NCBI GenBank assembly: GCA_017991415.1
Contig: JAGOQR010000002.1
Location: forward strand, 97,109 to 161,108
Origin: Candidatus Magasanikiibacteriota bacterium
GTDB lineage: Bacteria > Patescibacteriota > Patescibacteriia > Magasanikbacterales > GWA2-37-8
Length of the DNA stretch: 64,000 nt
Reading direction: 5' to 3'
Part shown: positions 1 to 64,000 of the stretch, one piece after another
How positions within the stretch are numbered: position 1 is the first letter of the stretch
Layout of the letters: the number at the start of each line of letters is the position of its first letter
The notes under the pieces: model-generated
Seen by the model: the letters and a program-made list of their open reading frames with translations, nothing else
Databases searched by the model: none
Told to the model about the DNA's origin: nothing
Program-made: the position numbers and the translations under genes

Positions 1-1
1 G

Positions 2-469
2 CCAAATGGCATTGGTAAAAGCACACTTCTGCAGGCACTTGCAAGCGGCACAGAAGAAGGCGCAACTATCGCTCCCGACGTTCGTGTTGGATACTACCGC
101 CAAGATTTTTCTGGTTTAGATTTTGAAAAAACTGCCTATCAAGCGCTCGAAGAAATGATGGATGACCCATGGAACCAGGAAATTTATGCTACTGGCGCGC
201 AATTCTTGCTTTCTTCGCAAGTATTAAAAAATAAAGTAGGAGCGCTGTCCGAAGGTCAAAAAGGACTCCTCTGTTATGCCAGATTTGTGTTGCAAAAACC
301 AGGACTCTTAATCATGGACGAACCTACCAACCATATTAACTTCCGTCACTTACCTATTATTGCCAAAGCCCTGGATGAATTTGAAGGTGCTATTATTTTG
401 GTCAGTCACGTACCAGAATTTGTGGACCAAATTAAGATTAATCAAGTTTTAGACTTAGAAACTTTATAA
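2..469 (+). CDS. ABC-F family ATP-binding protein, C-terminal part (5' end outside window)
   Basis: Frame continuous from position 2. The translation PNGIGKSTLLQALAS gives a Walker A motif. Downstream LSEGQKGLLCYARFV is an ABC signature (LSGGQ-like) and LLIMDEPTNHIN is a Walker B motif, typical of the second ABC domain of ABC-F proteins. Confidence 0.7.
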   Translation, partial: PNGIGKSTLLQALASGTEEGATIAPDVRVGYYRQDFSGLDFEKTAYQALEEMMDDPWNQEIYATGAQFLLSSQVLKNKVGALSEGQKGLLCYARFVLQKPGLLIMDEPTNHINFRHLPIIAKALDEFEGAIILVSHVPEFVDQIKINQVLDLETL

Positions 470-530
470 AGTTCGCATTGACTTCTTCATAGTTTTTTTG
501 ATAAACTAGGGCTACAAAAATTACAAAACT

Positions 531-620
531 GGAGAGATGGCCGAGTGGTTTAAGGCAGCAGTTTACTAAACTGCCGGGCTCGAAAGGGCCTCTAGAGTTC
601 GAATCTCTATCTCTCCGCCA
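531..620 (+). tRNA. Class II (long variable arm) tRNA, Ser-like (G73 discriminator, encoded CCA); apparent anticodon loop TTACTAA
   Basis: Acceptor stem GGAGAGA/TCTCTCC. D-stem GCC/GGC. T-arm TAGAG-TTCGAAT-CTCTA. Long variable arm. 3' GCCA encoded. Anticodon stem GCAGT/ACTGC encloses loop TTACTAA, which reads as anticodon ACT. That is atypical (A34); see findings. Confidence 0.65.
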
Positions 621-672
621 AAGAAACAAGCAAAATAAAGCAATCGACTTAATTAATTTAAGAACCTTAAAC

Positions 673-1047
673 ATGTCAGAGCGTGAATATAGCCCTATTC
701 AAGAAACACAAGAAATTACCCAAAGACCAGAATACGCTCAGGCTTGTGAAAATACCAGATATTCTGGCGACTTAGTTCGTGAACTCCTGAGATTAGGGGT
801 GCCCGCACCCGAAGTAAAAACATTTGCACTAGGCCGTTTAGAAATAAATATTAAAAATGGTTATGGCCTAAATACTTTGCGCAGTATCGCAAAGCAAGGC
901 GGAGCACTATCTGAAACAGAAGTAGAGACCATGTTTGCAGAAGTGACTGCTAAAATGTTAGCCGAAACACCCGCTGAAACCGAAGAACAAAAAGCAACCA
1001 GAGAAGCGAGAGAGCTAGAAGAAATGTTAAGCTTATACGAAAAATAA
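673..1047 (+). CDS. hypothetical protein (124 aa, acidic C-terminus)
   Basis: ORF sits between two tRNA genes with no recognisable motif. Coding-like composition. Confidence 0.4.
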   Translation: MSEREYSPIQETQEITQRPEYAQACENTRYSGDLVRELLRLGVPAPEVKTFALGRLEINIKNGYGLNTLRSIAKQGGALSETEVETMFAEVTAKMLAETPAETEEQKATREARELEEMLSLYEK

Positions 1048-1080
1048 AATTAAATAATTTTATATAAAGCGGCAACACCT

Positions 1081-1168
<88 letters not shown>

Positions 1169-1186
1169 AGTTTACACTCAAATAAA

Positions 1187-1215
1187 AAATACACGGATTG
1201 GCCGTGTATTTTTTA
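1187..1215. terminator. Rho-independent terminator hairpin, bidirectional (tRNA on + strand, ATP-grasp gene on - strand)
   Basis: ATACACGG-attgg-CCGTGTAT stem-loop followed by a T-run. A-run on the other side. Confidence 0.6.
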
Positions 1216-1226
1216 TTTTTAAAAAA

Positions 1227-2300
1227 CTAAGATCTAAGCTCTGGAAACATAAGGTAAATAAACTCTTTAGTCACCTCTCGTGATTTACCTTGCATTGGCA
1301 AGTCATGCATAGCAAATTCAGGCGCGGAATTCATTTCAATAATTGTATACGTTTCAGCAGTTTGCTGCTGAGATAAATCCTTGCACATAAAATCAATCCC
1401 CGTCCAACTTAAACCAGGAATTGCTCGAACTGCCTCAATTGCAATCTTTTTAACAGAAGGGTGCGCATCATCAGTTCTATCGACAGCGATGCCGCCTGCC
1501 ATAATATTTGAAACTTTCTGCAAACGTACTAATTGATTTTTTTCTGGAACTGAATTTTCAACCAAACCTTGAATATTAAGCAAATCAACAGAATTAGCAT
1601 CTAATACAATATAAGGATACAGGTGCTGAGAAATATTTCTCAAAGGATTTTTGTTTTCAATTTCAACCAACTCACTCACCGTATGAACACCATCACCAAT
1701 AACATGCGCTGGGATTCGCTCCATAACAGCAAGTACTTTTTCTTTGGTGGCCATAATACGATATTCACACCCAACAAACATTTCTTCTAAAATAAGAAGG
1801 CCTGGATACAACGGATTCTTAAAATAAGTTCGGATTTTTTCTAAACACTTATCAAAGTCAACCAGCTCCATCTCAACGCCTTTTCCATGAGAACCTTTTG
1901 CTGGTTTAAGTACAAGCGGTTTTTGTAACGAATCCCATATTGATTTAATTCGAGAATCTGAATCAGACTGATAAATAGTATACCCAGGCATTACAGATAA
2001 ACCAGATCTTTTAAGCATTATTTTACATAACTGCTTATCAGAGCAGGATTCCACGCCAGTAAAATTTGTAGTACTCGGGATTCTTTCTCTAAAAGTTAGA
2101 GTGTTATTTTTATAGTTCATTTGCACCACATCAGTATCTGGTATAACAGAGGCATCTATCCCCATTTTTTGCGCCTCTTCTATAATCATCTGTGTAGATA
2201 AAAATGGATCAATCTCCTCTTCACGAACAACTCCTTCAGGTAAGGATCTTGCAAAATACAACGGTTTAAATGAAGACATATATTGGTAAAATAAACACAA
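1227..2300 (-). CDS. ATP-grasp family ligase (RimK/cyanophycin-synthetase-like amidoligase)
   Basis: The protein shows a C-terminal ATP-grasp core. Motifs include KPAKGSHGKGVEM (Gly-rich ATP loop) and IIEMNSAPEF (E-x-N Mg-binding motif). Overall layout matches RimK-like ligases. Confidence 0.65.
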   Translation of the reverse strand: MCLFYQYMSSFKPLYFARSLPEGVVREEEIDPFLSTQMIIEEAQKMGIDASVIPDTDVVQMNYKNNTLTFRERIPSTTNFTGVESCSDKQLCKIMLKRSGLSVMPGYTIYQSDSDSRIKSIWDSLQKPLVLKPAKGSHGKGVEMELVDFDKCLEKIRTYFKNPLYPGLLILEEMFVGCEYRIMATKEKVLAVMERIPAHVIGDGVHTVSELVEIENKNPLRNISQHLYPYIVLDANSVDLLNIQGLVENSVPEKNQLVRLQKVSNIMAGGIAVDRTDDAHPSVKKIAIEAVRAIPGLSWTGIDFMCKDLSQQQTAETYTIIEMNSAPEFAMHDLPMQGKSREVTKEFIYLMFPELRS

Positions 2301-2306
2301 ATTAAT

Positions 2307-3341
2307 TTAAGACATTGCTTGAACTAACATCTCTGCCATAGCATCCATATATCGGCGCGCATCTATAGACAAAGAAGGTATACAAACTGCAGGGCGAGAA
2401 TTAAGCTCTACTAATTTAAATCCATCTTTAGAATTAACAAAGTCTGAAGCAAAAATACTTGGTCGATATTGCGCCAATACAGTGTTTATACGCTCTATCA
2501 TAGGAAGAAGTATTGGTGGTAACTGATCTAAAGACACCTGCACTTCACTGCCTCCCTGAGATACATTTGCTAAAAAAGAGCCGGGTTGTGGCACTCGCAC
2601 CAACATAAATACTGGGTTACCATTAATAGTAATAACACGAATATCGTGCAGGCCATCTACGATTCTCGGGATACCCACAGAATTATCTACAAATTCTTGC
2701 AATAAAATATTATCCCAACTGTCATAGAGGAATTCGTCAATCTCACCTACTGAACGTATATATATTCCTCGCCCGCCGGATAAAAAATTCTTCTTTACAA
2801 CGATTTTATCTGTTTTTTTTAAACCCCACTGGTTTACTATTTGCACATACTCATCATAGGAGCAAATAGTAGAAGTTTTGGGTGATAGATCTGGAAATAA
2901 ACGCGCCGTAGCAACCTTATCAACACAAATTTGATCAAGGTCAGGATGATTAATAATTGGACAATCATAAATAGCAGGAATTGTATTTTTATCATCACGA
3001 TTAAAAATAAGGTCTGCCTCAATATGTTTGTTTATCAATATAAGTTGCCCGTCCCGCACCTGCCATCCATGAGAAAAAATTCCTTTCCCCATATACGAAT
3101 TGCCTCGCACTATATATACTTCAATATTATGCTCTTCGACATTTTTGATAAGACCCTGATACACCTCCCAGTAAGGGTATACTGAGGAATTAAACGGGTA
3201 TCCCATCGGCTCTGAGTCAGAAAAATATATGGCTAATTTTTTCATAATACCTATAACAATAACTCTAACAACATACTCTGTCAACCATATTATTGTCTGA
3301 AAAAAAACCCTATGGTATAGTACGTTTTTAATCTGAAACAC
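2307..3341 (-). CDS. ATP-grasp family ligase (alpha-L-glutamate ligase/RimK-related)
   Basis: Motifs VVKKNFLSGGRGIYI and LVELNSRPA (E-x-N) are ATP-grasp hallmarks. It lies tail-to-tail/adjacent to another ATP-grasp gene. Confidence 0.65.
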   Translation of the reverse strand: MFQIKNVLYHRVFFQTIIWLTEYVVRVIVIGIMKKLAIYFSDSEPMGYPFNSSVYPYWEVYQGLIKNVEEHNIEVYIVRGNSYMGKGIFSHGWQVRDGQLILINKHIEADLIFNRDDKNTIPAIYDCPIINHPDLDQICVDKVATARLFPDLSPKTSTICSYDEYVQIVNQWGLKKTDKIVVKKNFLSGGRGIYIRSVGEIDEFLYDSWDNILLQEFVDNSVGIPRIVDGLHDIRVITINGNPVFMLVRVPQPGSFLANVSQGGSEVQVSLDQLPPILLPMIERINTVLAQYRPSIFASDFVNSKDGFKLVELNSRPAVCIPSLSIDARRYMDAMAEMLVQAMS

Positions 3342-3349
3342 TATAGTTT

Positions 3350-4876
3350 ATGATAAAAAAAATACTTGTACTCTGCACATTTACTTCTCTGATAAATGGC
3401 ATAATTTTTATACCTGCAAAAGCTCAAACACCCACTCCTACTACACCACCAATAACTACAAGCTTTTCTCTTGATGCAAAAATCACCGCTGAAAAAAATA
3501 TTCGAATCAACAAAAAAGCAATCTTTGACGCGTCTGATTCTATTTTAGCTACATCAACTATTCCTGCTGAATATATTTGGGATTTTGGTGTCGGACCTAA
3601 AATAGAAGGCAAAGAAGTTGTTCAATCATTTTCCGCTACTGGTAAACAAATAGTCACCCTTACCGTACGCCAAGGACAAGCACAAGCGAGCGCACAAAAG
3701 GAGATATTTATATTTAATAAAAAAGCTTTGCTAGTTGCAGACCAAACTAATATTGCTGCCATAGAAAGCATACAAGCGCAGGCAGCAGAAAATGGCATCG
3801 CCCTAGAACTACTGCCTACAGCAGAAAAAGAAGGAACGCTCCTCACCGAAGATGCTTTGGTACAAAAAATTAAAGAGGCAACAGACTATATTAAAGATTC
3901 CGATATTCTTCTTTTTTATACCCAATCTCCCGTAGGGCTGCAGGCGTTTAATTTATACTGGAGAGATCTTGACACCTCAACTAAAGAAATCATTAAAAAT
4001 AAGTTTCTTGCAGTTATTTCTGATAACAACCTGGACACTGCGGCAAATCTTGCATATCAAACATTTAACATTGTTGAACCAAGCTATATTTTACTGACAA
4101 GACCAGAAGCCATCAACCCTATATTCCTCACTGAAGATACAACCGACATAACCGAAACACTTGCAAATCGCGGCATTGAATACAAAATAATTGATAGACG
4201 CGGTGAAAAACCTCCGTTGTTTATGCTTTCTCGTTTCGTTACAGATCTTGTCTCAAAAGGCGTCTCATCAAACATTATCTATATCATTCTTATTGTCCCC
4301 TTTTTAGCCTGCATCGCATCTCTCGGCAAACAAATTATTGGCATCAGTACTTTTGGTATTTACACACCAGTCATTATTACCATCTCATTTTTTATTCTTG
4401 GCTTACGATTAGGCATTACTACCTTTATCTTCGCGGTCACCGTTGGCTATATCGTAAAATATATTCTTAATAAATTTGAATTATTGTACTTGCCAAAAAT
4501 AGCACTTAACCTGGCTATTATCAGTCTTTCTTTCCTATTTGTTATCTGGCTCGTGCTGCAATATGGCACATCGGTTCCATTATCAATGGCTATATTTCCA
4601 ATGCTTGTTATGTCAACTGTTTCAGAAAAATTTATGGCTGCGCAAAACGAAGAAGGCGTGCGCAGCGCAATTTTCGCCATTATCGGCACTTTATTTATCG
4701 TCATAGTATCATACTATTTTATTACCTGGTCTTATTTTAATAACCTCCTATTATCATGGCCAGAGCTCGTACTTACACCTGTTCTTATTACAATTATCTT
4801 AGGCAAATTTACTGGCCTTCGCCTTGCAGAACTGGTCCGCTTCCGCAGTTTACTTACTGAACATCAAGAAGAATAG
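3350..4876 (+). CDS. Membrane protein with an N-terminal signal, a PT-rich linker, an extracytoplasmic PKD-like domain and about 7 C-terminal TM helices
   Basis: N-terminus MIKKILVLCTFTSLINGIIFIPAKA is signal-like. YIWDFGVGP...GKQIVTLTV matches the PKD WDFGDG...Y-V-LTV signature. C-terminal 220 aa contain about 7 hydrophobic helices. It may correspond to the 7TM partner seen in RimK-related ligase cassettes (memory-based inference). Confidence 0.55.
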   Translation: MIKKILVLCTFTSLINGIIFIPAKAQTPTPTTPPITTSFSLDAKITAEKNIRINKKAIFDASDSILATSTIPAEYIWDFGVGPKIEGKEVVQSFSATGKQIVTLTVRQGQAQASAQKEIFIFNKKALLVADQTNIAAIESIQAQAAENGIALELLPTAEKEGTLLTEDALVQKIKEATDYIKDSDILLFYTQSPVGLQAFNLYWRDLDTSTKEIIKNKFLAVISDNNLDTAANLAYQTFNIVEPSYILLTRPEAINPIFLTEDTTDITETLANRGIEYKIIDRRGEKPPLFMLSRFVTDLVSKGVSSNIIYIILIVPFLACIASLGKQIIGISTFGIYTPVIITISFFILGLRLGITTFIFAVTVGYIVKYILNKFELLYLPKIALNLAIISLSFLFVIWLVLQYGTSVPLSMAIFPMLVMSTVSEKFMAAQNEEGVRSAIFAIIGTLFIVIVSYYFITWSYFNNLLLSWPELVLTPVLITIILGKFTGLRLAELVRFRSLLTEHQEE

Positions 4877-4878
4877 GT

Positions 4879-7236
4879 ATGGCTTTATCTCGTAATTACA
4901 AATTATCTTTTTTTGAACGGCTTGATGGAGTGCTTGGCATTAACGCACGCAATCTTTTGTACATAAGTCGATTTAATAGTAAAGCAAACAAAAGTTTTGC
5001 TGACGACAAAATGTTTACAAAAAATTATTTACAATCTCGAGGACTTGGCGCAGCCAAGGTATACACGGTGCTTAAAAATTATAACGATCTAAAACAATTC
5101 AACCCAAAAAGCCTACCCGACAATTTTGTTATCAAGCCAAATCATGGCTATGGCGGCGAAGGCATTGTGGTTTTTGCCGAAAAAAAAGGAAATAATTTTA
5201 TCGATATCGCTGGCCAAGAATATGACTGGAAAGCAATAAGCCGACATATATCCTCTATTCTGGACGGAGAATATGCTATTTCAGGATTAACAGACCAGGC
5301 AATTATTGAGGAACGTTTGGTAGCTCATAGTTTTTTTAAGCCCTATGCCAAACGCGGACTACCCGACATTCGAGTAATTGTATTCAACTATATTCCAATT
5401 ATTGCCATGCTTCGTTTACCAACCGACGAATCTCAAGGAAAAGCAAACCTTCATTTAGGGGCAGTTGGGGTAGGTATTGATATTGCTTCAGGCTGTGCCA
5501 CATACGGAGTATACAAAAATAAATTTACACGTACCTTACCTGGTGGAGAAAAATTATCAGAAATAAAAATTCCACACTGGGATGAAATTTTACTTGCAGC
5601 ATCTAACGCGCAAAAAGTGAGTCAGATTGGTTTTTTAGCAGTTGATATAGTACTCACAACCACTGGTATAAAAATTTTAGAACTCAACGCTCGCGCAGGT
5701 CTTTCAATCCAAATAGCTAACCAAGTACCGCTGCGAGCTCGCTTAAAAAAAGCAGCTGACCTAAAAGTACCAAGTCCAGAAAAAGGTGTCGAACTATGCA
5801 AGGCACTATTCAGCTCTAATGTATCATCTGATACCCGAGATACCAAAGACAGCCGCACACCTATTGGACTTTTTGAACATGTCGAGCTTCTTAATACTGG
5901 CAATAACACGGTGCTCGCAAAAATTGACCCGCACTATGATGGAGTACTTCTTGATAAGAGCCTGATAACGAATAAGACAGAAAGTTCATTTATTAATATA
6001 AAACTAAAGGGCAAACGGTTGACTATTCCAACTACATGCGGTGATTTATCTAGCCAACCATACAAAATTATTATTGGCGGAAAATTTCTTGAACATTTTA
6101 CTATTCATAGCACACTCAATAAACACCTCCTCTTTCAAGCACCTGCAACCGATAGTGGCCGTGAAGAAAAAATTATTGCCAACATCGATAAAAAACTCTA
6201 CGAGGTAGATAAAAAAATTACCATTGCTGGTTTCTTACGGCCTATAAACCACGACGAAGAAAAACGAGCTTTTTTTGAAAACCCTACCCGATCCCCTCAA
6301 TTTTTTTACCGTACAACTACTTTGGCTACTAACCAGATTAGAAAAGATCTCAAAGCCTTACCCGAAGCAAGCCATCCTTTATACAGCTTGTATCAAAAGA
6401 AAATAGCAGAAATAAATACAAAATTAGATTTACTCGAATCTTTGGATAGCCCTAAATTACAAACTGCCTCAGAAAAACTGTACGGCCCCGCCAACCGCAT
6501 CCTCTACGATCAAGCAGTGCGATATATTCATGAGCATCCGATTAGACCAGACACAAGCAACAAGGTGAGTTTTAAACAAATTGTAAAACGACTCACTACC
6601 TTTTTAGAAGAACATGCGCTCACTAATTGGCACATAAAAGTTGCCGCAGATAGAGTGAACGATATTTCAATTAGCTTAGACGGCACCATACATTTGCGCG
6701 AAGGAACGACCTTTACAGAAAATCGATTAAAGGCAGTTATTGCGCATGAAATTGAAACTCATATTTATAGAGCCGAAAATAGCAAACTACAAAAATATAA
6801 AATTTTTGAAATCGGTACCGCTGGCTATATTGCCACAGAAGAAGGTTTGGCAGTATACAATCAACGAGCCCTCAATGTACCGCTCGGAGAAAAAGAAATT
6901 TGGGCACCATTACGAAGTATCGGCGCATATTTGGCTCAAGAAATGTCATTTGTTGATTTGTTTCATTATTTAAAAAGTAATTACGGCCTAGAAGATGATT
7001 CGGCTTGGCGCACGTGTGTTAAAGTAAAACGAGGACTCGCTGATACAAGTAAAAAAATAGCCTTCACCCGAGATACTATTTACTTCAGAGGCTTGCAGAT
7101 GGTAGAAGAATTTTTAACAGATAACACTGCTGAAAAACTAAAAAATTTATATATTGGAAAAATTGGTATTGAAGACATAGACCAGCTTGGCGCGTTAAGT
7201 CAGTACAAAACAAGATATTTATTAAAAACAAAATAA
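4879..7236 (+). CDS. Fusion protein: N-terminal ATP-grasp ligase (alpha-L-glutamate-ligase-related) plus C-terminal DUF1704/QEGLA-motif domain with HExxH
   Basis: N-terminal half has FVIKPNHGYGGEGIVV and ILELNARAGL (ATP-grasp). C-terminal part has AHEIETHIYRAE (HExxH-like) and ATEEGLAVYNQ (QEGLA-like motif of DUF1704). Confidence 0.6.
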   Translation: MALSRNYKLSFFERLDGVLGINARNLLYISRFNSKANKSFADDKMFTKNYLQSRGLGAAKVYTVLKNYNDLKQFNPKSLPDNFVIKPNHGYGGEGIVVFAEKKGNNFIDIAGQEYDWKAISRHISSILDGEYAISGLTDQAIIEERLVAHSFFKPYAKRGLPDIRVIVFNYIPIIAMLRLPTDESQGKANLHLGAVGVGIDIASGCATYGVYKNKFTRTLPGGEKLSEIKIPHWDEILLAASNAQKVSQIGFLAVDIVLTTTGIKILELNARAGLSIQIANQVPLRARLKKAADLKVPSPEKGVELCKALFSSNVSSDTRDTKDSRTPIGLFEHVELLNTGNNTVLAKIDPHYDGVLLDKSLITNKTESSFINIKLKGKRLTIPTTCGDLSSQPYKIIIGGKFLEHFTIHSTLNKHLLFQAPATDSGREEKIIANIDKKLYEVDKKITIAGFLRPINHDEEKRAFFENPTRSPQFFYRTTTLATNQIRKDLKALPEASHPLYSLYQKKIAEINTKLDLLESLDSPKLQTASEKLYGPANRILYDQAVRYIHEHPIRPDTSNKVSFKQIVKRLTTFLEEHALTNWHIKVAADRVNDISISLDGTIHLREGTTFTENRLKAVIAHEIETHIYRAENSKLQKYKIFEIGTAGYIATEEGLAVYNQRALNVPLGEKEIWAPLRSIGAYLAQEMSFVDLFHYLKSNYGLEDDSAWRTCVKVKRGLADTSKKIAFTRDTIYFRGLQMVEEFLTDNTAEKLKNLYIGKIGIEDIDQLGALSQYKTRYLLKTK

Positions 7237-7261
7237 ATTAATATAACTAACATCTTAACAT

Positions 7262-7657
7262 ATGAAAAACCGAGTCGTACACTTTGAAATTCAAGTTAAT
7301 AATCCAGAACGAGCTATGGAATTTTACCAAGGAGTTTTTGGTTGGCAATTCCAAAAATGGGGAGAACAGGCATACTGGGTTATCATGACCGCAGACAAAG
7401 ATAGTAAAGAACCAGGGATCAACGGTGGCATGCTTATCCGCCCCTGCCCAGCACCTGCACAACAACAAGGAACAAATGCGTACGTCTGTACTGTACAAGT
7501 AGACAACTACGATGATATAGAGAAAAAAATAATAGCTAATGGTGGAGTTGTAGCTATGCCAAAATTTGCGTTGCCAGGTATGGCTTGGCAAGGATACTAT
7601 CTCGATACCGAAGGCAATACGTTTGGACTTCACGAGGCAGACCCTAATGCGAAATAA
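7262..7657 (+). CDS. VOC family protein (glyoxalase/bleomycin-resistance fold)
   Basis: VHFEIQVNNPERAMEFYQGVFGW at the N-terminus and GNTFGLHE at the C-terminus, typical of glyoxalase-fold proteins. Confidence 0.7.
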   Translation: MKNRVVHFEIQVNNPERAMEFYQGVFGWQFQKWGEQAYWVIMTADKDSKEPGINGGMLIRPCPAPAQQQGTNAYVCTVQVDNYDDIEKKIIANGGVVAMPKFALPGMAWQGYYLDTEGNTFGLHEADPNAK

Positions 7658-7734
7658 CAGCTAACACCCTTAGATAGATAAACAAAACACAAAAACACTC
7701 TAAATTATAGGGTGTTTTTATTTATATAATACCA

Positions 7735-7763
7735 TTGACTATCCAACTTTTTGCCTGTATTAT
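7735..7763 (+). promoter_or_regulatory. sigma70-like promoter for the suf operon (TTGACT-17-TATTAT)
   Basis: Hexamers at 7735-7740 and 7758-7763 with a 17-nt spacer, about 20 nt upstream of the sufC ATG. Confidence 0.4.
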
Positions 7764-7784
7764 AAGTCTGTTATAGATAAAATT

Positions 7785-8549
7785 ATGCCTAACTTAACAA
7801 TAAAAAACCTACACGCCACTGTTGGCAATACCAAGATTCTTAGTGGAGTGTCTTTGGATATGGCAGCTGGTGAAGTCCACGTAATAATGGGCCAAAATGG
7901 ATCTGGTAAAAGCACGCTACTATCGGTGCTTATGGGCAGTCCCAAATACACCGTTACGATGGGGTCTGTAAAGCTGGATAAAAAAAATATATTAGATCTC
8001 TCTCCTTCCGAGCGCGCCCAAGCTGGATTATTTTTAGGCTTTCAACACCCGCAAGTAGTTGCTGGTGTAGCCTTAGGAAATTTTCTACGATTAGCGCGCA
8101 ACACGATTAGCGCTTCTCAAAAAAATAAAGAGCAACCTATTGCTCCTGCTGCTTTTGCCGTGATGATGCGCGAACAAATGGAAAAACTAAAGATAGATCC
8201 AGGGTTTATATCTCGCTCTATAAACGAGGGGTTTTCTGGTGGTGAAAAAAAGAAATCAGAAGTACTCCAAATGGCAATGCTAAAACCTACCTTTGCCTTT
8301 TTAGATGAGATTGATTCTGGGCTCGATATTGACGCTCTAAAAATAGTTGGAAAAGAATTAAATGCTATTCAAAAAAAACAAGGCATGGGCATGATAATTG
8401 TAAGCCATAACCCTAAAATTTTAGACTTCATTAAGCCCGAAAAAATTCATATCATGTCTAAAGGTAAAATCATAGCTCATGGCGGCAAAGAAATTATCCA
8501 AAAAGTAGAAAAAAATGGTTTTGAATCTTTTCTTAAAAAGAAAAAGTAA
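7785..8549 (+). CDS. sufC: Fe-S cluster assembly ATPase SufC
   Basis: Walker A GQNGSGKST. ABC signature FSGGEKK. Walker B LDEIDSGLD. Directly followed by sufB. Confidence 0.9.
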   Translation: MPNLTIKNLHATVGNTKILSGVSLDMAAGEVHVIMGQNGSGKSTLLSVLMGSPKYTVTMGSVKLDKKNILDLSPSERAQAGLFLGFQHPQVVAGVALGNFLRLARNTISASQKNKEQPIAPAAFAVMMREQMEKLKIDPGFISRSINEGFSGGEKKKSEVLQMAMLKPTFAFLDEIDSGLDIDALKIVGKELNAIQKKQGMGMIIVSHNPKILDFIKPEKIHIMSKGKIIAHGGKEIIQKVEKNGFESFLKKKK

Positions 8550-8560
8550 TATAAAAAATC

Positions 8561-9979
8561 ATGACTATCCCGATAAAAACCAAAAAAATAATTTCGGGTG
8601 CTGGTGATAAATCTGCTTTTTCTTTTCATACCAAAACTAACAGTGTCTTTACGTCCAAAAAAGGATTAGACGAAAATATTATCCGTGAACTTTCTCGCCA
8701 AAAATCAGAGCCTGCTTGGATGCTTGAATTTCGTTTGCAGGCTTACAAAATATTTTTGGAGAAAAAAATGCCAGACTGGGGTGCTGACTTAACTGGTATT
8801 AATTTTGAAAATATTCATTACTATGTTCGACCTCAAGACAAAACCAAACGCAACTGGGACGATGTTCCTGAAGAAATAAAAAATACATTTGAAAAATTAG
8901 GCATCCCCGAAGCTGAACGAAAATTTTTAGCTGGCACAGGTGCACAATTTGAATCTGAAATGGTCTACCACTCACTGGCCAAAAATCTAGCCAAGCAGGG
9001 CGTAATTTTTGAATCAACTGATGACGCTCTCAAAAATCACCCTGAACTTTTTAAAAAATATTTTGGCACTGTAATACCACCTCGAGACAATAAATTTGCT
9101 GCCCTTAATTCGGCTGTTTGGTCTGGGGGCAGTTTTATCTATGTACCAAAAGGTGTCCACGTAGAACTTCCCTTACAAGCCTACTTCCGTATTAATATAG
9201 AAAACATGGGTCAATTCGAACGAACCCTTATTATTGCTGACGAAGGCAGCTCTGTTCATTATGTAGAAGGCTGTACTGCCCCAACATACTCAAGTGATTC
9301 GCTTCATTCGGCGGTAGTAGAGATTATTGTCAAAAAAGGTGCTCGGGTACAATATACCACTATCCAAAACTGGTCTGGTAATGTCTATAACCTTGTAACT
9401 AAACGAGCCGTAGCCGACCAAGATGCTACCATGTTTTGGCTGGATTGTAATCTAGGATCGAAAGTAACCATGAAATATCCAAGCATTATCTTGCGCGAAC
9501 GTGGAGCCAAGGGCGAAATTCAATCACTCGCTTTTGCCTCCAAGGGCCAACATCAAGATGCTGGAGGTAAAGTAATCCATCTAGCGCCCGACACGAGCTC
9601 TACCATTGTTTCAAAATCAATTAGTAAAAATGGCGGACAAACAACCTATCGCGGCCTGGTAAAAGTTATTAAAGGAGCAAAAAATGTCAAAACGCGCGTT
9701 GTGTGTGATGCGCTCATGCTTGACCCTGCTTCCAGGTCTGACACCTACCCAACCATGGATATAAAAGAAAAAGATGTCGCAATTGCTCACGAAGCGACTG
9801 TTGCAAGCATTGGCGAAGATGAACTGTTTTATCTTATGAGCCGCGGGTTATCCGAGGAACAGGCGGCCACTCTTATTGTAAATGGTTTTGCGAGTCCAAT
9901 TATCAAGCAACTGCCGATGGAATATGCCGTAGAATTAAACCGGCTACTCGCACTTGAGATGACTGGCTCAGTTGGATAA
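8561..9979 (+). CDS. sufB: Fe-S cluster assembly protein SufB
   Basis: 472 aa. Conserved SufB core ([33 protein letters not shown]...CTAP) and C-terminal ...[24 protein letters not shown]. Confidence 0.9.
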
Positions 9980-9982
9980 TAT

Positions 9983-10642
9983 ATGAAAATAGAAACCATT
10001 AGTAATTTTTCTAAACCTTTGACTATACAAGCAAACAAACAAGTTTGTTATTTTTTAAATACTATTCCGAGCGTTCAAATACATCTTAAGAAAAATTCTC
10101 ACCTGACCCTGATAGCTTTAGTAACGGACGGATGGGAGGACGAACGCAAACTTGCTATTAATACTCAAGAGCGTGGCGCCACGTGCCAACTGATTGTTTT
10201 TATTCTAGGTAAAAACAACACAACATATACTGCTAAGATACAAGGAATTCATCATGCTCCCGGCACTGGTATTAAAGCAAAAATACGCACCGCCCTAACT
10301 GACAAATCCACCTGCCGCATTGATGGCGATTGGGTAATAGAAAAAAAAGCAAAAGGCACTGATACTCATTTTGCAGCCCATACACTTATACTTTCCGAAG
10401 AGGCAGCGGCCAAAACTTCACCAAATTTAGAAATTAAAACAGATGATGTAAAGGCTGGGCACTCAGCTAGTGTAGGCAAAATCGATGAAGACGCATTATT
10501 CTACCTCCTCTCTCGTGGTATCGATGAGGCAGGCGCTCGGGCGCTTATGGTGCAAGGATTTTTTGAGACTGAAATAAATCATGTCGCAGACGAAAATACC
10601 AAAGAAATTATTCGTGAAGCAATCAAAAAATTTCTTTCTTAA
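9983..10642 (+). CDS. sufD: SufD-like Fe-S assembly protein (short form)
   Basis: C-terminal SufBD motif GHSASVGKIDEDALFYLLSRGIDEAGARALMVQGF. Position between sufB and sufS. Only 219 aa, shorter than canonical SufD. Confidence 0.7.
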   Translation: MKIETISNFSKPLTIQANKQVCYFLNTIPSVQIHLKKNSHLTLIALVTDGWEDERKLAINTQERGATCQLIVFILGKNNTTYTAKIQGIHHAPGTGIKAKIRTALTDKSTCRIDGDWVIEKKAKGTDTHFAAHTLILSEEAAAKTSPNLEIKTDDVKAGHSASVGKIDEDALFYLLSRGIDEAGARALMVQGFFETEINHVADENTKEIIREAIKKFLS

Positions 10643-10645
10643 CTT

Positions 10646-11863
10646 ATGAAAAATTTTAAAAAAGACTTCCCTATTCTTACACGAAAAATCAATAACAAAC
10701 CATTGGTTTATTTAGATAATGCTTCAACTACCCAAAAACCTCGGGCCATGCTTGCCGCATTACAAAAATTTTATACGACCAGCAATGCCAACATTCACCG
10801 CGGCATCCACACTCTATCCGAAGAAGCAACTGCTCAGTACGAAAATACTAGAAAAAAAATTGCCTCATTTATTGGAGCCTCGGTAGCGGAAGAAATAATT
10901 TTTACCAAAAATTGCACGGAGTCCATAAACTGCATTGCTTTTTCTTGGGGAGAACAAAATATTAATGCGGGTGATGAAATCATCATCAGCGCTTTGGAAC
11001 ACCACGCCAACCTAATACCTTGGCAAGAATTAACCAAAAAGAAAAAAGCTACTCTAAAGGTTATCCCGCTAACTACAGACCTAACGCTTGATTTGGATTC
11101 TTATCAAAAACTACTCTCTCATAAAACTAAATTAGTTTGTATTACATCCCAATCCAACGTAACAGGCACCATAAATCCAATTAAAAAAATTGCAGATCTG
11201 GCCCATGCCGCAGGTGCAAAAGTATTAATAGACGGAGCCCAAAGTGCTGGCCATTCCCCTATCAATCTCCGTGATATTAATTGTGATTTTTTTGTTTTTT
11301 CTGCACACAAGATGATGGGGCCAACCGGTGTTGGGGTTTTGTATATCAAGAAAGAAACCATGGCAGGCATGCCACCGTTTATGTATGGTGGCGAAATGGT
11401 AGAATCAGTTAACCAAGAAACTGCCTCTTATCGCTCTGGGCCTTGGAAATTTGAAGCTGGCACACCTAATATTGCCGATGTTGTTGCCTTTGGCGCGAGC
11501 ATAGACTATATAAACAGTATTGGTCTAAAAAATATAGACAGCCATAGCCGCACGCTACTTGCCTACGCAAAAAAGGTTTTTGGTAAATATAATAAAATTA
11601 AAATATTTTCTCCTCCTCATAATTCCGAGGCAGGGCCTGTTTTATCTTTTTCTATTAACGGCGTACACCCACACGACATAGCCACTATATTTAACAACGA
11701 AGGTGTAGCTATACGCTCTGGACTGCACTGCGCCGAACCACTCATGAACCAACTTGGCGTAAACGGCACAGCCCGAATGAGCTTCTATATATATAATACA
11801 AAAAAAGATATAGATGTGGCAGAAAAAGCTTTAAAAAAGGTATTAAAAATATTTAAAATCTAA
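10646..11863 (+). CDS. sufS: Cysteine desulfurase SufS (PLP-dependent)
   Basis: LDNASTTQKP and HRGIHTLSEEAT at the N-terminus. Class-V aminotransferase with the PLP lysine region SAHKMMGPTGVGVLY. Active-site Cys in RSGLHCAEP. Confidence 0.9.
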   Translation: MKNFKKDFPILTRKINNKPLVYLDNASTTQKPRAMLAALQKFYTTSNANIHRGIHTLSEEATAQYENTRKKIASFIGASVAEEIIFTKNCTESINCIAFSWGEQNINAGDEIIISALEHHANLIPWQELTKKKKATLKVIPLTTDLTLDLDSYQKLLSHKTKLVCITSQSNVTGTINPIKKIADLAHAAGAKVLIDGAQSAGHSPINLRDINCDFFVFSAHKMMGPTGVGVLYIKKETMAGMPPFMYGGEMVESVNQETASYRSGPWKFEAGTPNIADVVAFGASIDYINSIGLKNIDSHSRTLLAYAKKVFGKYNKIKIFSPPHNSEAGPVLSFSINGVHPHDIATIFNNEGVAIRSGLHCAEPLMNQLGVNGTARMSFYIYNTKKDIDVAEKALKKVLKIFKI

Positions 11864-12229
11864 ATGGATATATACACCGAGACAATTCTCGATCATTATC
11901 AAAACCCTCACCACGCAGGCGCGCTTAGCGACCCCACAAACTCCACCACCGAATACAACCCCTTATGCGGAGACACTATTAAAATTGATTTAAAAATAAA
12001 AAATAGCACTATCACTCAAGTTGGTTTTGTTGGTAATGGCTGCGCTATTAGTCAAGCTGCTATGTCTATGCTAGCAGACCAAATAGAGGGCAAAAAGATT
12101 TCTTCTATAAAAAAAATAAAACCAAAAACTATATACGACCTACTTGGAGTTACCATTAGCCCAGGTAGAACAAAATGCGCCTTACTTGGTTTAAGCGCTC
12201 TACAAAAACTAATTAACAAACATGAGTAA
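11864..12229 (+). CDS. sufU: SufU/IscU-family Fe-S scaffold or sulfur-transfer protein
   Basis: NPLCGD...GNGCAISQAAMS...KCALL cysteine triad pattern of the NifU-like N-terminal domain. Confidence 0.8.
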   Translation: MDIYTETILDHYQNPHHAGALSDPTNSTTEYNPLCGDTIKIDLKIKNSTITQVGFVGNGCAISQAAMSMLADQIEGKKISSIKKIKPKTIYDLLGVTISPGRTKCALLGLSALQKLINKHE

Positions 12230-12542
12230 AATAATCCCAACACCACCCGAAGAGCGCACCCAAAAATATTGGGATTCGCTTAATAATATTATAGACCCAG
12301 AAATTGGTATTGGTATTATTGATCTTGGACTCGTCTATGCTATAGAAATAAAAAATAGCACTGCCTTAGTTACTATGACCTTTACCAGTATGGGCTGCCC
12401 AGCTGGACCAAGTCTTATCGAGCAAATAAAAGAAGAGATGGAAAAATTACCTAAAATAAAAAAAGTAAAAATAACAATTGTTTGGGACCCAATCTGGACC
12501 GTTGATCGAATAAACCCCGATGTTCGAGAAATGCTCCCCTAA
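12222..12542 (+). CDS. sufT: SufT/DUF59 (MIP18-family) Fe-S cluster assembly protein
   Basis: DPEIGIGIIDLGLVY...TFTSMGCPAGP motif is typical of DUF59/PaaD-like proteins found at the end of suf operons. Confidence 0.7.
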   Translation: MSKIIPTPPEERTQKYWDSLNNIIDPEIGIGIIDLGLVYAIEIKNSTALVTMTFTSMGCPAGPSLIEQIKEEMEKLPKIKKVKITIVWDPIWTVDRINPDVREMLP

Positions 12543-13198
12543 CCTTTGGCTAACACCATACCCCAAACAGTTTTAACACCAGCATTTTTAAGAACTTTGG
12601 CACACTCTTGCATCGTAGAACCTGTTGTAAAAACATCGTCTATAAGCAAAACTTTTTTTGGAATAGAATTATTATCACTAAAAACAAAAGCTTCATTTAA
12701 ATTTTTTCTTCTTTCTTCACCAGATAGCTTGGCTTGTTGTTTGGTATACATTTTTCGAAATAAACGCTGACAAATAGGAAGCTCTAATTTTTCAGAAAAT
12801 AAATTAGCAATATATTCCGCCTGATTAAACCCTCGCTCACGCTCACGACGGGGATGTAACGGCACGGACATAATCACAAAACCGTCTAATTTTGGATAAC
12901 CAGAAACACCTACAATCAGCTGGCGCAACTCAACGAGCACCTCAGTTATATATTTATATTTTAACATTTTCAATAATTCTGAAACTGGGTTTTCTCCATA
13001 ACTAAAAAAGGCAGTTAGGCCGTCCAAATAAGATTTGCCTTCTACTGCCTCTAATGCAAAATTTTCTGCGGTAGTATTTTTAGGAAAACATGCCTGACAC
13101 AACCAGGTTCCTTCGGCTTTACAACTAACACAGTATGTTGGAAATAATAAATCCTTTAGCCACGCCAGAGTTCTGCCCATAGCGCTCATTAATTCCAA
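12539..13198 (-). CDS. comF: ComF family protein (phosphoribosyltransferase-domain competence protein)
   Basis: N-terminal Cys-rich finger (CVSCKAEGTWLCQAC). C-terminal PRTase motif VLLIDDVFTTGSTM. Confidence 0.8.
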   Translation of the reverse strand: MELMSAMGRTLAWLKDLLFPTYCVSCKAEGTWLCQACFPKNTTAENFALEAVEGKSYLDGLTAFFSYGENPVSELLKMLKYKYITEVLVELRQLIVGVSGYPKLDGFVIMSVPLHPRRERERGFNQAEYIANLFSEKLELPICQRLFRKMYTKQQAKLSGEERRKNLNEAFVFSDNNSIPKKVLLIDDVFTTGSTMQECAKVLKNAGVKTVWGMVLAKG

Positions 13199-13773
13199 GT
13201 CAGCTTATCAGCCAACCAAACCCCACTCTCTTTAACCATTTCGACTGTCACATTTTGATAGCGATTAGTAATTACTCCGTTTTTATCTTCCGTTCTCATG
13301 GTCTTCAAACTAACAGTTGCCTTATCAGCAGACCAGCTTACTAAATCGATGCTCATAACTTTGGTAGTAAGACCCAAAAATGTCTGATTTGTATTTTTTG
13401 TATTAAGACCTGTACTAATTCTAGACCACAACGATTTGGTTACCAAAGATTGAGACTCGACAATGTTTTGTCCATTATTATCAGTGGAATAGGTGCCGTA
13501 ACGCTCTATAAATATTTTTGAAAGCTGCTCAACTGCATTTTTTTCAACCTCTTCTGAAGAAGGTTGCTTAACAGAAACCCCCGCTGGTATTTCTGTAGCT
13601 ACCTGACCAATAGACAGATCATTATTTTGGTTATTATTAACATTTACATCCGTAGAAACATCTGTTATTTGCGTAGTTTTATTTTTATTTCTTACTATCA
13701 AAAATATACTTATAGCGAGTACTAAAAACACTACTACGCTGATGATAAAGAAAATTCGAGCACGAAGTGACAT
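13189..13773 (-). CDS. Bitopic membrane protein (N-terminal TM, Q/N-rich linker, C-terminal globular domain); possible VirB8-like component
   Basis: A single N-terminal hydrophobic helix is followed by a roughly 150-aa domain. It lies next to the VirB4-like gene. No diagnostic motif. The VirB8-like role is inference from topology and context. Confidence 0.35.
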   Translation of the reverse strand: MSLRARIFFIISVVVFLVLAISIFLIVRNKNKTTQITDVSTDVNVNNNQNNDLSIGQVATEIPAGVSVKQPSSEEVEKNAVEQLSKIFIERYGTYSTDNNGQNIVESQSLVTKSLWSRISTGLNTKNTNQTFLGLTTKVMSIDLVSWSADKATVSLKTMRTEDKNGVITNRYQNVTVEMVKESGVWLADKLTWN

Positions 13774-13797
13774 ATTATATAGTAGATTAAATACTAA

Positions 13798-15669
13798 TTA
13801 CTGTGTTTGTTTTTCAAATTCTTTTTTAGAACGCTCTATCTCTAAGAGCTGCTCTGGATTAGTAGTAACTAATTGATCCTCGGTATAGGAAGCAACAACC
13901 TTAATGGCCGCATGCTTATTACCAGCAAAGAAAATACCTTCCCCCACTCCACTCTCTAATAATAAGTATTTTTCTCCTTCTGTAAGAATAAATACTTTTT
14001 GCACCAAATCAATGGCTGCTGGAGACTGACGCAACAACAATTGCAAAGCAGAGTTAGTCACAATCGCTTGGCCGTACTGAGATTTAAGAAAATCGTTTAC
14101 ATCCTGAGTAATAGTTGTGACACCAAGATAATATTTACGGGCTCGTTTAACAAGCGCAAAAATAAACCTAGCACTATCTTCATGCTGCATCAACCACCAG
14201 GCCTCGTCGATCACCAGGATTCTTTTTTTACGCTCAGAACGAACTACATTCCAAATGTAATTTATAATTGCATAAATTGCCATTGGACGTAGCTCATCCT
14301 CCAAATCACGGACACTGAAAACTACTAACTGATTTTTCATGTCCACATTAGTTGGCGAGTTGAAAAGTCCGCTAAACGTACCTTCAGTATATTTTTTTAA
14401 TCGCAAGACCAAATCTCCAGAACCTTCCATACCTTCTAAAATTTCTTGCAGGTCTTGGATTATTGGCGGCTGCACCAGGCTTAAGTCAGCTTCGGGAGTA
14501 ATATCTTTTTTGGCATACGTTTCAATGAGAGCCCGATCTATAATCGAGTCTTGCTCCGTAGTAAGATTGCCCAACATAATGCGCAGCAAACCTTTGACAG
14601 TTATGACTGCTCCACGAATAATGTCTTCGGTAGAAAAATCTTCGCCACCAGTAGGTCTTGGTAAATCAAAAGGGTTTACCTTACTTTCTGAAGAAAGAGA
14701 GATATTAATATATGTTCCTCCAACAGCGTCGGCTAAATGCTTGTACTCCATTTCAGGGTCAATCACAATTACATCTACACCCATCATCATAGAACGTAAA
14801 ATTTCTAGTTTTATGGTATAACTTTTTCCCGCACCAGATGTAGCAAACACGGCCATATTAGCATTCTGGAGAGAAAATCTATCAAATAAAATAAGGCTGT
14901 TGTTGTGGCGATTAACGCCATACAAAATTCCATCATCGGAGGTAAGTTCGGCAGAAGTGAACGGAAACGAAGCTGCAATTGGCGAAGAATTAAGATTGAA
15001 CGAGACCATAAGCTCGTCGTTAGCGAGTGGTAACGTAGAATTAAACCCTTGCTCTGCCTGATACAAAACTTTACGACTAGTAATTAGCTTGGAGCCAAAA
15101 ATATTTTCAACATCTTCCGAAGTTTGATCAAGTTCTTCTTTAGTTTTGGCATACAAAGTGACATAAAAAGCAAACTGAAAGAAATGCTCTATGCCCTGGG
15201 TAAGATCGTCGCGCAGCTGCTCTATGTCGCGCAACGCTGTTTCACGGACCGGATCACGCGGCGCTCCTTTTTCGGAATCAGCGGTGAGCTGAGCTTCCAA
15301 GGCACCTACTTTATTTCTTAATTGCTTTAAAATTACAGCGGATTTTACAGGATAAAAAAACATACTCACATCCATAGTAATGGACAAGTTGAGCACTGGA
15401 GAGCTCCAACCAATAGAAATATACCTTGGATATGTCACGATAAAAATAGTGCGACAAAAAATATCTCCTAATTTTACAAAGTTTGATTCTACATTAAAGG
15501 CAGATGGCGCTAACAAATCTTTGATGGAAACCGTGCCCTCACGATACACCCGCTCCTCTTCCAGGGTTACGAGCTCCTCGGTTGATTTTTTAGCAATTTC
15601 CTCTTCTTTACTTGCCAAGACTCCCTTTTGTTTTACAGAGCCTGTGGCAAATTTTGGTTTAAAAGCCAT
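13798..15669 (-). CDS. VirB4/TraC/PrgJ-like type IV secretion or conjugation ATPase
   Basis: Walker A AVFATSGAGKSYT. Walker B with the VirB4-family signature RILVIDEAWWLM (DEAW). Size 623 aa. Adjacent PrgI/VirB3-like gene. Confidence 0.8.
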   Translation of the reverse strand: MAFKPKFATGSVKQKGVLASKEEEIAKKSTEELVTLEEERVYREGTVSIKDLLAPSAFNVESNFVKLGDIFCRTIFIVTYPRYISIGWSSPVLNLSITMDVSMFFYPVKSAVILKQLRNKVGALEAQLTADSEKGAPRDPVRETALRDIEQLRDDLTQGIEHFFQFAFYVTLYAKTKEELDQTSEDVENIFGSKLITSRKVLYQAEQGFNSTLPLANDELMVSFNLNSSPIAASFPFTSAELTSDDGILYGVNRHNNSLILFDRFSLQNANMAVFATSGAGKSYTIKLEILRSMMMGVDVIVIDPEMEYKHLADAVGGTYINISLSSESKVNPFDLPRPTGGEDFSTEDIIRGAVITVKGLLRIMLGNLTTEQDSIIDRALIETYAKKDITPEADLSLVQPPIIQDLQEILEGMEGSGDLVLRLKKYTEGTFSGLFNSPTNVDMKNQLVVFSVRDLEDELRPMAIYAIINYIWNVVRSERKKRILVIDEAWWLMQHEDSARFIFALVKRARKYYLGVTTITQDVNDFLKSQYGQAIVTNSALQLLLRQSPAAIDLVQKVFILTEGEKYLLLESGVGEGIFFAGNKHAAIKVVASYTEDQLVTTNPEQLLEIERSKKEFEKQTQ

Positions 15670-15710
15670 ACAAATTTTTAAATCCTAAATCGTATTTGTT
15701 AAAGTTAGCC

Positions 15711-16388
15711 TTATTCAACGCGCAAATCACTCACAGCGGGCATATGCTCGCTAAAGGCGATGTCTGGATTATAGGTAGAATAAAATAGTTCGATAAGTGA
15801 TTGGGTATCTAATCGCACTACCTCTAAATTCATACTGGTAAGGCCAGACTCAATCTGTCGCACTCTCATATCCAGGTCATGTTTACGCAACTGAAACCGT
15901 TCGTCTTTGAGTTTAATGGTAACGGCTGGGTTAATAACTTCTTTTATCCTAGACCAAAAGCCTCTCTTTTTATTGGAAAGCGGGTCGTAAGGAACCACCA
16001 CAAAGAACTGCTTACTCATAATATTTCCCAAACTTACCAATTCTGAAACAAAAGATCTGTAATCAGCAATCTGAACGCGTAATAATTCATTGGTTTGCTC
16101 TCGTTCTTTTTTTAATAATTTTTCTAAATACGGCTTAATATATAGTTGGCGTGACTGCACCAAAATCTGCAAAGGAAAATCAATGCCGTTTAAAAAAGAA
16201 ACATACGAAGATACTATCGCATTTTGTTCATCTTCGTTTTTTAAAGCAAAATTAATGCTAGAAACCAAAAGCACCGCTCGCAATGTGCCATCTTTCATTA
16301 CCACTGTATCAAACTTTACTTCTGCAAATGGCAAATGACTCTGCGCGCTTGGTACTTTTATTTTTTTAGTTTTTGGTTTTTCTTCCAT
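15711..16388 (-). CDS. hypothetical protein within the T4SS-like cluster
   Basis: 225-aa ORF tightly packed between the PrgI-like and VirB4-like genes. No motif recognised. Confidence 0.4.
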   Translation of the reverse strand: MEEKPKTKKIKVPSAQSHLPFAEVKFDTVVMKDGTLRAVLLVSSINFALKNEDEQNAIVSSYVSFLNGIDFPLQILVQSRQLYIKPYLEKLLKKEREQTNELLRVQIADYRSFVSELVSLGNIMSKQFFVVVPYDPLSNKKRGFWSRIKEVINPAVTIKLKDERFQLRKHDLDMRVRQIESGLTSMNLEVVRLDTQSLIELFYSTYNPDIAFSEHMPAVSDLRVE

Positions 16389-16415
16389 ACGCTATATATG
16401 TAACTAATACCATAA

Positions 16416-16850
16416 CTACCTCGGTTCATTTCCAGAATAGTAGCCGCCTGTATTAACTATTAACGATAAATCTCTAATCCGACTATACGACATTCGAGGT
16501 ACTTCTTTTGCCATTTCAACAACTTCTACCTTACCTAGGCTTATTGAATCTTGTAACTCAGCTTTACTAAATGTTTTATACCAAATTCTACGACTTGGCC
16601 TCCGTACTGTTTGAATAATATTAAGCAAAAAATAATGAAAAGGCTGTCCGTTAACTTTTACAAAAGCGAGTACAAGAGCCAAACCGCCAATAAGCGCTGC
16701 TAAAAAAATAAACAAAGCTGTGTCCGCTAATTTAAAAGCAATAAATAAAATAAGGCCTGCTACCAATAAAATAATAAACTGCCTGGTAGTTATAGGACCA
16801 AAAATTTTATCTTCCACTTCAATAAATTGCGGCACTACGAACTGATCCAT
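16416..16850 (-). CDS. PrgI/VirB3-like small membrane protein
   Basis: 144 aa with two adjacent TM helices (FIILLVAGLILFIAF...LFIFLAALIGGLALVLAF). It sits immediately upstream of the VirB4-like ATPase, as VirB3/PrgI homologues do. Confidence 0.55.
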   Translation of the reverse strand: MDQFVVPQFIEVEDKIFGPITTRQFIILLVAGLILFIAFKLADTALFIFLAALIGGLALVLAFVKVNGQPFHYFLLNIIQTVRRPSRRIWYKTFSKAELQDSISLGKVEVVEMAKEVPRMSYSRIRDLSLIVNTGGYYSGNEPR

Positions 16851-16864
16851 ATTGACAAATTACA

Positions 16865-17980
16865 CTATAAATCTTTTTCCATTTCAATTATTGCCATTAC
16901 CTCTGTTAATTTTATACTATTTTTTGTACTAAGTACATTGGCTAGTGTTTTTCTTTCAACAAGCGACTGAGAAACTGCAGCCATATACTCTAAATAAAGG
17001 GGCGAATTATGATAGGCAGCAATACCGTCTAAGTACCAAACAAAAGATTCGTCTTTTAGATTAGACATTTTTTGATACAATCTCTTGGCAGCTTCTTCTG
17101 GATTACTTGATAACCTTCTAAATTCTTCGAGGGTTATTGATCTAAACTCTTCAACAGGCCCCATTTCAACATCGGCTGGAGCAGACACGTCCTGCATAAC
17201 AGGTCGAACAGCTGACTTATTACTAATCTTAAATATTGGCTCACTGGCGATACTTTCATTAATTATTTTTGAAATAATTTGGTGACCTGCATTTTTGTCC
17301 ACCACAACCGCAGACGTGCTATTTTTTACTGGAGCAGTATTCTGCACTGGAATAACCATTGGTAATTCTGGTGGCTCTACCATAAGTGCCATATTGCGCG
17401 ACTTACCTTTTAGGACAACGGTGTCTGAATGCGACTCTTTGGGACTAGAATTATTTGCACCAAGCACTTCATGACAAACCGTAATTACTTTTTCTACTTG
17501 CACCTGCGACAAACCAATACCTCCGTTTTTTGTTGGACGTATCAATGCTTCTTTTACCTCTTCTTCGCTTTTAATATCTTTGAGTCTGGCCAAAACAAGG
17601 CTTTTGAGGCGGCCTTGCAGATCTGTAGCTACCCCAAAACCAATTTTTCTTATCACCTCTTCTACTTGGCCATCGCGTTTTACACTTGTAAGCGATGCTT
17701 GGCTTTTGATCGGCATTTTTTCTTCAAGCGGTGAACGAGCATCCTCTCGGGTTAATTTTTTATGTTGAGATGCGCCGCTATTTTGGTTAGAGGTATTTTT
17801 TATTTCAATCGTCGTTTTGTTCATTACTTGATTTGGTGATGAATTACTAACAGCAGCTGACGCAACCACCTTTCCTACCTCTTGCTGTTTTTTTTCTGCT
17901 TGAATTTTTTTAAATTCGCTAAGAGTAACTTTGGTAAAAGTTCCATCTGGTTTTTTAATTGTCATCATTGGTTCTGCCAT
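16865..17980 (-). CDS. hypothetical low-complexity protein (T4SS-like cluster)
   Basis: 371-aa ORF rich in S/N/K/E. No recognisable catalytic motif. Confidence 0.4.
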   Translation of the reverse strand: MAEPMMTIKKPDGTFTKVTLSEFKKIQAEKKQQEVGKVVASAAVSNSSPNQVMNKTTIEIKNTSNQNSGASQHKKLTREDARSPLEEKMPIKSQASLTSVKRDGQVEEVIRKIGFGVATDLQGRLKSLVLARLKDIKSEEEVKEALIRPTKNGGIGLSQVQVEKVITVCHEVLGANNSSPKESHSDTVVLKGKSRNMALMVEPPELPMVIPVQNTAPVKNSTSAVVVDKNAGHQIISKIINESIASEPIFKISNKSAVRPVMQDVSAPADVEMGPVEEFRSITLEEFRRLSSNPEEAAKRLYQKMSNLKDESFVWYLDGIAAYHNSPLYLEYMAAVSQSLVERKTLANVLSTKNSIKLTEVMAIIEMEKDL

Positions 17981-17995
17981 ATAACTATTACTTTA

Positions 17996-18973
17996 TTACT
18001 CTTTCCATTTAAATTTATCGTCTTCTTCGTCATAATAAATCATGTCAGCAATTTTTGGATCATTATACATTTCGGTAAACTCCTCCAACTTGCGCATTAC
18101 CCCCTCTATATTTTCAAAATTTCCCTCTGCGTCTTTTTTAAACTCGGATTCTATTTGTGATTTTATTTCTTGAGGGGTTAGGGGTTCTTCACTACTACCA
18201 ACAACCACATCAGACTCCGAATCAACGGGGCTTTCTTCGGGCAACAACTGCTCAATTGTAATATTTTCTATTTCGTCAGCCTGATCTGCTGATGGCAGAG
18301 TTTGATTCTCCAACTGTTCCGGATTTAAAAATAAATCTACTACAAACCAAATTTTTTCAATATCTATTACTTGAAAAAATTCAATTAGTTCTAAAAATCT
18401 GTTTACACCTACATCTGGATCTGTGTATGTATAGATAAGAGCTTCTTTAGGAAAAAGAATTTGTCTTATTTTACTAATAAGCTCAGCTTCCTCTATAGAA
18501 GAGGCCCTTCTTTTTTGCATCAATATATACTCAGATACCAAATCTTTTAGTATTATTTTTTTTCCTTGCCATAATCCTAAAGACTCCTCGGATTGTAAAA
18601 ATGCCGTTTGAATCTTGAGATAAAAAGCTTGAGTATCCTGTTTATCTAAAGTTCGAAAACCTAAATACCACATCAATGATTCTAGAACAGAATAATTATT
18701 AAACAAAGCCATTGGTACTTGTTGAATAAAAGCGGTTATCACATCCTCTTTAGACAGAGAGTTCAGATTTTTCCAAGTTAGCTCTACATACCATTTCCAA
18801 TAAGTAAATTTAAAAGCCTCCCGCTGCTCTGCCGACACAACAGAAAAATAATCTCTCATTTCTTTCCAAAGGGAATTAGAGGTATTAATATCAGAAATAA
18901 TCCTCTGAAATTCAAGTTCTTTCTGTTTAACCTCTTCAATTGTTAAATTTTTTTTATCAAAAAACATATTCAA
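17996..18973 (-). CDS. hypothetical acidic protein (T4SS-like cluster)
   Basis: 325-aa ORF with a very acidic C-terminus. Tight spacing with neighbours: its stop at 17996 is 16 nt from the next start at 17980. Confidence 0.4.
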   Translation of the reverse strand: MNMFFDKKNLTIEEVKQKELEFQRIISDINTSNSLWKEMRDYFSVVSAEQREAFKFTYWKWYVELTWKNLNSLSKEDVITAFIQQVPMALFNNYSVLESLMWYLGFRTLDKQDTQAFYLKIQTAFLQSEESLGLWQGKKIILKDLVSEYILMQKRRASSIEEAELISKIRQILFPKEALIYTYTDPDVGVNRFLELIEFFQVIDIEKIWFVVDLFLNPEQLENQTLPSADQADEIENITIEQLLPEESPVDSESDVVVGSSEEPLTPQEIKSQIESEFKKDAEGNFENIEGVMRKLEEFTEMYNDPKIADMIYYDEEDDKFKWKE

Positions 18974-21900
18974 TTATGGCAGATTTTTTATCTTATCCAA
19001 TAATTCACTTGCTCTGGCGTCGAACCTATCCTTAGCATTTTTATCAGTCAATACTTTACTAATTTCATTTAAAAGATTCTCGTACTCAGCTTTATTAGTA
19101 GAATTAACATCCGCATTATTCAAAGAACTAAAGAAACCATTCTGCATCTGCGATATAAATAAATCATTTTTACCTTGGAATATAGCCGCAAGCTGCTCTG
19201 CTCTTTTTGAATCAAAGCCCACAATTTGATTCTCAACATTTATTTTTGCATACCCATTGGCTGTAATCCACTTTCTGTGATCAGCTTCAGCAATTTTGGT
19301 AGGATAAAAACCAGACCCCACATTTATTTCTCCAGTATTAACCGTTTTGGTAGCCTGATCATACTGCCCAAAAAATCTTTCCAACTGACCGGAACTAGTT
19401 CTTCTATCGCCTACCAAACCAAATAGCGCACCCGCACCTTTCATACCGGCACTCTTATTCGCATTACTATATAATGTTAAAGCACCTTGAGCTTTTTCGA
19501 TTCCACCAAAAGCATCATATACTTTCTTAGCAGCAAGGGTTTCGTCACCCGCCATAACAACCCTGCCTAAAATTTTACTTAATTCAGCTCTGATACGATT
19601 AGTATCATCAATGACTTCTGTCCAACCAATGGTCTTTAGAGATTCACTATCCCCAAGTTCCGCCGCTTCTTTACCTTCAGATTTGAGGGCTGTTTGTAGT
19701 GCCATGTTTCGTTGAATAGTTTTATTTTTAATCTGCTCTAGACGTTTGACTTCATCTGGTTTGTTAGCTGTACTCGCTGCAGCTATATCAACCTCTAACT
19801 GCTGAATTTTTAATGGCATAGCTTTTAATGCAAAGGTTTTATCTTCCCAACTCATTGCAGAAACTCTATCACTTTCTCTTTTTGCTGTTTTAGATTGAAT
19901 CTCGGCCAAAACTTGATTGGCTCTTAAATCATCACCCATCTTCCTAAATGATTTAGCGCGCTGCTCAGCTTCGGCTTCTTCTTTTGAAATATCAAAATCT
20001 TCTTTTATGTTTGCAGTTTGAGCTTTGGTGAAGTTTATAATTTCCTGAGTTTTTGCACCTTTGCCTTCTAATAATTTTTTTATTTGCTTTAACTCTTCAA
20101 GCTCTTTTTCTGCACGTAATTTTTCATCTAACTGCTTTGACGCCGCCTCTTCTTTTGCTGCCTTATGTTCCAAAGTATGACCTAGTCCAGTTTGAAGTAA
20201 TTTTTCTTTTGTCTCTAACCTATGACGCTCTTCTTCCGCATGCAAGGCATGTTTGGTTAAATCGGCTTTTTCTCCAGCCTCTAAAGCCCTCTTACTTCTG
20301 CTTTGATCAAATATTTGCGCTCGGCTAAACTTTCCAGATTTTGCCAATTCCTCAGGAGTTTTACCCACCTTAAGCTCTGCTGCAATTTCATTACTTGCAT
20401 CATTAAACTTCTTATAGAAAGTTTCTAATTTTTCTTTTTTAATATTGGACCCTGTTTCCTCTAATTTATGTAGTCTGGCCTCGGCCTCTGTCTTAAACTT
20501 TCCTATAGGCGTTTTGCTTGTACTTACCAAATGCTCAAGTTGCTCATGAGCATACTCTGCCCCTGATTCTGCATCTTTTGTGTACTCTTCTTTAAAAGCA
20601 GCTGGCGCGAACCATAAAGCCATGCGCGCCAAAGCCCTCGTATTGCCTGCAAAAGACTTTTTTAATTCTGTCTTTCCATTTTTGTCTGTATCAACTTCAT
20701 AGCCATTATCCTGCAACTGCTTACTGTAATTCTCTATAGCACTGTCATCATGACTAGCCACCGCAGCATTACGGAGAGCAACTAATTTTTGAATCTCTGG
20801 ATGTTCTTTTGATAAATCTTTGACCTTTTCTTTACCGTAAGCTTTATTAATATTTTCTCCAGCTTTATAAAGTCTTGGCTCTACCCACTTCTTTGAATAC
20901 CACTTAGACGCAGCAGCTTTAATTCTCCTACCTCTTCTATTCCACTCATCACCACCAACAATAGGAGCTTTCATTAAAGCAAATTTACCTGCAGCTTTGG
21001 CACCCTCTCCAACCTTACCCGCAGTCCATCTAGCAGCTTGTAGACCAGAGGCGTACATTGCCACTTTCTTACCCAACTCTCCAGCACTTCCCATCATAGA
21101 ACCACCCGCAACTCCTAATTCTTGGGCCATTTTTGCACCAGCAAGAAGCATGGCAATAGCGATTATAAAATTGGCCATTTTGTCCCAACTCATTATTTTG
21201 GTAATACCAACAGTTTCTTCTTCGGCTGTGCCTGATTGCAATAATTGATCTTTTTGTAAGGCGTTATGTTTTACAATGTCGTCGTGAATAGTTCCAGAAC
21301 CAACCGTTACAAAAGAAAGCCACAGAAAAAAAGCAATGACCGGACCAGACACGACATTACTACCAAATTGATGCCACCAATCGTGGGCATATTTTTCGGT
21401 TTGATGTAATACATTGAGGACAAATGCCAAAGGAGATAACACGATAAGCACCCAAAGCATGGCCATGCGAGCTACGATTAAAAACAAAAAGGCAAGCATG
21501 GTAACGAGCATGATAACTGAGAAAGTAATAGAGGCCACAGCCGCCACAAAAGTGACACTGGCACTGCCTGTTGTCCCCTGGCCTGCAGCTAACGCAAAAA
21601 TTTGATCTACCTGGAACATGTTAACCAGATTTCCGCTGGCAGTAGCAGCAATACCATTTACAAAGGTAACCATGACAATCTGTGCAATATCGATAATAAG
21701 ACCACAAATTACACGGCTAAAATTGACAAGTACGGCGGCTATAAGTAATTTTACCAGTAAGTGCTTATATTCGTATTGTTCTATTCCTAAAATAGTGCCG
21801 AATGCAATCATAAGCAGCACAACTACAAAGAACATATTGGTCATGTCGCGAATCATCACCCAACCTACCGTAACAGCCGGAGAGTCTATAAACCCGTTAT

Positions 21901-22165
21901 ACCCTGCAACCTCGATAATAAACTTGAGCACGAAAAAAGTGAGCTTGATAAAAAACCCAGCCAGTGCTAACAAAACAGAAGCAAAAAAATTCATGAGATC
22001 CTCGCCGATACCAGCATGAGCAGTAGGGGTAAAAATCAACCAGGCAGAGATAATAATACTAGACAGAACAACAATACTAACCAAACCTAATTTTTTTCGG
22101 GGACGAAAAAAATCCCAGCCTTTGCTAAGTATCAAGGTAAATGTGCTTTCAAGTTTCGCAAACAT
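18974..22165 (-). CDS. VirB6/TrbL-like polytopic membrane protein with about 700-aa K/E-rich coiled-coil C-terminal extension
   Basis: The N-terminal 330 aa or so contain 7-8 TM helices in a TrbL/VirB6-like arrangement. The remainder is lysine/glutamate-rich and predicted coiled coil. It is the first gene of the minus-strand T4SS-like operon. Confidence 0.55.
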   Translation of the reverse strand: MFAKLESTFTLILSKGWDFFRPRKKLGLVSIVVLSSIIISAWLIFTPTAHAGIGEDLMNFFASVLLALAGFFIKLTFFVLKFIIEVAGYNGFIDSPAVTVGWVMIRDMTNMFFVVVLLMIAFGTILGIEQYEYKHLLVKLLIAAVLVNFSRVICGLIIDIAQIVMVTFVNGIAATASGNLVNMFQVDQIFALAAGQGTTGSASVTFVAAVASITFSVIMLVTMLAFLFLIVARMAMLWVLIVLSPLAFVLNVLHQTEKYAHDWWHQFGSNVVSGPVIAFFLWLSFVTVGSGTIHDDIVKHNALQKDQLLQSGTAEEETVGITKIMSWDKMANFIIAIAMLLAGAKMAQELGVAGGSMMGSAGELGKKVAMYASGLQAARWTAGKVGEGAKAAGKFALMKAPIVGGDEWNRRGRRIKAAASKWYSKKWVEPRLYKAGENINKAYGKEKVKDLSKEHPEIQKLVALRNAAVASHDDSAIENYSKQLQDNGYEVDTDKNGKTELKKSFAGNTRALARMALWFAPAAFKEEYTKDAESGAEYAHEQLEHLVSTSKTPIGKFKTEAEARLHKLEETGSNIKKEKLETFYKKFNDASNEIAAELKVGKTPEELAKSGKFSRAQIFDQSRSKRALEAGEKADLTKHALHAEEERHRLETKEKLLQTGLGHTLEHKAAKEEAASKQLDEKLRAEKELEELKQIKKLLEGKGAKTQEIINFTKAQTANIKEDFDISKEEAEAEQRAKSFRKMGDDLRANQVLAEIQSKTAKRESDRVSAMSWEDKTFALKAMPLKIQQLEVDIAAASTANKPDEVKRLEQIKNKTIQRNMALQTALKSEGKEAAELGDSESLKTIGWTEVIDDTNRIRAELSKILGRVVMAGDETLAAKKVYDAFGGIEKAQGALTLYSNANKSAGMKGAGALFGLVGDRRTSSGQLERFFGQYDQATKTVNTGEINVGSGFYPTKIAEADHRKWITANGYAKINVENQIVGFDSKRAEQLAAIFQGKNDLFISQMQNGFFSSLNNADVNSTNKAEYENLLNEISKVLTDKNAKDRFDARASELLDKIKNLP

Positions 22166-22450
22166 TTTCTAGCAATTATGTTAAACTAATTGTACCATAT
22201 TTTAACTGAATCAACAATTAGATTTAGGTATATAAAATTGGGGTGTGGATAAAAAATAGCATTATTTTTACGATATAAAAAATTTTCATCGCACTACCCC
22301 TTGTACAAAATAATTATAAGTGTGTATACTAAATATAAGAGATGTAAAGTAAAAAATATAACTGATTTTTTAAGCAAAATGAATAATTAAATCTGGATTT
22401 AAAGAATTTGTTCAATTTGCTTAAAATAACAGACGTAGACGCTTTTGGGA

Positions 22451-22479
22451 TTGACAAAAGCCCCGAAAAAGCGTATAAT
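22451..22479 (+). promoter_or_regulatory. Perfect sigma70 consensus promoter TTGACA-17 nt-TATAAT pointing toward the GC-rich island
   Basis: TTGACA at 22451-22456. 17-nt spacer. TATAAT at 22474-22479. Orientation is rightward, toward the ORF at 22697. Confidence 0.5.
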
Positions 22480-22696
22480 ACGACGTTATTGCAAAATAAC
22501 CGCTCCTTACAACGTGCCAAGATTAGCAAAACTGCTAATTTTAGCCAAAATATGATGATGGAATAATTTGACCTAGCTGATAGGCGCAAAGATCTGGGCT
22601 GATACTTACCCCGCTCAAACGAGGTAGTTACAAGCTCAGACTCTAAACCCTGTCTCTAATGTCGCGTGAGCGACTGTTCAACCCCTGGAGGATCCC

Positions 22697-23227
22697 ATGC
22701 GCATCGCCCTCTCGTCTCTTGCCCTCGCCCTGGCCCTCATCGGCTGTACCGACCCCGACGTCAACATCGTCGACGGCGGACCCACGCCGGACGGACCCAA
22801 GCTCGACGCGGAGACCACCGAGGTCGACGCGGGCATCGACGCTCCGGGTGACATCTGCTTGTCGCTCGGTACTCCGCCGGAGGGCGCCTACCTCCTTGGG
22901 GAGGGGTCACGCAGCTGGCGTTGCGGCTTCTCGGCAGCACCGGGAAATCACAACACCTTCGCAATCGCCGCAGGTACGGACTGGATGTGCTCGAGCATCC
23001 GAGTCGAACCGACCACGACGGCCCAGGGTCCCGCCTGCCTGGTTTCCTGTATGGATGCCTCTGGCAACACCATGGACCAGCTCAGCAACACGGACTACCG
23101 TGAGCTGACCGTGGAGCGAGCCGGGGCTACCATGCCGTACAGGTTCTACTACGGCATCCCCGGAACGCCGCCCGCAGAGGCAGAGTTTGTCTGCCACGAC
23201 CCGGCAACGGTGCCATTTCCATCGTGA
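22697..23227 (+). CDS. Putative lipoprotein encoded in a high-GC foreign island
   Basis: 176-aa ORF. GGAGG lies 6 nt before the ATG. Signal peptide with lipobox LALALALIG-C. GC3-rich codons (GCC, CTC, GAC, ACC and so on) are unlike every other gene in the window. Followed by a GC hairpin. Confidence 0.6.
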   Translation: MRIALSSLALALALIGCTDPDVNIVDGGPTPDGPKLDAETTEVDAGIDAPGDICLSLGTPPEGAYLLGEGSRSWRCGFSAAPGNHNTFAIAAGTDWMCSSIRVEPTTTAQGPACLVSCMDASGNTMDQLSNTDYRELTVERAGATMPYRFYYGIPGTPPAEAEFVCHDPATVPFPS

Positions 23228-23248
23228 ACTGTCACGACCCATCATCAC

Positions 23249-23277
23249 GGCAGCCGAACCATCGCGGTTCGGCTGCC
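23249..23277 (+). terminator. Perfect 12-bp GC-rich hairpin (GGCAGCCGAACC-atcgc-GGTTCGGCTGCC) downstream of the island ORF
   Basis: Perfect inverted repeat with no T-tract. This is the high-GC-organism style of terminator or REP-like element. Confidence 0.45.
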
Positions 23278-23317
23278 ACCCTCAACTTAATAGAAAAAAA
23301 TTTTCTCTTGAGTAGAA

Positions 23318-23349
23318 CAAAAAATCTCCTTTTTATAGGAGATTTTTTG
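23318..23349 (-). terminator. Rho-independent terminator of the giant-protein gene
   Basis: AAATCTCCT-ttttat-AGGAGATTT hairpin flanked by A/T runs, immediately downstream (minus strand) of the stop at 23367. Confidence 0.6.
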
Positions 23350-23366
23350 TTTTTTATAAATTATTA

Positions 23367-26300
23367 CTAGTTATTTGGAGGCACAATTATTCTTCCACTA
23401 AATGTAGAAAACGGACCTTCAGGCAATTCACATTCATTCGCATAACAGTTAGACACTCCTGGACTTGCAAAACCACCACATGACCCGTTGCAATAACCCC
23501 AGTTATCTTTTAGCTGTACTTTTGGCTGGAACACACAACAACCGCCAGACAACGATTGTGTTTGTGCATCTGGACAGCTATCTGTCCAACCATTGCCTCC
23601 GCGAAGACATTGATAGACGTGGTCAAATCGGAAATAAGCTGAGTCACATGTTTTTCCTAAAATCTGACCAAAGTTTTGAGCTTTACTTTCGGCAAAACAG
23701 TTATCCAGGTACATACAATCTGTATTGGAGGCGCATGTTTTTCCTGTGTTAAGATCGTAGACTCCTGGTGTCGAAGAAGCAACCATACAAGTACCAGATG
23801 AACCACATCGGCCATTTACTGCCCCGCGCTGATTACGGAAATAACCATCCAAAGATACAACGCTCGTATCTCCCCAATCTAATTTAATTTTCTTAATCGG
23901 CATTTGATTTTTATCTGCAAAGCCAAAGAACTTTGCATTTACCAACGCGATATTAGTATTAAACAAAATATCTCCAGAAGATTTATCATTAATAGACATA
24001 CCAGTTATAGTACTTTCTAAACATTTACCGCCAGGTTTACAGCTTCCCAAAGCCATAGCCTTGGGGACTGGGTTAGCAAAAGAATCAGTAAAATTATATG
24101 GCCGCACCACAGTAGCAGAATCAGTACCTGGAGCAGTGGTTCGAACATAGGCCCAAGAAGTACCTGTAGGTACCCAATTCCAGACACTGTCTATTTTCGC
24201 AAAAATTTGAGCAAAACTACTTTTTGCTTGTGCAATTGATTTTTGGCTTGCCGGACCATTTACTGTTTCATTAGGAGACGGGCTTGTCTTTAAACAATCT
24301 CCGCCACAGCTATATGGTGAACCAAAGATTGCAGGAGGTAAAGATGGTGTAGGTTCACTATAATGGCTAAAAATACTAATGAGTGTTTCTGGTACAAGCG
24401 GAGTAAACATTCCCAAGCTGCCAAATGGCACATTTTGTAAAGAATTTTTATATGCCAATGTTCCTGGGTCGATTACATAGCTACTCCTACTCCACAGTCT
24501 ATCTGTCCAACCAATACTTGAGTATGGATTATCTTCGGTTTGAGCAATATTAAGACACGTTTCTCGCAAACCTACATTCAATGTAAACGAAGCAGACTCA
24601 GTATCACCCGCATCACCTGAAAAACAGGTTAAATTTATCCTATCCAACCTACCGTCCGAATTAAACACAGTTCTAATTGCACAACCATCATCATTGTCGT
24701 CTATATCTCCTCCCAAACAAATATCTTGATAATTATCATTACCCGCAACATCTATACTACCAGCACAATTTGATAATAAATCTTTAAACTGCTCTCCCTG
24801 TATACCGGCAGTATTAGGATCAGCATACTGGTAATGATTATTTCCATCACCCTCACCATCATCATACCGCATATACCAAAAATTTTTATCACGACCATCG
24901 GACCATACATACTTGCCAACATTCAATCCACCAGCTTCACCGACAAATACTTGCGGGTTATTTAAAATTGTTTCTTCAGATCCGTCTCGTTTTACCACCT
25001 GCATCTGAGAATTATACTTGGTAATATATCCATTTCTAATAAAAAATTTATTGGTACCGTTTGGAAACCAGTCACTATTACCGGTTGCTGCAATCATTAT
25101 ATAGTCAATCTCATCTCTATATATAGGCGTATTAACATTCAATGTTATTACGCGTTTTTCACGGCTATTTGATCCGTGACCAGCCGCACTAACCACTGAT
25201 TGCTGTCCAATCAGCTTATCATACGTAACAATGTCTGAGCCTACTATATTGACTACAGTTTGATTGCCTCTGGCTCCTAGACAATAATACTTACCAGATG
25301 CATCATTTGCTTGGAAACCAGCTTCAACGTGTTGATTGTTAATATCAAAAGCACCAGTAATATTATCTTTAGGGAACCAAGTAAGACATGCAAAAAGGTT
25401 TTGTTCGGCATTAAGAAGACGAGAAAAATCTGGCTCGATACAATAACCCTGCCAACCAATAAGACGTGATTGTTTTCTGACTTTTTGACAACTACCGTTT
25501 GTACAGTCTGCATCAGAGCTACAAACCTTATCTGCATTAACACCCCCCATACAAATACCCGGAACAACACTCTTTACGACTTGATTATTTTTATCCAAAA
25601 TACCCTCACTATTAGGACTATTAAAATTCCAATACTTAGCAAGCGAATCACCATACGTTACTTTGGTATAGTTACAATCACAACTATTTGCTTTATCGAT
25701 ATCTGTAGTAAAACCACTTGCTTCATTACATGTATTAACAGAATCAAACGTTACTGAATTTCCTACAGCCTCACTGTTTGGGAAAGGTGAAGTCTCTTCT
25801 GGGTATGCGCGACAAGAAGCAGGAAGTGATTGTCTTGAAACACCCGACAAAGAACTATCTAAATTCTGAACACATACTGGATTAGTGGCTCCAAGACAAA
25901 CACCAATATCACTGCGACCACAGGACTGGCCAATACTTCCTGGCGCACAAATTGGACTCAATGGATTAGCAGTACAATTTGACCCCGTGCCACACGCTAA
26001 TGTTTTTGCCAAACGCCATTCTGGAAGAGAGGCCGTGCCAATATTTACCTCGGAGAGCTCTTCTACTGGAAAGGCATTAAAGATGCTGTAACCACTGAAG
26101 TCTTGGCCTTTCCATTCGATGCTACGATTGCGATATGCATTATCGGTTAAGACTTGACCGCTTAACTCATGCGCATTATCAAGCCAATTAGCACAGTTAA
26201 TAATATCGCCAGTTGACCCAGAAGAAAAAGCCTGATTACAGCGACCAATAGCATCACAGACCTCTTTATAACTACCAGTCTGAGTATCAAAAACTCTATG

Positions 26301-29300
26301 AGAAGAACGGCACTGGAGCCACTCTCCACATTCTCTATCACGAGTTACTTTCAAAATTATATTTGCATCACTTGGTGTTGAACCAGAACCGGCTACCGGT
26401 GCTACAAGCCCATTATTTACTGCCGCACTAGCGGCATAAGATTTTTCTGTACTCCATAATTTATTTGGTAAATCAGTTTTATCAAGAAGAATACAACCAG
26501 ATTTTTCACTCACTTCACCATTACACTCATTTTGATGAGACTTTAATTTATCATCATTAATAAGATAATATGTTTTGTTATTCTGGTTGCGATCTATAAA
26601 CTCCGAACAACCACTTTGCACCTGCGGACACTCACCCACAAAATTATTATACGAACTAGAAACACCATATGACCAGAGACCATAACTGTTTCCAGATTGT
26701 AAATAGTTTGGATAGCACGGCTGCTCGTCTTTATTCTGACAGGTGGCACCTGCGGCACAGTCACTGTCGGTTGAACAGAAACCTGAAGCAGACGAACCAT
26801 TTGTAACACACTTTCCAACACCTTTCCAAAACCAACCGCTATATTTAACACCGTCTTTTGTTACGTTATCTTTGTATGCACAAACTTTTTGGCCAAGATA
26901 CTCTGGATCTTTAAAATACAATGCCCCATCGCCAGATGAATATGAGTTACAACCAACTGCCTCACTCTGACAAAGAGTAGTGTTAAACGTGGCGGGATCT
27001 TTTTTAACTAAAACATCTGCATATGAAGGACCGGTAGCAGTTTGTACTAATTTTCCAGCTTTTATACAACCCAAATCTACTGCATTACAAGTTGATTCTT
27101 TATTGGCAACCAAATAAATAGGCGTTGAGGTTGGAGTGTCAGGCTGAACAAAAATTGTAGAAGAAACTACCCGTGCGCCAGCACTGGTAATAGCAGCCAG
27201 AGTTGCCCCAACAACATTTACATAACAACCCGACTGCCCGATAGTAACCTGACAAGTGTACGCGGTACCAGCAATTGTTCTGCTTGCAGCACTACCTTCT
27301 GCGCCAGATAACCAAACATTGTATGCACGTGAAGTAGTTTCGTCTGGAGTATTATAAGTATCATACACAGCTGTACAGCCGATAGCTTTTTCTCTACACA
27401 AAGATGTAAACCCAGTGAGATACATTGGTCTATTGTCTGGTGTTTTGTACTCAGAACAGCCAAGAGATTCTCCTGGTAGATTGTCGTTTAAATTACTATC
27501 ACAGATAGGATCAACTTTTAAAGTGTTCTTAACTAAATAAATATAGTCAGTTACTTCTTTGAGACTCACATTATCTAGGAACAAACGTCCGTTGCTTTGG
27601 AATTTTAATCTGGTACTTGAAGCTGTACCGCCTAATTCTACTGGACCAAGATGGTAGCTCTGCCAAACATCACCCACACTCACGGTACCAAGAGTAGATA
27701 CTTCGTTATTTTCAAGAGAAACAGTAATGGTTTCGCCAGCAGAGCCTTTGGCCCAGAAAGTTAGATCGTAGCTTGCACCAGGATTAAGGGTTACATTTTT
27801 ATATACTTCTCCCCCACCACTATATGACAAGGAATGCTCTCCTGCATGAGTTGATTCTAATGACTGGGTTACGTTTGCCGAAGGAGCCCAGTTAGCCAGA
27901 GCATCAGAAACAATAGCTTGCTCAAAATTATTACTGAATACATTACGAACATTATTGCCTGAATTTCCTTTATAGGCTCGGCATGTATTTACCGAAGCTG
28001 CACAGGTTTTACTTGTGCCTGCAGTATTAGCAGCGCCACCTGGTAAACCGTAGTAAAAACATTGACCATCACGATATTCTCCACCTTGAGGACAAACTTG
28101 ACAATTATTAGCAGCACTGTCCCATAAACCTTTTTGTAACTCACATTTATCAAAAGACAAGGCAACTGTTTCTAGCTCCGTATCATTTAACCTGTATGGC
28201 ACACAAGCATTGGAAACAGCAATAGTTTTGGAGAGCAACCTGTAATATACAGCACCTTGATCATCATTAAATTGTCGACAATCTGGACTAGCTAAACCTT
28301 GTTTATATAATGTTTCATTACAAATTTCATCGTAATTCTCGAGGGAGCCGCTCGTACGATAGAAATATTTTGGACCACCATCGACTGGATTTTTTTCTAG
28401 AACAAATGCCTTTAATTGGAAACCGCCCACCGAAGATCCTTCGTATGTATAGAAGTTTTTTTGTTTGGTATTATCTGGCAAAATACAAGGACGCAAATAT
28501 GAAAAATGTTCGGTTGTTTCTAAGCCGTTAGTAGTAGCACTTAAATTTGTAAAGCTAGCACACCCCTCGTCTACTGAGCTACATTTTGCTCCTGAAGATG
28601 GAATGACATACGCGACAGATTGTCCAATAGAATAATTACTTGGCATTTCTCTATAGGCAGCATAACCAACACATTTCTTATCACACTGGTCATTCCAGAC
28701 AATTTGATTTTCAACAATTGAAGCTGGTGTAAATTTACCTGGGATACGGTCTCCTGTATAACTACTTGGTTGATACCAATTACAGTTTACTTCATCTGGA
28801 ATACAAGCTTGAGAATAATTACTGCATGCTGGATTTGTCTGCAAACTATTTAAGTCACTAACAGTTTGAGGCCAATCAATTGCAAGCGTCGTTGGATTAG
28901 TATCGTAACACTTGGAGTAATATGGGGCTTTACGCAAATAGAGATTCTGCGATGTGCTGACTGTTTTAAATGCCGAACAACCATCTGAATTTGCTGAACA
29001 ATTGGTTGAAAGCTTGCTATTGAAATAGATAGCCGAATTTTCTCCTACACTACTTAGATCATCTGGAGAATAGCCAGTCCACTTACCTGAATTATCTTGT
29101 TTTAAACTATACTGAGCACAACCAACTGTTTCTTGATTACAAAAACCAGTATCCAAAGAACGGTATAAATAACTAACATTTTTACCAGAACTATCCTGGA
29201 AAGACTGACAGGTTCTAAACTGAGAATCACATTTTGCAGCATCTATTTTCCAAACATTTTTTTCTCTGGTGCAATATCCTTGTGTGGCACAATTACCATC

Positions 29301-30935
29301 TTTATCATAAGCCACACAAGTAGTCATATCTACACACTCCTGAGAACGATTAGCTGTTCCTGGAAAAGATGGAGATGAGCCGTATGCAACAAAATTACAT
29401 TTTGATGGCGGTGCTTTAATTACCCACTCTGGATCAATAAGATGACAGAACGGTTTGTTAACTGGATCATTTTCAACTCCCACCACTTTACCATTCGCAT
29501 CTTTGATAAAATTACAATCATCAAACCCATCAATAACTTGTTTTAGAGTCCACGGCTTATCTGGATTACTATTAAGGACAGCAATTTCAAAACCAAGTGG
29601 CAAAATTCTCGCTTTGCGTAATTTAGCAATATTAGCATAACAGTACGCGCGTTGATGACAGGTTGGATCGGTATTATCAGCGGTTCGATCTGGAGAGATA
29701 AGTTTCCATTCTCCGTGCAACCAATTTTTTTCTAAAGCCTCTGCCACTGTAATAGACTTACCAGAATTTATTTCTTGGGCAGCTTGAGCCAAACCAGCAT
29801 CAGCCACACAATTATCTGGGCTTGGATTGGAAGGGCAGTTAGTAAAATTAAGCAAGGTATTATACTGATCGACTACTATATTAGGCGGCGTAAGCAGATC
29901 ACTAAATAAAGCTTGGGCAGCTTGACGCCCCCCTCGAGAAACCTGACCTTCTAGATTATTGAGCGTGTCTTGTAATGTATTACACTGACCAATCACACCA
30001 GCCACACAACCACCGATTGGTAGCACACCTTTATTTTGCCAATTTTTGAGAACTTGTGAAGCAAGTGTATTTAAAAATAAACTGCCGGCGCTTGCAATAC
30101 TACCTACTGCACCTGTACTAAGCGTGGCTAAAAATCCCGCTTCAGCTTTGTTGGCTTGCTCGCTCGGATTTTGCGACTGCGCTTCTTCTTTGATATTTGC
30201 TGCAGGGATAGTTATCTGATTAGAGATAAGAGTAGTTTTTGGATTATATCCTTCTCCTTCTTGGCGCTGCAATTTTTCAGCTTCAGTTTGTTGAGCAACG
30301 TAATTATTAATTTTTTCTGTTGCGCTCATTAGAATTCCAACATCGGTCTGCTCTACGGAAAAAGCCACATTAAATTTTCGAGCAATATCATCGCTTGAAC
30401 CAAACTGGCTCTGCCAGTTACTGGCGTTTAAAACATTGTTGTTAAACTCAGACCAAGTACACGTTGGTTTACGAACCCCTTGAGTCTGCGTATTTAAACC
30501 TGGGTTTAAATCCATGAATTTATAAGTAAGACCAATACGCATGGCGAGGTCTATTTTTGGATCTGGAATTTTACAAAGGTTTAAACCATATGGAGAACCT
30601 AAAGCTTCGATTGCTACGCCCGCAGCATTGTTGCCCACATCCTTCATATAACTACCAAAATCTTTGTATTGAGCAAACGGTGTTTGCCCTTTTCCACCCG
30701 AAGCCATCCAGACAGCTGTATCGTATGCAATACGACGTAAAAAATATGAAAAAGATTGAATAGCAATATTTACACCCGCAGTTTTTATAAAACGTTCGGC
30801 AAGGGCTGTAAAATCAGAAACAATTTCTACGGGAAACGCTTGTGCTGGCTTTACATATAAAAAAGAACCACCTATGGTCACAAACGTAAATATGGTAAGT
30901 AAAATTTTTAGTCCAAACTTTTTATATGTTGACAT
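23367..30935 (-). CDS. Giant (2522 aa) cysteine-rich secreted or surface protein
   Basis: Single uninterrupted ORF. N-terminal signal or anchor (LKILLTIFTFVTIGGSFLYVKPAQA). Very high Cys content throughout, including many CxxC-like pairs. G/S/T/N-rich. No catalytic motifs recognised. Confidence 0.8.
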   Translation of the reverse strand: MSTYKKFGLKILLTIFTFVTIGGSFLYVKPAQAFPVEIVSDFTALAERFIKTAGVNIAIQSFSYFLRRIAYDTAVWMASGGKGQTPFAQYKDFGSYMKDVGNNAAGVAIEALGSPYGLNLCKIPDPKIDLAMRIGLTYKFMDLNPGLNTQTQGVRKPTCTWSEFNNNVLNASNWQSQFGSSDDIARKFNVAFSVEQTDVGILMSATEKINNYVAQQTEAEKLQRQEGEGYNPKTTLISNQITIPAANIKEEAQSQNPSEQANKAEAGFLATLSTGAVGSIASAGSLFLNTLASQVLKNWQNKGVLPIGGCVAGVIGQCNTLQDTLNNLEGQVSRGGRQAAQALFSDLLTPPNIVVDQYNTLLNFTNCPSNPSPDNCVADAGLAQAAQEINSGKSITVAEALEKNWLHGEWKLISPDRTADNTDPTCHQRAYCYANIAKLRKARILPLGFEIAVLNSNPDKPWTLKQVIDGFDDCNFIKDANGKVVGVENDPVNKPFCHLIDPEWVIKAPPSKCNFVAYGSSPSFPGTANRSQECVDMTTCVAYDKDGNCATQGYCTREKNVWKIDAAKCDSQFRTCQSFQDSSGKNVSYLYRSLDTGFCNQETVGCAQYSLKQDNSGKWTGYSPDDLSSVGENSAIYFNSKLSTNCSANSDGCSAFKTVSTSQNLYLRKAPYYSKCYDTNPTTLAIDWPQTVSDLNSLQTNPACSNYSQACIPDEVNCNWYQPSSYTGDRIPGKFTPASIVENQIVWNDQCDKKCVGYAAYREMPSNYSIGQSVAYVIPSSGAKCSSVDEGCASFTNLSATTNGLETTEHFSYLRPCILPDNTKQKNFYTYEGSSVGGFQLKAFVLEKNPVDGGPKYFYRTSGSLENYDEICNETLYKQGLASPDCRQFNDDQGAVYYRLLSKTIAVSNACVPYRLNDTELETVALSFDKCELQKGLWDSAANNCQVCPQGGEYRDGQCFYYGLPGGAANTAGTSKTCAASVNTCRAYKGNSGNNVRNVFSNNFEQAIVSDALANWAPSANVTQSLESTHAGEHSLSYSGGGEVYKNVTLNPGASYDLTFWAKGSAGETITVSLENNEVSTLGTVSVGDVWQSYHLGPVELGGTASSTRLKFQSNGRLFLDNVSLKEVTDYIYLVKNTLKVDPICDSNLNDNLPGESLGCSEYKTPDNRPMYLTGFTSLCREKAIGCTAVYDTYNTPDETTSRAYNVWLSGAEGSAASRTIAGTAYTCQVTIGQSGCYVNVVGATLAAITSAGARVVSSTIFVQPDTPTSTPIYLVANKESTCNAVDLGCIKAGKLVQTATGPSYADVLVKKDPATFNTTLCQSEAVGCNSYSSGDGALYFKDPEYLGQKVCAYKDNVTKDGVKYSGWFWKGVGKCVTNGSSASGFCSTDSDCAAGATCQNKDEQPCYPNYLQSGNSYGLWSYGVSSSYNNFVGECPQVQSGCSEFIDRNQNNKTYYLINDDKLKSHQNECNGEVSEKSGCILLDKTDLPNKLWSTEKSYAASAAVNNGLVAPVAGSGSTPSDANIILKVTRDRECGEWLQCRSSHRVFDTQTGSYKEVCDAIGRCNQAFSSGSTGDIINCANWLDNAHELSGQVLTDNAYRNRSIEWKGQDFSGYSIFNAFPVEELSEVNIGTASLPEWRLAKTLACGTGSNCTANPLSPICAPGSIGQSCGRSDIGVCLGATNPVCVQNLDSSLSGVSRQSLPASCRAYPEETSPFPNSEAVGNSVTFDSVNTCNEASGFTTDIDKANSCDCNYTKVTYGDSLAKYWNFNSPNSEGILDKNNQVVKSVVPGICMGGVNADKVCSSDADCTNGSCQKVRKQSRLIGWQGYCIEPDFSRLLNAEQNLFACLTWFPKDNITGAFDINNQHVEAGFQANDASGKYYCLGARGNQTVVNIVGSDIVTYDKLIGQQSVVSAAGHGSNSREKRVITLNVNTPIYRDEIDYIMIAATGNSDWFPNGTNKFFIRNGYITKYNSQMQVVKRDGSEETILNNPQVFVGEAGGLNVGKYVWSDGRDKNFWYMRYDDGEGDGNNHYQYADPNTAGIQGEQFKDLLSNCAGSIDVAGNDNYQDICLGGDIDDNDDGCAIRTVFNSDGRLDRINLTCFSGDAGDTESASFTLNVGLRETCLNIAQTEDNPYSSIGWTDRLWSRSSYVIDPGTLAYKNSLQNVPFGSLGMFTPLVPETLISIFSHYSEPTPSLPPAIFGSPYSCGGDCLKTSPSPNETVNGPASQKSIAQAKSSFAQIFAKIDSVWNWVPTGTSWAYVRTTAPGTDSATVVRPYNFTDSFANPVPKAMALGSCKPGGKCLESTITGMSINDKSSGDILFNTNIALVNAKFFGFADKNQMPIKKIKLDWGDTSVVSLDGYFRNQRGAVNGRCGSSGTCMVASSTPGVYDLNTGKTCASNTDCMYLDNCFAESKAQNFGQILGKTCDSAYFRFDHVYQCLRGGNGWTDSCPDAQTQSLSGGCCVFQPKVQLKDNWGYCNGSCGGFASPGVSNCYANECELPEGPFSTFSGRIIVPPNN

Positions 30936-30958
30936 AATTTTTAGAACAAATATCTTAC

Positions 30959-31555
30959 CTATTGAGCTGATGTAGAACTACTTGAATTTAAAATATCTTT
31001 AATCATTTTGATAAGATCTGCATCTGAAGTTTGATCGAGAATAGTTTTATCAAAACCAGAAGCTAATAACATTTTACGTGTTTCGGTAGGGTTATTAAGA
31101 ATAGTTTCTAATTCTTGCATAGAAGGTGCAGCTCCAAGCGTCGTACTTGCTGAATCAAATGGTGTAGTATTTGGCAACGTGTCACCACTCAAGGCCGCTT
31201 CTGAACAATCTTGGCCTTCTGCACAAATCGGGTTAGAACCTTTTTCGATTTCTGTTTTATCTGATATGCCATCTGAATCTGTGTCACCTAAATACGGACT
31301 GGTAATATATACGTATAGCTCATCAAAATCATTGAGGCCATCTTTATCTGTATCTCTATACATAAGCCCTTCATTTGTCTCTATATCATTTTTTACAACA
31401 TAGGGAATCTCTTTGTTAAGAGCAAAGGGAGCGTACATAGTATTTCGAATTTGCAAAATACCAAGACCAACTGCAAGAACAGCAAAAATAGAGAGCAGTG
31501 TAATGCCCATCTTTTGCTCTTTCGACAACCTCGGCGGACCTTGCTCCTCGGACAT
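30959..31555 (-). CDS. Membrane-anchored protein with thrombospondin type-3-like Ca-binding repeats
   Basis: N-terminal TM helix (ITLLSIFAVLAVGLGIL). D-x-D-x-D-G-x-x-D repeats (DTDKDGLNDFDE, DTDSDGISDKTE). Immediately upstream of, and co-oriented with, the giant gene. Confidence 0.6.
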   Translation of the reverse strand: MSEEQGPPRLSKEQKMGITLLSIFAVLAVGLGILQIRNTMYAPFALNKEIPYVVKNDIETNEGLMYRDTDKDGLNDFDELYVYITSPYLGDTDSDGISDKTEIEKGSNPICAEGQDCSEAALSGDTLPNTTPFDSASTTLGAAPSMQELETILNNPTETRKMLLASGFDKTILDQTSDADLIKMIKDILNSSSSTSAQ

Positions 31556-31580
31556 ACAACACAGAAGTTAAAGTGAATCT

Positions 31581-31589
31581 ATTATAGCA
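31581..31589 (-). promoter_or_regulatory. Extended -10 element (TGcTATAAT) upstream of the TSP3-repeat/giant-protein operon
   Basis: Reverse complement of 31581-31589 is TGCTATAAT, located about 25 nt upstream of the 31555 start codon. The -35 is weak. Confidence 0.3.
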
Positions 31590-31659
31590 TACAATAAGCG
31601 TACTTTGATGGGGATAAGTACTCAAAAATAAAAATACAGACAATTAAGGCGTGCCTATT

Positions 31660-32493
31660 TTACAATCTTTCGACCAGAGCTCTCCATCGCTCTACAGAAA
31701 GCTCTTGTGCTCTCACCTTTTCATCTATTCCTAAATCTTGAAAAATGGCTTTTAAAGCCTTCTTATCCACGACTGAACTAAGATTTTTAATAAGCATTTT
31801 TCGGCGGCTTGAAAAACCAGCTTTAACTATTCTAAAAAAATCTTTATGTTTATCTCCAATCCCCGCCTGACTATTGTTAATAGTTATCTTTAATACAGCC
31901 GAATCGACAGCTGGAGCAGGCCAAAAATCTGACCGTGGCACCTGAGTTATAATTTCAGGCTCGCCGTAATATTGAACTGACACAGAAAGCACAGACATTT
32001 CCCCAGCGGGAGCGCAGATTCTTTCTGCAACTTCTTTTTGCACCATCAATACCAAAACTTCTGGCTTATGCTCTAACTCTAGAAAAGTTCTAATAATATG
32101 AGAAGTGATTTGATATGGCAAGTTAGCAACTACCTTATAAGAAGGCAGTGTGTTTATGAATTTTTGAGCTTCCATTTCCCGAAGAACATCTCCCCAAATG
32201 ATTTCTAGATTTTTATTTCTTTCTGTTTCTTCTGCCCAGTATGGCGCCAGCCTTTTTTCGATTTCAAAAGCAATTACTTTTTTTGCTTCCTCCACTAAGG
32301 CAAACGTCAACACGCCAAACCCAGGCCCAACCTCTATGACAGTGCTATCTTTTTTTATTTCTGCAGCTGCCACCATTTTTTCTATTGGCTCTGGATTTAT
32401 CAAAAAATTCTGGCCATATTTTTTACTTGGTATTAGGCTATACTTTTGACACAGATGCTTTAGATAATCTTCGTTAAAAAGTTTCTCATGCAT
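31660..32493 (-). CDS. rsmA: 16S rRNA (adenine1518/1519-N6)-dimethyltransferase RsmA/KsgA
   Basis: KKYGQNFLINPEPIEKMV at the N-terminus. SAM-binding VIEVGPGFGVLT. Size 277 aa. Confidence 0.85.
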   Translation of the reverse strand: MHEKLFNEDYLKHLCQKYSLIPSKKYGQNFLINPEPIEKMVAAAEIKKDSTVIEVGPGFGVLTFALVEEAKKVIAFEIEKRLAPYWAEETERNKNLEIIWGDVLREMEAQKFINTLPSYKVVANLPYQITSHIIRTFLELEHKPEVLVLMVQKEVAERICAPAGEMSVLSVSVQYYGEPEIITQVPRSDFWPAPAVDSAVLKITINNSQAGIGDKHKDFFRIVKAGFSSRRKMLIKNLSSVVDKKALKAIFQDLGIDEKVRAQELSVERWRALVERL

Positions 32494-33703
32494 ATAACTT
32501 ATCGTTAAAACCTGTCTTAATAGGGAAATAAACTATCACAACTCCTCCCAACAACAAGGCCACAGCATACGGCAAAATAATATGTTGATTCACTGCCCAG
32601 GCAATAACCAGTAAAAATGGAACCTCTAATATATGTCTAACAAAATTTGCTAAAGATAACGTGGTAGCTCTATTATATGAGCTAAACTGCATATTGAACA
32701 GATGGGAGAAAAAAGGGTCGCGCAAAGAAGCTGCAGCCATTATAATAATATATAAGCCAAACATAATATATCTTTCTGGATATAAAAACCAAGTCAGAAG
32801 AAACAAAAGCAAAGCAATACATATTATAACATTTAATGAATCAATCTTAAACGCAATTGGCTTTTCAGACCATATCGCGTGGGCAAAATAATTGCCGACA
32901 AACATAGTCATATGATACACGCTCCAAAGAAAGCCAAAAATGATAATCGGTATATGCAAATTTTCAACAAACAAAACTGCAGCATATCGCCAGCAGGCCG
33001 CGGTTAAGATAAGAATAATCAATTTATTAAAAATAGCCCGTAATAAATTTTTATCATTGATTAAGATTTTATACGCATCCTTTATTATGCCTGCTTCCTG
33101 TTTTTCTACATCTATATAATGATTCGGCTCTGTGAGAGTAAAAGCATACACTAACGCTATAACTGAAGCTACTATATCAACTAATATAATCAAAGAAAAC
33201 TGCCAATCTGCCAAATCTTTGGCAATTACTGCACCTAAAAAAGCAGAGAAAATTTTAAACAATCTTTCTGAAGAAAAATAGCGGGCTATTTTTTTTAAAG
33301 ATTCGGAATGGTTGCCTAACTCTTTATTACTATCAAAAACAAATGCTTCATCAGTACCACTCATACAAGACTCGGTCAAGGCATAACAGATAGTGCCTAC
33401 GGCAAACAACACAAACGAGTCAGCGACTAAGTAAAAAACCCAGTGTAATAATCCAAAAAATGTCGCCATAACTATTGTTCGTTTTCGACCAAACCTATCG
33501 GCCAAATAACTGGACGGTACCTCACTGGCTATAACGGCCACTGAATATACAATACCTAGGTAAAAAATATCAGCAACTGTTAGACTGCGATATACATAAA
33601 ACAAAGAAATGATGGCATTTACCATCTTTACATTAAGAAGTGAATTGATAAAAAAAATTTTAAAAAAATTCTTTTCTAATCTTCTCTTTCTGCCATCAGA
33701 CAT
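32486..33703 (-). CDS. MFS transporter
   Basis: About 12 TM helices. MFS signature-like YLADRFGRKRTI between TM2 and TM3. Confidence 0.7.
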   Translation of the reverse strand: MSDGRKRRLEKNFFKIFFINSLLNVKMVNAIISLFYVYRSLTVADIFYLGIVYSVAVIASEVPSSYLADRFGRKRTIVMATFFGLLHWVFYLVADSFVLFAVGTICYALTESCMSGTDEAFVFDSNKELGNHSESLKKIARYFSSERLFKIFSAFLGAVIAKDLADWQFSLIILVDIVASVIALVYAFTLTEPNHYIDVEKQEAGIIKDAYKILINDKNLLRAIFNKLIILILTAACWRYAAVLFVENLHIPIIIFGFLWSVYHMTMFVGNYFAHAIWSEKPIAFKIDSLNVIICIALLLFLLTWFLYPERYIMFGLYIIIMAAASLRDPFFSHLFNMQFSSYNRATTLSLANFVRHILEVPFLLVIAWAVNQHIILPYAVALLLGGVVIVYFPIKTGFNDKLYA

Positions 33704-33711
33704 AATATTTA

Positions 33712-34878
33712 TTATTCTTTTTCCAACCCAGCAACCGTATACCTATTAGAAGCATTCCATAAAATCCATCCATCAGCCCCCGCATCATCAGATGCTTTTA
33801 TCTGTGCCCGAATCTTAGTGCCATCATAAACAGCTCCTAAATTAAAAGCTTGGATCCAAGTGCGTAGTTTTGCTTTTTTATCCTGCGCTTGTTTGACACC
33901 AGCTTTCATAGCATTATAGACGACCTCGTATGGATAATTGGCTGGATTTTTATAACCACGGTAACCAGTTGGATAATGGGACGGATACACCATCGGCATG
34001 ACATAGTCAAAGTACTGCACTGCATCACCAAGTCTCTGGCCAATACTCATATCATCTTCGCCTTTCTTTTCGGTAGTGAGGCCAAACAGATCAGCAGAAG
34101 TATAGACTGGTTCGTCCTTCATTTCTTCGGATACATACTTAAAAAAACCCAAGATCACTTCATAGCGTTTACTTGCCCCATTGCCATAGATAATATCGGC
34201 CAAGCGCCCGTCGGTTGGATACCGAATATAGTCAAAATTGACTTCGTCAAAACCAAGGCGACCAGCTTCTTTGGCTATAGATACCACATATGTCCAGACT
34301 TCTTTATTGGCTGGATCAACCCAAGATAAATTATTTTTATCGCGCCACAATCCTCCTTTTTTAGATTTAATAGCCCATTCTGGTTTTTTCTGCGCCAACA
34401 ACGGATCCTGAAAAACACTAATACGGGCAATTGTATAGATATTATTTTCTTTTAGTTTCACGAGCAGTTTATCTAAATTTTTTATACGATTATCCTGAAG
34501 TTTTAGATTATCAACAAGATCGACCGCAGAATCATACAAAACCTGGCCGCTATAATCCTTTAGATCAATAACTACTGCATTAAGCTCAGTTGTATTTATT
34601 AACGCAATAATTTGATTTATCTTTTTTTCACTCCCCGCAGAATAAGCGGTGAGATACAGCCCTTTAACTTTTATAGGTTCTTGTTTTTGCCGCAACATAA
34701 CGAATGGCTCTTCATGGACAATACTATTCTGCATCAAAATCATTGAGCCTAAAGAGTCAGTCGCTGCATTAACTACCACATATTGAGAAAAACAAATACA
34801 GAAAGCAAAAACTGAAACAGCACCGATAATTAACCAGCTCGTTAGATGACTAATTTTTTTAGAGAAAAAATTAAACAT
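33712..34878 (-). CDS. Putative glycoside-hydrolase-like protein (GHL10/DUF4015-type) with N-terminal signal anchor
   Basis: N-terminal TM helix. Motif GFDEVNFDYIRYP resembles the conserved D-E-x-x-F-D-Y-I-R-F-P block of glycosyl-hydrolase-like families. Confidence 0.5.
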   Translation of the reverse strand: MFNFFSKKISHLTSWLIIGAVSVFAFCICFSQYVVVNAATDSLGSMILMQNSIVHEEPFVMLRQKQEPIKVKGLYLTAYSAGSEKKINQIIALINTTELNAVVIDLKDYSGQVLYDSAVDLVDNLKLQDNRIKNLDKLLVKLKENNIYTIARISVFQDPLLAQKKPEWAIKSKKGGLWRDKNNLSWVDPANKEVWTYVVSIAKEAGRLGFDEVNFDYIRYPTDGRLADIIYGNGASKRYEVILGFFKYVSEEMKDEPVYTSADLFGLTTEKKGEDDMSIGQRLGDAVQYFDYVMPMVYPSHYPTGYRGYKNPANYPYEVVYNAMKAGVKQAQDKKAKLRTWIQAFNLGAVYDGTKIRAQIKASDDAGADGWILWNASNRYTVAGLEKE

Positions 34879-35500
34879 GTTGAATCTGCAATTCTCCTTG
34901 TCTTAAAACTTTAATCATATTGTTGCTTGCATCGACAATAGTTGTTGGCAATCGTTTTGGTAATACACCGCTATCCAAAATTAAATCGGGTTGATTTTTC
35001 TTATCTGCAAACATCTGCACTACATCTTCGGTGTTATAGATATCGCCGCTATTTGAAATATTGCCAGATGTGGCTACAATCGGCCGCCCCAAGCTTTCGC
35101 TTAAAAATTTTGCGGTTGGGTGAGCACTTACCCGCACCGCAACTGTACCAAACTGCGAAACAACACCTCTTGCCAATCCCGAACCTTCCATTGCAAAACC
35201 AACAATCGTAAGAGGACCTGGCCAGTAAGCTTTTGCTAATTGCTCTATTGTATTATTCCATACTAAATATTTTCGCGCCATATCAATAGACGGTACAATG
35301 ATAAGCAGCGACTTACTCTCATCTCTTTCTTTTATCTTAAAAATTTCATCTACTGCTTTTTGACTTGTTGCATCACACCCCAATCCATACGAAGTTTCCG
35401 TAGGAAAAATAAGGGTTTTACCTGCAAACAACTCGGTAATAATTTCTGATAAATAACAATCTTTTAAAACTTTCATATGATAATTTATTGTTTTATCCAT
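34871..35500 (-). CDS. tsaC: L-threonylcarbamoyladenylate synthase (YrdC/TsaC family)
   Basis: TLIFPTETSYGLGCDATS...SLLIIV...GPLTIV match YrdC-domain motifs. About 200 aa. Confidence 0.8.
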   Translation of the reverse strand: MDKTINYHMKVLKDCYLSEIITELFAGKTLIFPTETSYGLGCDATSQKAVDEIFKIKERDESKSLLIIVPSIDMARKYLVWNNTIEQLAKAYWPGPLTIVGFAMEGSGLARGVVSQFGTVAVRVSAHPTAKFLSESLGRPIVATSGNISNSGDIYNTEDVVQMFADKKNQPDLILDSGVLPKRLPTTIVDASNNMIKVLRQGELQIQHV

Positions 35501-36561
35501 TTTAGGTACGCCTCACAAAGCGGCAACAACTCCCCTTCGAGCACTGACTCGGGATCTGCAGATTCGTACTCAGAACGGTAATCTTTTACCAAATGATATG
35601 GGTGGAGCACGTACGAACGAATCTGATTCCCCCATTCTGCAGATTTATATTCTCCACGCATCTCTTGTCTTTCTTTGGCTTTTTTCTCTTCTTCTAGAAT
35701 ATGCAGTTTTGACTGCAAAATTTTCATAGCCATATCTTTATTTTGCTGCTGCGACCGTTCATTCTGGCAAGAGACGGAAATTCCTGTTGGAATATGCACA
35801 ATACGTACTGCCGAATAAGTGGTATTAACACTTTGCCCCCCGTGGCCACCAGCCATAAACGTATCTATTCTAATATCTTTAGCATCAATTTCGATTTTTA
35901 TTTTTTCATCTAATTCAGGAAGGACCTCTATAAGAGCAAATGAAGTATGGCGCATTTTTTCTGCATCAAAGGGAGAGATACGAACTAATCGGTGCACGCC
36001 GTGTTCGGATTTTAAGTACCCATAGGCATATCGGCCTTTTATCTCGAGCATAACCGATTTATAACCAGCTTCTGCACCTCGCGATTCATCTACTATTTTT
36101 ACTCGCCAACTCATCTTGTCACAAAAACGCAGTATCATGCGTAGCAACATTTCGGCCCAATCTTGGGCCTCTGTACCACCAGCGCCAGCATGGATACTCA
36201 TGATGACATTATTTTTATCGTACGGACCATTTAATAAAACCAAAAATTCATAATCTGTAAATTCTTTTTTTAATTTTTCTGTTTGCTCCTCTATTTCTTC
36301 TGCTAATGTTTTGTCTTCGGATGCGGCCAACTCTAATAAATCACTATTTCTTTTTTCTAAACTGGAAAACGTGTCTACTTCTTTTTTTATATCTTGATAA
36401 TCTTGGGAGATTGACTGAGCATTTTCAGGATTGTTCCAAAAATCTGGCGCGTTCATGCTCTCGGCCAGGCTAGACATTTTATTTTGCAAATCTGCAATAT
36501 TTAAAAGTTTTTTTGTCGCTATTATTTTAGATTGCAATTCTTGTAAATCAGCCAAGGACAT
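35485..36561 (-). CDS. prfB: Peptide chain release factor 2 (no programmed frameshift)
   Basis: SPF tripeptide (VRISPFDAE) specifies RF2. GGQ motif (GGHGGQSVNTT). Continuous 358-aa ORF from its own Met. Confidence 0.85.
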   Translation of the reverse strand: MSLADLQELQSKIIATKKLLNIADLQNKMSSLAESMNAPDFWNNPENAQSISQDYQDIKKEVDTFSSLEKRNSDLLELAASEDKTLAEEIEEQTEKLKKEFTDYEFLVLLNGPYDKNNVIMSIHAGAGGTEAQDWAEMLLRMILRFCDKMSWRVKIVDESRGAEAGYKSVMLEIKGRYAYGYLKSEHGVHRLVRISPFDAEKMRHTSFALIEVLPELDEKIKIEIDAKDIRIDTFMAGGHGGQSVNTTYSAVRIVHIPTGISVSCQNERSQQQNKDMAMKILQSKLHILEEEKKAKERQEMRGEYKSAEWGNQIRSYVLHPYHLVKDYRSEYESADPESVLEGELLPLCEAYLKWIKQ

Positions 36562-36582
36562 ATATCGTACTCTTTTTAAATA

Positions 36583-37074
36583 CTAAAATATCTTATTAAT
36601 GCCTACAGAAATAAAAACAGTTACCAAAGAAGAACCGATAACCGCTGCCCAGATATATGGAAGCGACCGCTTAAATGGCACACCCATTAAAAATGCCACC
36701 ATAGAGCCAGTAAAAATACCGCTCCCCGGAATAGGCGACGCAATAAAAAGAGCGAGCCCTAACATGCCATATTTTTCATACCGAGCAAAACTTTCTTGTG
36801 TATGGCGCAAACTTTTCAACCATGCTTTACCAAAAAAAGTACCTGAATTTTTATTTACCCATGTATGAAAATTATCAGCAAAATATAATAGAGCCGTAAT
36901 GGGCAACAAATTCCCTGCAAGCGTAATAAGGAGCGCCTTCCAAACTGGCATATTAAAAAATATAATAGACATGGGCAGTGCCACTCGTTGCTCAAGCACT
37001 GGTGTCATAGCTACTAAAAAAGTGGCAACCTCAGGAGGAAAGCCTGCAAAAGCAGCGGCAATATTTTGAATCAT
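36583..37074 (-). CDS. Small polytopic membrane protein (COG2426/small-multidrug-export-like family)
   Basis: 163 aa with 4-5 TM helices. Weak resemblance to the Sm_multidrug_ex family (MPVWKALLITLAGNLLP). Confidence 0.4.
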   Translation of the reverse strand: MIQNIAAAFAGFPPEVATFLVAMTPVLEQRVALPMSIIFFNMPVWKALLITLAGNLLPITALLYFADNFHTWVNKNSGTFFGKAWLKSLRHTQESFARYEKYGMLGLALFIASPIPGSGIFTGSMVAFLMGVPFKRSLPYIWAAVIGSSLVTVFISVGINKIF

Positions 37075-37132
37075 AGTATATTACTTTATGTTATAAGAAT
37101 AATTTTACTCTGTATCCTGTAATTTTACAAAC

Positions 37133-37165
37133 AAAAAACGCCCGCATCAAAGGGGCGTTTTTGCA
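37133..37165 (-). terminator. Rho-independent terminator downstream of groEL
   Basis: ACGCCC-gcatcaaag-GGGCGT hairpin with a T-run on the minus strand, just past the groEL stop. Confidence 0.65.
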
Positions 37166-37182
37166 TAACCTGGTTTATTTGT

Positions 37183-38835
<1,653 letters not shown>

Positions 38836-38867
38836 TTAATTTAAAAATTAGTGTCGCTACTTGAACC

Positions 38868-39152
38868 TTATTCTATAATCGCCAAAATATCTTCCTGCGA
38901 AACAATTTTATATTCTACTTTTTCTATTTCCACCTTTTCTCCTCCCCAATTTTTTAATAAAACTTTATCTCCTATTTTCACTTCCATAGCACCGCGTTCT
39001 CCATTTTTTAAAACCTTACCGGGACCAACAGCTACCACTTCTGCCTCTGCCTTTTTTTCATCTTTATCTGGTAACACCAAACCGAAAGAAGTAACTTCGT
39101 CGGCTTTAATTTGCTTAACTAAAACATTGTCTCCTAATGGCTTTATACGCAT
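38868..39152 (-). CDS. groS: Co-chaperonin GroES
   Basis: MRIKPLGDNVLVKQ... 94 aa. Immediately upstream of groEL. Confidence 0.9.
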   Translation of the reverse strand: MRIKPLGDNVLVKQIKADEVTSFGLVLPDKDEKKAEAEVVAVGPGKVLKNGERGAMEVKIGDKVLLKNWGGEKVEIEKVEYKIVSQEDILAIIE

Positions 39153-39245
39153 ATATTTTAATTAATTAAAAATTAAACTCGTATTATCACTCGTATTTAT
39201 TGAGTGATAATTCGTAAAGCCATTCTACTATAAAACAAAAATCTG

Positions 39246-40520
39246 TCAAGAGTTTTTTGCAGAGGCTATTCCGAGCAGTACCCACCAAAATACAATACCC
39301 GTAAAAAGGCTGGCAAGCCAATGATCAAACAGTCCTGCCATACAAAGAACTACCAAAACTGGCAGGTACAGAAGGTTATTTTTTACAGCTATTTTCAGTA
39401 TAGTAAAAACAAATAGTAATATACATAAAAACCCGAGCAATCCCATTTCTACAATTGCAAGTAAATAAATATTATGAATTGGTTGATATTGCCAAGAAGC
39501 TCTATGAGGGAATTTTTCATGCAAGGCAACTGTGTACGCACCTGGACCAACTCCTATAATTGGATTTGCTTTAATAAAAGATATTGATCCCTCATATTGG
39601 TCTTTTCTTTCGGCGACCGATGTTGATTCCAAACGATTATGCACATTAAACCGAGCGCTAAAAACTGGATAAAAAATTAGTACCCAAAAAATAATCACAG
39701 CCAAAGAAAATGCTAATTGTTTTACAATGTCGCGCAAAGAATCTCTGTGTTTAAAAAATAAAATAACCACCAAAGAAAAAATTCCTGCCAGAGCAGCCAA
39801 CCAGGCGCTGCGAGAAAAAGAAAGGAGCAATCCAGACAGCACTACAACCTGACCGACACTTATTAAAATCTTACCTTGAGCAGATTGCGCGTATAGATAT
39901 AAGATTATTCCTAATACAAATAAAACTGCCATATAAATACCAAGAGAATTTGGAGATCCAAAACTACCATAGGCCCGAAGCCATCGCTCATCACCAAACT
40001 CAATAACACTCGGACCCAAATTATATGACTCCTGCGCAGCCATACCAAGCCATTTATTCGCAGGTACGTGTTGGGTTAAAAACTGAGATACAGCCAGCAC
40101 ACCCTGCACCACTGCGCCCAACCAAAGAGCAAAAGTACACATACGATTATCCCCTTCTTTTATAAGCACAACTGAAAGAACAATCGCTTCGAGGATATGA
40201 AAAATATAATAATAAGAAAGATTAAAATTAATACTTAAACTAGTTGCAATAATAAGTCCAGCTACAAATAATAAAAAACTCAAAGAAAATGAGTTTCTTT
40301 TTTTTAAAACAGCAGACCACACTTCTTTTTTTAAAAAATTACATACAAAAAATATTAGTACGATAATCCACAATAAAATCTCTGTCCCATATATACTATA
40401 GGTACCATACTCCCAATATCCCTGATTTAATTCGCCATAGTGCCAAATATACCTCGTTTGCCAAGGCAGCACAAACAAAAAAATCATTAACAGATAATCT
40501 TGAATTTTTTTTAAGGTCAT
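39246..40520 (-). CDS. O-antigen ligase/polymerase-like (Wzy_C-type) polytopic membrane protein
   Basis: About 10-12 TM helices with a central periplasmic loop. Overall architecture of O-antigen ligase family. No precise motif. Confidence 0.45.
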   Translation of the reverse strand: MTLKKIQDYLLMIFLFVLPWQTRYIWHYGELNQGYWEYGTYSIYGTEILLWIIVLIFFVCNFLKKEVWSAVLKKRNSFSLSFLLFVAGLIIATSLSINFNLSYYYIFHILEAIVLSVVLIKEGDNRMCTFALWLGAVVQGVLAVSQFLTQHVPANKWLGMAAQESYNLGPSVIEFGDERWLRAYGSFGSPNSLGIYMAVLFVLGIILYLYAQSAQGKILISVGQVVVLSGLLLSFSRSAWLAALAGIFSLVVILFFKHRDSLRDIVKQLAFSLAVIIFWVLIFYPVFSARFNVHNRLESTSVAERKDQYEGSISFIKANPIIGVGPGAYTVALHEKFPHRASWQYQPIHNIYLLAIVEMGLLGFLCILLFVFTILKIAVKNNLLYLPVLVVLCMAGLFDHWLASLFTGIVFWWVLLGIASAKNS

Positions 40521-40526
40521 ATGCTC

Positions 40527-41465
40527 TTAGTTAATTTTACGCTGCCACAAAGCTCTATACTCAAGCCGAGTATCCTTCTCATGAAATTTCAATACTGAAT
40601 CTGAAATAACAACATTTGTGCCCCCTTTTCTGTCTATAGAGTTCCCTGAAAACTTCATTTTTGATAGCTGTATTTTTTTTGCTTCGGTATTAACGAGCGT
40701 GCCGTAGTTACCTTGCCACATCTTTTCCCACATAGTTTTCCAAGCTGCTCCCCACACAGTCTCTGCTACATGGAAAATATAAGACGACGTGTTGAAAAAA
40801 TTAATATGGGGTATATATTTTTCCACCCAACTATTGGCTTGCAAAAATCTGGCATGATACTGTTGTGGATCAAAAATTGGCACCATTTGGTTGAGCCAAA
40901 AAATAAAATGAATATCATCGTCCACTGCTCGCAAACCAGATAGATCTAAATTGTCTTCTGTTATATAAAAACTCAAACAAATTTTATCTTTAATACTTGT
41001 TTTTGTTCTCCGAAGTCCAAAAATTTGCAAAATAAAAGTAATAAGTAACCGAGTAATCCAAATTCTATTTGAAGCAGCAATAATAAAAAAATCTATATCA
41101 CTATCCTTTTCTGCCTGCTCCGACGCAACGGTATTACATACAAAAACTGCTTTCAGAAAAGGCACAGATCGAATGAGTCTTGCTGCCCGACAAGCAATCT
41201 TTAATTTTTTCTCAGATATAACCAAGCTACGCTGTCTTTTTTCTATAATCTCTTTTCTACCAGATAAGAAAAAATAGCCACCAGCACTTTCAAAGCCAGA
41301 AGTGGTAGAACTAGATTTTTGCAAATAGACAAGGAACGCTTCATAGCTTATAGAGGGCGGCTGCCACAAAAAAACAAAAAGTTCCTCTTTGGTAAGAGGA
41401 AAATTTGCTAAATCAAAATACGTAAGTGTTTGCAGTATAGAGCGACGTAAGAGTTCTTCATTCAT
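40527..41465 (-). CDS. Nucleotidyltransferase-domain protein (Pol-beta superfamily)
   Basis: Motif SEQAEKDSDIDFFIIA is a GS...D-x-D nucleotidyltransferase signature. Start placed at internal Met (VMNEELL) to avoid a 58-nt overlap with the upstream gene. The ORF could extend to 41528. Confidence 0.5.
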   Translation of the reverse strand: MNEELLRRSILQTLTYFDLANFPLTKEELFVFLWQPPSISYEAFLVYLQKSSSTTSGFESAGGYFFLSGRKEIIEKRQRSLVISEKKLKIACRAARLIRSVPFLKAVFVCNTVASEQAEKDSDIDFFIIAASNRIWITRLLITFILQIFGLRRTKTSIKDKICLSFYITEDNLDLSGLRAVDDDIHFIFWLNQMVPIFDPQQYHARFLQANSWVEKYIPHINFFNTSSYIFHVAETVWGAAWKTMWEKMWQGNYGTLVNTEAKKIQLSKMKFSGNSIDRKGGTNVVISDSVLKFHEKDTRLEYRALWQRKIN

Positions 41466-41469
41466 AACA

Positions 41470-41730
41470 CTACTCTTCAGAAACAATGGTAGGGGCAGTT
41501 TTTTTTGCTTTAACCACTGCATCATCAACTATCATTCTGTCATTTGTTATTTTTTGAACTTGTGCCGATTGAATCAAAAAATTTTGCAGGCTTATAAAGT
41601 TTGGTCTGACCAGATATCGCAATACAAAATGATTTTCTATGTCTAATTCAAAATCAAAAATCTTTCCCAGTTTTGCGCCTGATTCAGTATATACTGGCAA
41701 ATCTAATAATTTGCGGAGATTAATAATCAT
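41470..41730 (-). CDS. PRC-barrel-like small protein (YlmC/YmxH-like)
   Basis: 86 aa. LPVYTESGAKLGKIFDFELDIENHFVLRYLV resembles PRC-barrel proteins. Confidence 0.4.
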   Translation of the reverse strand: MIINLRKLLDLPVYTESGAKLGKIFDFELDIENHFVLRYLVRPNFISLQNFLIQSAQVQKITNDRMIVDDAVVKAKKTAPTIVSEE

Positions 41731-41784
41731 AGTACCGTTAGATATAATCTACAAATTACACCTTGAAGAGAGCAGGCCTAAATA

Positions 41785-42540
41785 CTATTTAACTATTTGA
41801 CCTTCTATAACACCACCTTTTTGAGCGTCATGATTTTTGAAAAGCCAAATTTGCTGTAAGGCCATCAGCAATGTACCGAAGAACCAGTACAAAGTAAGAC
41901 CAGCAGGTAAATTCAAACCGATAAGCACAGTCATAACAGGCATAAAATAAAGCATCTGCTTGTTCATCATCGACATCATAGCTTCATCTTTTGAGCCTTC
42001 ACCAGCCTGAAGCGGAGGATTTTTTCTACTTAATGTTTTTGCTTGGAAATATTGAGCCAACCCTGCCAACACAGCTAATACATAATTTGGTTTGGCCATG
42101 TTAAAGAAGTGCAACGAAATTTGATTAATGCTACCTGGATTAGCCACAAATGAGTAGAGTGAATCTGCTAAATTTTTGGAATGGAGACCGTCTTGCAAAA
42201 CTTTATACAAAGCAATTAAAATTGGCAATTGGATAAGTACTGGCAAACAAGAAGCGAGCGGATTAACTTTGTTGTTTTTATACATTTCCATTATAGCCTG
42301 AGTTTGTTTTTGTTTGTCATCAGGATACTGCAATTTTATAGCTGCCATTTTTGGCTGCAAATCTTGCAATGAACGCTGTGATTTTATGGACGCGCTCGTA
42401 AGTGGATACAATACAAGCCGCACCAAAATAGTTATGGCCAAAATTACCAAACCAACATCATGGCCAGGGAGGACATTATATAAGAATACAAAGACATTAA
42501 ATATTGGTTGATAGAGAACGACATGAAAAAGAGAAAGCAT
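41785..42540 (-). CDS. yidC: Membrane protein insertase YidC (short Gram-positive type)
   Basis: QPIFNVFVFLY...GLVILAITILVRLVLYPLT...NPLASCLPVLIQLPILIALYKVL are conserved YidC/Oxa1 core helices. 251 aa. Confidence 0.85.
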   Translation of the reverse strand: MLSLFHVVLYQPIFNVFVFLYNVLPGHDVGLVILAITILVRLVLYPLTSASIKSQRSLQDLQPKMAAIKLQYPDDKQKQTQAIMEMYKNNKVNPLASCLPVLIQLPILIALYKVLQDGLHSKNLADSLYSFVANPGSINQISLHFFNMAKPNYVLAVLAGLAQYFQAKTLSRKNPPLQAGEGSKDEAMMSMMNKQMLYFMPVMTVLIGLNLPAGLTLYWFFGTLLMALQQIWLFKNHDAQKGGVIEGQIVK

Positions 42541-42589
42541 AAATTATGTTTAACTCTACCCAACTAATGAATAGAGATTGAGAAATAAA

Positions 42590-43810
42590 TTAAGATGCCG
42601 CTTCTTCGGTTTTTTCTTCTTCAGCAACTTCAGCCGGTTCTGCCTTTACCTCTTCACTGGAAACTTCTTGTTTTCCGCCTTCTTCAACTACATCAATTCT
42701 CCAGCCACTCAAATCGGCAGCCAAACGAACATTTTGTCCGTTGCGACCAATGGCCAAAGAAAATTGATCTGGAGCCACGCTTACTTCAGCGATTTTTTCG
42801 CTTTCACTTAATTTTACATTTAAAATTTTAGCAGGAGCAAGAGCGTGGGCAATATATTCTTTAGCATCTTCACTGTACTGAATAACATCTATCTTTTCTC
42901 CACCAAGCTCTTCGATGATAGTATTGATACGACTACCTCTTTGACCAATACAAGACCCAATTGGATCTATAGATTTATCCGAGGTAAATACTGATACTTT
43001 GGAACGGAAACCAGCTTCTCGCGCGATACCTTTAATTTCAATGAGGCCATCGTTAATTTCTGGAATTTCTTGTTTAAAAATTTCTCGAACCATAGCAACG
43101 TCACTGCGAGATAACAGCACTTCCAAACCACGAGCACTCATTTGCACTGATAACAGTAAAAATTTCATACGAGCTCCTGGACGATAATGATCTCGAGGAT
43201 TTTGCTGTTCAGAAAGCAATACACCAGTAACTTTGCCAAAATCTACCAATACTTTGCGAGCCTCCGCGCGCTGGATAGTCCCCATAATTAATTGGCCTTC
43301 CTGGCCTTTGAAATCAGTAAACATAATACCTCGTTCTGCTTCACGGATTTTTTGGATAATAACCTGTTTAGCAGTTTGCGCAGCCATACGACCAAAATCA
43401 TGGCCAATTTCCAAAGGAATTTCCATAACTTCTCCTAATTTTACTTTTTTATCTATTTCTTTTGCCGCACTAATCATGAGCTCTGTTTTTGGATTAAAAC
43501 GAGGCAGATCAGCAGTTTCTTCTTCGGTTAGCTCTCTTTTTTCTTCCTTTGCTGTTTCTCGTCTTTTAGTAAGCTCTTCTTGAGCAGCCAAAAGAACATC
43601 TTCGGCAATATCTTCTACTACTGTTTTTACATCCCACGCTTTCATATCACCAGTCTCGGGATTAAACTTTACTTTAATATTTTGTTGTTTATTACCAAAA
43701 TCTTTACGATACGCAGCAGCGAGGGCAAATTCAATTGCTTCCATTACAGATTCGTAAGAAAGATTTTTTTCATCGCACAACACCTGGATAGCTTTTGTAA
43801 TGTCTGACAT
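42590..43810 (-). CDS. nusA: Transcription termination/antitermination factor NusA
   Basis: N-terminal NusA domain (MSDITKAIQVLCDEKNLSYESVMEAIEFALAAAYRKDFG). S1 and two KH regions. Acidic tail. ATG at 43810 chosen over the upstream TTG at 43867. Confidence 0.85.
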   Translation of the reverse strand: MSDITKAIQVLCDEKNLSYESVMEAIEFALAAAYRKDFGNKQQNIKVKFNPETGDMKAWDVKTVVEDIAEDVLLAAQEELTKRRETAKEEKRELTEEETADLPRFNPKTELMISAAKEIDKKVKLGEVMEIPLEIGHDFGRMAAQTAKQVIIQKIREAERGIMFTDFKGQEGQLIMGTIQRAEARKVLVDFGKVTGVLLSEQQNPRDHYRPGARMKFLLLSVQMSARGLEVLLSRSDVAMVREIFKQEIPEINDGLIEIKGIAREAGFRSKVSVFTSDKSIDPIGSCIGQRGSRINTIIEELGGEKIDVIQYSEDAKEYIAHALAPAKILNVKLSESEKIAEVSVAPDQFSLAIGRNGQNVRLAADLSGWRIDVVEEGGKQEVSSEEVKAEPAEVAEEEKTEEAAS

Positions 43811-43934
43811 ACTCAAATATTTAGTTAAAATATAGTTAATTAATGATAGCACAAAAATTGCTAACAAAAAAGAGCATTTCTTTATGAAATACTCTTCTTT
43901 AATGCATCTATACTACCATTTCTACCTTCACATG

Positions 43935-44810
43935 TCAATACCGAATGATATCTCCTAACATATCGGTTCGTAATATTTCCATCTGGGCCCTCTCGAGCTT
44001 GCGCATAACCCGTAAAGAAGGGTGTCCATATGTATTTTTACCTACAGAAATAATAGCCTCTTTAGACTGTACTGCTTTCAAAAAATCATCGCCCGAAGAA
44101 GTATCGCTGCCATGATGGCCTACTTTTAACGTATGAGCCTCGAGCGCTGGACAAGAAAAAGTGGAGGTACTGAGACAATACTTATTAAGCAAGGCAGCTT
44201 CAAGCGGCATTTCCATATCAGCGGTAAATAGAAAACTACTATCTCCATTTTTTAACCTAAAAACTATTGAGCGATTATTACTATCATCGGCAGGAACCTT
44301 GAGATCTAATGATGGATCGGGAGATAAAAACTCTAGGGTAGAACTAGCAACTACCCAAACTTCTGGCCTGTCTATTATTTTTATAACAGCCCCCTCATTT
44401 TTCATAGCCCGATCCCATTCTTGCCAATAGGGGTCATACTCTTTTGCATTCCCATTGGTAATAATTTCTTTTACCGTATAATTTTTTAAGACATCTACAC
44501 AACCACCGTAATGATCTAGATCTGGGTGAGTAGCTAACACATAATCTATTGTACGATCATAAAAAGGAAGAACCGTTCCCAACCTCGCTAAAATTTTTCT
44601 ATCTTTTCCACAATCTACCAACATTTTTTTACCATTACCAAACTCAATAAGGGTAGCGTCCCCTTGCCCAATATCCAAAAAAGTTACCCTAAATTGACGT
44701 GTCTGGCTTTTTGTAATTACAAAATATAAAAGCAAGCCAAGTGATGCCACGAGCGCAATTCCTGCTACTAAAAGAATCTTTCTATGTTTAGGCATTGGCT
44801 CGAAAATCAA
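43935..44810 (-). CDS. Membrane-anchored MBL-fold metallo-hydrolase (ComEC C-terminal nuclease-domain-like)
   Basis: N-terminal TM helix. HPDLDHYGG (HxHxDH-type) MBL motif. Resembles the beta-lactamase-like domain normally fused to ComEC. Confidence 0.6.
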   Translation of the reverse strand: MIFEPMPKHRKILLVAGIALVASLGLLLYFVITKSQTRQFRVTFLDIGQGDATLIEFGNGKKMLVDCGKDRKILARLGTVLPFYDRTIDYVLATHPDLDHYGGCVDVLKNYTVKEIITNGNAKEYDPYWQEWDRAMKNEGAVIKIIDRPEVWVVASSTLEFLSPDPSLDLKVPADDSNNRSIVFRLKNGDSSFLFTADMEMPLEAALLNKYCLSTSTFSCPALEAHTLKVGHHGSDTSSGDDFLKAVQSKEAIISVGKNTYGHPSLRVMRKLERAQMEILRTDMLGDIIRY

Positions 44811-44841
44811 AATTATATTTTATATATGGCAAGAAAGCGTA

Positions 44842-45426
44842 CTAACCAAAGATGGTACGCGTAATAAATCCTGCAAAATCCTTGCCGAGGAATATAAAAA
44901 GTGCACAAAAAATCCCTTCACCCAGCACCACACCAATCAGAAATTTTTTATAATTAATACGAAGTGTTCCGCAGACATAACACATGGCATCTGTGGCCAA
45001 AAATGGTACAAAACTCCAAATAGTAATAATTGGCAATTCGTATTTTTTAAGAATATTTGTTAATTGCTCAATAGCTTTGGGATAGGTATGTTTAAAATAA
45101 TTTCCTAGACTCAAGTATTCAGAAAAAAAGTAAATACAAGTGGCCGAAACTCCAACACCAACAATAGTCAGCGCATATACCAGTGGGGTTGGCAAAAACA
45201 ACAAACCAAGAATCATGGTATAAGTAACTGGAATAAAGGTGAAACCTCGCAAACAATTAATAACCAAATAGCCGGCGCAAAGCCAAAACAAAGGTAGGTG
45301 GCGAATCTTAATAATCTGCGCCATCATGAGATCGCTCTGGAAAAAATATAAATACAAGACACTGGCTATAAATAATAGCCAGATCAGAATAACCTTATTT
45401 TTTGTACTATGTTTTAATAATTTCAT
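44842..45426 (-). CDS. DedA/TVP38/TMEM64-family membrane protein
   Basis: 194 aa with 4-5 TM helices. Pattern TFIPVTYTMILGLLF...FVPFLATDAMCYVCG resembles the VTT/SNARE-associated domain. Confidence 0.45.
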   Translation of the reverse strand: MKLLKHSTKNKVILIWLLFIASVLYLYFFQSDLMMAQIIKIRHLPLFWLCAGYLVINCLRGFTFIPVTYTMILGLLFLPTPLVYALTIVGVGVSATCIYFFSEYLSLGNYFKHTYPKAIEQLTNILKKYELPIITIWSFVPFLATDAMCYVCGTLRINYKKFLIGVVLGEGIFCALFIFLGKDFAGFITRTIFG

Positions 45427-45430
45427 GTAG

Positions 45431-46039
45431 TTATTTTTTTACAACGAGTATCTGATTAACCCATACACTGTTTTCTTTTACAAAAATTTCTTCTTCAATG
45501 TGAAACGCAAGTGATTCTAAGATTTCTCTTATTTTTTCTGGCCGATGATAGAATGATTCGATAATAATTGGGTCTGCTTTGGTTTTTACCAGTGGCGGAT
45601 CTTTTTGATTAATGTTAGTAACAACAAACATACCGCCATCTTTTAAGACTCTGTAGACCTCATCAAAAAACCTCGTCGGGTCCTTAAGGTGCACAATTAA
45701 AAAAGCTGCCGCTATAATATCAAAAGTATCCTGATCAAAAGATAAACGCTCGGCATCCCCCACTACAGTTTGAATCTTACTATTTTTCTTTTGTACCAAT
45801 TCTAGCATCTTGGGCGATATATCAAGCGCCGTTACCTGAGCGCCCTTATTTGCCAAAAACAAAGACAACCGCCCTGTACCAGCTCCAATATCTAATACTT
45901 TTTTACCAGTCAATTCACCCAACAAAGGAATAACCTTTCCTTGCTCAAAACTATTCAGATATTTTTCTTTCTCATCATAAAACTGAGCCGCTTGATTGTA
46001 GCCTTCTTCAGAAGAGAGTACTTTTATCTTTTTAGACAT
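45431..46039 (-). CDS. Class I SAM-dependent methyltransferase
   Basis: VLDIGAGTGRLSLFLA (motif I) and a downstream acidic residue (ALDIS). Confidence 0.7.
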   Translation of the reverse strand: MSKKIKVLSSEEGYNQAAQFYDEKEKYLNSFEQGKVIPLLGELTGKKVLDIGAGTGRLSLFLANKGAQVTALDISPKMLELVQKKNSKIQTVVGDAERLSFDQDTFDIIAAAFLIVHLKDPTRFFDEVYRVLKDGGMFVVTNINQKDPPLVKTKADPIIIESFYHRPEKIREILESLAFHIEEEIFVKENSVWVNQILVVKK

Positions 46040-47606
46040 ATATATTAGTTTTTTTACTATTTCTTACTACGACCAGCACCATGAGCAGATAGAGCACTGC
46101 CATAACCCACCCCGAAATACGCATATCAAATGCAGACCAGCTCTGACGACCAAACCAATTCACTACCATTATAACATACCGAGTACCAACCCAAGCGAAC
46201 CATGCAACTATTTGACCTATAGGAAAAAATAGAGCGCTTAAGATAAGAGCTATAAAACCAAATAGCATTAAAAATGGCATGATCCACAAGATAAGGATAT
46301 TTACGAACGGTGCCGAAACTGAAAATCGCCCAAATTGGTATAAGATAAGTGGTAGCGTAGCAACAATAGCTGACATGGTGGTAAGAAACACTTCAACTAT
46401 ACCTACCATAAATGAATTATTAATTTTAATTTTCTTATCAAATAATTTTTGCAACATGGGTGAAATATACACTAATCCAATAGTGGCTAAAAAAGATAAC
46501 TGAAATCCTGCATCCCAAATTAATAAATATGGATTAAATAAAAGCATAACTACCGCTGCATATATAAGCACTCGGTCTATAGCCGACAGCCTGCCAATAT
46601 GTTGGGAGACAAGTACAAGCAGAGCCATTACACCAGCCCGCAACACCGAAGCGCTAGCACCAGTAAAAAGGACAAAAACAATAATAAGAAATACTAGCAA
46701 CCAAAATGATTGACGCCGAAAAAATCCTAAGTAAATCAAAATTGAATGTAAGGCAACAATAATGATAGTTACGTTATATCCCGAAACTGCCACAATATGG
46801 CTCACACCTGTGCGACTAAAATTATCTGCCAAATCATCGGGTAAGCCACTACGACTGCCGTATAAAATACCTGCCAACAAACTATTATCTGGCTCGGGCC
46901 ACAGTCGCGACATCTGAGACTGAATTTTATTTTTAAATTGTAGTATTATACTCATCAAAAAATTTCCTTTATTTTCTCCTAAGGATTTTATTTTTGGATT
47001 GCCACAAATAGACCATACATCTTGCTTGGCTAAATATTTTACATAATTAAACCTACTGTCTTCAAAATTTTTTGGTGCTTGTAAAGAACAGTCGATTTGC
47101 AAAAACTCTCCATACGCATATTGCGGATAGAACCTTGTTTTCAACATAATATTTCCAGATACTGCCTGCCAATTATTATTAATTTTTAATTGATTGACTT
47201 GAACAATATACTGCACGTCCCCTATTCCCATATCAGGCTCTTTTGCAACAAAACCTTGCACTAACAACTTTTCTCCATTATAAAAATGGATTTGCTTTGG
47301 ACTAGTCTCTGGAATAGTTATTAAAAAACGACAACCACCTAAAACAAAAACTAATATACAGAGACTAAAAAATCTAATCCATTGTTTAGACCAACAGATA
47401 ATAATTAAAAAAAGTAAAAGAAAGGCAAAACCATAAAGATATAAAAGGGCTCTACTATTATTTAAAAAAGAGAAGCCGCTGGCACCCAGAATAAAACAAA
47501 AACAAAATGTGAGAAACATTTTGTTTTTTGATTTAATAAAATCATGTCGCGTAATTGTCCATTGAAGCACGGTGCTTTTAATCTTACCCATCCCCTCCTT
47601 TATCAT
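46032..47606 (-). CDS. comEC: ComEC/Rec2 competence membrane channel (DUF4131 plus Competence domain, no fused MBL domain)
   Basis: Polytopic. Conserved Competence-domain block SRTGVSHIVAVSGYNVTII. 524 aa ending before any MBL domain. Confidence 0.75.
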   Translation of the reverse strand: MIKEGMGKIKSTVLQWTITRHDFIKSKNKMFLTFCFCFILGASGFSFLNNSRALLYLYGFAFLLLFLIIICWSKQWIRFFSLCILVFVLGGCRFLITIPETSPKQIHFYNGEKLLVQGFVAKEPDMGIGDVQYIVQVNQLKINNNWQAVSGNIMLKTRFYPQYAYGEFLQIDCSLQAPKNFEDSRFNYVKYLAKQDVWSICGNPKIKSLGENKGNFLMSIILQFKNKIQSQMSRLWPEPDNSLLAGILYGSRSGLPDDLADNFSRTGVSHIVAVSGYNVTIIIVALHSILIYLGFFRRQSFWLLVFLIIVFVLFTGASASVLRAGVMALLVLVSQHIGRLSAIDRVLIYAAVVMLLFNPYLLIWDAGFQLSFLATIGLVYISPMLQKLFDKKIKINNSFMVGIVEVFLTTMSAIVATLPLILYQFGRFSVSAPFVNILILWIMPFLMLFGFIALILSALFFPIGQIVAWFAWVGTRYVIMVVNWFGRQSWSAFDMRISGWVMAVLYLLMVLVVVRNSKKTNIYV

Positions 47607-47609
47607 ACG

Positions 47610-48245
47610 CTATACTTCAATGCTTTTTCCATCTTCAATAACTTCCCAGTTAATACCTTCTTGAGACAAAAATGTTTCTGGCATTTTATGAAATCCTGTT
47701 GTTATTTTTAACATTCCATCATGAATCGGAAAAGCAATTTTTGGCTTTACCGCCTTAGCATAATCAATCACTTCACTAACCTTACTCCATGGCGCACATA
47801 CTGGTAACGCTAATATCTCTATAGGTTTTAATGGAACATATAATGAATCCCCTGGATGAAATAACTTACCGCCAATAAGAAAACCGGTATTATCTAGATG
47901 TTGCAAAACAGGATAAATAATAGCATGGTCTTTTCCAAAAGCCTCTACACTAACTCCACCCACAACAACAGTTTGCCCATTTTCTAATAGTCTGAATGGC
48001 AACTTTGCTTCTTCTAATTTCTTTCCCACTCCTTGATTGGTATAGATAACTACTTGAGAATTATATGATAAATTTTTTTGCAACCATTCAATATTTAAAT
48101 GATCTAGATGCTCATGCGTAATAAGAATGGCATCTAAAGTTTTTACATCGGACGGGATAGTTGACCATATCCCGGGATCAATAAGAATTCGAGCACTAGC
48201 TTCTTCTACCAACAAACAAGAGTGTCCGAACTTGGTAATACGCAT
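47610..48245 (-). CDS. MBL-fold metallo-hydrolase
   Basis: ILITHEHLDHLN (HxHxDH) motif. 211 aa. Adjacent to comEC. Confidence 0.65.
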   Translation of the reverse strand: MRITKFGHSCLLVEEASARILIDPGIWSTIPSDVKTLDAILITHEHLDHLNIEWLQKNLSYNSQVVIYTNQGVGKKLEEAKLPFRLLENGQTVVVGGVSVEAFGKDHAIIYPVLQHLDNTGFLIGGKLFHPGDSLYVPLKPIEILALPVCAPWSKVSEVIDYAKAVKPKIAFPIHDGMLKITTGFHKMPETFLSQEGINWEVIEDGKSIEV

Positions 48246-48246
48246 A

Positions 48247-51200
48247 CTAAACTACTATACTAATTAATTTTCCTTTCACGTAAATAATTTTCTTTGGCTC
48301 TTTGCCTTCTAGCCATTTCTGAATTTTCTCGCTTGATAAGACTGCTTTTTTAGCATCTTCTTCGGAAATTTCGGCAGGCATTGTTATGGTATCGCGTAAT
48401 TTGCCATTTACTTGTACTGCCAAAGTGATTTCGTTTTCTATGGTTAGTTTTTCATCATATTCTGGCCAAGATTCTAGGGCAATACTTTTTTTATGACCGA
48501 GCTGACTCCATATTTCTTCGCACATGTGCGGAGCAAACGGAGACAGCGCTTTAACAAACAGAGCGTAGTGTGCAGCAAGTATTTTTTCTTGCTTGGACAT
48601 TTCATTTGCAAGCTCCATCATTTTGGCTATAGCTGTATTAAACCGCATTGTTTCTATATCTTCGGTTACTTTTTTAATTGTTTGATGTAATTGTGTTTCC
48701 AGTTTAGCATCAACAACATGAGATTTAGATAAAGCGCCCGCTACAATTTTTTCTTGTAACGCCCAAACTTTATCCAAAAACCGACGCACACCAACAAGCC
48801 CATTTGTATCCCACTCTACGGCCTGGTCGAATGGACCCATAAACATGATATACGTACGCAGCGTATCCGCACCAAATTGATCTACCATCTCATCTGGATT
48901 GATAACATTACCACGAGACTTACTCATCTTTTCTCCACCTTTAGCCAGAATCATGCCATGTGAAGTGCGTTTTTTATACGGCTCACCGGTTGGCACCAAC
49001 CCAATATCGTATAAAAATTGATTCCAAAAACGAGAATACAACAAATGCAAAACCGTATGTTCCATACCGCCATTATACCAATCTACTGGCTGCCAATATG
49101 CAAGCAAATCTTGATTCCAAAATTTATCGCCCTTAAGGTTCAACATTTTTTCGCCACCGAGTGCATATGCCAAGAAATACCAACTAGAACCTGCCCAATT
49201 TGGCATAGTATCTGTTTCGCGCTTGGCAGGATTGCCACACTGCGGACATTTGGTATGTACCCATTTAGTAATAGCCGCGAGCGGAGATTCGCCCGTATCA
49301 GTCGGCTGATATTTTTCTACTTTTGGAAGTTTGAGTGGTAATTCACTTTCTGGCAATGGCACCCAACCAGTGTTTTTACTGTGTAAAAATTCTTCTAAAA
49401 GTTCTGGGATTTTTTTGTCCGTAAAATGCCTAAAGCCATTCCATTTTTTAAATACCCAAGTACTTGGGACAGTACCACGCATACTACCAGGTAGCATATG
49501 ATCATCGGCAGAAATAATAACAGTCTTATTGAGTGCATGCTTTTCAACCTGTTTCCAATCAAACGATACATTCCAAAACTTTTTTAATGCTTCAACATCA
49601 ACACCACTATGTTTTTGCGCAAACTCTTTCCAATCACGCGATTCAATTTCACCGATAGCTGAGGCAACCAAATATACATGGCCAATTTTCTTTTTACTTT
49701 TTTCGAGTAAATGCAACGCCGCCTTGCTGCCTAGGCTATGACCAACCAGCACGTCATTTTCTCCAAGTGTATCAAAATATGGTTGCAACGCAGCAAGCCA
49801 TTTATTAAGGTCTGGATGATTACTATCTGGTAACGTTGGTACCATTACTTCAAATCCTTGTTTTTCTAATTCTGTTTTCATCCATGGCAGCCAATTACTA
49901 TCTCCACTTGCTTCAAAGCCATGTATTAATAATACTTTTTGTTTTTGGTTTTTACAATGTTCACAAAAAACAAGCGGGATTGGTTCACCCCAATAGCGCT
50001 GACGAGAAAATACCCAGTCACGTAATTTATAATTAATCTGTTTTTTACCTATGTTATTTTTTTCTACAAATTCTAAAACCTTTTGTTTTGCCGCACTTGT
50101 TGTTAAGCCATTTAAAAAATCAGAATGCACTGATACGCCTTCACCAGCATAGAGCTCTTGTGTAAATAAACGGTGCACATCTTGAGGCACTTTTAAAATC
50201 TGTTCGTCTGGTAATAACTCTTTTAATAAATCATACCCGCAATAACCCCATGCACAGCCAATTATTTTTTTACGATCCATGCAATTTTCTAATTCATAGA
50301 CATCCGCTTTGGAGTCGGTAAAATAATAGACATCTTGCATAGAAATCCCCCACTCTTTACAAACTTGTTCTATTTTTTCTTCTTTAGAGTGATGATCTTC
50401 GTATGTTAAAACATGGGTTGGATTAAGACCAGTTTCTTGTATTCTATTTTTAATGTACAAACTAGATCCAGCAGAAATAATTGCGATCTTGGTATTAGGA
50501 ATACGCTGCAACTCTTTATTAAAATCAGAAAATAAAGGATAGTTAATTTTTGCCATTGCCTCGCCAAACCGACGGGTCCAATCAAGCTTTGCTGCCACCT
50601 CTGCTTCGGTTAGGCTATGCCCTTTAACATGGTTCGGTTTATTGCTAAAGTATTTTGTCATGGACTCAATTACTTCTTCTCTACTCTTATCACCATCCAT
50701 GGTCATTTGCGATGCAACACACGCCTCAAACGTATCACCAATCACCCCATCAAAATCAAAAATCAAATATTTAGTTTTTTCGTTTGCTCCACTATTTGTC
50801 TGTACCACTTGCTTAATCGGCAGACCAAACTTCTTAGCAAAATCAAAATCACGTTCATCGTGAGCTGGCACGCCCATAATGGCGCCAGTACCAACACCGC
50901 CCATAACATAATTAGTTACCCACACTGGTACTTCTTCTTTGGAAACTGGATTAACGGCCATAATGCCAGCATATATACCAGTTTTCTCTTGCTCTTCACG
51001 CGTAGTTGTTGCCGCGCGATTTTTTAATTCCTGGTCAATATATGTTGTTACTTCGTTACTAGCAGCCCAACCAACATCTAGCCAACTCTTGGCCAATTCT
51101 GGAGAGATAGCCAAAAATGTTACACCAAAAATAGTATCTGGTCGTGTAGTAAATACAGTTACCGAATGTGCACCTTCTGGTTGAGATAGCACGCGTAATG

Positions 51201-51900
51201 GAAATATTACTTCTACACCTTCGCTTTTACCAATCCAATTTTCTTGACTGGTACGAGCGCGCTCAATATAATCTACTTCTTTTAAGCCTTCTAATAATTT
51301 ATCCGCATATTTGGTAATAGCAAGCATCCATTGTTCTTTATTTCTTTTTTCTACCACCGTACCACAACGCTCACAACAACCACCAACCACTTCTTCGTTG
51401 GCCAATCCGATCTTATCTTTTGGGCACCAATTAATTGGCTGATTCTTTTTATATGCCAGTCCATGTTTATAGAATTGTAAAAATAACCATTGGGTCCATT
51501 TGTAATACTGCGGATCGGTGGTATCTACTTGTCTGGACCAATCAAAACCAAACCCAAGCATTTTGAGCTGGCGAGTAAAATTAGCAATATTTTTTTTGGT
51601 TACCTCGGCCGGTGGCTTACCGGTTTTAATAGCAAAATTTTCGGTAGGCAGCCCAAACGCATCAAATCCAATCGGAAATAATACATTTTTTCCTTCCATT
51701 CTTTTTTTGCGCGTAATAACATCCATGGCCGTAAACGGACGCGGATGACCAACATGCAACCCTTCACCACTTGGGTACGGAAACTCAATAAGACCATAAA
51801 ACTTTTCTTTTGTTTTACTTTCTGTAACTTCAAATGTTTTTTCTTTTGCCCAATATTTTTGCCATTTTGGCTCTATTTTTTTCGGGTCGTATTTTTTCAT
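48247..51900 (-). CDS. leuS: Leucyl-tRNA synthetase with two inserted enzyme-like domains (HAD-like and YdeN/RBBP9-like alpha/beta hydrolase)
   Basis: HVGHPRPFTAMDV (HIGH region). Editing-domain motifs. LRDWVFSRQRYWGEPIP, RETDTMPNWAGSSWYF and KMSKSRGNV. Extra segments: IFDFDGVIGDT... (HAD DxDG) and VLLIHGFEASGDSNWLPWMK...VGHSLGSKAA (GxSxG hydrolase). Confidence 0.85.
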   Translation of the reverse strand: MKKYDPKKIEPKWQKYWAKEKTFEVTESKTKEKFYGLIEFPYPSGEGLHVGHPRPFTAMDVITRKKRMEGKNVLFPIGFDAFGLPTENFAIKTGKPPAEVTKKNIANFTRQLKMLGFGFDWSRQVDTTDPQYYKWTQWLFLQFYKHGLAYKKNQPINWCPKDKIGLANEEVVGGCCERCGTVVEKRNKEQWMLAITKYADKLLEGLKEVDYIERARTSQENWIGKSEGVEVIFPLRVLSQPEGAHSVTVFTTRPDTIFGVTFLAISPELAKSWLDVGWAASNEVTTYIDQELKNRAATTTREEQEKTGIYAGIMAVNPVSKEEVPVWVTNYVMGGVGTGAIMGVPAHDERDFDFAKKFGLPIKQVVQTNSGANEKTKYLIFDFDGVIGDTFEACVASQMTMDGDKSREEVIESMTKYFSNKPNHVKGHSLTEAEVAAKLDWTRRFGEAMAKINYPLFSDFNKELQRIPNTKIAIISAGSSLYIKNRIQETGLNPTHVLTYEDHHSKEEKIEQVCKEWGISMQDVYYFTDSKADVYELENCMDRKKIIGCAWGYCGYDLLKELLPDEQILKVPQDVHRLFTQELYAGEGVSVHSDFLNGLTTSAAKQKVLEFVEKNNIGKKQINYKLRDWVFSRQRYWGEPIPLVFCEHCKNQKQKVLLIHGFEASGDSNWLPWMKTELEKQGFEVMVPTLPDSNHPDLNKWLAALQPYFDTLGENDVLVGHSLGSKAALHLLEKSKKKIGHVYLVASAIGEIESRDWKEFAQKHSGVDVEALKKFWNVSFDWKQVEKHALNKTVIISADDHMLPGSMRGTVPSTWVFKKWNGFRHFTDKKIPELLEEFLHSKNTGWVPLPESELPLKLPKVEKYQPTDTGESPLAAITKWVHTKCPQCGNPAKRETDTMPNWAGSSWYFLAYALGGEKMLNLKGDKFWNQDLLAYWQPVDWYNGGMEHTVLHLLYSRFWNQFLYDIGLVPTGEPYKKRTSHGMILAKGGEKMSKSRGNVINPDEMVDQFGADTLRTYIMFMGPFDQAVEWDTNGLVGVRRFLDKVWALQEKIVAGALSKSHVVDAKLETQLHQTIKKVTEDIETMRFNTAIAKMMELANEMSKQEKILAAHYALFVKALSPFAPHMCEEIWSQLGHKKSIALESWPEYDEKLTIENEITLAVQVNGKLRDTITMPAEISEEDAKKAVLSSEKIQKWLEGKEPKKIIYVKGKLISIVV

Positions 51901-51995
51901 ATTCTTAACTTTACTTATACAAAAACATAGAAACCTATTTTCTTAGTTTACCTAAGAAAAAATAAATAATCAACCCTGCATATTCTAACTTTTCA

Positions 51996-52030
51996 ACAAA
52001 GAAAACAGGCCTGCCGCCTGTTTTCTTTGT
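51996..52030. terminator. Bidirectional hairpin terminator (AAAACAGGC-ctgcc-GCCTGTTTT) between leuS start region and the upstream gene's end
   Basis: Perfect 9-bp stem with U-runs on both strands. Lies just downstream of the stop of the 52046-53428 gene. Confidence 0.55.
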
Positions 52031-52045
52031 TGAAATTTTATTTAA

Positions 52046-53428
52046 TTAAACTGTAACTGGCAAATCTGCAGTTTTACTGGTTTCAAAAGTTTTATTAATA
52101 CTTATGGCTACTACTATAAACGCTTTTTCAAAAGAATGTTTAGCTAGCATATCTTTAATACCTTGAATTGATTCTGGGCTATCTGCAAATTCTTGCTCTA
52201 ATTGTTTCCATAACTTAGATTTAAAATCTAATAACTCTTGAGTAAAATTTCTTACTGCCTGCTCTCTCATTATTTTACGATCTTCTAAAGATCCTGCATA
52301 ATATTCATCCCCACGCACAGCCAACATACTATTAACATAACGCTCCATTATTTGAACAGGCAGACGATCGACTATAATATCCCCCTTTAATTTACTTGAA
52401 ATTCTAGCACTTCCCAATTCAGGAGTAACGAGTACACGCGAATCTGCACTAATATAAAAAACTGCCCGATTATTCGCAATAACATCTTGTGTAGGAAGCC
52501 TATCTTTAATAAAAGAATAAAAACGAACATGAGGTGACGCTTTTAACCCTGCCTCAAAATCAAATCCTTTTTCACCTCTTTTGACTCCTGAATCTAGAAT
52601 TGGCTGTAACGAAGGTTCGGGAGAAATATTCGGCTCTTGATCTACCTCAGTTGGTGCAGATGGCTCTACATGTCCATTATCTTCTTCTACTGTTTCTGAT
52701 TCAGAAATTCCAGAATCATCTAACAACTGAGATGATAAAAATCCGGGTTCTTCTTGAAAACTTTTTTTATCACCGTTATATATTGAAGCAAAATATCTAA
52801 TTTTATCTGTCTTTTCCCTATCCTCCGACATCAAAGTTCCAGATGCACCCACAGATAAATACCACAGCTTTTCTATATCAGGCTTTTTTAACAACACTTC
52901 TTGATCACTAAGCTCTTTCATTGCGCCCTGCAAAGAGTTATGAATAAGATAGTAGTCAGCCAAAGAAGTTACTAACAATTCTGGGCGAGGATCCATATCA
53001 ATCTGAGCAGATACTTTTTCGGATGAAATATAATAACCCCAAATTCCTACCAGATTATTATACAGCTCTTCATTACGACTACTATCAACTAACAATTTTA
53101 CCTGCGCGTCAACTATTTGTTTTTTTAAATCTGCATCAATTGATTTTGCCAATAAATTCATTGAATAATCAAATGCCTGTATCGCCGCTATTCCAGGTAA
53201 TTTATACTCAGAGCCATGGCCTTGATTTACCATAAACAAATCACTCTCCCACAAGGAGAGCAACTTTTTTGCTTGATCATTTGGATTAACTAAACCTTCT
53301 ATGGTAGAAAAATCTTCTTTGAAGAGTTTATAATTCGCAGCAGAATAGTCGCTCACAAAAGAGAATACTTCATCTTTATTTCTGCGTAATTCTTCTAACG
53401 CTATTCCCGCGAATCTTTCAGCCGACAT
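52046..53428 (-). CDS. hypothetical protein (460 aa)
   Basis: Long ORF with coding-like composition between trxA and leuS. No motif recognised. Confidence 0.45.
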   Translation of the reverse strand: MSAERFAGIALEELRRNKDEVFSFVSDYSAANYKLFKEDFSTIEGLVNPNDQAKKLLSLWESDLFMVNQGHGSEYKLPGIAAIQAFDYSMNLLAKSIDADLKKQIVDAQVKLLVDSSRNEELYNNLVGIWGYYISSEKVSAQIDMDPRPELLVTSLADYYLIHNSLQGAMKELSDQEVLLKKPDIEKLWYLSVGASGTLMSEDREKTDKIRYFASIYNGDKKSFQEEPGFLSSQLLDDSGISESETVEEDNGHVEPSAPTEVDQEPNISPEPSLQPILDSGVKRGEKGFDFEAGLKASPHVRFYSFIKDRLPTQDVIANNRAVFYISADSRVLVTPELGSARISSKLKGDIIVDRLPVQIMERYVNSMLAVRGDEYYAGSLEDRKIMREQAVRNFTQELLDFKSKLWKQLEQEFADSPESIQGIKDMLAKHSFEKAFIVVAISINKTFETSKTADLPVTV

Positions 53429-53451
53429 AATAAAAAATTAATTTTATATGC

Positions 53452-53772
53452 TTATAATTGTTTATCTATCATTGCCTGTAATTTTTCTTTTTGCACACCG
53501 CCAACTACCTGGTCTACAGGCTGACCATCTTTAAAGACTAAGAAAGAAGGAATACTCATAATGTTATACTTAGCAGAAATTTCTGGATTCTCGTCTACAT
53601 TGCATTTGCCAATTTTAATATTTTTACCTTCGTATGCCTTGGCCATTTCTTCTACAATCGGACCCATAATTTGACATGGACCACACCATGGAGCCCAAAA
53701 ATCAACAAAAACTGGAGTAGTTGATTTGAGAACTTCGGCATCAAAATTTGCTTCTGTAAATATATGTTCCAT
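53452..53772 (-). CDS. trxA: Thioredoxin
   Basis: WAPWCGPCQ active site. 106 aa. Confidence 0.9.
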   Translation of the reverse strand: MEHIFTEANFDAEVLKSTTPVFVDFWAPWCGPCQIMGPIVEEMAKAYEGKNIKIGKCNVDENPEISAKYNIMSIPSFLVFKDGQPVDQVVGGVQKEKLQAMIDKQL

Positions 53773-53791
53773 ATAGTTTGTAAATTAATTT

Positions 53792-55807
53792 TTATTCAAG
53801 GATTAATTTCTTTTCTTTTTCTTCTTCTTTGTAGGCTTCGAGGACGTCGCCTATTTCTAATTTTACTTTACCATCATATTGCAAACCGCCTTCGTTACCT
53901 TCTGGCAACTCGTTAACTGTCTGCTTGCCCGATTGTAATTGAAAAATTTTACCCATGCCGATTATTTCGCCATCTCGTTTTACCCGTACGCGGGCATCTT
54001 TTTTGAGTTTTCCCGAGATAACACGGCCGCCGACAATCATACTATTTTTAGCAGTTCTAAAGATTGCTGCCACTTTGAGACTACCCAATTCGATAATAAT
54101 TTTTTCTGGATTGAGTAATTTTTTAAGCTCTACTTTTACAAAATCAATGAGATCGTATATTACACTAAATTGTAAAAATTGTATATTTTTATCTTGAATC
54201 ATGTTTTTGGCAAGCGGTACTGGCACCACATTAAACCCGCAGATAATACCATGACTTGTTTCGGCTTTGGAGACATCATCGGCCATAACATTGCCCAAAC
54301 CTTTACCAACGATACGAACTCCTACTTCTTCGTTTTTAATCTTATCAAGCGAACCAATAATCGCTTCGAGCGAACCGAGCGTATCGGCTTTGACTATTAA
54401 ATTTAATACTTTTTTCTTTTCTTCATCTTCTGGATCTGCCATTAGGGACACTGTTTTCTTTTCAGCTCCAGATTGAATATTTCTTTTTTCTTTTATATTA
54501 ATAATATTGGCGCTACTTGCACTACCAACATCCAAAATATCTCCTACTTGCGGAGCAACTTTAAAACCAAGAATTCGTACAGGGCAACTTGGACCAGCTT
54601 GCACCAAATTTTCTCCTTTGTAATCTTTCATGGCGCGCACCTTGCCATATATTTCTCCATTAACTACAAGCGGATCATTTAATCGCAATGTTCCAGTCTG
54701 GACTAATAAAGTAGCTACTGGACCTTCTCCTTTATCTACATGGGCTTCGATTACCGTACCTGCGGCAGCACGATCTGGATTGGCTTTGATATTTTCGGCA
54801 TTTACATCTGCAACAAGTAATAATACATCGAGTAATTTATCGATATTTAAATTTTGTTTAGCAGAAATTTCTACCACTGGCACCTCACCACCCCACTCTT
54901 CAGCCAAAATATCGTGTTGAGATAAATCGGCGCGCACTCTTTTTGGATCAGCGCCTTCTTTATCCATTTTGTTGATTGCCACCACAACTGGCAACTTGGC
55001 AGCTTTGATAATTTTGATCGCTTCGATTGTTTGCGGCTTAACACTATCGTCGGCAGCTACTACCAGCACGGCAATATCGGCAACTTTGGCACCACGACCT
55101 CGCATTACGGAAAACGCTTCGTGACCAGGAGTATCGATAAATGTAAGTGGAGATTTTTCTTTGGTTTTTGGATTGTTCCATATTACCTGGTACGCACCAA
55201 TATGCTGTGTAATACCACCGGCTTCTTGCGCCATAACATTGGCACTGCGAATAGAGTCGAGTAATTTGGTTTTTCCATGATCAACGTGACCCATCACCAC
55301 AATAACTGGAGCTCTAGCCACACCTGCATCGGTAGTTAAAATATTTTGTAGATTTTCAACATGAGAGGTTTCTTCGGCTTTGGTTTCAACAGAACCTTCG
55401 GCTACAGTAAAACCAAGATCTTGCGCTACAAGCGCAGCTGTATCGTGGTCTACATTTTCATTTTGGGTAGCCAAAATACCGTTCTTCATGAATTCCATTA
55501 TCAACCGAGTAAGCGGCACCTGTAACAAATCAGCAAGCTCTTTTACGGTAAGCTTGTCACCAATTGTAACGGTAATACCACTACTCTTGCGGGCTTCTTT
55601 TTCTAATTCTTTTTGTTTTTCTTTTTCTTTTATTTCTCTATCTTCCAAAACAAACTTGATACGTTTCCATTGGCGCTGAATTTGCTGGGCGACTCTGTCG
55701 TCTACTTTTACCGCTCTGGCTCCAATATCAAAACCAAACTCTGGCAAAATCTGCAAAAGTTTTTGAGGATGAATTTTTAATTGTCTGGCTAGTTCGGTAA
55801 CATTCAT
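53792..55807 (-). CDS. infB: Translation initiation factor IF-2
   Basis: G domain motifs [20 protein letters not shown] and NKMD. Domain order typical of IF-2. 671 aa. Confidence 0.9.
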
Positions 55808-55910
55808 GTAAATAATTTATAACGAATACATCATATTATATAGGAGAAAATATTAAAAGTCAATTACGGCATCTTGTTCTTTTTTCCAAACTCTTGCATA
55901 CTATTGCTAT

Positions 55911-56603
55911 ATGGATTTCTTACTCATCAACAAACCCGAAGGCTGGACCAGTTTCGATGTAGTGGCGTTTGTGCGCAAGTACGCCAAACAAACAGCCACC
56001 CAAACTGACCCAAAACAAAAACGAATTAAAGTCGGACACGCTGGCACGCTCGACCCATTTGCCACCGGTCTTTTAATTGTCGGGGTTGGCCGAGATGCCA
56101 CCAAAAGACTGGACGAATTTAAACAATTACCAAAAACCTATATTGCCACCATAAAACTCGGAGAAACAAGTGATACCTACGACAAAACTGGTACTATTAC
56201 TGCAAATAGCAATCAAACACCTGTACCAGAAAATCAGATTATAGAAACACTTAAAACCTTTATCGGCAAACAACTCCAGGTTCCACCCATGTTCTCGGCT
56301 AAAAAAATAAACGGCCAACGCCTATATACTTTGGCCAGAAAAGGCGTAGAAGTAGAACGCCAACCAAACGAAATAGAAATATATGAAATTAAATTGCTGG
56401 AATATGCTTGGCCGATACTAAAAATAGAGGTGCGGTGCGCAGCAGGCACATATATTCGGTCTTTGGCCTATGATATTGGCACCAAACTGGGCGTGGGCGC
56501 ATATTGCCAAGAACTCGTTCGTACTAAAATCGGAACATACTTACTTACCAACGCAATAGACGTACAACAAATCAAAGACTCACCTACAACATTATTAAAT
56601 TAA
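55911..56603 (+). CDS. truB: tRNA pseudouridine(55) synthase TruB
   Basis: Catalytic Asp motif GHAGTLDPFATGLLIVGVG. 230 aa. Confidence 0.85.
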   Translation: MDFLLINKPEGWTSFDVVAFVRKYAKQTATQTDPKQKRIKVGHAGTLDPFATGLLIVGVGRDATKRLDEFKQLPKTYIATIKLGETSDTYDKTGTITANSNQTPVPENQIIETLKTFIGKQLQVPPMFSAKKINGQRLYTLARKGVEVERQPNEIEIYEIKLLEYAWPILKIEVRCAAGTYIRSLAYDIGTKLGVGAYCQELVRTKIGTYLLTNAIDVQQIKDSPTTLLN

Positions 56604-56612
56604 CATAATTAT

Positions 56613-56819
56613 ATGCCCCCTATTGAATGGATGCCAGGCATCGAACCATTACCCCAAGGAGAAATAAAGAGGATTAACGACGATGAACGAAACCGAGAAA
56701 CACCTCCCCCAACCCAACCTACCGTGGAAATTCATATACCAGCTACGCCTTCCGAACCAACCCCACAAAAACCCCAGGACGGCGGCTGGAGAAGAGGTGT
56801 AGAAGAAATTGAGATTTAA
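56613..56819 (+). CDS. small Pro-rich hypothetical ORF (possibly spurious)
   Basis: 68-aa ORF directly after truB. Pro/Glu-rich with no motif. Retained only because of tight spacing. Confidence 0.2.
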   Translation: MPPIEWMPGIEPLPQGEIKRINDDERNRETPPPTQPTVEIHIPATPSEPTPQKPQDGGWRRGVEEIEI

Positions 56820-57218
56820 AACCACTATCCTCTCGTTATTCGGGCAAGGCTTCGGTTTGACAAAACTGCCCACCAGTGCTACGATATTGGCAGATTTAAT
56901 AATTAACGATCTTTGAGTAACTACCGTTAAATTTCAAGAAGAACCAGGAAAGATCAAGCTAAAAACACCTTCTAGTTCGGCCAATATATGCTAAAAAAAT
57001 CACAAAAAACATCCCAAAAAGAACTAAACTGGACTAGCAAACCTTCGCTTTTTTGTATTTTCTCGCTATAAAACTTCGCCGAGACTAGCACTTCTTCTCT
57101 AACTTTAAACTGGTACCAACTCAAAGATTTTGAGGATTTTTTATAATCGAAGTGAGTTTATGTACAGCGGCAACTTTTGTTAGCACGCATACAAACGATC
57201 GAGATTATAGATACATAT

Positions 57219-58745
57219 ATGAATAGTATAATTTGGGCTGTTATCGTAATAGCCGGAACCGGAGCTGGTGTCGGCTTTGGATATATCATGAGGAAAAAGC
57301 TGGCTCAAGCAGAAGCCAACTCTATCGAAGCAAAGGCAGAAAAACTTCTTACCGAAGCCAAGACCCAGCAACAACAGCTTGTCTTGGAAGGTAAAGAAAA
57401 AGCTGCTCAAATAATAGACGAGGCTAAGCGTGAAGAAAAAACTGTCCGCCAAGAATTGCATAATGTGCAAGAAAGACTCGAGAGACGCGAAACTATGTTT
57501 GATCAAAAATTGATTGAACTCGAAAGCAGCAAACAAAAACTACAAGAACAGGCAAACAAAATCCAACAAGTAAAAACAGATATCGAAAAATTACGCGACC
57601 AAGAATTAGAAAAATTACAGACTATCTCCAACCTCAACCGAGACCAAGCTAAAGAAGAACTACTCAAACGCATCGAAGAACAAAGTAAAGCAGATCTCAC
57701 TGCTCGCATTTTGAAATTGGACAAACAATCAGTCGAAGTCTACGAAGAGAAAGCTCGCGAACTTATCGCCGATGCAGTCCAGCGCTGCGCTTCTTCTCAT
57801 GCTGCCGAAATTACTTCTACTACTGTTCACCTTACCAGCGAAGACATGAAGGGTCGTATTATCGGAAAAGAAGGACGCAACATTAAGACCCTCGAAAAAC
57901 TAACTGGCTGCGAACTTATCATCGACGACACCCCAGATGCCATTGTGGTTTCTGGCTTCTCCCCTATCCGCCGTCAAATTGCCAAACTTGCCCTGGAAAA
58001 ATTAATGGCTGATGGCCGTATCCAACCTGCTCGTATCGAAGAATTTGTAGAAAAAGCAAAACAAGATTTGGCTCTCGACATCAAAAAAGCTGGTGAAGAA
58101 GCATTGTACAAAATGGGTATTACTGGCATCGATCCAAAACTAGTAAGCATCGTTGGCCGTCTTAAATACCGCACCAGTTATGGCCAAAATATTATCAACC
58201 ATTCCATGGAAACTGGCTACTTGGCTGCTATGATTGCAAGCGAACTCGGACTCGACGCTGCTAAAGCCAAAAAATGTGGTTTCTTCCACGATATTGGTAA
58301 AGCCGTAGACCAAGAAACACAAGGCTCTCACCCAGAAATCGGCCACATGATTCTCAAGAAATTCAACATGGACGAAGATATTTGCCAAGCTGCTCTTACC
58401 CACCACCAAGATAAAACCTACAATATCTATTCTTCTATTGCCAAAGCAGCCGACGCAATTTCTGGTGCACGCGTTGGTGCCCGCAAGGATAGCTACGAAC
58501 AATTTGTAGCTCGCCTCGAAGAACTAGAAAAAACTGCACGCACCTTCCCTGGCATCGACAAAGTCTATGCTATCCAAGCTGGTCGTGAAATCCGCGTGTT
58601 TGTAAAACCAAACGAAGTGGATGACTATTCTGCCTTCCAATTGGCCAAAGATATTTCTCGCAAAATTGAACAAGAATTACAATATCCTGGTGAAATCCGC
58701 GTAACCATTATCCGCGAAACACGCGTAGTGGAATATGCAAAATAA
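57219..58745 (+). CDS. rny: Ribonuclease Y
   Basis: N-terminal TM helix (MNSIIWAVIVIAGTGAG). Coiled coil. KH domain (GRIIGKEGRNIKTLE). HD domain (HSMETGYLAAMIA...HDIGK). ATG at 57219 preferred over the TTG at 57177. Confidence 0.85.
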   Translation: MNSIIWAVIVIAGTGAGVGFGYIMRKKLAQAEANSIEAKAEKLLTEAKTQQQQLVLEGKEKAAQIIDEAKREEKTVRQELHNVQERLERRETMFDQKLIELESSKQKLQEQANKIQQVKTDIEKLRDQELEKLQTISNLNRDQAKEELLKRIEEQSKADLTARILKLDKQSVEVYEEKARELIADAVQRCASSHAAEITSTTVHLTSEDMKGRIIGKEGRNIKTLEKLTGCELIIDDTPDAIVVSGFSPIRRQIAKLALEKLMADGRIQPARIEEFVEKAKQDLALDIKKAGEEALYKMGITGIDPKLVSIVGRLKYRTSYGQNIINHSMETGYLAAMIASELGLDAAKAKKCGFFHDIGKAVDQETQGSHPEIGHMILKKFNMDEDICQAALTHHQDKTYNIYSSIAKAADAISGARVGARKDSYEQFVARLEELEKTARTFPGIDKVYAIQAGREIRVFVKPNEVDDYSAFQLAKDISRKIEQELQYPGEIRVTIIRETRVVEYAK

Positions 58746-58865
58746 GCCATGGGGATAACTAGATTCGCTTAACATAGGCAAAAAAAATTCATCGTGCTAC
58801 AATACAGGCTAACCTTAGGGAAATTAATGTATGTACAAATCTTATACTCGAAAGGGGGTGACACT

Positions 58866-59141
58866 ATGAATAAAGCAGATTTAGCTCAAGCAGTAGCAGA
58901 AAAATTAAGCCTACCAAAGCGTCAAGTTGAGGAAACACTAAACACTCTTCTCGACACTATCGTAGCTCAATTAAAGAAAAACGAAGAAGTAGTATTAACA
59001 GGTTTCGGCGCTTTCTCCGCAAAAAAACGTGCTGCAAGACAAGGCGTAAACCCACAAAATCCTACTCAGAAAATCCAGATTCCAGCTGTTACCGTTCCAA
59101 AATTCAAAGCAGGTAAAGGCTTGAAAGATGCGTTGAAATAA
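58866..59141 (+). CDS. hup: HU family DNA-binding protein
   Basis: MNKADLAQAVAEKLSLPKRQVEETLNTLLDTI...GFGAFSAKKRAARQGVNPQNP. Strong RBS AAGGGGG 7 nt upstream of the ATG at 58866. The longer ORF from 58794 was rejected. Confidence 0.85.
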   Translation: MNKADLAQAVAEKLSLPKRQVEETLNTLLDTIVAQLKKNEEVVLTGFGAFSAKKRAARQGVNPQNPTQKIQIPAVTVPKFKAGKGLKDALK

Positions 59142-59157
59142 AAATTTTAATTTCAAA

Positions 59158-59195
59158 AACAAAAACCCTTGGAGTGATCTGAGGGTTTTTGTTTT
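59158..59195. terminator. Bidirectional Rho-independent terminator between hup (+) and the histidine kinase gene (-)
   Basis: AAAACCCT-ttggagtgatctg-AGGGTTTT hairpin with flanking A/T runs. Confidence 0.6.
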
Positions 59196-61185
59196 AAACG
59201 AAGTAATTTTCTTCCACTAACGGCAAGAAAACCTCTACTATTGTACCCTTACTCAACTGACTTTTTATACTAACCTGCCCACCGTGGAGCGTGATAATTT
59301 TTTTACAAATTGCCAAACCTAAACCAGTGCCACTTCCCATGAGTCTATGGCCACGATAAAATTTCTGAAATAAATTTGGAAAGTCGTCTAACGGTATACC
59401 AACGCCTGTATCAATAATTTTTAAGCTTGCCTGCTTGCCAACACTACAAAGACTAACTACAACCACTCTTTCATTCGAAATATACTTCATCGCGTTGCTT
59501 ACTAAATTACTAACAAGCTCAACTAGCTTATTTTTATCACCTTTAATAAAAATATTATCTCTAATATTAGATTTAAATACTATATTACTTTCCTGAGCTA
59601 TAACCAAGAACTCTTCGACTAGACTATTTAAAAGCTGGCTTAGATTAACTTTTTCTATATTACACTCTTCTGCAAAATCCAACCTTGCGAGCCTCAGTAG
59701 GCTGGTAATAAAACGGGATATCCTATCAATATTCTTTTCTAAAATTTGCACCTTTTCTTTTTCTTTTGAGCTCGTAATTAAAACACTGAGCTCACCTTTC
59801 AAAACAGTTAAGGGGGTTTGTAATTCATGCGCGATTTCAAACAGCTCTTGTGACTGTCTTTCTTGAAGATTTTTAATCTCAGCTATACGTTCTGCTATTT
59901 TTATTTCTAAATTTTTAGAATAGTCTTTTACCTCCTCGTAAAGCTGTGATTTTTCTAATGCCAATGTCATCTGGTGAGCAAAGGTATTTAACAAAGCAAG
60001 ATCTTCGCTGGTATAGTCATCTCCCGATAATTTACCATCTAGAAACATAGCCCCTACCAACCTTTGATCTCTTGCCAAAGGGATAACCAGAACAGACATA
60101 TAATTTTCACTTTTGTTTTTCAGCTCTTCTTTTGATTTTTCTCGATCTACTGATAACAAATTTATATAAACTTTTTTTATTTTTAAATTATGCTCTAGCA
60201 GACCAGAGGTTTTTAATATAAGATCGGATAAATTAAGGCTACTATTTAAAGCCTCGCTTAGGAGTCCAAGAACTTCAGTAGCATTATATCGATCTTTAAA
60301 AAAGACTCTATTAGTAACTCGCCGTAAAAAGGAATCTATTTTTGGCACAAAAAATATACCCATTAAACAGACCGCAACAGCACTAATCAAATAAACAGTT
60401 TGATCGGATCTAAAAAAAATTGACTGGACTAAAAACAAAAATATCAAATAAACTAAGACTATGAGGCCTGATAAAACACTAAAAATCAAACCTCTTTGAA
60501 CAACTATTTTAATATCTAAAAATCTATGCCTATAAATAACATAGATAGTTAAAAAAACAGATACCATAGTAAACTGGGCCGCCAAAGAAAAAAGCATAAA
60601 ATTGCCCAGTAAAGGTAGGATGATTGTAAAAATAATCCCTGCACTCAAATTAACCAGAAACCCAATTTTAATATATAAAATCTGTCGTTGCTTAATAAAA
60701 GATAGAGAATGGTAAATATTTCGCAAACGCGATAGCCCATAGACAATTACGCCGAGCGAGTAAGCGAGTATAAGATAATTAACTTTTCCAGGGACAGTAA
60801 TAGCTGGAGTAACCCCGGTAATGTCTATCTCTGTAATATAAATACCACTGAACGCAATCACCGAGAAAAATAGGGCGGGGAATAAAATGAAAAAAATAGT
60901 AAAATAATTTTTAAAGATACGACTAGTTAAAAACTGTTCCAAAAAAATTATATAAAATACAATAAAAATCATTGAACCAATTAGAGCCATACCACACCAC
61001 AATCGAACAGTAAACTCACTCCAAGATAAATCAGCAAAGGCATTGGCTACATTCCAAAGGCTAACACCAATTACATGAGTAGCTAAGAGTAAAGAAAGGC
61101 GGTCATGCTTTTTAAGAAAAATTAAAATTGCCATGACCAGGCATATAACGGCAAAAATTGCAGCGGAATAAGAAAATAAAAACAT
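59194..61185 (-). CDS. Sensor histidine kinase with multi-TM N-terminal sensor region
   Basis: About 8 N-terminal TM helices. HisKA H-box (ELQTPLTVLKGEL). HATPase_c motifs (NLVSNAMKY, DTGVGIP, GSGTGLGLAI). Confidence 0.8.
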   Translation of the reverse strand: MFLFSYSAAIFAVICLVMAILIFLKKHDRLSLLLATHVIGVSLWNVANAFADLSWSEFTVRLWCGMALIGSMIFIVFYIIFLEQFLTSRIFKNYFTIFFILFPALFFSVIAFSGIYITEIDITGVTPAITVPGKVNYLILAYSLGVIVYGLSRLRNIYHSLSFIKQRQILYIKIGFLVNLSAGIIFTIILPLLGNFMLFSLAAQFTMVSVFLTIYVIYRHRFLDIKIVVQRGLIFSVLSGLIVLVYLIFLFLVQSIFFRSDQTVYLISAVAVCLMGIFFVPKIDSFLRRVTNRVFFKDRYNATEVLGLLSEALNSSLNLSDLILKTSGLLEHNLKIKKVYINLLSVDREKSKEELKNKSENYMSVLVIPLARDQRLVGAMFLDGKLSGDDYTSEDLALLNTFAHQMTLALEKSQLYEEVKDYSKNLEIKIAERIAEIKNLQERQSQELFEIAHELQTPLTVLKGELSVLITSSKEKEKVQILEKNIDRISRFITSLLRLARLDFAEECNIEKVNLSQLLNSLVEEFLVIAQESNIVFKSNIRDNIFIKGDKNKLVELVSNLVSNAMKYISNERVVVVSLCSVGKQASLKIIDTGVGIPLDDFPNLFQKFYRGHRLMGSGTGLGLAICKKIITLHGGQVSIKSQLSKGTIVEVFLPLVEENYFV

Positions 61186-61200
61186 ACTAAATACAGCCCG

Positions 61201-61869
61201 CTACTCCAATTTATAACCTCGACCTGGTACTGTATAAATAAAATTCTGTTGATTATTTTTGAGTTTAAGTTTTTTTCGCAAACTTAAAACATGAGTTTCA
61301 ATTGTATTAGAAAAAGGATCAACGTCTGTTTCCCATACATGCTCCATTAACATCCCTCGAGTCACTACTGTTCCATGATGACGCATCAAATACTCTAATA
61401 ACATGAATTGTTTTCTAGTTAAGTTTATCTCAATGCCGTTATGCGTCACGAGATTTCTTCTCAAATCTAACTTAAGCGCACCTACCTGCAAAATCTCATC
61501 TTGAATTTGTTGGGGCCTACGTAGAACAGCTCTGATTCTAGATAAAAGCTCTTGAAAAGAAAAGGGCTTAGTAAGATAATCATCAGCACCCGCTTCTAAC
61601 AGCTCCACTTTTTTATTAGTCTCTGACAATACTGAAAGGACTATTATTGGCAAAACTTTCTTATGAGAACGTATGGCATGACAAACCTCGATACCAGATT
61701 TTTTTGGTAAAAAATTATCGAGGATAATAAGGTCATAATCATTTGTTAAGGCAAAAAATACACCCTTCTCTCCATCACTTGCGACATCTACAACAAAAAA
61801 CTCTGCTTCAAGGCTCGGTTTTATAATATTGATTATATCTTTTTCATCCTCAATGATTAAAATTTTCAT
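61201..61869 (-). CDS. OmpR-family response regulator (receiver plus winged-helix)
   Basis: MKILIIEDE...D (phospho-acceptor region LIILDNFLP). C-terminal trans_reg_C (LTRKQFMLLEYLMRH...VLSLRKKL). Start at internal Met MKIL at 61869. The ORF could extend to 61899. Confidence 0.8.
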   Translation of the reverse strand: MKILIIEDEKDIINIIKPSLEAEFFVVDVASDGEKGVFFALTNDYDLIILDNFLPKKSGIEVCHAIRSHKKVLPIIVLSVLSETNKKVELLEAGADDYLTKPFSFQELLSRIRAVLRRPQQIQDEILQVGALKLDLRRNLVTHNGIEINLTRKQFMLLEYLMRHHGTVVTRGMLMEHVWETDVDPFSNTIETHVLSLRKKLKLKNNQQNFIYTVPGRGYKLE

Positions 61870-62017
61870 ACTATATCTTATTTTTAAATTAAAAAACAAT
61901 CAGATCTAAAATAAAACATATGATCTTATATAAAGATAAATAAATTATAAATTTTAAATAAATTCACCTCAGCCTTAAACATAAAAGCACCCCTCCCAGG
62001 TGCTCCTATCCCCCTCC

Positions 62018-62368
62018 CTAAGTCTTCTTAAACTTCACCGTAAACAGTGGCTCATAATTGTTATTATACTCATCCACTACCTGTACCGTCTCCCCTTTCA
62101 CTAGTTTGTTTAAGGCCAAATCGCTTAACATGACAGAATCGGATTCGAGATCTATTTTGAGATCGTCGAGCTTGGTGAGTTCGCCTGCATAGGACTCTTT
62201 GGTAGTGTTTTCTATTTGCTTCTTGCGTTCTCGGAGGGTTTTTATTTTGTCGTTTATTTCTTTATACTCTTCGGAGCCATCGAGCGCTTCTTTGTAAGCG
62301 CTGCGGATATCTTTTTGTTGTTTTCGAATAGCTTGCATTCGGTTGAATATTTCTTGGATATCTTGCAT
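62018..62368 (-). CDS. hypothetical coiled-coil protein (116 aa)
   Basis: ORF with heptad-like K/E pattern. No motif. Confidence 0.35.
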   Translation of the reverse strand: MQDIQEIFNRMQAIRKQQKDIRSAYKEALDGSEEYKEINDKIKTLRERKKQIENTTKESYAGELTKLDDLKIDLESDSVMLSDLALNKLVKGETVQVVDEYNNNYEPLFTVKFKKT

Positions 62369-62505
62369 ACAATAATATAGTTAATTTAGCCTGCATATTA
62401 TATCCTGATTTATTAAAATAATAAAGACCCCTTTTCGGCAACTCTATTGTAAAGTTTTTTAACTTACGCTACAGTATCTAGAGCTAATTATTATCTTTAA
62501 TACGT

Positions 62506-63837
62506 ATGAAAAAAGTCTTAGCAGGGGTACTGGTGCTTGTAGTTGGTTTGGCTATAGGGTGGTCGCTCAAAAAACCAGCCAGCGCACCAGATAACGCGAA
62601 TGTAAAAACCAATAAAAACGCCACATTTGGCGCCCAAATATCACTTGTTTCGGGAGCAGTGGAATACAAACAAAAAGATGGTGAGTGGAAACGAGCCGAA
62701 CTTAACACGACACTAGCCGAAGGTGATTCTATAGAAGTACGCGGTACAGGTAAGGCAATTATTAGTATAGACGATGGAAGCGCTATACGCTTGGACAGCA
62801 ATTCTACGGTAACCCTCAATAAATTGTCGGGAGAGATAAATATTACCAACGAAAAAGGCCAGGTCTATACCAGAGTAGTTAAAGCAGACAGACCATTTGT
62901 GGTTATGGCCAATGCAGTTGCATACAACTCTCTTGGCACTGCTTTCAAAACTATTAACACCGAAGAGAGCCAAGGTGTAGAAGTATATGAAAGTAAAGTA
63001 AAAATTGTAGGGGTAAATGAAAAAGAAATACTCGTTGGAACTGGTGAGAAATATTACGTAGTAAATAAAGAAAATAAAAAAATAGAAAAAGTAGTTGCCA
63101 AAATTGATGCTAAAGAACTAAAGGCTGCGTTTACTGAATGGAACAAAGAAGAAGATAGCAAAAACGCTGAATTCAAAGATGAGATGGGCGTACTTATCAC
63201 TGCAGCTGAACAAAAAGAAGCTGAAGTAAAAGCAACGACCGACGACTCCTCAAGCGCACTTACCCTTACTGCAGTAAAAACTGCTGACGGTGTAAAACTT
63301 AGCTGGACAGCAAAAGATTTGGATACTAGCTACGGATTCAAAGTAGTAAAAGGCGAAGCGGCAAACCCGGTATTTCCTGGCAATGAGTACGAATATATCA
63401 CCAGTCCAAGCGCCCGATCGTATGTCTGGAATGTAGATAAAAACAAACAATACTACTTCCGTGTTTGCCAATATTCGGATAACGGATGTAAAGCATATAG
63501 TAATAATGTAAAAATTACGGCCACCGATACCGAAACCAAAGAACCAGAAACAAGTGGCAATATATCACTCTCTGCCAAAGCCGTAGGCAACCAACTAACT
63601 TGGACTACCACTGGGTATTCCGAACATGGCTATAAAGTAGTGTGGTCCAAACAACCACTTCCAACATTTCCACTACGCGAAAGTGATAGGTACGAATATG
63701 TATCAAGTCCGCAAGGACGATCTGCAACCATGAATGCTTTTGATGGATCGGGGCTATACTACGCCAGAGTATGCCAATATATTTATAGCGTAGGCTGCGG
63801 AACATATTCCAACCAAGTACAAGTAAACTTGGAATAA
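62506..63837 (+). CDS. Secreted/anchored FecR-domain-like protein with two C-terminal tandem repeat domains
   Basis: N-terminal signal anchor (VLAGVLVLVVGLAIGW). FecR-like block (GDSIEVRGTGKAIISIDDGSAIRLDSNSTVTL). Two roughly 95-aa repeats, each ending YYFRVCQY...GC..YSN.V.V. Confidence 0.6.
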   Translation: MKKVLAGVLVLVVGLAIGWSLKKPASAPDNANVKTNKNATFGAQISLVSGAVEYKQKDGEWKRAELNTTLAEGDSIEVRGTGKAIISIDDGSAIRLDSNSTVTLNKLSGEINITNEKGQVYTRVVKADRPFVVMANAVAYNSLGTAFKTINTEESQGVEVYESKVKIVGVNEKEILVGTGEKYYVVNKENKKIEKVVAKIDAKELKAAFTEWNKEEDSKNAEFKDEMGVLITAAEQKEAEVKATTDDSSSALTLTAVKTADGVKLSWTAKDLDTSYGFKVVKGEAANPVFPGNEYEYITSPSARSYVWNVDKNKQYYFRVCQYSDNGCKAYSNNVKITATDTETKEPETSGNISLSAKAVGNQLTWTTTGYSEHGYKVVWSKQPLPTFPLRESDRYEYVSSPQGRSATMNAFDGSGLYYARVCQYIYSVGCGTYSNQVQVNLE

Positions 63838-63847
63838 AAAAACAAAT

Positions 63848-63877
63848 AAAAAACGGCCAAGAAAACCTTGGTCGTTT
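63848..63877 (+). terminator. Rho-independent terminator after the FecR-like gene
   Basis: ACGGCCAAG-aaaac-CTTGGTCGT hairpin (one G-U pair) followed by TTTTTTT. Confidence 0.65.
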
Positions 63878-64000
63878 TTTTGTGTATAGAAATAAAAAAA
63901 CACCTTTTGGGTGAATTGGCGCTGTCGGGGCGCGAACACCGTAGGCTGGTGAACAGCCCCGACAGACGGGTTGCAAACTGGGTTGCGAGGCTACTCGAGC

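Follow-up and report, generated by a model that had tools for sequence, protein, structure and literature searches.

A conserved CPR gene pair couples a glutamate-ended seven-helix membrane protein to a ligase-carboxypeptidase fusion: a candidate system for reversible C-terminal tailing

Which molecule is modified by a locus that encodes three ATP-grasp ligases, a peptidase-like domain and a membrane protein? The question is raised by a window of 64,000 nucleotides from a Candidatus Magasanikbacteria (Patescibacteria/CPR) genome, for which the initial annotation had described four ORFs and an unknown substrate. The four ORFs were confirmed at 1227-2300(-), 2307-3341(-), 3350-4876(+) and 4879-7236(+), and the substrate could be narrowed to a candidate, the -EE tail of the 7TM protein itself. 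The two upstream ligase genes, formerly given as "tail-to-tail or adjacent", are indeed adjacent but run in tandem on the minus strand, divergent from ORF3 and ORF4 on the plus strand. The features are as follows:

531-620 and 1081-1168: two tRNA-Ser genes
1227..2279, minus strand: ORF1, 350 aa, stand-alone ATP-grasp ligase (the ORF reaches 2300)
2307..3245, minus strand: ORF2, 312 aa, RimK/MptN/CofF-like ATP-grasp ligase (the ORF reaches a GTG at 3341)
3246..3349: divergent intergenic region, promoter-like hexamers on both strands (plus 3293-3321, minus 3284-3256)
3350..4876, plus strand: ORF3, 508-aa membrane protein
3476..3706, plus strand: extracytoplasmic PKD domain of ORF3 (PKD_4, PF18911, aa 43-116, 8.6e-8)
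3707..4249, plus strand: extracytoplasmic alpha/beta three-layer domain of ORF3 (flavodoxin/HemD/CheY-like)
4262..4810, plus strand: seven-helix membrane domain of ORF3 (7TM_transglut, PF14402, aa 308-501, 2.5e-30, 106 bits)
4811..4873, plus strand: cytoplasmic juxtamembrane helix GLRLAELVRFR and C-terminal tail ...SLLTEHQEE of ORF3
4868-4873, plus strand: terminal Glu-Glu codons of ORF3
4879..7236, plus strand: ORF4, 785-aa three-domain cytoplasmic fusion, starting 2 nt past the ORF3 stop
4918..5766, plus strand: ATP-grasp ligase domain of RloC type (ATPgrasp_ST, PF14397, aa 14-296, 9.2e-57)
5842..6114, plus strand: degenerate RimB/RloA-type retropepsin-like domain (aa ~322-412)
6187..7200, plus strand: MATCAP/DUF1704 gluzincin metallocarboxypeptidase domain (aa 437-774; PF08014, 2.1e-41)
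6745-6762, plus strand: HEIETH (HExxxH)
6835-6852, plus strand: TEEGLA (EEGLA part 6838-6852)

The true start of ORF1 is probably M8 (2279), and 350 aa is the length called in the source genome and its relatives. That of ORF2 is probably M33 (3245): its orthologues were called at 312-315 aa and tblastn matches in relatives begin at about residue 33. With this start the divergent gap measures 104 bp, compared to 8 bp for the longest ORF; the consensus promoter matches within it were not more numerous than the shuffled expectation, and the promoter evidence is weak. Both proteins had been described as RimK-like. The description suits ORF2, which matched the Pfam RimK model (2.9e-8, 34 bits vs. 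a cut-off of 21) and scored 38 bits with TIGR00768 (cut-off 143.4), but not ORF1, which is of the cyanophycin synthetase G type. ORF1 covered positions 160-473 of the 862 in TIGR02068 (7.4e-73), scoring 245.9 vs. a cut-off of 850, and by its sequence is homologous to the cyanophycin synthetase G (ATP-grasp) domain and the GshAB C-terminal domain. The earlier label "cyanophycin-like" is thus right for one stand-alone G-domain homologue, but not for the system, as the Mur-ligase M domain is absent from ORF1 and cyanophycin cannot be made without it. In profile searches, the models for ordinary D-Ala-D-Ala ligases, glutathione synthetases and carboxylases scored far below their cut-offs.

For ORF3, the predicted signal peptide (aa 1-25), PT linker, PKD domain and 7TM region were all confirmed, and a flavodoxin-like alpha/beta domain was placed between the last two, followed by a cytoplasmic tail after the membrane domain. 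The PKD_4 match scored 32.6 bits vs. a cut-off of 27, and among PDB entries a profile of ORF3 homologues matched collagenase ColH in its PKD domains (1.9e-11). The ectodomain thus consists of PKD plus a flavodoxin-like fold and does not have an inactive transglutaminase fold. Ectodomains differ by lineage: Moranbacteria-type loci have none, Proteobacteria have an inactive transglutaminase, and the present locus combines PKD with the flavodoxin-like domain. Hydropathy revealed seven hydrophobic segments in the membrane domain, with eight K/R on predicted inner loops and none on outside loops past TM1, so that the positive-inside rule predicts an N-out, C-in topology. With the C-terminus inside, the tail would face the cytoplasm, where the enzymes also lie.

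ORF4 was confirmed as a fusion of an ATP-grasp domain (PF14397/TIGR02291) to a DUF1704 domain (TIGR02421) with EEGLA, although a third domain between them had been taken for a linker; nearly all the other domains described for the locus proved real. The ligase domain matched TIGR02291 at 5.2e-77 (258.9 bits vs. a cut-off of 314.2) and the Pfam RimK model at only 17 bits, and its residues K86, E144/E145, D256, E268 and N270 occupy invariant columns among 51 sequences. Its best ATP-grasp Foldseek matches were ArgX-LysW (3vpb, top), RimK, RimK-RpsF and CphA1, and each of these nearest structural relatives works on a C-terminal Glu or on the carboxylate that ends a protein or peptide chain. The third domain went undetected by Pfam search alone. 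By hhalign it matched sister PF05618 domains (97.75%, E 1.3e-12; 97.5%, 6.7e-12), which themselves match Pfam PF05618 and the RloA crystal structures 9G58/9G59, and its predicted structure is a beta-rich fold. As AKIDPH (5917-5934) stands where AKIDTGA is expected (DTG replaced by DPH), this domain is, by its sequence, catalytically dead.

In contrast, the catalytic motifs of the ligase and DUF1704 domains are all intact and invariant; in the DUF1704 domain this holds for H623, E624, H628, E654, E655, R631, K717 and R718. The metal motif had been read as HExxH, wrongly: it is HExxxH (H-E-I-E-T-H), as in MATCAP/TMCP. The domain matched TIGR02421 at 4e-48, with a score for ORF4 under the model's cut-off; its profile matched human MATCAP 7Z5G (6.6e-21) with the motifs aligned, and Foldseek gave 3.6e-13 and a TM of 0.62 against 7z5g. 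The geometry between the domains of ORF4 is uncertain in the model (pTM 0.52).

The conserved core consists of two adjacent genes, encoding the PKD-plus-7TM protein (PF14402) and the ligase/MATCAP fusion. In about 70 of 80 related CPR genome loci (29-100% identity) the 7TM gene lies directly upstream of the ligase gene on the same strand; the core pair is spread over many CPR lineages, the four-gene arrangement is present again in relatives, and the clustering exceeds chance. Ligases of the cyanophycin-G-like and RimK-like types also accompany the core in distant lineages, with at least one in 42 of the 77 retropepsin-type loci and both types in eight; those of ORF1 type occur, e.g., in loci L113 and L148.

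Of 102 homologues of the 7TM protein, 101 have Glu as their last residue, mostly as -EE and in runs of 1-4. The entropy of this residue is 0.08 bit, whereas positions -3 to -6 vary freely, with 2.6-3.3 bits; with 7TM proteins removed, roughly 8% of the proteins in these genomes end in Glu and roughly 1% in -EE. A ribosome-binding-site artefact was rejected as the cause, since the ligase starts anywhere from -17 to +556 nt relative to the 7TM stop, and GAA and GAG alternate while Glu is kept. The invariant Glu co-varies with the type of peptidase: MATCAP-bearing related genome loci, fused or split, have Glu-ending tails in 56 of 58 cases. Among sister loci with an active DTG retropepsin and no MATCAP, such tails occur in only 2 of 73 metagenome loci and 3 of 13 genome loci (one species group). 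For the contrast in Glu tails, Fisher p is ~1e-44, with kinship of the loci ignored. The correlation lies mostly between two clades and may reflect few evolutionary events. There are exceptions, as L046 and L049 combine intact MATCAP motifs with non-Glu tails, and L142 has a non-Glu tail with a MATCAP-like gene nearby. Tails are basic or neutral in CPR loci of the retropepsin type and in the rloABC loci of Proteobacteria, and therefore a role of the tail as acceptor cannot extend to every member of the family.

The closest characterised relatives (RimK/RimB, RloABC, TTL/MATCAP) lengthen and shorten acidic tails at protein C-termini. In the RimK-RimB-RpsF system, the ATP-grasp ligase lengthens the encoded -EE C-terminus of S6 with alpha-linked Glu, and the partner protease RimB cleaves polyglutamate, trimming the chain, and is in addition a binding partner and regulator of RimK. 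The CPR system differs in the ATP-grasp subfamily of the ORF4 ligase, in its eraser, which is a metallocarboxypeptidase, and in its proposed acceptor, the tail of a membrane protein. In the tubulin cycle, ATP-grasp-fold writers (TTL/TTLL) and an HExxxH eraser (MATCAP/TMCP) act on the acidic tail ...EE(Y), and MATCAP-family enzymes take C-terminal Tyr and Glu off acidic tails and shorten polyglutamate chains. The CPR MATCAP domain is homologous in sequence and fold, with identical HE..TH, TEEGLA and KRG..DT motifs, but writer and eraser share one polypeptide, the ligase is of RloC and not TTL type, and the proposed target is bacterial and membrane-bound. The RloABC operon was described in Pseudomonas aeruginosa (mBio 2025, PMC12239564), where RloA cleaves polyglutamate. 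Both loci place a 7TM_transglut-family gene next to a PF14397/TIGR02291-type cytoplasmic ligase and include a RimB/RloA-type retropepsin module; in the CPR locus, however, this module is fused to the ligase, cytoplasmic, shortened and without DTG, a MATCAP domain and two further ligase genes are added, PKD and flavodoxin-like domains take the place of the inactive transglutaminase in the ectodomain, and the 7TM tail ends in Glu, which RloB-type tails do not (Aeromonas: ...GATPGKDK).

In the LysW carrier system, too, an ATP-grasp enzyme (LysX/ArgX) joins an amine to a dedicated protein at its C-terminal Glu, but the CPR locus lacks its kinase, reductase and aminotransferase, and the proposed acceptor sits in the membrane without a LysW-like zinc-finger domain. 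Proteobacterial QEGLA (TIGR02421) cassettes also pair a DUF1704/MATCAP-family protein with an ATP-grasp ligase, although on rhizobial replicons the ligase is GshB-like, the genes are separate, an N-formylglutamate amidohydrolase is present and a 7TM gene is not. The cassette of ligase, QEGLA and 7TM genes cited in the initial annotation is conserved here, but corresponds to two known cassettes, which the CPR locus merges. One is rloABC, which has a 7TM gene but lacks QEGLA; the other lacks 7TM and combines QEGLA with a GshB-like ligase and an N-formylglutamate amidohydrolase. The locus appears to be a variant of the Rim/Rlo ligase-protease systems, and the points newly recognised here are its hidden retropepsin domain, its HExxxH motif as in human MATCAP, its PKD plus flavodoxin-like ectodomain, its recurring extra ligases and its Glu terminus.

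Because it is cytoplasmic and almost always ends in Glu, the 7TM tail would be a likely target of reversible amino-acid tagging, and we tentatively favour, at somewhat less than an even chance, a membrane-anchored cassette that reversibly adds amino acids to a protein C-terminus, with the -EE tail of ORF3 as candidate. We infer the tail as substrate, Glu as the added residue and the physiological role. ORF3 would be a signal or transport protein with a surface-exposed ectodomain, seven helices and a short cytoplasmic Glu-Glu tail, and ORF4, translationally coupled to it, would dock at the membrane. Its ATP-grasp domain would phosphorylate the terminal carboxylate of the tail and add amino acids, most likely glutamate, as RimK does at the -EE terminus of the ribosomal protein S6 and TTL/TTLL on tubulin, whereas its MATCAP-type carboxypeptidase would take residues off, like MATCAP/TMCP on tubulin tails. 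The dead retropepsin may be a relic of an ancestral RimB/RloA-type eraser kept for tail binding or ligase regulation, ORF1 and ORF2 may supply more acidic residues or lengthen the chain, and tail length could tune the 7TM protein and report cytoplasmic glutamate or osmotic state. This reading offers a testable substrate candidate. Against it, a protein that unites ligase and peptidase would run a futile cycle unless regulated, and the Pseudomonas eraser RloA is periplasmic, for which an exported product would fit better than a cytoplasmic tail.

Such a product is at the centre of a rather unlikely alternative, in which free oligo- or poly-alpha-glutamate (perhaps also aspartate) is made in the cytoplasm and exported or displayed by the 7TM protein, e.g. 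as an anionic envelope or osmotic-buffer polymer, with the fused peptidase limiting chain length and the -EE tail only a primer or docking mimic. Free poly-alpha-glutamate is also a RimK product, P. aeruginosa RloA is secreted and cuts chains of at least eight Glu, and suppression of the rloA1-3 defect by loss of RloB or RloC implies an RloB/RloC product in the periplasm; retropepsin-type and proteobacterial 7TM proteins lack the Glu tail, a Photobacterium QEGLA protein and RimK rise 27-fold and 52-fold at low salinity, and runs of consecutive ligases, as many as four in L113, look like stepwise peptide assembly. However, both peptidase-type domains of the CPR fusion are cytoplasmic, ORF4 having no signal peptide, a carboxypeptidase is unable to free a chain from its primer, Pfam and PDB profile searches found no transporter-family similarity for the 7TM domain, and the near-invariant Glu would stay unexplained if the 7TM protein were only a pore.

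It is unlikely that the 7TM protein is instead a sensor or scaffold regulating enzymes that act on another protein or a small molecule (e.g. S6 or an amino-group-carrier-like intermediate), with the -EE tail as a pseudo-substrate docking into or auto-inhibiting the MATCAP or ligase pocket. RimK-family enzymes have soluble substrates, ATP-grasp enzymes of ArgX/LysX type, including the top match 3vpb, use a C-terminal Glu as metabolite carrier, and variable ectodomains suggest lineage-specific inputs. Nevertheless, the neighbourhood in the source genome and its relatives holds no conserved candidate substrate gene, the 7TM gene is strictly adjacent and coupled by its stop to the ligase start, which suggests a 1:1 complex, and 1-4 encoded terminal Glu fit a length-reset substrate better than a precisely shaped inhibitor. 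Very improbable is an amidation of envelope glycan or peptidoglycan, in which amino acids would be added to carboxyls of a surface polysaccharide or wall precursor with the 7TM protein as flippase or acceptor platform. The PF14397 description ("sugar-transfer associated ATP-grasp"), the Wzy_C, nucleotidyl-transferase and epimerase genes a few kb upstream on the source contig and the beta-lactam sensitivity and cell shape phenotypes of rlo mutants agree with it, but an ABC-F gene and the tRNA genes separate these envelope genes from the cassette, the envelope neighbourhood is not conserved in other lineages, no glycosyltransferase lies within the conserved core, and the associated peptidases (MATCAP, retropepsin) are peptide-tail enzymes.

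Concerning the flanking tRNA-Ser genes, a role in amino-acid supply is unfounded, since the substrates of ATP-grasp ligases are free amino acids; the spot beyond ORF1 does, however, vary among relatives.

The four open reading frames of the locus lie exactly at the positions given in the initial annotation, and nearly all of the domain calls made there were upheld by family searches.

ORF1, 1227-2300, minus strand: ATP-grasp ligase
ORF2, 2307-3341, minus strand: ATP-grasp ligase
ORF3, 3350-4876, plus strand: signal peptide, PT-rich linker, PKD domain (PF18911, 8.6e-8) and C-terminal 7TM_transglut domain (PF14402, 2.5e-30)
ORF4, 4879-7236, plus strand: ATPgrasp_ST/TIGR02291 domain (aa 14-296) and MATCAP (DUF1704/TIGR02421) domain (aa 437-774)

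The first two genes, described previously as tail-to-tail or adjacent, are arranged in tandem, both on the minus strand. According to the calls in relatives, translation probably begins at M8 in ORF1 and at M33 in ORF2, and starts at these positions would leave a divergent promoter region of 104 bp.

The locus was compared with the rloABC operon of Pseudomonas aeruginosa, which encodes a secreted retropepsin (RloA), an inactive transglutaminase with a 7TM domain (RloB) and an ATP-grasp ligase (RloC) (mBio 2025, PMC12239564). ORF4, which is identical to a protein in the Candidatus Magasanikbacteria MAG GCA_020049755.1, is labelled in databases only as 'DUF1704 domain-containing' or 'tyrosine/phenylalanine carboxypeptidase domain-containing protein'. 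Its N-terminal part matches the RloC-type ATP-grasp family PF14397 with 192.8 bits (cut-off 31.4) and reaches 258.9 bits on TIGR02291, under the equivalog cut-off of 314.2, so that the ligase belongs to the same family without being an equivalog. An alignment of 51 fusions shows no variation at residues K86, E144/E145, D256, E268, N270 and R272. With Foldseek, the structures that the ligase domain matched best were ArgX in complex with LysW, RimK, the RimK-RpsF complex and CphA1, all of which act on a terminal carboxylate, usually that of a C-terminal Glu.

The C-terminal domain passes the gathering score of PF08014 (142.5 bits vs. 27, aa 465-774) and stays under the TIGR02421 (QEGLA) cut-off (164.7 bits vs. 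338.65). Its metal motif, read initially as HExxH, is in fact HExxxH, as described for MATCAP/TMCP; in ORF4 it takes the form HEIETH, and the Glu ligand of the (Q/E)EGLA motif is present as TEEGLA, both aligning to their counterparts in human MATCAP, HEIGTH and TEEGLA. A profile of the domain matched the human MATCAP structure 7Z5G at 6.6e-21, with HE..TH, TEEGLA and KRG..DT aligned, and the same fold was recovered by Foldseek (7z5g, E 3.6e-13, TM (target) 0.62). In the 51 aligned fusions H623, E624, H628, R631, E654/E655 and K717/R718 are invariant. The AlphaFold2 model of ORF4 has a pLDDT of 85.9, exceeding 90 over most of the MATCAP domain, with an uncertain inter-domain geometry (pTM 0.52). 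Within the MATCAP family, carboxypeptidase activity on acidic C-terminal tails has been demonstrated only with the enzymes of humans and Tetrahymena; on tubulin, MATCAP/TMCP removes the C-terminal Tyr and Glu and shortens polyglutamate chains.

The stretch of ORF4 between the ligase and MATCAP domains, taken at first for a linker, is a domain in its own right. In sister loci of Moranbacteria and other lineages, called here retropepsin-type, the partner is shorter and consists of the same ATP-grasp domain followed at the C-terminus by a domain whose AKIDTGA.STSID motif is intact. This domain was assigned by Pfam to PF05618, the RimB/RloA retropepsin-like 'Zn_protease' family, and a profile built from it finds the crystal structures of RloA (9G58, 9G59) at about 1e-9. 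In ORF4-type proteins, residues ~322-412 align to the sister retropepsin with a probability of 97.5-97.8% (E ~1e-12, hhalign), a relationship detectable only through the sister proteins by profile-profile comparison, as a direct Pfam search with the middle domain gave no match even at E = 10. ORF4 has AKIDPH in place of AKIDTGA and an internal hairpin is missing, while in some relatives the Asp of the motif is lost too; in the AlphaFold2 model this region is folded and rich in beta structure. The alignment, the degenerate motif and the model therefore define ORF4 as an RloC-like ligase, a dead RimB/RloA-like domain and MATCAP on a single chain. Unlike RloA, which is separate, secreted and has an active DTG motif, the domain of ORF4 is fused, shortened and devoid of a signal peptide. 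By analogy to RimB, a binding partner of RimK that modulates the ATPase activity of the ligase, this relic may plausibly serve in binding or regulation without catalysis. The MATCAP motif is EEGLA in the lineage of ORF4 and QEGLA in Peribacteria relatives, where, as in locus L039 (1888-4320), the canonical QEGLA accompanies a retropepsin motif without even its Asp.

ORF3 reached 106 bits on PF14402 in the family search (cut-off 25). In about 70 of the 80 species-representative genome loci sampled, the ligase gene directly follows a 7TM gene of this family on the same strand, a neighbourhood shared with rloABC, and this adjacency identifies the two-gene unit of 7TM protein and ligase as the conserved core. 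The inactive transglutaminase ectodomain (PF14400) is missing from ORF3, and its assignment as an RloB orthologue with such an ectodomain was ruled out by Pfam and by the modelled fold. A sequence profile of its 7TM domain matched no solved structure.

Full-length fusions with 43-95% identity were detected in Magasanik-, Kerfeld-, Buchanan-, Uhr-, Peregrini-, Peri- and Gracilibacteria, and the complete four-gene arrangement is present in close relatives. In the plasmid collection searched, no proteobacterial cassette joining a QEGLA protein to a 7TM protein was found; QEGLA genes occurred there with a GshB-like ligase and an N-formylglutamate amidohydrolase, or alone. On two rhizobial replicons (L086, 4397-8141; L087, 593-8207) a QEGLA/DUF1704 protein of ~620 aa is encoded beside an N-formylglutamate amidohydrolase and a GshB-like ATP-grasp 'glutathione synthetase', without a 7TM protein, and this set is a different ligase/MATCAP-family cassette. 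The rloABC-type loci of Aeromonas and Legionella contain no QEGLA gene. An anti-phage defence system was also considered and rejected, as PADLOC gave no match for any of the four proteins.

Regarding the accessory ligases, ORF1 is not the RimK-like protein of the initial annotation: its match is to the G (ATP-grasp) domain of cyanophycin synthetase, over positions 160-473 of TIGR02068 (7e-73). Cyanophycin synthesis was ruled out, as ORF1 corresponds only to the G domain of the three (N, G and M) of CphA1, scoring 245.9 bits against a cut-off of 850, and no gene for an M domain (Mur-ligase-like) exists in the locus. The RimK cut-off of TIGR00768 (143.4) was reached neither by ORF1 (50.9 bits) nor by ORF2 (38 bits), and ORF4 remained under the report threshold; the one RimK model whose cut-off ORF2 exceeds is that of the Pfam ATP-grasp domain (34 bits vs. 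21). Assignment to D-Ala-D-Ala ligase, glutathione synthetase or biotin carboxylase, which the initial annotation had named as refuting its proposal, was not supported, the best scores being far below the family cut-offs (41 bits vs. 243 for Ddl, 29.7 vs. 272 for GshB and 26 vs. 775 for AccC). Ligases of the ORF1 type (cyanophycin-synthetase-G-like) and of the ORF2 type (RimK/MptN/CofF-like) recur beside the core: at least one was found in 15 of 73 fusion-type loci, where the ligase is fused to MATCAP, and in 42 of 77 retropepsin-type loci, eight of the latter carrying both types. The two types were confirmed on distant examples with NCBIfam. In the retropepsin-type locus L113 (4001-8319) the 7TM gene is followed by four ATP-grasp genes in a row, encoding the ligase-retropepsin fusion, a RimK-like protein, a cyanophycin-synthetase-G-like protein and another RimK-like protein. 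Given this recurrence, the presence of three ligases is a recurrent design, and all three in the locus are from subfamilies that extend acidic termini. The ORF2 orthologue is intact (312 aa) in one close relative (L170) and split into 199 and 132 aa in one population of a close relative (L169, 5989-6968), a split that may reflect either a pseudogene or faulty assembly.

The C-terminus of ORF3 (...RFRSLLTEHQEE) revealed a further regularity. The last residue is Glu in 101 of 102 full-length homologues, with an entropy of 0.08 bit, whereas positions -3 to -6 are variable (2.6-3.3 bits) and position -2 is occupied by E, Q or N; terminal runs of one, two, three and four Glu were counted in 21, 67, 12 and 1 homologues, respectively. 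Tails ending in Glu were found in 56 of the 58 genome-locus 7TM proteins whose partner has MATCAP, whereas in retropepsin-type loci, which keep an intact DTG and lack MATCAP, -EE ends were seen in none of 13 genome loci and Glu ends in only 2 of 73 independent metagenome loci, the background rate of Glu termini being roughly 8%; this contrast is largely one between two clades, and the protein set and the genome loci share organisms. Where MATCAP is encoded by a separate downstream gene (three loci), the 7TM tails end in -EEE, -EE and -EEEE. The tails of the retropepsin-type metagenome loci are basic (e.g. ...KITRYL, ...IIKPK), and those of proteobacterial rloABC-type 7TM proteins are not acidic, the last residue in Aeromonas not being Glu. 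A ribosome-binding-site or overlap constraint on the terminal codon was discarded: the gap to the next start ranges from -17 to +556 nt, GAA and GAG alternate, and equally tight junctions of retropepsin-type loci lack the Glu. Three loci, L046, L049 and L142, are real exceptions to the pattern. L046 had been considered as a case in which the MATCAP motif and the Glu tail disappeared together, but its motif (HELETH) turned out to be intact, which makes it a genuine exception instead of evidence in favour. In L049 (8503-10770) an apparently intact DTG motif (ARIDTGEG) coexists with an intact MATCAP, and the 7TM tail lacks the terminal Glu.

Taken from sequence, models and gene context, as all functional claims made here for the locus are, a ligase-plus-peptidase system that adds to and removes from acidic C-termini and is functionally tied to the 7TM protein is well supported and very probable. 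As to what it acts on, the near-invariant terminal Glu of the 7TM neighbour provides a concrete hypothesis for Rlo-type systems, and in the best-supported reading, which we favour tentatively, the 7TM protein itself offers its cytoplasmic -EE tail as the acceptor. The ligase domain of ORF4, aided by ORF1 and ORF2, would lengthen this tail, most likely with Glu, the MATCAP domain would trim it, and the dead retropepsin domain would hold the tail or regulate the ligase, in such a way that tail length would modulate the 7TM protein. The fuller proposal of a prokaryotic 'tail code', in which a surface-exposed 7TM protein has its genetically encoded -EE end reversibly extended by up to three dedicated ATP-grasp ligases and trimmed by a MATCAP-type carboxypeptidase fused to the main one of these, is possible, and we advance it with greater reserve.

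The production and export of a free acidic peptide, which appears unlikely here, is favoured by the periplasmic location of RloA and by the Pseudomonas genetics, in which the hypo-osmotic lethality of a triple rloA mutant is suppressed by deletion of rloB or rloC; RloA cleaves Glu chains of eight or more. This hypo-osmotic stress tolerance phenotype is known from P. aeruginosa only, and the present locus differs from rloABC proper in having neither a transglutaminase domain nor a secreted active retropepsin. Modification of some other substrate, with the 7TM tail serving as pseudo-substrate or docking motif, is rather improbable. Glycan or cell-wall amidation seems very remote.

The locus would work like the Rim/Rlo systems and the tubulin TTL/MATCAP cycle, as we infer from sequence and models. 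It belongs to the Pfam families PF14397, PF14402 and PF08014 and falls outside RimK, cyanophycin synthetase and the TIGR02291 and TIGR02421 equivalogs. In this CPR variant, writer and eraser are placed on one polypeptide and the aspartic eraser is replaced by a MATCAP-type enzyme; our literature search found no paper on the fusion in CPR, on the dead retropepsin domain within it or on the pattern of Glu tails. Pairs of an ATP-grasp ligase and a protease, such as RimK/RimB and RloC/RloA, are emerging as regulators of how bacteria tolerate stress, of their sensitivity to antibiotics and of their formation of biofilms. In Photobacterium, low salinity strongly induces a QEGLA protein and RimK, and membrane-vesicle production in Shewanella is affected by an rloB-type gene. 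The known polyglutamylated bacterial proteins are RpsF and SdeA only, so the 7TM protein, if it is the acceptor, would be just the third to be polyglutamylated or similarly tailed; the missing acceptor of Rlo-type systems would be named, and C-terminal polyglutamylation of proteins would reach a bacterial membrane protein. The module would then stand as the bacterial equivalent of the eukaryotic cycle of tubulin tyrosination/glutamylation and might be its evolutionary source; the ligase/MATCAP cycle of tubulin tails would have its root in bacteria. It would also explain why genome-reduced episymbionts retain four genes for this function, the module being kept in minimal genomes across many CPR lineages.

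Several features elsewhere in the window deserve mention. The tRNA-Ser genes, suggested initially as a functional part of the system, received no support as such and only mark a variable spot. The stretch from ORF1 to the ABC-F gene (469-1227), which varies between close relatives, contains here a tRNA-Ser, a 124-aa ORF (673-1047) without Pfam match and a second tRNA-Ser; at the same spot L170 (8172-11371) has DUF2326, MC6 and CTD10 conflict-system-type genes instead. The first tRNA-Ser (531-620, plus strand) has the anticodon ACU (anticodon loop UUACUAA), A34 being rare in bacteria outside tRNA-Arg(ACG). A normal tRNA-Ser(GCU) follows 460 nt downstream, at 1081-1168, and the Rfam tRNA model accepts both genes. 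Two large minus-strand ORFs, of 1063 aa (18974-22165, no Pfam match) and 2522 aa (23367-30935, matching only the carbohydrate-binding CBM_4_9), adjoin type-IV-secretion-like genes (DUF87/TraG P-loop, TraC-like and PrgI) at ~13.8-17 kb. Finally, the leucyl-tRNA synthetase encoded at 48247-51900 (minus strand, 1217 aa) has an unusual architecture, with two extra hydrolase domains inserted between the editing and anticodon-binding domains, a HAD_2 domain (aa 379-534, 2.4e-9) and a Ser_hydrolase/alpha-beta hydrolase domain (aa 656-804, 2.4e-15).

Follow-up and report, generated by a model that had tools for sequence, protein, structure and literature searches.

Within a 64-kb stretch of DNA from a Candidatus Magasanikbacteria MAG (class ABY1), the whole of which is called the window here, lies a run of genes that resemble conjugation genes and end in comF, raising the question of whether they encode a machine for mating, for the uptake of DNA or for another kind of transport. 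A first-pass annotation, made from the letters of the DNA, had described eight co-directional, closely spaced genes on the minus strand, and this layout holds: the ORFs span 12539-22165 (Table 1) and are tightly packed, with gaps between -10 and 41 nt (-10, 24, 41, 27, 14, 15 and 0 nt from comF to the end of the VirB6-like gene). Five of the eight genes code for T4SS parts, i.e. the VirB6/TrsL-like, PrgI/VirB3-like, TrsD/TraC-like, short TrsE-type VirB4 and VirB8-like proteins, and we consider it probable that the cluster is the class ABY1 (Magasanikbacteria) form of the chromosomal, vertically inherited Patescibacteria T4SS.

Table 1. Operon genes and upstream features, with positions in the window.
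Feature	Position	Strand	Basis or properties
comF, ComFC-type, last operon gene	12539..13198	-	TIGR00201, PF00156
Bitopic VirB8-like protein, 194 aa	13189..13773	-	TM helix 3-30; NTF2-like alpha+beta domain 73-193 (predicted)
VirB4 ATPase, short TrsE-type, 623 aa	13798..15669	-	NF045971, PF19044, BLASTP vs pSK41 TrsE
TrsD/TraC-like protein, 225 aa, soluble	15711..16388	-	NF041427, PF26593, BLASTP vs pSK41 TrsD
PrgI/VirB3-like small membrane protein, 144 aa	16416..16850	-	PF12666
Orphan soluble protein p371, 371 aa	16865..17980	-	
Orphan acidic soluble protein p325, 325 aa	17996..18973	-	pI 4.4
Extended VirB6/TrsL-like polytopic protein, 1063 aa, first operon gene	18974..22165	-	hydropathy, hhalign vs TrsL
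Sigma-70-type consensus promoter and conserved ~90-nt leader	22451..22568	+	upstream of GC-rich lipoprotein gene
Lipoprotein gene KBC69_03010, 176 aa	22697..23227	+	lipobox LALALIGC
Giant Cys-rich protein, 2522 aa	23367..30935	-	CBM_4_9 domain, PF02018 E 1.2e-6
Membrane-anchored acidic protein	30959..31555	-	thrombospondin type-3 (Ca-binding) repeats, PF18884, below cutoff

The motor of the putative machine is a VirB4-family ATPase, as had been proposed from its GAGKS and DEAW motifs. The 623-aa protein scores 362 bits against NF045971 (VirB4-like, CD1110 family; curated cutoff 325), covering profile positions 173-730, it matches PF19044 (E 5.8e-27) and aligns almost over its full length with TrsE of pSK41 (E 3e-43); Walker A (SGAGKS) and Walker B (VIDEAW) can both be read in its sequence, and it is distinct from FtsK/HerA. 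A HerA identity was rejected, the HerA model reaching only E 0.0047, and so was a TraD/VirD4-type identity, for which models gave only E>0.01 (VirD4-like CD1115, E 0.052). The 225-aa protein encoded upstream of virB4, previously held to be unannotatable, proved to be TrsD/TraC-like: it matches NF041427 (TrsD, E 4.7e-8) and TrsD of pSK41 (E 8e-7), and a PF26593 (TraC-like) match is recorded for this exact protein. It is a homologue of the N-terminal part of full-length VirB4, aligning with positions 98-233 of the VirB4_plasma profile and positions 21-93 of the CD1110 profile. The 144-aa protein was correctly placed in the PrgI/VirB3 family (45.7 bits, cutoff 27), with a scored TM segment at residues 46-64 and a second hydrophobic stretch around residues 24-42 read from the sequence, but it does not lie directly before VirB4 as had been stated, since the TrsD-like gene intervenes. 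A PrgI/VirB3-like protein with virB4 one gene away and a TrsD-like gene between them is the arrangement of pSK41, and the core order TrsC (VirB3)-TrsD-TrsE (short VirB4) of the Staphylococcus aureus pSK41/pGO1 trs operon (MPF_FATA subclass) is identical to the order found here.

The membrane-spanning parts are more divergent. For the first gene, suggested earlier to encode a VirB6/TrbL-like polytopic protein, membership in that family rests on remote and transitive evidence, because the protein has no direct match in Pfam or NCBIfam; a PDB sequence match was not found either. A hydropathy scan places about 6-7 TM segments between residues 26 and 350, followed by a hydrophilic C-terminal region of about 700 aa that is rich in coiled coil and that, in one relative (L001), forms a separate 375-aa gene. 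In profile comparisons with hhalign the VirB6 family aligns with pSK41 TrsL, which is annotated as TrbL family and aligns to the N-terminal membrane domain, over 206 columns with a probability of 87.7% (E 3.4e-6), and with a probability of 38% (E 3e-4) in a second run under other settings. PF04610 (TrbL) is matched by 3 of 24 homologues and is carried by homologue P0020, related to the query with E 7.7e-28. The bitopic protein, likened to VirB8 on its topology, is predicted to adopt the VirB8 fold, with a disordered linker (residues 32-59) between the N-terminal TM helix and the NTF2-like domain.

Two further proteins listed as unannotated, p371 and p325, are indeed lineage-specific soluble proteins without known relatives. 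p371 has an N-terminal beta-hairpin motif and two helical domains (100-177 and 275-370) with disordered linkers. p325, for which neither Pfam nor the PDB gave a meaningful sequence match, has homologues in 299 cluster representatives at E<=1e-3, is present in 28 of 34 loci and conserves a C-terminal E..F.W motif. It is the fastest-evolving member of the operon (35-42% identity where VirB4 has 83-94%).

Taken together, the homologies show an operon encoding the predicted cytoplasmic-membrane core of a monoderm T4SS, and a putative VirB4 motor that is split in the pSK41/pGO1 style into a TrsD-like protein and a short TrsE-like ATPase. In contrast to pSK41, the VirB6-like gene stands first in the operon and carries the long C-terminal extension, and comF and the two orphans have no counterpart there. 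The Prg/Pcf system of pCF10 from Enterococcus faecalis has no separate TrsD, its VirB4 (PrgJ) being full-length; PrgK hydrolase, the coupling protein PcfC, relaxase and the adhesin PrgB of that system are absent here, and its PrgH and PrgL give no more than marginal results in profile comparisons (P 0.019 and 0.008).

The nearest characterised relatives are conjugation systems (pSK41/pGO1 and, among Clostridioides ICEs, the CD1110 family), and the cluster might accordingly supply mating-pair formation to an integrated conjugative element whose relaxase and coupling protein are encoded beyond the window, or be what is left of such an element as it decays. pSK41, however, is a plasmid that has a relaxase, TrsK (VirD4), the TrsG hydrolase, a topoisomerase and SSB, none of which occurs in this cluster, and the Pfam survey of all window ORFs of at least 150 aa (64 kb) agrees with the earlier statement that relaxase, VirD4/T4CP and VirB11 are absent. 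The remainder of the 831-kb contig could still encode a relaxase or a VirD4-like protein: according to PMC12102498, many Patescibacteria have VirD4 homologues, usually remote from virB4, and relaxases occur in 103 genomes. Neither integrase nor repeats were seen in the window, the cluster is flanked by housekeeping genes (the suf operon, KsgA, RF1, GroEL and similar genes), and the operon matches the remaining window in GC content and skew.

Conservation argues in the same direction. Across 46 species-level genomes, 34 loci had enough upstream sequence for gene order and 43 were testable for comF. The seven-gene order is kept in 27 of the 34, the five-gene core p371-PrgI-TrsD-VirB4-VirB8-like in all of them, and the order persists under different flanks (e.g. 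in L010); the arrangement is thus not due to chance. Between species, VirB4 retains 83-94% identity, TrsD 75-88% and PrgI 61-81%, the other operon proteins 32-59%, and VirB4, TrsD and PrgI are, as judged from their sequences, under very strong purifying selection. Intact ORFs in 46 species combined with such selection are the opposite of what decay or a patchily distributed mobile element would leave, and we regard a conjugative element or its remnant as highly improbable. The cluster consists of real, intact T4SS genes of conjugative origin, which form a fixed part of an ultra-small bacterium's chromosome and are joined to comF.

The link to comF raises another possibility, i.e. a DNA-uptake T4SS, comparable to Helicobacter pylori ComB or the archaeal Ced system, that imports DNA or another nucleic acid from the environment or a host, with ComF receiving the incoming single strand. 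The operon ends at comF, as annotated. Its product, an N-terminal zinc ribbon (weak DZR_2 match) followed by a phosphoribosyltransferase domain (PF00156, 28.7 bits, cutoff 26.3), covers TIGR00201 completely (1-190/190, E 2.5e-30) at 105.8 bits, below the curated cutoff of 233.55, and is by these matches a divergent member of the ComF (ComFC) family. The stop codon of the VirB8-like gene and the ATG of comF overlap (TAATG), which suggests that translation of the two may be coupled, and comF lies directly downstream of this gene in 39 of the 43 testable species loci, regardless of the flanks and with a median gap of 3 nt; adjacency, however, could mean co-regulation only. ComEC is encoded in the same window (46032-47606), and relaxase and T4CP are missing from the cluster. 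Helicobacter pylori ComB is a DNA-uptake T4SS without VirD4, VirB11 and relaxase that is tied genetically to ComEC and ComFC; it belongs to a diderm and includes homologues of VirB7, VirB9 and VirB10 as well as a VirB2-like protein. The present cluster shares with it the lack of VirD4, VirB11 and relaxase as well as the competence-gene link, a likeness in gene content. The partial match to CedB (NF041017, E 1.2e-14) amounts to 54 bits, far under the cutoff of 700, and CedD reaches 25 bits (cutoff 600).

For class ABY1, Quinonero-Coronel et al. (2025, PMC12102498) report comF, recG and radA in T4SS loci and suggest functional coordination, which would suit DNA uptake; the comF link is nevertheless limited to ABY1, whereas the T4SS core is phylum-wide. 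Moreover, in the saccharibacterium Southlakia epibionticum, the sole genetically tested Patescibacterium, the T4SS (SEML1_0006-0019) is essential and comEC, comF and dprA are dispensable (Wang et al. 2023, PMC10633639), and competence, which requires ComEC, is attributed to the com system acting together with type IV pili (PMC10633639, PMC12857230). We consider a DNA-uptake machine unlikely.

A Patescibacteria T4SS as described in PMC12102498 and PMC10633639 resembles the cluster: it is chromosomal, lies near housekeeping genes including KsgA, combines a monoderm VirB4 with TrsD-like and PrgI proteins, has a VirB6 that is divergent, and its cluster is without relaxase or coupling protein. In PMC12102498, the Patescibacteria VirB4 clade is related to MPF_FATA, TrsD is its commonest partner and relaxases are lacking, and ABY1 loci contain comF and detectable VirB8-like proteins. 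Together with the housekeeping context, these two sources support the initial view of a minimal chromosomal T4SS of the episymbiont type instead of a plasmid conjugation module. In contrast to these systems, the window has no VirB2-like pilin array, peptidase or lysozyme gene beside virB4, two conserved soluble orphans separate VirB6 and PrgI, and VirB6 is extended. Among window ORFs with 150 aa or more, none contains a domain of the lytic transglycosylase, CHAP, M23 or lysozyme type that would mark a cell-wall hydrolase (VirB1/TrsG/PrgK-like), an accessory T4SS part; in Patescibacteria it is often unlinked, as PMC12102498 states.

The conserved cluster probably reaches further upstream, to 31555. 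In the distant Patescibacteria loci L004 (E 1.7e-9) and L005 (E 6e-9), a homologue of the protein with thrombospondin type-3 repeats is encoded two genes upstream of VirB6/TrbL. The giant protein starts with a signal- or anchor-like hydrophobic segment, has homologues upstream of VirB6 in L002, L009 and 13 of the 34 species loci, and is a candidate adhesin or contact module.

Just upstream of the operon, a divergently oriented lipoprotein gene is conserved in position and variable in sequence. Its GC3 is 0.79 as compared to 0.307 +/- 0.034 across 44 window genes (z=14), no other GC island in the 64 kb reaches 0.55, and the gene is also found in independent assemblies. Same-position GC islands occur in 15 of 23 species loci, 14 of which contain GC3-rich lipoprotein ORFs in a strict screen, with a few more by eye. 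Neither this lipoprotein nor the giant protein is met in the accessible sections of PMC12102498 and PMC10633639. The promoter in front of the gene (TTGACA-17-TATAAT, 22451-22479) is the sole 12/12 match in 20 kb; nine further loci score 10-12 of 12 for this arrangement, with about 190-230 nt from promoter to ATG in most and 80 and 140 nt in two. The leader hairpin covaries (RNAalifold; 7 of 22 pairs compensatory, 5 sequences), a search of 821 kb with its covariance model gave 7 full-length instances, each at this same position, and no Rfam family matched.

Based on these findings we infer that this chromosomal T4SS acts in host interaction as a translocon of the envelope, possibly also in DNA handling, and not in conjugation; with neither coupling protein nor relaxase in the cluster, it would not be a conjugative DNA exporter. 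PrgI, the anchor, and TrsD may dock a hexamer of the motor ATPase VirB4 beneath a membrane channel formed by the channel protein VirB6 and the scaffold VirB8, and proteins or other macromolecules might then be moved across the envelope at the site of host-cell contact, where the TSP3-repeat anchor, the giant CBM protein and the variable lipoprotein are candidates for the contact module. No substrate or pilin was found in the window. By analogy with the essential T4SS of Southlakia epibionticum, macromolecule transport at host contact appears more likely, an analogy that crosses classes and refers to a system whose VirB2-like pilin arrays have no counterpart here. T4SSs of this kind, including the comF link in ABY1, were already published in 2025 (PMC12102498), and the locus is a well-resolved instance of them. 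That comF is so firmly linked in ABY1 suggests that the activity of this machine may be coordinated there with the handling of incoming single-stranded DNA.

Eight co-directional ORFs on the minus strand, separated by -10, 24, 41, 27, 14, 15 and 0 nt, encode the inner-membrane core of a monoderm type IV secretion system (T4SS), i.e. VirB6, VirB3, a split VirB4 and VirB8, together with ComF and two orphan proteins of 325 and 371 residues (p325 and p371). The first-pass annotation had placed these eight genes at exactly these coordinates. In GC content and skew it agrees with the remainder of the window. The locus is found on an 831,086-bp contig (JAHZTO010000001.1 of GCA_020049755.1), and the 194-aa protein is 100% identical to KBC69_02975 from a Candidatus Magasanikbacteria MAG, which places the organism in class ABY1 of the Patescibacteria. 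One flank is formed by a housekeeping operon (suf), the other contains the genes for KsgA, an MFS transporter, Sua5, RF-1, GroEL, YidC, NusA, ComEC, LeuRS and IF-2. Scans for promoters and terminators gave counts that did not stand clear of the shuffled expectation (57 vs 52.7 and 21 vs 15.2), so that no operon boundaries can be drawn from them.

Features of the T4SS locus and of the remainder of the window, with protein identities to two other species (loci L009 and L010)
Feature	Position	Strand	Identity L009 / L010	Remarks
ATP-grasp cluster	1227-7236
suf Fe-S operon	7785-12542	+		housekeeping flank, one side
ComF	12539-13198	-	53% / 37%	divergent, full-length ComFC-type
VirB8-like, 194 aa	13189-13773	-	59% / 43%	predicted fold
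VirB4	13798-15669	-	94% / 83%	NF045971 'VirB4-like conjugal transfer ATPase, CD1110 family', 362 vs cutoff 325 bits
TrsD-like, 225 aa	15711-16388	-	88% / 75%	TrsD/TraD model, E 4.7e-8
PrgI/VirB3	16416-16850	-	81% / 61%	PF12666, 45.7 bits vs cutoff 27
p371	16865-17980	-	51% / 32%	orphan
p325	17996-18973	-	42% / 35%	orphan
VirB6-like, 1063 aa	18974-22165	-	52% / 53%	remote profile evidence
Promoter and ~90-nt leader	22451-22568	+		motifs CTTTACAAAGTGCTAA and TTTAGCCAA, covarying hairpin
Leader, other loci	L013:1046-1138, L015:1203-1299, L020:1429-1519, L023:1403-1499, L021:764-852, L044:947-1028	-
GC island	22551-23300			up to 67% GC in 300 bp
Lipoprotein, 176 aa	22697-23227	+		lipobox LALALIGC; divergent from VirB6
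Cys-rich giant, 2522 aa	23367-30935	-		CBM_4_9; upstream of T4SS
TSP3-repeat (Ca-binding) membrane-anchored protein, 198 aa	30959-31555	-		upstream of T4SS
ComEC and separate MBL-fold genes	43935-44810, 46032-47606, 47610-48245	-
Leucyl-tRNA synthetase, 1217 aa	48247-51900	-		two inserts

The assignment of the ATPase to the VirB4 family, proposed in the first-pass annotation, is borne out by a score above the curated cutoff of NF045971, and the protein further matches P-loop_TraG, AAA_10 and DUF87. An FtsK/HerA-type identity, the alternative named there, is excluded as the HerA model reaches an E-value of 0.0047 only. The match to NF045971 spans merely positions 173-730 of the 752 profile positions, and the N-terminus that is absent from VirB4 is found in the 225-aa protein, which aligns with positions 21-93 of that profile and with positions 98-233 of a mycoplasma VirB4 model. 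Thus, this protein is not 'unannotatable', as had been thought, but TrsD-like, and the public record of the exact sequence carries PF26593 (TraC-like). BLASTP against full-length PrgJ gave no match; the link of the 225-aa protein to VirB4 N-termini is made by the profile models and TrsD only. On the staphylococcal conjugation plasmid pSK41 the order trsC (VirB3), trsD, trsE (VirB4, 672 aa) equals the order PrgI, 225-aa protein, VirB4 found here. TrsE aligns nearly end to end with the VirB4 (E 3e-43) and TrsD aligns with the 225-aa protein (E 8e-7). The VirB4 is therefore of the 'short VirB4 plus TrsD' type known from pSK41/pGO1. PrgI/VirB3 was correctly named, its PF12666 score lying above the cutoff, but it had been located immediately before VirB4, whereas the gene for the TrsD-like protein lies in between.

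The 194-aa protein has no family match. Its AlphaFold2 model (60 homologues, pLDDT 82.3) exhibits a transmembrane (TM) helix, a disordered linker and an α+β cone. In the fold comparison, Gram-positive VirB8-like proteins are next in rank (TraH of pIP501 10.7, TcpC 10.3, PrgL 10.2), whereas generic NTF2-like enzymes score 10 or less, and the predicted fold thus supports what had been a guess from topology, i.e. that the protein is VirB8-like. The stop codon of its gene overlaps the ATG of comF (TAATG). In 39 of 43 testable loci the start of comF lies no more than 300 nt past the VirB8-like gene, with a median gap of 3 nt, and the link is kept in L010 despite its different flanks.

The 1063-aa protein has no direct match in Pfam or NCBIfam. 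According to a hydropathy scan it contains ~6-7 hydrophobic segments within residues 26-350, followed by ~700 hydrophilic, coiled-coil-rich residues. The 32 homologues of its N-terminal domain include named ones from Magasanikbacteria, Uhrbacteria, Andersenbacteria, Colwellbacteria and unclassified Patescibacteria MAGs. PF04610 (TrbL/VirB6) is matched by 3 of 24 aligned homologues (best E 1.8e-7), one of which relates to the 1063-aa query at E 7.7e-28. The family profile aligns with pSK41 TrsL, annotated as TrbL family, over 206 columns including the R...P...WW motif region (87.7% probability, E 3.4e-6); under another match-state rule the same region is found with 38% and E 3e-4. Against PDB sequences the profile yielded coiled-coil noise only, with no VirB6/TrwI, and hhalign comparisons with PrgH, or of a further operon-protein profile (A2) with PrgL or TrsH, were marginal or gave nothing. 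On the remote evidence of the TrsL alignment and the PF04610 matches, we accept the protein as a VirB6 member, in line with the VirB6/TrbL-like call of the first-pass annotation. Given its long hydrophilic tail, it corresponds to the 'extended VirB6' of PMC12857230; in L001, a close relative, a separate 375-aa gene encodes this tail.

Neither p325 nor p371 has a TM segment. p325 is acidic (pI 4.4), has 299 cluster representatives and is conserved at its C-terminus, where L296, E316, F321 and W323 are invariant. It has no meaningful match in Pfam or PDB; comparison of its profile with PDB, and of 62 members of the family with Pfam, returned scattered chance matches only. The profiles of both proteins gave nothing at E<0.05 in hhalign against all 27 transfer proteins of pSK41 and the Enterococcus faecalis plasmid pCF10. 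Both p325 and p371 remain true orphans.

A survey with the VirB8-like profile, one genome per GTDB species, yielded 46 loci. Many GTDB representative MAGs with this Magasanikbacteria-type T4SS locus (L012-L054) are titled 'uncultured Gammaproteobacteria bacterium', evidently a submission artefact, which could mislead taxonomy-based surveys. Among the 34 loci with enough upstream sequence, purpose-built HMMs recover the block p371-PrgI-TrsD-VirB4-VirB8-like in all 34 and the full seven-gene order in 27. The identities to L009 and L010 form a gradient and point to very strong constraint on the T4SS motor, which argues against a decaying mobile-element relic. Neither a VirB2-like pilin nor a hydrolase, VirD4, VirB11 or relaxase was found within the 64-kb window, and none of its intergenic gaps holds a small two-TM ORF of the VirB2-like pilin kind. 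Conjugative export by this T4SS is very improbable, as coupling protein and relaxase are missing from the cluster and its inheritance is chromosomally fixed.

In loci of distant Patescibacteria (L003-L005) the common order is KsgA ... TSP3-like protein, secreted protein of variable size, VirB6/TrbL, one or two unknowns, PrgI, TraC-like protein, VirB4 and proteins without family matches. Homologues of the TSP3 protein lie two genes before VirB6/TrbL in L004 and L005 (E about 1e-9), and homologues of the 2522-aa giant are found upstream of VirB6 in L002, L009 and 13/34 species loci. Both proteins have N-terminal hydrophobic signal- or anchor-like segments, and they are plausible contact or adhesin partners of the T4SS, an association that is positional only.

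The only GC island of the window, which contains the lipoprotein gene, lies in the 1.2-kb spacer that separates the VirB6 gene from that of the giant protein. The GC3 of this lipoprotein gene is 0.79, as compared to 0.307 +/- 0.034 for 44 window genes (z=14), and its codon dialect is foreign to the genome. GC islands are located at the same position in 15/23 species loci; of the 24 islands detected in these loci, 17 lie there. At least 14 loci carry GC3-rich lipoprotein ORFs at this position, with GC3 up to 0.96. As the island recurs at one position in many independent MAGs, an assembly artefact or a one-off foreign insertion can be rejected. The same holds for a non-coding RNA, for there is no Rfam family, and the GC1/2/3 pattern together with the lipoboxes identifies the island as protein-coding. 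The ORFs of the islands all begin with lipoprotein signals and form several mutually undetectable sequence families; Pfam gave no match for ten GC3-rich lipoproteins, and no relatives of the window lipoprotein were found in JGI metagenome contigs. The lipoproteins of the window and of L023 are homologous (~38-45% identity) and both genes are GC3-rich, so that selection or biased gene conversion seems to act against amelioration. In four genomes (L029, L037, L038, L039) a second GC island follows right after comF, ~9.5-11.3 kb downstream of the VirB6 start, and the T4SS-comF block is thus flanked by GC-rich genes on both sides. The post-comF islands of L029, L037 and L039 hold ORFs with GC3 0.71-0.80; the L039 ORF begins with a lipoprotein-like signal, after which comes a repeat rich in D/S/T.

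A TTGACA-17-TATAAT promoter precedes the lipoprotein gene, with 12/12 matches in the window and L013 and 10-11/12 in eight more loci. It is located 217 nt upstream of the ATG in the window and mostly ~190-230 nt upstream elsewhere, with two loci at 80 and 140 nt. In a subset of the promoter-bearing loci a conserved ~90-nt leader lies 3' of the promoter. Its hairpin exhibits compensatory changes in 7/22 pairs (RNAalifold, five sequences), and in 821 kb of related loci the covariance model retrieves seven full-length copies, without exception at this position. No Rfam family matches the leader, which is a candidate for a new cis-regulatory leader or small RNA.

Elsewhere in the window, ComEC consists of DUF4131 and Competence only and lacks the metallo-β-lactamase (MBL) domain; MBL-fold proteins are encoded separately, by one gene directly upstream (Lactamase_B_3) and another three genes downstream (Lactamase_B). 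In the leucyl-tRNA synthetase, two domains are inserted after the editing domain and ahead of the C-terminal portion of the catalytic core, a HAD-like hydrolase (~residues 377-534) and a serine hydrolase / α/β hydrolase (~residues 656-804). The cluster beyond suf resembles a peptide-ligation or modification system and encodes ATP-grasp proteins (RimK/ATPgrasp_ST), a PKD-containing 7TM_transglut membrane protein and an ATP-grasp fused to a MATCAP-like carboxypeptidase domain.

Patescibacteria live attached to other cells and account for a large part of bacterial diversity. By analogy, the best-supported role of the T4SS would be to translocate proteins or other macromolecules where the cell meets its host; following established T4SS architecture, PrgI and TrsD would tether a VirB4 hexamer beneath the VirB6/VirB8 channel. 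According to PMC12857230, which refers to PMC10633639 on Southlakia epibionticum, the T4SS of Patescibacteria is so far the only one without which its carrier has been shown not to survive. DNA import or DNA handling, suggested by the ABY1-specific joining of the T4SS to comF, is in our view rather unlikely; for Southlakia PMC10633639 reports an essential T4SS and non-essential comEC, comF and dprA. It is a distinctly long shot that the ABY1 T4SS may have been rebuilt as a nucleic-acid acquisition machine. The VirB4/VirB6/VirB8 channel, having neither coupling protein nor relaxase, would then draw DNA (or RNA) from the attached host and hand single strands to the co-translated ComF, with p325 and p371 standing in for the missing cytoplasmic adaptors. 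In an extreme variant, the hypervariable lipoprotein gene would be tied to this nucleic-acid traffic, having been captured from a high-GC partner or being directed at one.

T4SSs of this kind have been described already, and the locus, which adds a member, is a clean and complete ABY1 example. The work of Quinonero-Coronel et al. 2025 (PMC12102498) relates the VirB4 clade of Patescibacteria to MPF_FATA, gives TrsD as the commonest partner, PrgI as present, VirB6 detection as patchy and VirB8 homologues as almost confined to ABY1, and reports a lack of relaxases, KsgA nearby and comF in ABY1 loci. Beyond that, VirB8 is assigned here at the level of the fold, direct links are drawn to TrsD, TrsE and TrsL, two orphan families are defined, the linkage of comF is quantified and the surface genes upstream are added. 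Five parts are identified, including a structure-supported VirB8-like protein of a type largely missed by sequence profiles outside ABY1, and the pSK41-type VirB4 split is established at an ABY1 locus. Taken together, the locus leaves the published picture unchanged, but provides concrete experimental targets, with p325 and p371 as the foremost candidates for adaptors or substrates specific to the lineage, and with surface proteins upstream that may form a contact module.

Follow-up and report, generated by a model that had tools for sequence, protein, structure and literature searches.

A very probable sigma-70 promoter of perfect consensus, conserved ahead of a GC-rich, variable lipoprotein gene in Magasanikbacteria-like CPR bacteria

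In a MAG of Candidatus Magasanikbacteria (CPR), of which a 64-kb stretch was analysed (referred to as the window), the 29-bp site at 22451-22479 is in all probability the core of a functional sigma-70/RpoD-type promoter (P2), resident in an expression slot that appears, from sequence comparison, to be conserved among Magasanikbacteria-like CPR bacteria. On one side of this intergenic slot is a T4SS-like operon and on the other a giant surface-protein gene; P2 faces a small lipoprotein gene within the slot. As a promoter, P2 is ordinary; the more interesting part of the locus is the GC-rich, variable lipoprotein gene itself.

Results

The core promoter and its conservation

P2 comprises three elements:

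22451..22456, + strand: -35 hexamer TTGACA of P2 (12/12 match; conserved in relatives)
22457..22473, + strand: 17-nt spacer of P2, aaagccccgaaaaagcg, A-rich, with a conserved 3' AAAAAGnG (length 17 in 9/9 loci)
22474..22479, + strand: -10 hexamer TATAAT of P2 (12/12 match; T-12, A-11 and T-7 invariant in relatives)

The exact TTGACA-17-TATAAT arrangement reported by a first-pass annotation of this DNA was confirmed, and it is the single 12/12 match to the sigma-70 consensus in the 64 kb, both strands scanned. P2 lies in an AT-rich intergenic region of ~530 bp (22166-22696) and is oriented toward the next ORF, which starts at 22697, as annotated, behind a ribosome-binding site. UP element and extended -10 TG are both absent. 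The same consensus is found elsewhere in the genome in intergenic, correctly oriented matches of 10-11/12, ahead of groEL, infB, nusA and the genes for RNase Y and an ABC-transporter ATPase. P2 thus conforms to the sigma-70 type in its hexamers, its spacer (17 ± 1 bp), its intergenic orientation, the constraint on its hexamers and the usage of its consensus at other genes.

Ten other contigs, representing ~8 lineages, yielded the same intergenic slot. A GC-rich or GC-enriched lipoprotein gene occupies it in nine loci (the window, L001, L003, L005, L006, L012, L016, L017 and L019); the exceptions among related lineages are L004, which is empty, and L010, which carries other cargo. Every cargo-carrying locus has TTGAC(A/T)-17-TAnnnT, with a constant spacer length. 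The -35 hexamer is TTGACA in 8/9 lipoprotein loci (TTGACT in L006), and the -10 hexamer is TATAAT in four, TATACT in three, TAAAAT in one and TAGGAT in one, so that the consensus is perfect in 4/9. The invariant -10 positions, T-12, A-11 and T-7, are the bases most important for contacts with sigma region 2. Over seven lineages, mean pairwise identity reaches 0.95 in the -35 hexamer and 0.77 in the -10 hexamer, compared with 0.56 in the spacer (always 17 nt), 0.29 in the 30 nt upstream and 0.42 in the 12 nt downstream. Between the window and L001, whose flanks are 97% identical, there are three substitutions in the spacer and none in the hexamers. The position and orientation of P2 relative to the ORF are fixed among the lipoprotein loci.

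Conservation of the hexamers in island-carrying relatives was the check that the first-pass annotation had itself proposed, and the site passed it. On these alignments, conserved hexamers at fixed spacing amid divergent flanks form a clear phylogenetic footprint of a housekeeping-type promoter. P2 is therefore very likely a real sigma-70 promoter of ordinary type, kept across related CPR bacteria, and the proposed rightward promoter for the ORF is very likely genuine. That AT-rich intergenic DNA produced the match by chance, with no promoter function, is scarcely credible. AT-rich spacers do yield many promoter-like hexamers, and a promoter scan over 15 kb showed no overall enrichment, matches of at least 9/12 being as frequent as in shuffles (41 sites versus 39.8 expected), so that nothing but the 12/12 match at 22451-22479 stands out. 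Such a match has a chance expectation of 0.03 per window, and one appeared in 3/100 dinucleotide shuffles of the window. However, conservation already contradicts chance: the hexamers recur with the exact 17-nt spacing in ~7 lineages in which the adjacent 30 nt are 29% identical, at a fixed position and orientation. A synthetic or vector contamination, which a perfect promoter and a BamHI site (22690-22695) might suggest, was also rejected, as at least eight independent environmental assemblies contain the locus, with natural variation, and GGATCC is missing from L001.

A structured leader

Transcription from P2 is predicted to start at 22485/22486, which gives a leader of ~211 nt (217 nt counted from the end of the -10 hexamer) with the following features:

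22485..22500, + strand: HP1, hairpin GUUAUU-GCAA-AAUAAC at the predicted 5' end of the transcript (predicted in 6/6 close loci)
22500..22518, + strand: single-stranded leader motif CCGCTCCTTACAACGTGCC, family consensus CGCTCTTTACAAnGTGCT (best-conserved leader segment)
22516..22545, + strand: HP2, RNA hairpin containing the palindrome TTAGCAaaacTGCTAA at 22523-22538 (88% of cells paired)
22574..22658, + strand: HP3, long variable leader hairpin (folds in the window and L001 despite ~25% sequence divergence)
22661..22674, + strand: HP4, GNRA-loop GC hairpin (GUCGC-GUGA-GCGAC) shortly before the ribosome-binding site
22687..22691, + strand: Shine-Dalgarno GGAGG, 5 nt ahead of the ATG (GGAG/AGGAG at the same position in most relatives)

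Leader folding was far stronger than that of shuffled sequence (z = -2.7, -4.3, -6.5 and -5.3), the order of the hairpins being identical in each case. All HP1 cells are paired in the alignment, including a single compensatory AU to GC pair and a single G·U; HP2 has two compensatory pairs and several G·U. Taken together, HP1 and HP2 have 91% of cells paired, versus 20-49% in slid controls, and three pairs with compensatory changes, although with five distinct sequences, and with 23/500 and 50/500 shuffles equal to the observed values, the covariation statistics are weak. Long hairpins also occupy the HP3 position in L012, L016, L017, L003 and L006, and HP4 has counterparts in L017 (with a GAAA loop), L003 and L006.

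The first-pass annotation had pointed to the palindrome TTAGCA-aaac-TGCTAA as a possible operator. The palindrome does exist in the leader, but at 22523-22538 and not at 22521-22536, and it is the core of an inverted repeat with 13-nt arms (22516-22528 / 22533-22545). An operator role fits poorly: the palindrome would lie inside the transcript (+38 to +54), and relatives break the DNA dyad and retain RNA pairing. Because G·U and compensatory changes preserve this pairing, the palindrome behaves as an RNA hairpin. It is accordingly quite improbable that this repeat, or a second one at P2 (22436-22446 / 22467-22477), serves as a repressor operator for tight regulation. Both repeats are present, and at the second L001 has two matching changes, 22447 G to A and 22463 C to T; yet this repeat around the -35 is missing by eye in L012, L016, L017, L003, L006 and L005. 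In addition, there is no adjacent regulator gene, and the T4SS-like and surface-protein neighbours have no DNA-binding domain matches.

The alternative idea that the leader encodes a small RNA is not supported, given the absence of any terminator-like hairpin with a U-tract before the ORF and the continuity of the leader into the ribosome-binding site. One may still suppose that P2 mainly makes a small non-coding RNA of ~65 nt (HP1-motif-HP2), released by termination or processing, with the lipoprotein produced by read-through only. Conservation in the leader is highest in this 5' domain, whose covariance model matches this slot alone (72-85 bits) and which has the AT-rich composition of the host, unlike the remainder of the unit. 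Nevertheless, none of HP2, HP3 and HP4 is followed by a hairpin and U-tract (HP4 is no typical terminator for this reason), L005 has the same perfect promoter and the motif in a 37-nt leader devoid of HP1 and HP2, both hairpins are also missing from L003, and Rfam provides no match, all of which makes a dedicated small RNA highly improbable. At gathering score, Rfam returned nothing for the window or for eight related loci; with permissive settings, 22100-23450 gave E <0.01 only for terminator-like matches, downstream of the ORF.

That the leader is instead a cis-regulatory RNA (a riboswitch, a thermosensor or a protein-binding leader) gating translation or mRNA decay is possible, though less likely than not. 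P2 would then be effectively constitutive and control post-transcriptional, which is compatible with the promoter reading and would refine it. The nearly invariant 18-nt single-stranded motif between conserved hairpins speaks for such a role, as does the GNRA hairpin adjoining the ribosome-binding site; a related motif, CGTTCTTTTC(C/A)CA, is found even in the short L005 leader. In the minimum-energy fold of the window, CUCC (22503-22506) pairs with GGAG of the ribosome-binding site. Folding predicts such pairing of the CUC(C/U)UU motif for the window and for L003; for L006 it does not, and inspection of L012 by eye shows no match between motif and ribosome-binding site. Anti-Shine-Dalgarno pairing of CUCUUU is thus a possibility raised by the predicted folds and inconsistent among loci. 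Moreover, HP3 is highly variable in length and sequence, no known family matches, and neither a ligand nor a binding protein can be named.

Elsewhere in the window the leader motif is no more frequent than expected by chance, and there is therefore no sign of a regulon. A search of viral contigs with the 17-nt motif returned 80 matches; none scores as the full motif by covariance model (best E 0.11), and these matches are attributed to chance. A mini-ORF, ATGATGATGGAATAA (MMME*, 22552-22566), is shared by the window, L001 and L016, and a different one occurs in L012 and L019. It was rejected as a conserved leader peptide, since L017 and L006 have none and it has no ribosome-binding site.

The lipoprotein gene and its GC-rich patch

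22697..23227, + strand: lipoprotein precursor ORF, 176 aa, MRIALSSLALALALIGC..., with signal peptide and lipobox (66% GC, GC3 0.79)

The product, KBC69_03010 of the Ca. Magasanikbacteria MAG, is small and contains cysteine. Read by eye, a lipobox of the form [LVI][ASTVI][GAS]C follows the N-terminal signal peptide, in MRIALSSLALALALIGC of the window and as LLAAC, LTAC, VAAGC and LFAGC in relatives. The signal peptide and lipobox, an in-frame GC3 of 0.79-0.88 and dN < dS mark the ORF as coding. Pfam, NCBIfam and PDB sequence searches with the lipoprotein and the neighbouring proteins gave nothing informative, and AlphaFold2 with a five-sequence alignment predicted a small beta-rich domain (pLDDT 55).

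The gene sits in a patch (~22650-23280) of 60-72% GC, versus 38% in the window, and its GC3 of 0.79 compares with 0.26-0.36 in neighbouring genes. No other patch in the 64 kb reaches 58% GC. The GC-rich patch is no assembly artefact, because a 1402-bp contig assembled independently from another run matches both junctions exactly. Across species the lipoprotein gene is GC-rich in each case (GC3 0.75-0.88). In an AT-rich genome, translation might be limited by such GC-rich codons, a poor fit with maximal expression. In the mature domain dS is 1.1, versus 0.05-0.08 in the flanks and signal peptide, and mature domains are wholly different between some species, in a mosaic pattern of allele replacement. 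A diversity-generating retroelement was rejected as the source of this variation, which extends beyond a short 3' region with dS raised along with dN; no template-like second GC-rich copy is present in the 64 kb.

History of the slot

The first-pass annotation treated the GC-rich patch as an island that might have brought or recruited its promoter. The term island is misleading here, as only two related lineages lack the gene at the slot and there is no donor from outside. Nor does an imported promoter agree with the two exceptional loci: L010 has TTGACA-17-TAAGGT ahead of unrelated, non-GC-rich cargo, and at the empty L004 site TTGACA and half of the spacer survive with no -10 behind them. 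Because unrelated cargo has a P2-like site and the empty site retains the -35, P2 is more likely, judging by these loci, to be resident in the slot than imported. The deletion boundary of L004 lies inside the spacer and therefore the -10 travels with the cargo. TTGACA persisting there on its own may have a second role or be a mere relic.

Of the properties of recent islands, the locus shows atypical composition, but neither patchy presence nor donor or mobile hallmarks. A word-indexed search found one homologue of the lipoprotein, an exhaustive profile search of 1.84 billion representative proteins three further ones, all in the same slot, and a five-sequence profile search one additional member; these homologues (P0002-P0005 and P0010) were found in this slot only, and the L003 lipoprotein had none in the search. 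Plasmid and phage DNA gave no match and viral contigs no relative of the protein, and the locus showed neither an integrase gene nor a flanking tRNA gene nor direct repeats. Polarised counts of AT-to-GC versus GC-to-AT substitutions, a rough test given saturated outgroups, are roughly balanced for the window and L001 (for example, 12 vs 13 and 8 vs 10) and mildly skewed to GC-to-AT for L012 and L019 (12 vs 28). It is thus unlikely that the GC-rich unit came in recently as a foreign cassette with its own promoter, even if its composition, a -10 that moves with the cargo and mature domains entirely different between some species would all suit such an origin. Besides the confinement of real homologues to the slot and the missing mobility hallmarks, P2 and the 5' leader are AT-rich like the host, and a decaying import should be strongly (~tenfold) skewed to GC-to-AT.

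The 3' end and neighbouring promoters

23249..23277, + strand: GC-rich 12-bp hairpin 3' of the ORF, no U-tract (equivalent in every lipoprotein locus)
23316..23351, both strands: AT-rich bidirectional intrinsic terminator, common to the convergent 2522-aa gene (15-nt perfect arms)
22302..22330, + strand: P1, weaker promoter-like site TGTACA-17-TATACT upstream of P2 (9/12)
22189..22217, - strand: predicted promoter of the T4SS-like operon, TTGTTG-17-TACAAT with an extended -10 TG (TGgTACAAT), read from sequence

The hairpin at 23249-23277 shows a compensatory change in L001 (A to C paired with T to G). The terminator has T-runs and sub-threshold, terminator-like Rfam matches on both strands, and it is kept in all loci. 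Upstream, the gtgTATA(A/C)T element of P1 is conserved by eye in L003, L006, L012, L016 and L017, and P1 may act in tandem with P2. The first-pass annotation had further considered that P2 could interfere with the T4SS-like operon. This operon has a conserved, predicted extended -10 promoter of its own, 234 bp from P2 and facing away, whose TGGTATAAT and caacaa are at the same position in all related loci, which argues against such interference.

Discussion

We propose a simple scheme for this unit, in which P2 would direct transcription from ~22485/22486 into a monocistronic mRNA of ~875 nt. This mRNA would carry, in order, HP1, the pyrimidine-rich single-stranded motif, HP2, HP3, HP4 and GGAGG, and would continue through the 176-aa lipoprotein ORF and the GC hairpin to the bidirectional terminator. 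Transcription from P2, its start site and its strength are all deduced from sequence features, and by analogy the hairpins presumably stabilise the mRNA, as is the case for the ompA 5' UTR and for Bacillus 5' stem-loops. A perfect consensus does not guarantee strength, because very tight binding of RNA polymerase can slow promoter escape. The near-perfect promoter, the 5' and 3' hairpins and the strong ribosome-binding site together nonetheless suggest that a surface lipoprotein, with a mature part exchanged between strains, is expressed stably and at a high level.

The slot may even be a dedicated expression site in which orphan lipoprotein modules are exchanged by recombination and extreme GC-richness is actively maintained, that is, a hypervariable, compositionally self-sustaining host-interaction locus of an undescribed kind; we put this forward as a speculative extension, doubtful at present. 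GC3 in the slot gene rises to 0.88 in genomes of 38-44% GC, and the giant neighbouring protein is adhesin-like. Candidate causes of GC maintenance are GC-biased gene conversion at a recombination hotspot and selection for RNase-resistant mRNA.

Several consequences follow from the preferred reading of P2 as a resident sigma-70 promoter. A footprinted textbook promoter would show that reduced CPR bacteria use the standard consensus; we know of no CPR/Patescibacteria promoter that has been mapped experimentally. P2, its leader and its ribosome-binding site could provide a ready-made strong module for reporters and genetic tools in CPR bacteria. The lipoprotein probably ranks among the surface proteins that this uncultured, episymbiont-type lineage expresses most strongly, which makes it a candidate for roles in host contact or in the evasion of phages or of immunity. 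Finally, a persistently GC-rich and fast-swapping gene offers a natural case for studying what keeps a gene off the base composition of its genome.

P2 shares TTGACA, the 17-bp spacer and TATAAT with the sigma-70 (RpoD) promoters of E. coli and Bacillus and with the synthetic tac and "Pcon" promoters. To our knowledge, characterised E. coli promoters never match the consensus perfectly, according to textbooks, whereas P2 is natural and yet 12/12, as in 4/9 orthologous loci. Its host is a CPR bacterium, and it has neither UP element nor extended -10 TG. The unit also resembles those of E. coli lpp (Braun lipoprotein) and ompA, in which a small envelope protein is likewise served by a strong promoter, a structured and stabilising 5' UTR, a strong ribosome-binding site and a tight terminator, and the 5'-terminal hairpin of ompA parallels HP1. 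In this respect the unit would operate as one for an abundant envelope protein. However, there is no sequence homology, the P2 leader is longer and has its own conserved motif, and the protein is hypervariable and GC-rich, its abundance and mRNA stability being presumed.

The fixed promoter and constant N-terminal region ahead of a part replaced by recombination, with cargo in the one slot differing among lineages, are reminiscent of Neisseria pilE, Borrelia vlsE and the integron Pc promoter. Unlike in these systems, the variation is seen between strains or species and not within a population, no silent donor cassettes or second GC-rich patch were seen in the 64 kb, and no integrase gene or attC-like sites were found. 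The sharp compositional anomaly, ~630 bp long and bounded by hairpins, is that of horizontally acquired genomic islands. In contrast to such islands, for which a donor, mobility genes or target-site repeats would be sought and none was found here, the slot gene keeps the same position across species and its composition appears to be maintained rather than decaying.

A consensus promoter upstream of the lipoprotein gene

The plus strand of the window reads ...gggaTTGACAaaagccccgaaaaagcgTATAATacgacgtt... at the promoter P2, with exact hexamers and a spacer of exactly 17 nt, which confirms the TTGACA-17-TATAAT element placed at 22451-22479 by the first-pass annotation.

Features of the intergenic region and its borders
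18974-22165, minus strand: 1063-aa ORF, starting at the left edge of the region
22217-22212 (TTGTTG), 17 nt, 22197-22189 (TGgTACAAT, extended -10), minus strand: predicted promoter of the T4SS-like operon, kept across loci
22451-22456, plus strand: -35 TTGACA of P2 (sequence read)
22474-22479, plus strand: -10 TATAAT of P2 (sequence read)
22697-23227, plus strand: 176-aa lipoprotein ORF, right of the region

P2 lies in a 530-bp AT-rich region (19-33% GC) flanked by the 1063-aa and 176-aa ORFs. It was the sole 12/12 site in a consensus scan of 15-30 kb of the window, and a pattern search of both strands of the 64-kb window found no second one; among 100 dinucleotide-preserving shuffles three contained one match, and the chance expectation is 0.03 per window. 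Weaker promoter-like matches in the consensus scan were not enriched (41 vs 39.8 in shuffles), so that only the extreme 12/12 match is remarkable. Other intergenic, correctly oriented matches of 10-11/12 are found 5' of groEL (TTGACA-16-TAGAAT), infB (TTGACT-17-TATAAT), nusA, the RNase Y gene and an ABC-transporter ATPase gene. Since the same consensus is used elsewhere in the organism, the 12/12 site represents the top of a normal distribution rather than a foreign object; P2 is almost certainly a genuine promoter of the housekeeping type, ordinary as a kind of element but unusually perfect in form. Farther upstream, at 22302-22330, is another, weaker match to a promoter (P1, TGTACA-17-TATACT), and its gtgTATA(A/C)T element is kept in relatives; P1 and P2 may be tandem promoters. 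Between them, at 22362-22432, is an AT-rich inverted repeat whose 25-nt arms are 84% complementary.

KBC69_03010, encoded on a 280-kb contig of a Candidatus Magasanikbacteria MAG (CPR/Patescibacteria), has the same sequence as the 176-aa protein. Over both AT/GC junctions the window is also identical to an independent 1.4-kb contig from a different sequencing run, and the GC-rich patch is thus not a chimeric assembly. The product of the convergent downstream gene is 2522 aa long and has a carbohydrate-binding module. Calling the upstream minus-strand genes a "T4SS-like operon" is justified by their PrgI-like, TraC-like and VirB4/TraG-like ATPase products. Interference of P2 with this operon, as had been proposed, finds no support: the operon has its own promoter, whose TGGTATAAT and caacaa elements are found in all related loci, and in this genome the two promoters are 234 bp apart and face opposite directions, leaving no overlap or obvious interference. 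In two related contigs (L004 and L005), the P2-type and operon promoters are only ~70 nt apart, back to back.

Conservation of the promoter and content of the slot

The same arrangement, a ~1060-aa gene (minus strand), an intergenic slot and a giant gene (minus strand), was found in ten more contigs.

Loci with the slot: how found; slot content; promoter; coordinates of the GC-rich stretch
Window: GC-rich lipoprotein; TTGACA-17-TATAAT; 22650-23280
L001: lipoprotein allele (same species level as the window, flanks 97% identical); TTGACA-17-TATAAT; 9911-10650
L003/L007: flanking protein; GC-rich lipoprotein; TTGACA-17-TAAAAT (L003); 5011-5580 (L003)
L006: flanking protein; GC-rich lipoprotein; TTGACT-17-TATACT; 4971-5520
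L005/L011: flanking protein; moderately GC-enriched lipoprotein; TTGACA-17-TATAAT (L005)
L004/L009: flanking protein; empty
L010: flanking protein; unrelated cargo
L012: lipoprotein homologues; GC-rich lipoprotein; TTGACA-17-TATACT; ~5980-6560
L016: lipoprotein homologues; GC-rich lipoprotein; TTGACA-17-TATACT; ~390-960
L017: lipoprotein homologues; GC-rich lipoprotein; TTGACA-17-TAGGAT; ~2440-2990
L019: lipoprotein homologues; GC-rich lipoprotein; TTGACA-17-TATAAT; ~2990-3570

When loci were anchored on the -35, mean pairwise identity over seven lineages was 0.95 for the -35 hexamer, 0.77 for the -10 hexamer (T-12, A-11 and T-7 invariant), 0.56 for the spacer, 0.29 for the 30 nt upstream and 0.42 for the 12 nt downstream. 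The window and L001 differ by three substitutions in the spacer and none in the hexamers. The promoter call thus withstood the check set by the first-pass annotation, comparison with relatives carrying the GC-rich island: the hexamers are kept against their flanks and the spacer is always 17 nt, which, judged from sequence comparison, is the footprint that a working sigma-70 promoter would be expected to leave. Although the records of L003, L004 and L006 (CAZBWU010000001.1, CAZETA010000001.1 and CAYIHE010000003.1) carry the title "uncultured Gammaproteobacteria bacterium", the contigs are syntenic with the Magasanikbacteria/Patescibacteria locus at 56-61% protein identity, and these labels are probably wrong.

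The idea that the island brought its promoter with it is unsupported. In L010, an unrelated cargo that is not GC-rich and includes a cold-shock-domain protein is preceded by TTGACA-17-TAAGGT, which retains T-12, A-11 and T-7. The empty site of L004 (5830-5960, minus strand; identical in L009) keeps the -35 together with half the spacer, TTGACAAAACTCCTAAAAT being fused directly to the downstream terminator (TTGAGCAGAACAAAAAATC...) without a -10. P2 and the first ~80 nt of the leader also have a host-like AT-rich composition. The simplest reading is that P2 is a resident slot promoter ahead of exchangeable cargo, with an indel boundary that is approximate, not placed to the nucleotide.

A persistently GC-rich lipoprotein gene

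The 176-aa ORF has a signal peptide, a lipobox (…LALIGC) and several cysteines, and its GC3 is 0.79 vs 0.26-0.36 in neighbouring genes. GC-rich lipoprotein genes (62-71% GC, GC3 0.75-0.88) occupy the same slot in L001, L003, L006, L012, L016, L017 and L019, the genome GC of species carrying such a gene being 38-44%; the L005 gene is moderately enriched (54%). The mature domains of L003, L006 and L005 have no detectable homology to the window's family, the shared part being limited to signal peptide and linker. When 1.84 billion representative proteins were searched exhaustively with a profile, the lipoprotein had no real homologues outside the slot; no homologues of the L003 lipoprotein were found, and the gene had no matches in plasmids, phages or viral contigs.

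Compared with L001, the window shows a dS of 0.05 for the flanking gene, 0.08 for ORF codons 1-48 and 1.11 for the remaining ORF (dN 0.36). This jump in the mature-domain codons indicates that a divergent allele was imported by recombination, and not amino-acid selection alone; the mosaic segment spans 22845-23240 in the window and 10150-10580 in L001. Between these strains, which are otherwise 97% identical, the leader differs by ~25% in its 3' half (22560-22696). Window segments 18189-20068 and 24577-25261 did not align to L001 at the BLAST settings used, their flanks being 90-97% identical; the first covers a 325-aa ORF and the C-terminal portion of the 1063-aa ORF, the second a stretch within the 2522-aa ORF, so hypervariable patches also occur in neighbouring putative surface/T4SS-associated proteins.

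In a rough test, polarised AT-to-GC and GC-to-AT changes in the GC-rich gene were roughly balanced, which differs from the expectation for an imported gene decaying in an AT-rich background. Given this balance, the slot-wide presence and the lack of outside homologues, the high GC content looks like one that has been kept up and not newly gained, possibly through GC-biased gene conversion at a recombination hotspot or through selection acting on the mRNA. This persistently GC-rich, recombining orphan gene served by P2 is the part deserving further work.

Other features of the window

A leucyl-tRNA synthetase ORF and two tRNA genes were also noted.
48247-51900, minus strand: 1217-aa leucyl-tRNA synthetase of unusual architecture, with HAD-like hydrolase (379-534) and serine-hydrolase/alpha-beta hydrolase (656-804) inserts between the editing and anticodon-binding domains
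531-620: unusual 90-nt tRNA-Ser, anticodon ACT (ARAGORN)
1081-1168: adjoining normal tRNA-Ser(GCT); Rfam confirms both genes as tRNAs

A predicted structured leader

From the usual ~7-nt distance, P2 transcription would start at 22485/22486.

Elements of the transcription unit
22485-22500, plus strand: HP1, GUUAUU-GCAA-AAUAAC (predicted fold)
22500-22518, plus strand: single-stranded pyrimidine-rich motif (predicted fold)
22516-22545, plus strand: HP2 (predicted fold)
22574-22658, plus strand: HP3, long hairpin (predicted fold)
22661-22674, plus strand: HP4, GNRA hairpin (predicted fold)
22687-22691, plus strand: ribosome-binding site GGAGG (ATG at 22697)
23249-23277, plus strand: GC hairpin 3' of the lipoprotein ORF, with a compensatory change in L001
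23316-23351, both strands: AT-rich bidirectional terminator, serving the convergent giant gene as well

In four loci the leader is predicted to fold much more stably than shuffled sequence (z = -2.7, -4.3, -6.5 and -5.3), and the element order is identical in the window, L001, L012, L016, L017 and L019. In the six-sequence alignment of HP1, motif and HP2, 91% of cells are paired vs 20-49% with slid partners, with compensatory changes at three HP1/HP2 pairs and G·U at several. Because just five of the sequences are distinct, shuffle statistics for HP1/HP2 reach only modest values (23/500 and 50/500), and the predicted structure is therefore supported but not proven. A covariance model of this domain matched at the slot only, and no Rfam family was found for the leader. 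L005 has the same perfect promoter and a 37-nt leader retaining just the pyrimidine-rich motif, which in only some of the loci is predicted to pair with the ribosome-binding site. The leader also contains a mini-ORF ATGATGATGGAATAA (MMME*, 22552-22566) without a ribosome-binding site, retained in L001 (TAG stop) and L016 (MMMEI*) and absent from other lineages; it is more likely an RNA sequence motif than a leader peptide.

The palindrome described in the first-pass annotation as a possible operator exists, at 22523-22538 rather than 22521-22536, but G·U replacements preserve the RNA helix while breaking the DNA symmetry; it is better read as an RNA hairpin, and the operator role is unsupported. 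A separate small RNA, also suggested, is unlikely since no leader hairpin is followed by a U-tract. P2 would drive a structured-leader mRNA encoding a variable surface lipoprotein from a conserved slot. An RNase Y gene occurs in the window. In the ompA 5' UTR and in Bacillus 5' stem-loops, a 5' hairpin protects the mRNA; by analogy, HP1, at the extreme 5' end, would protect this one.
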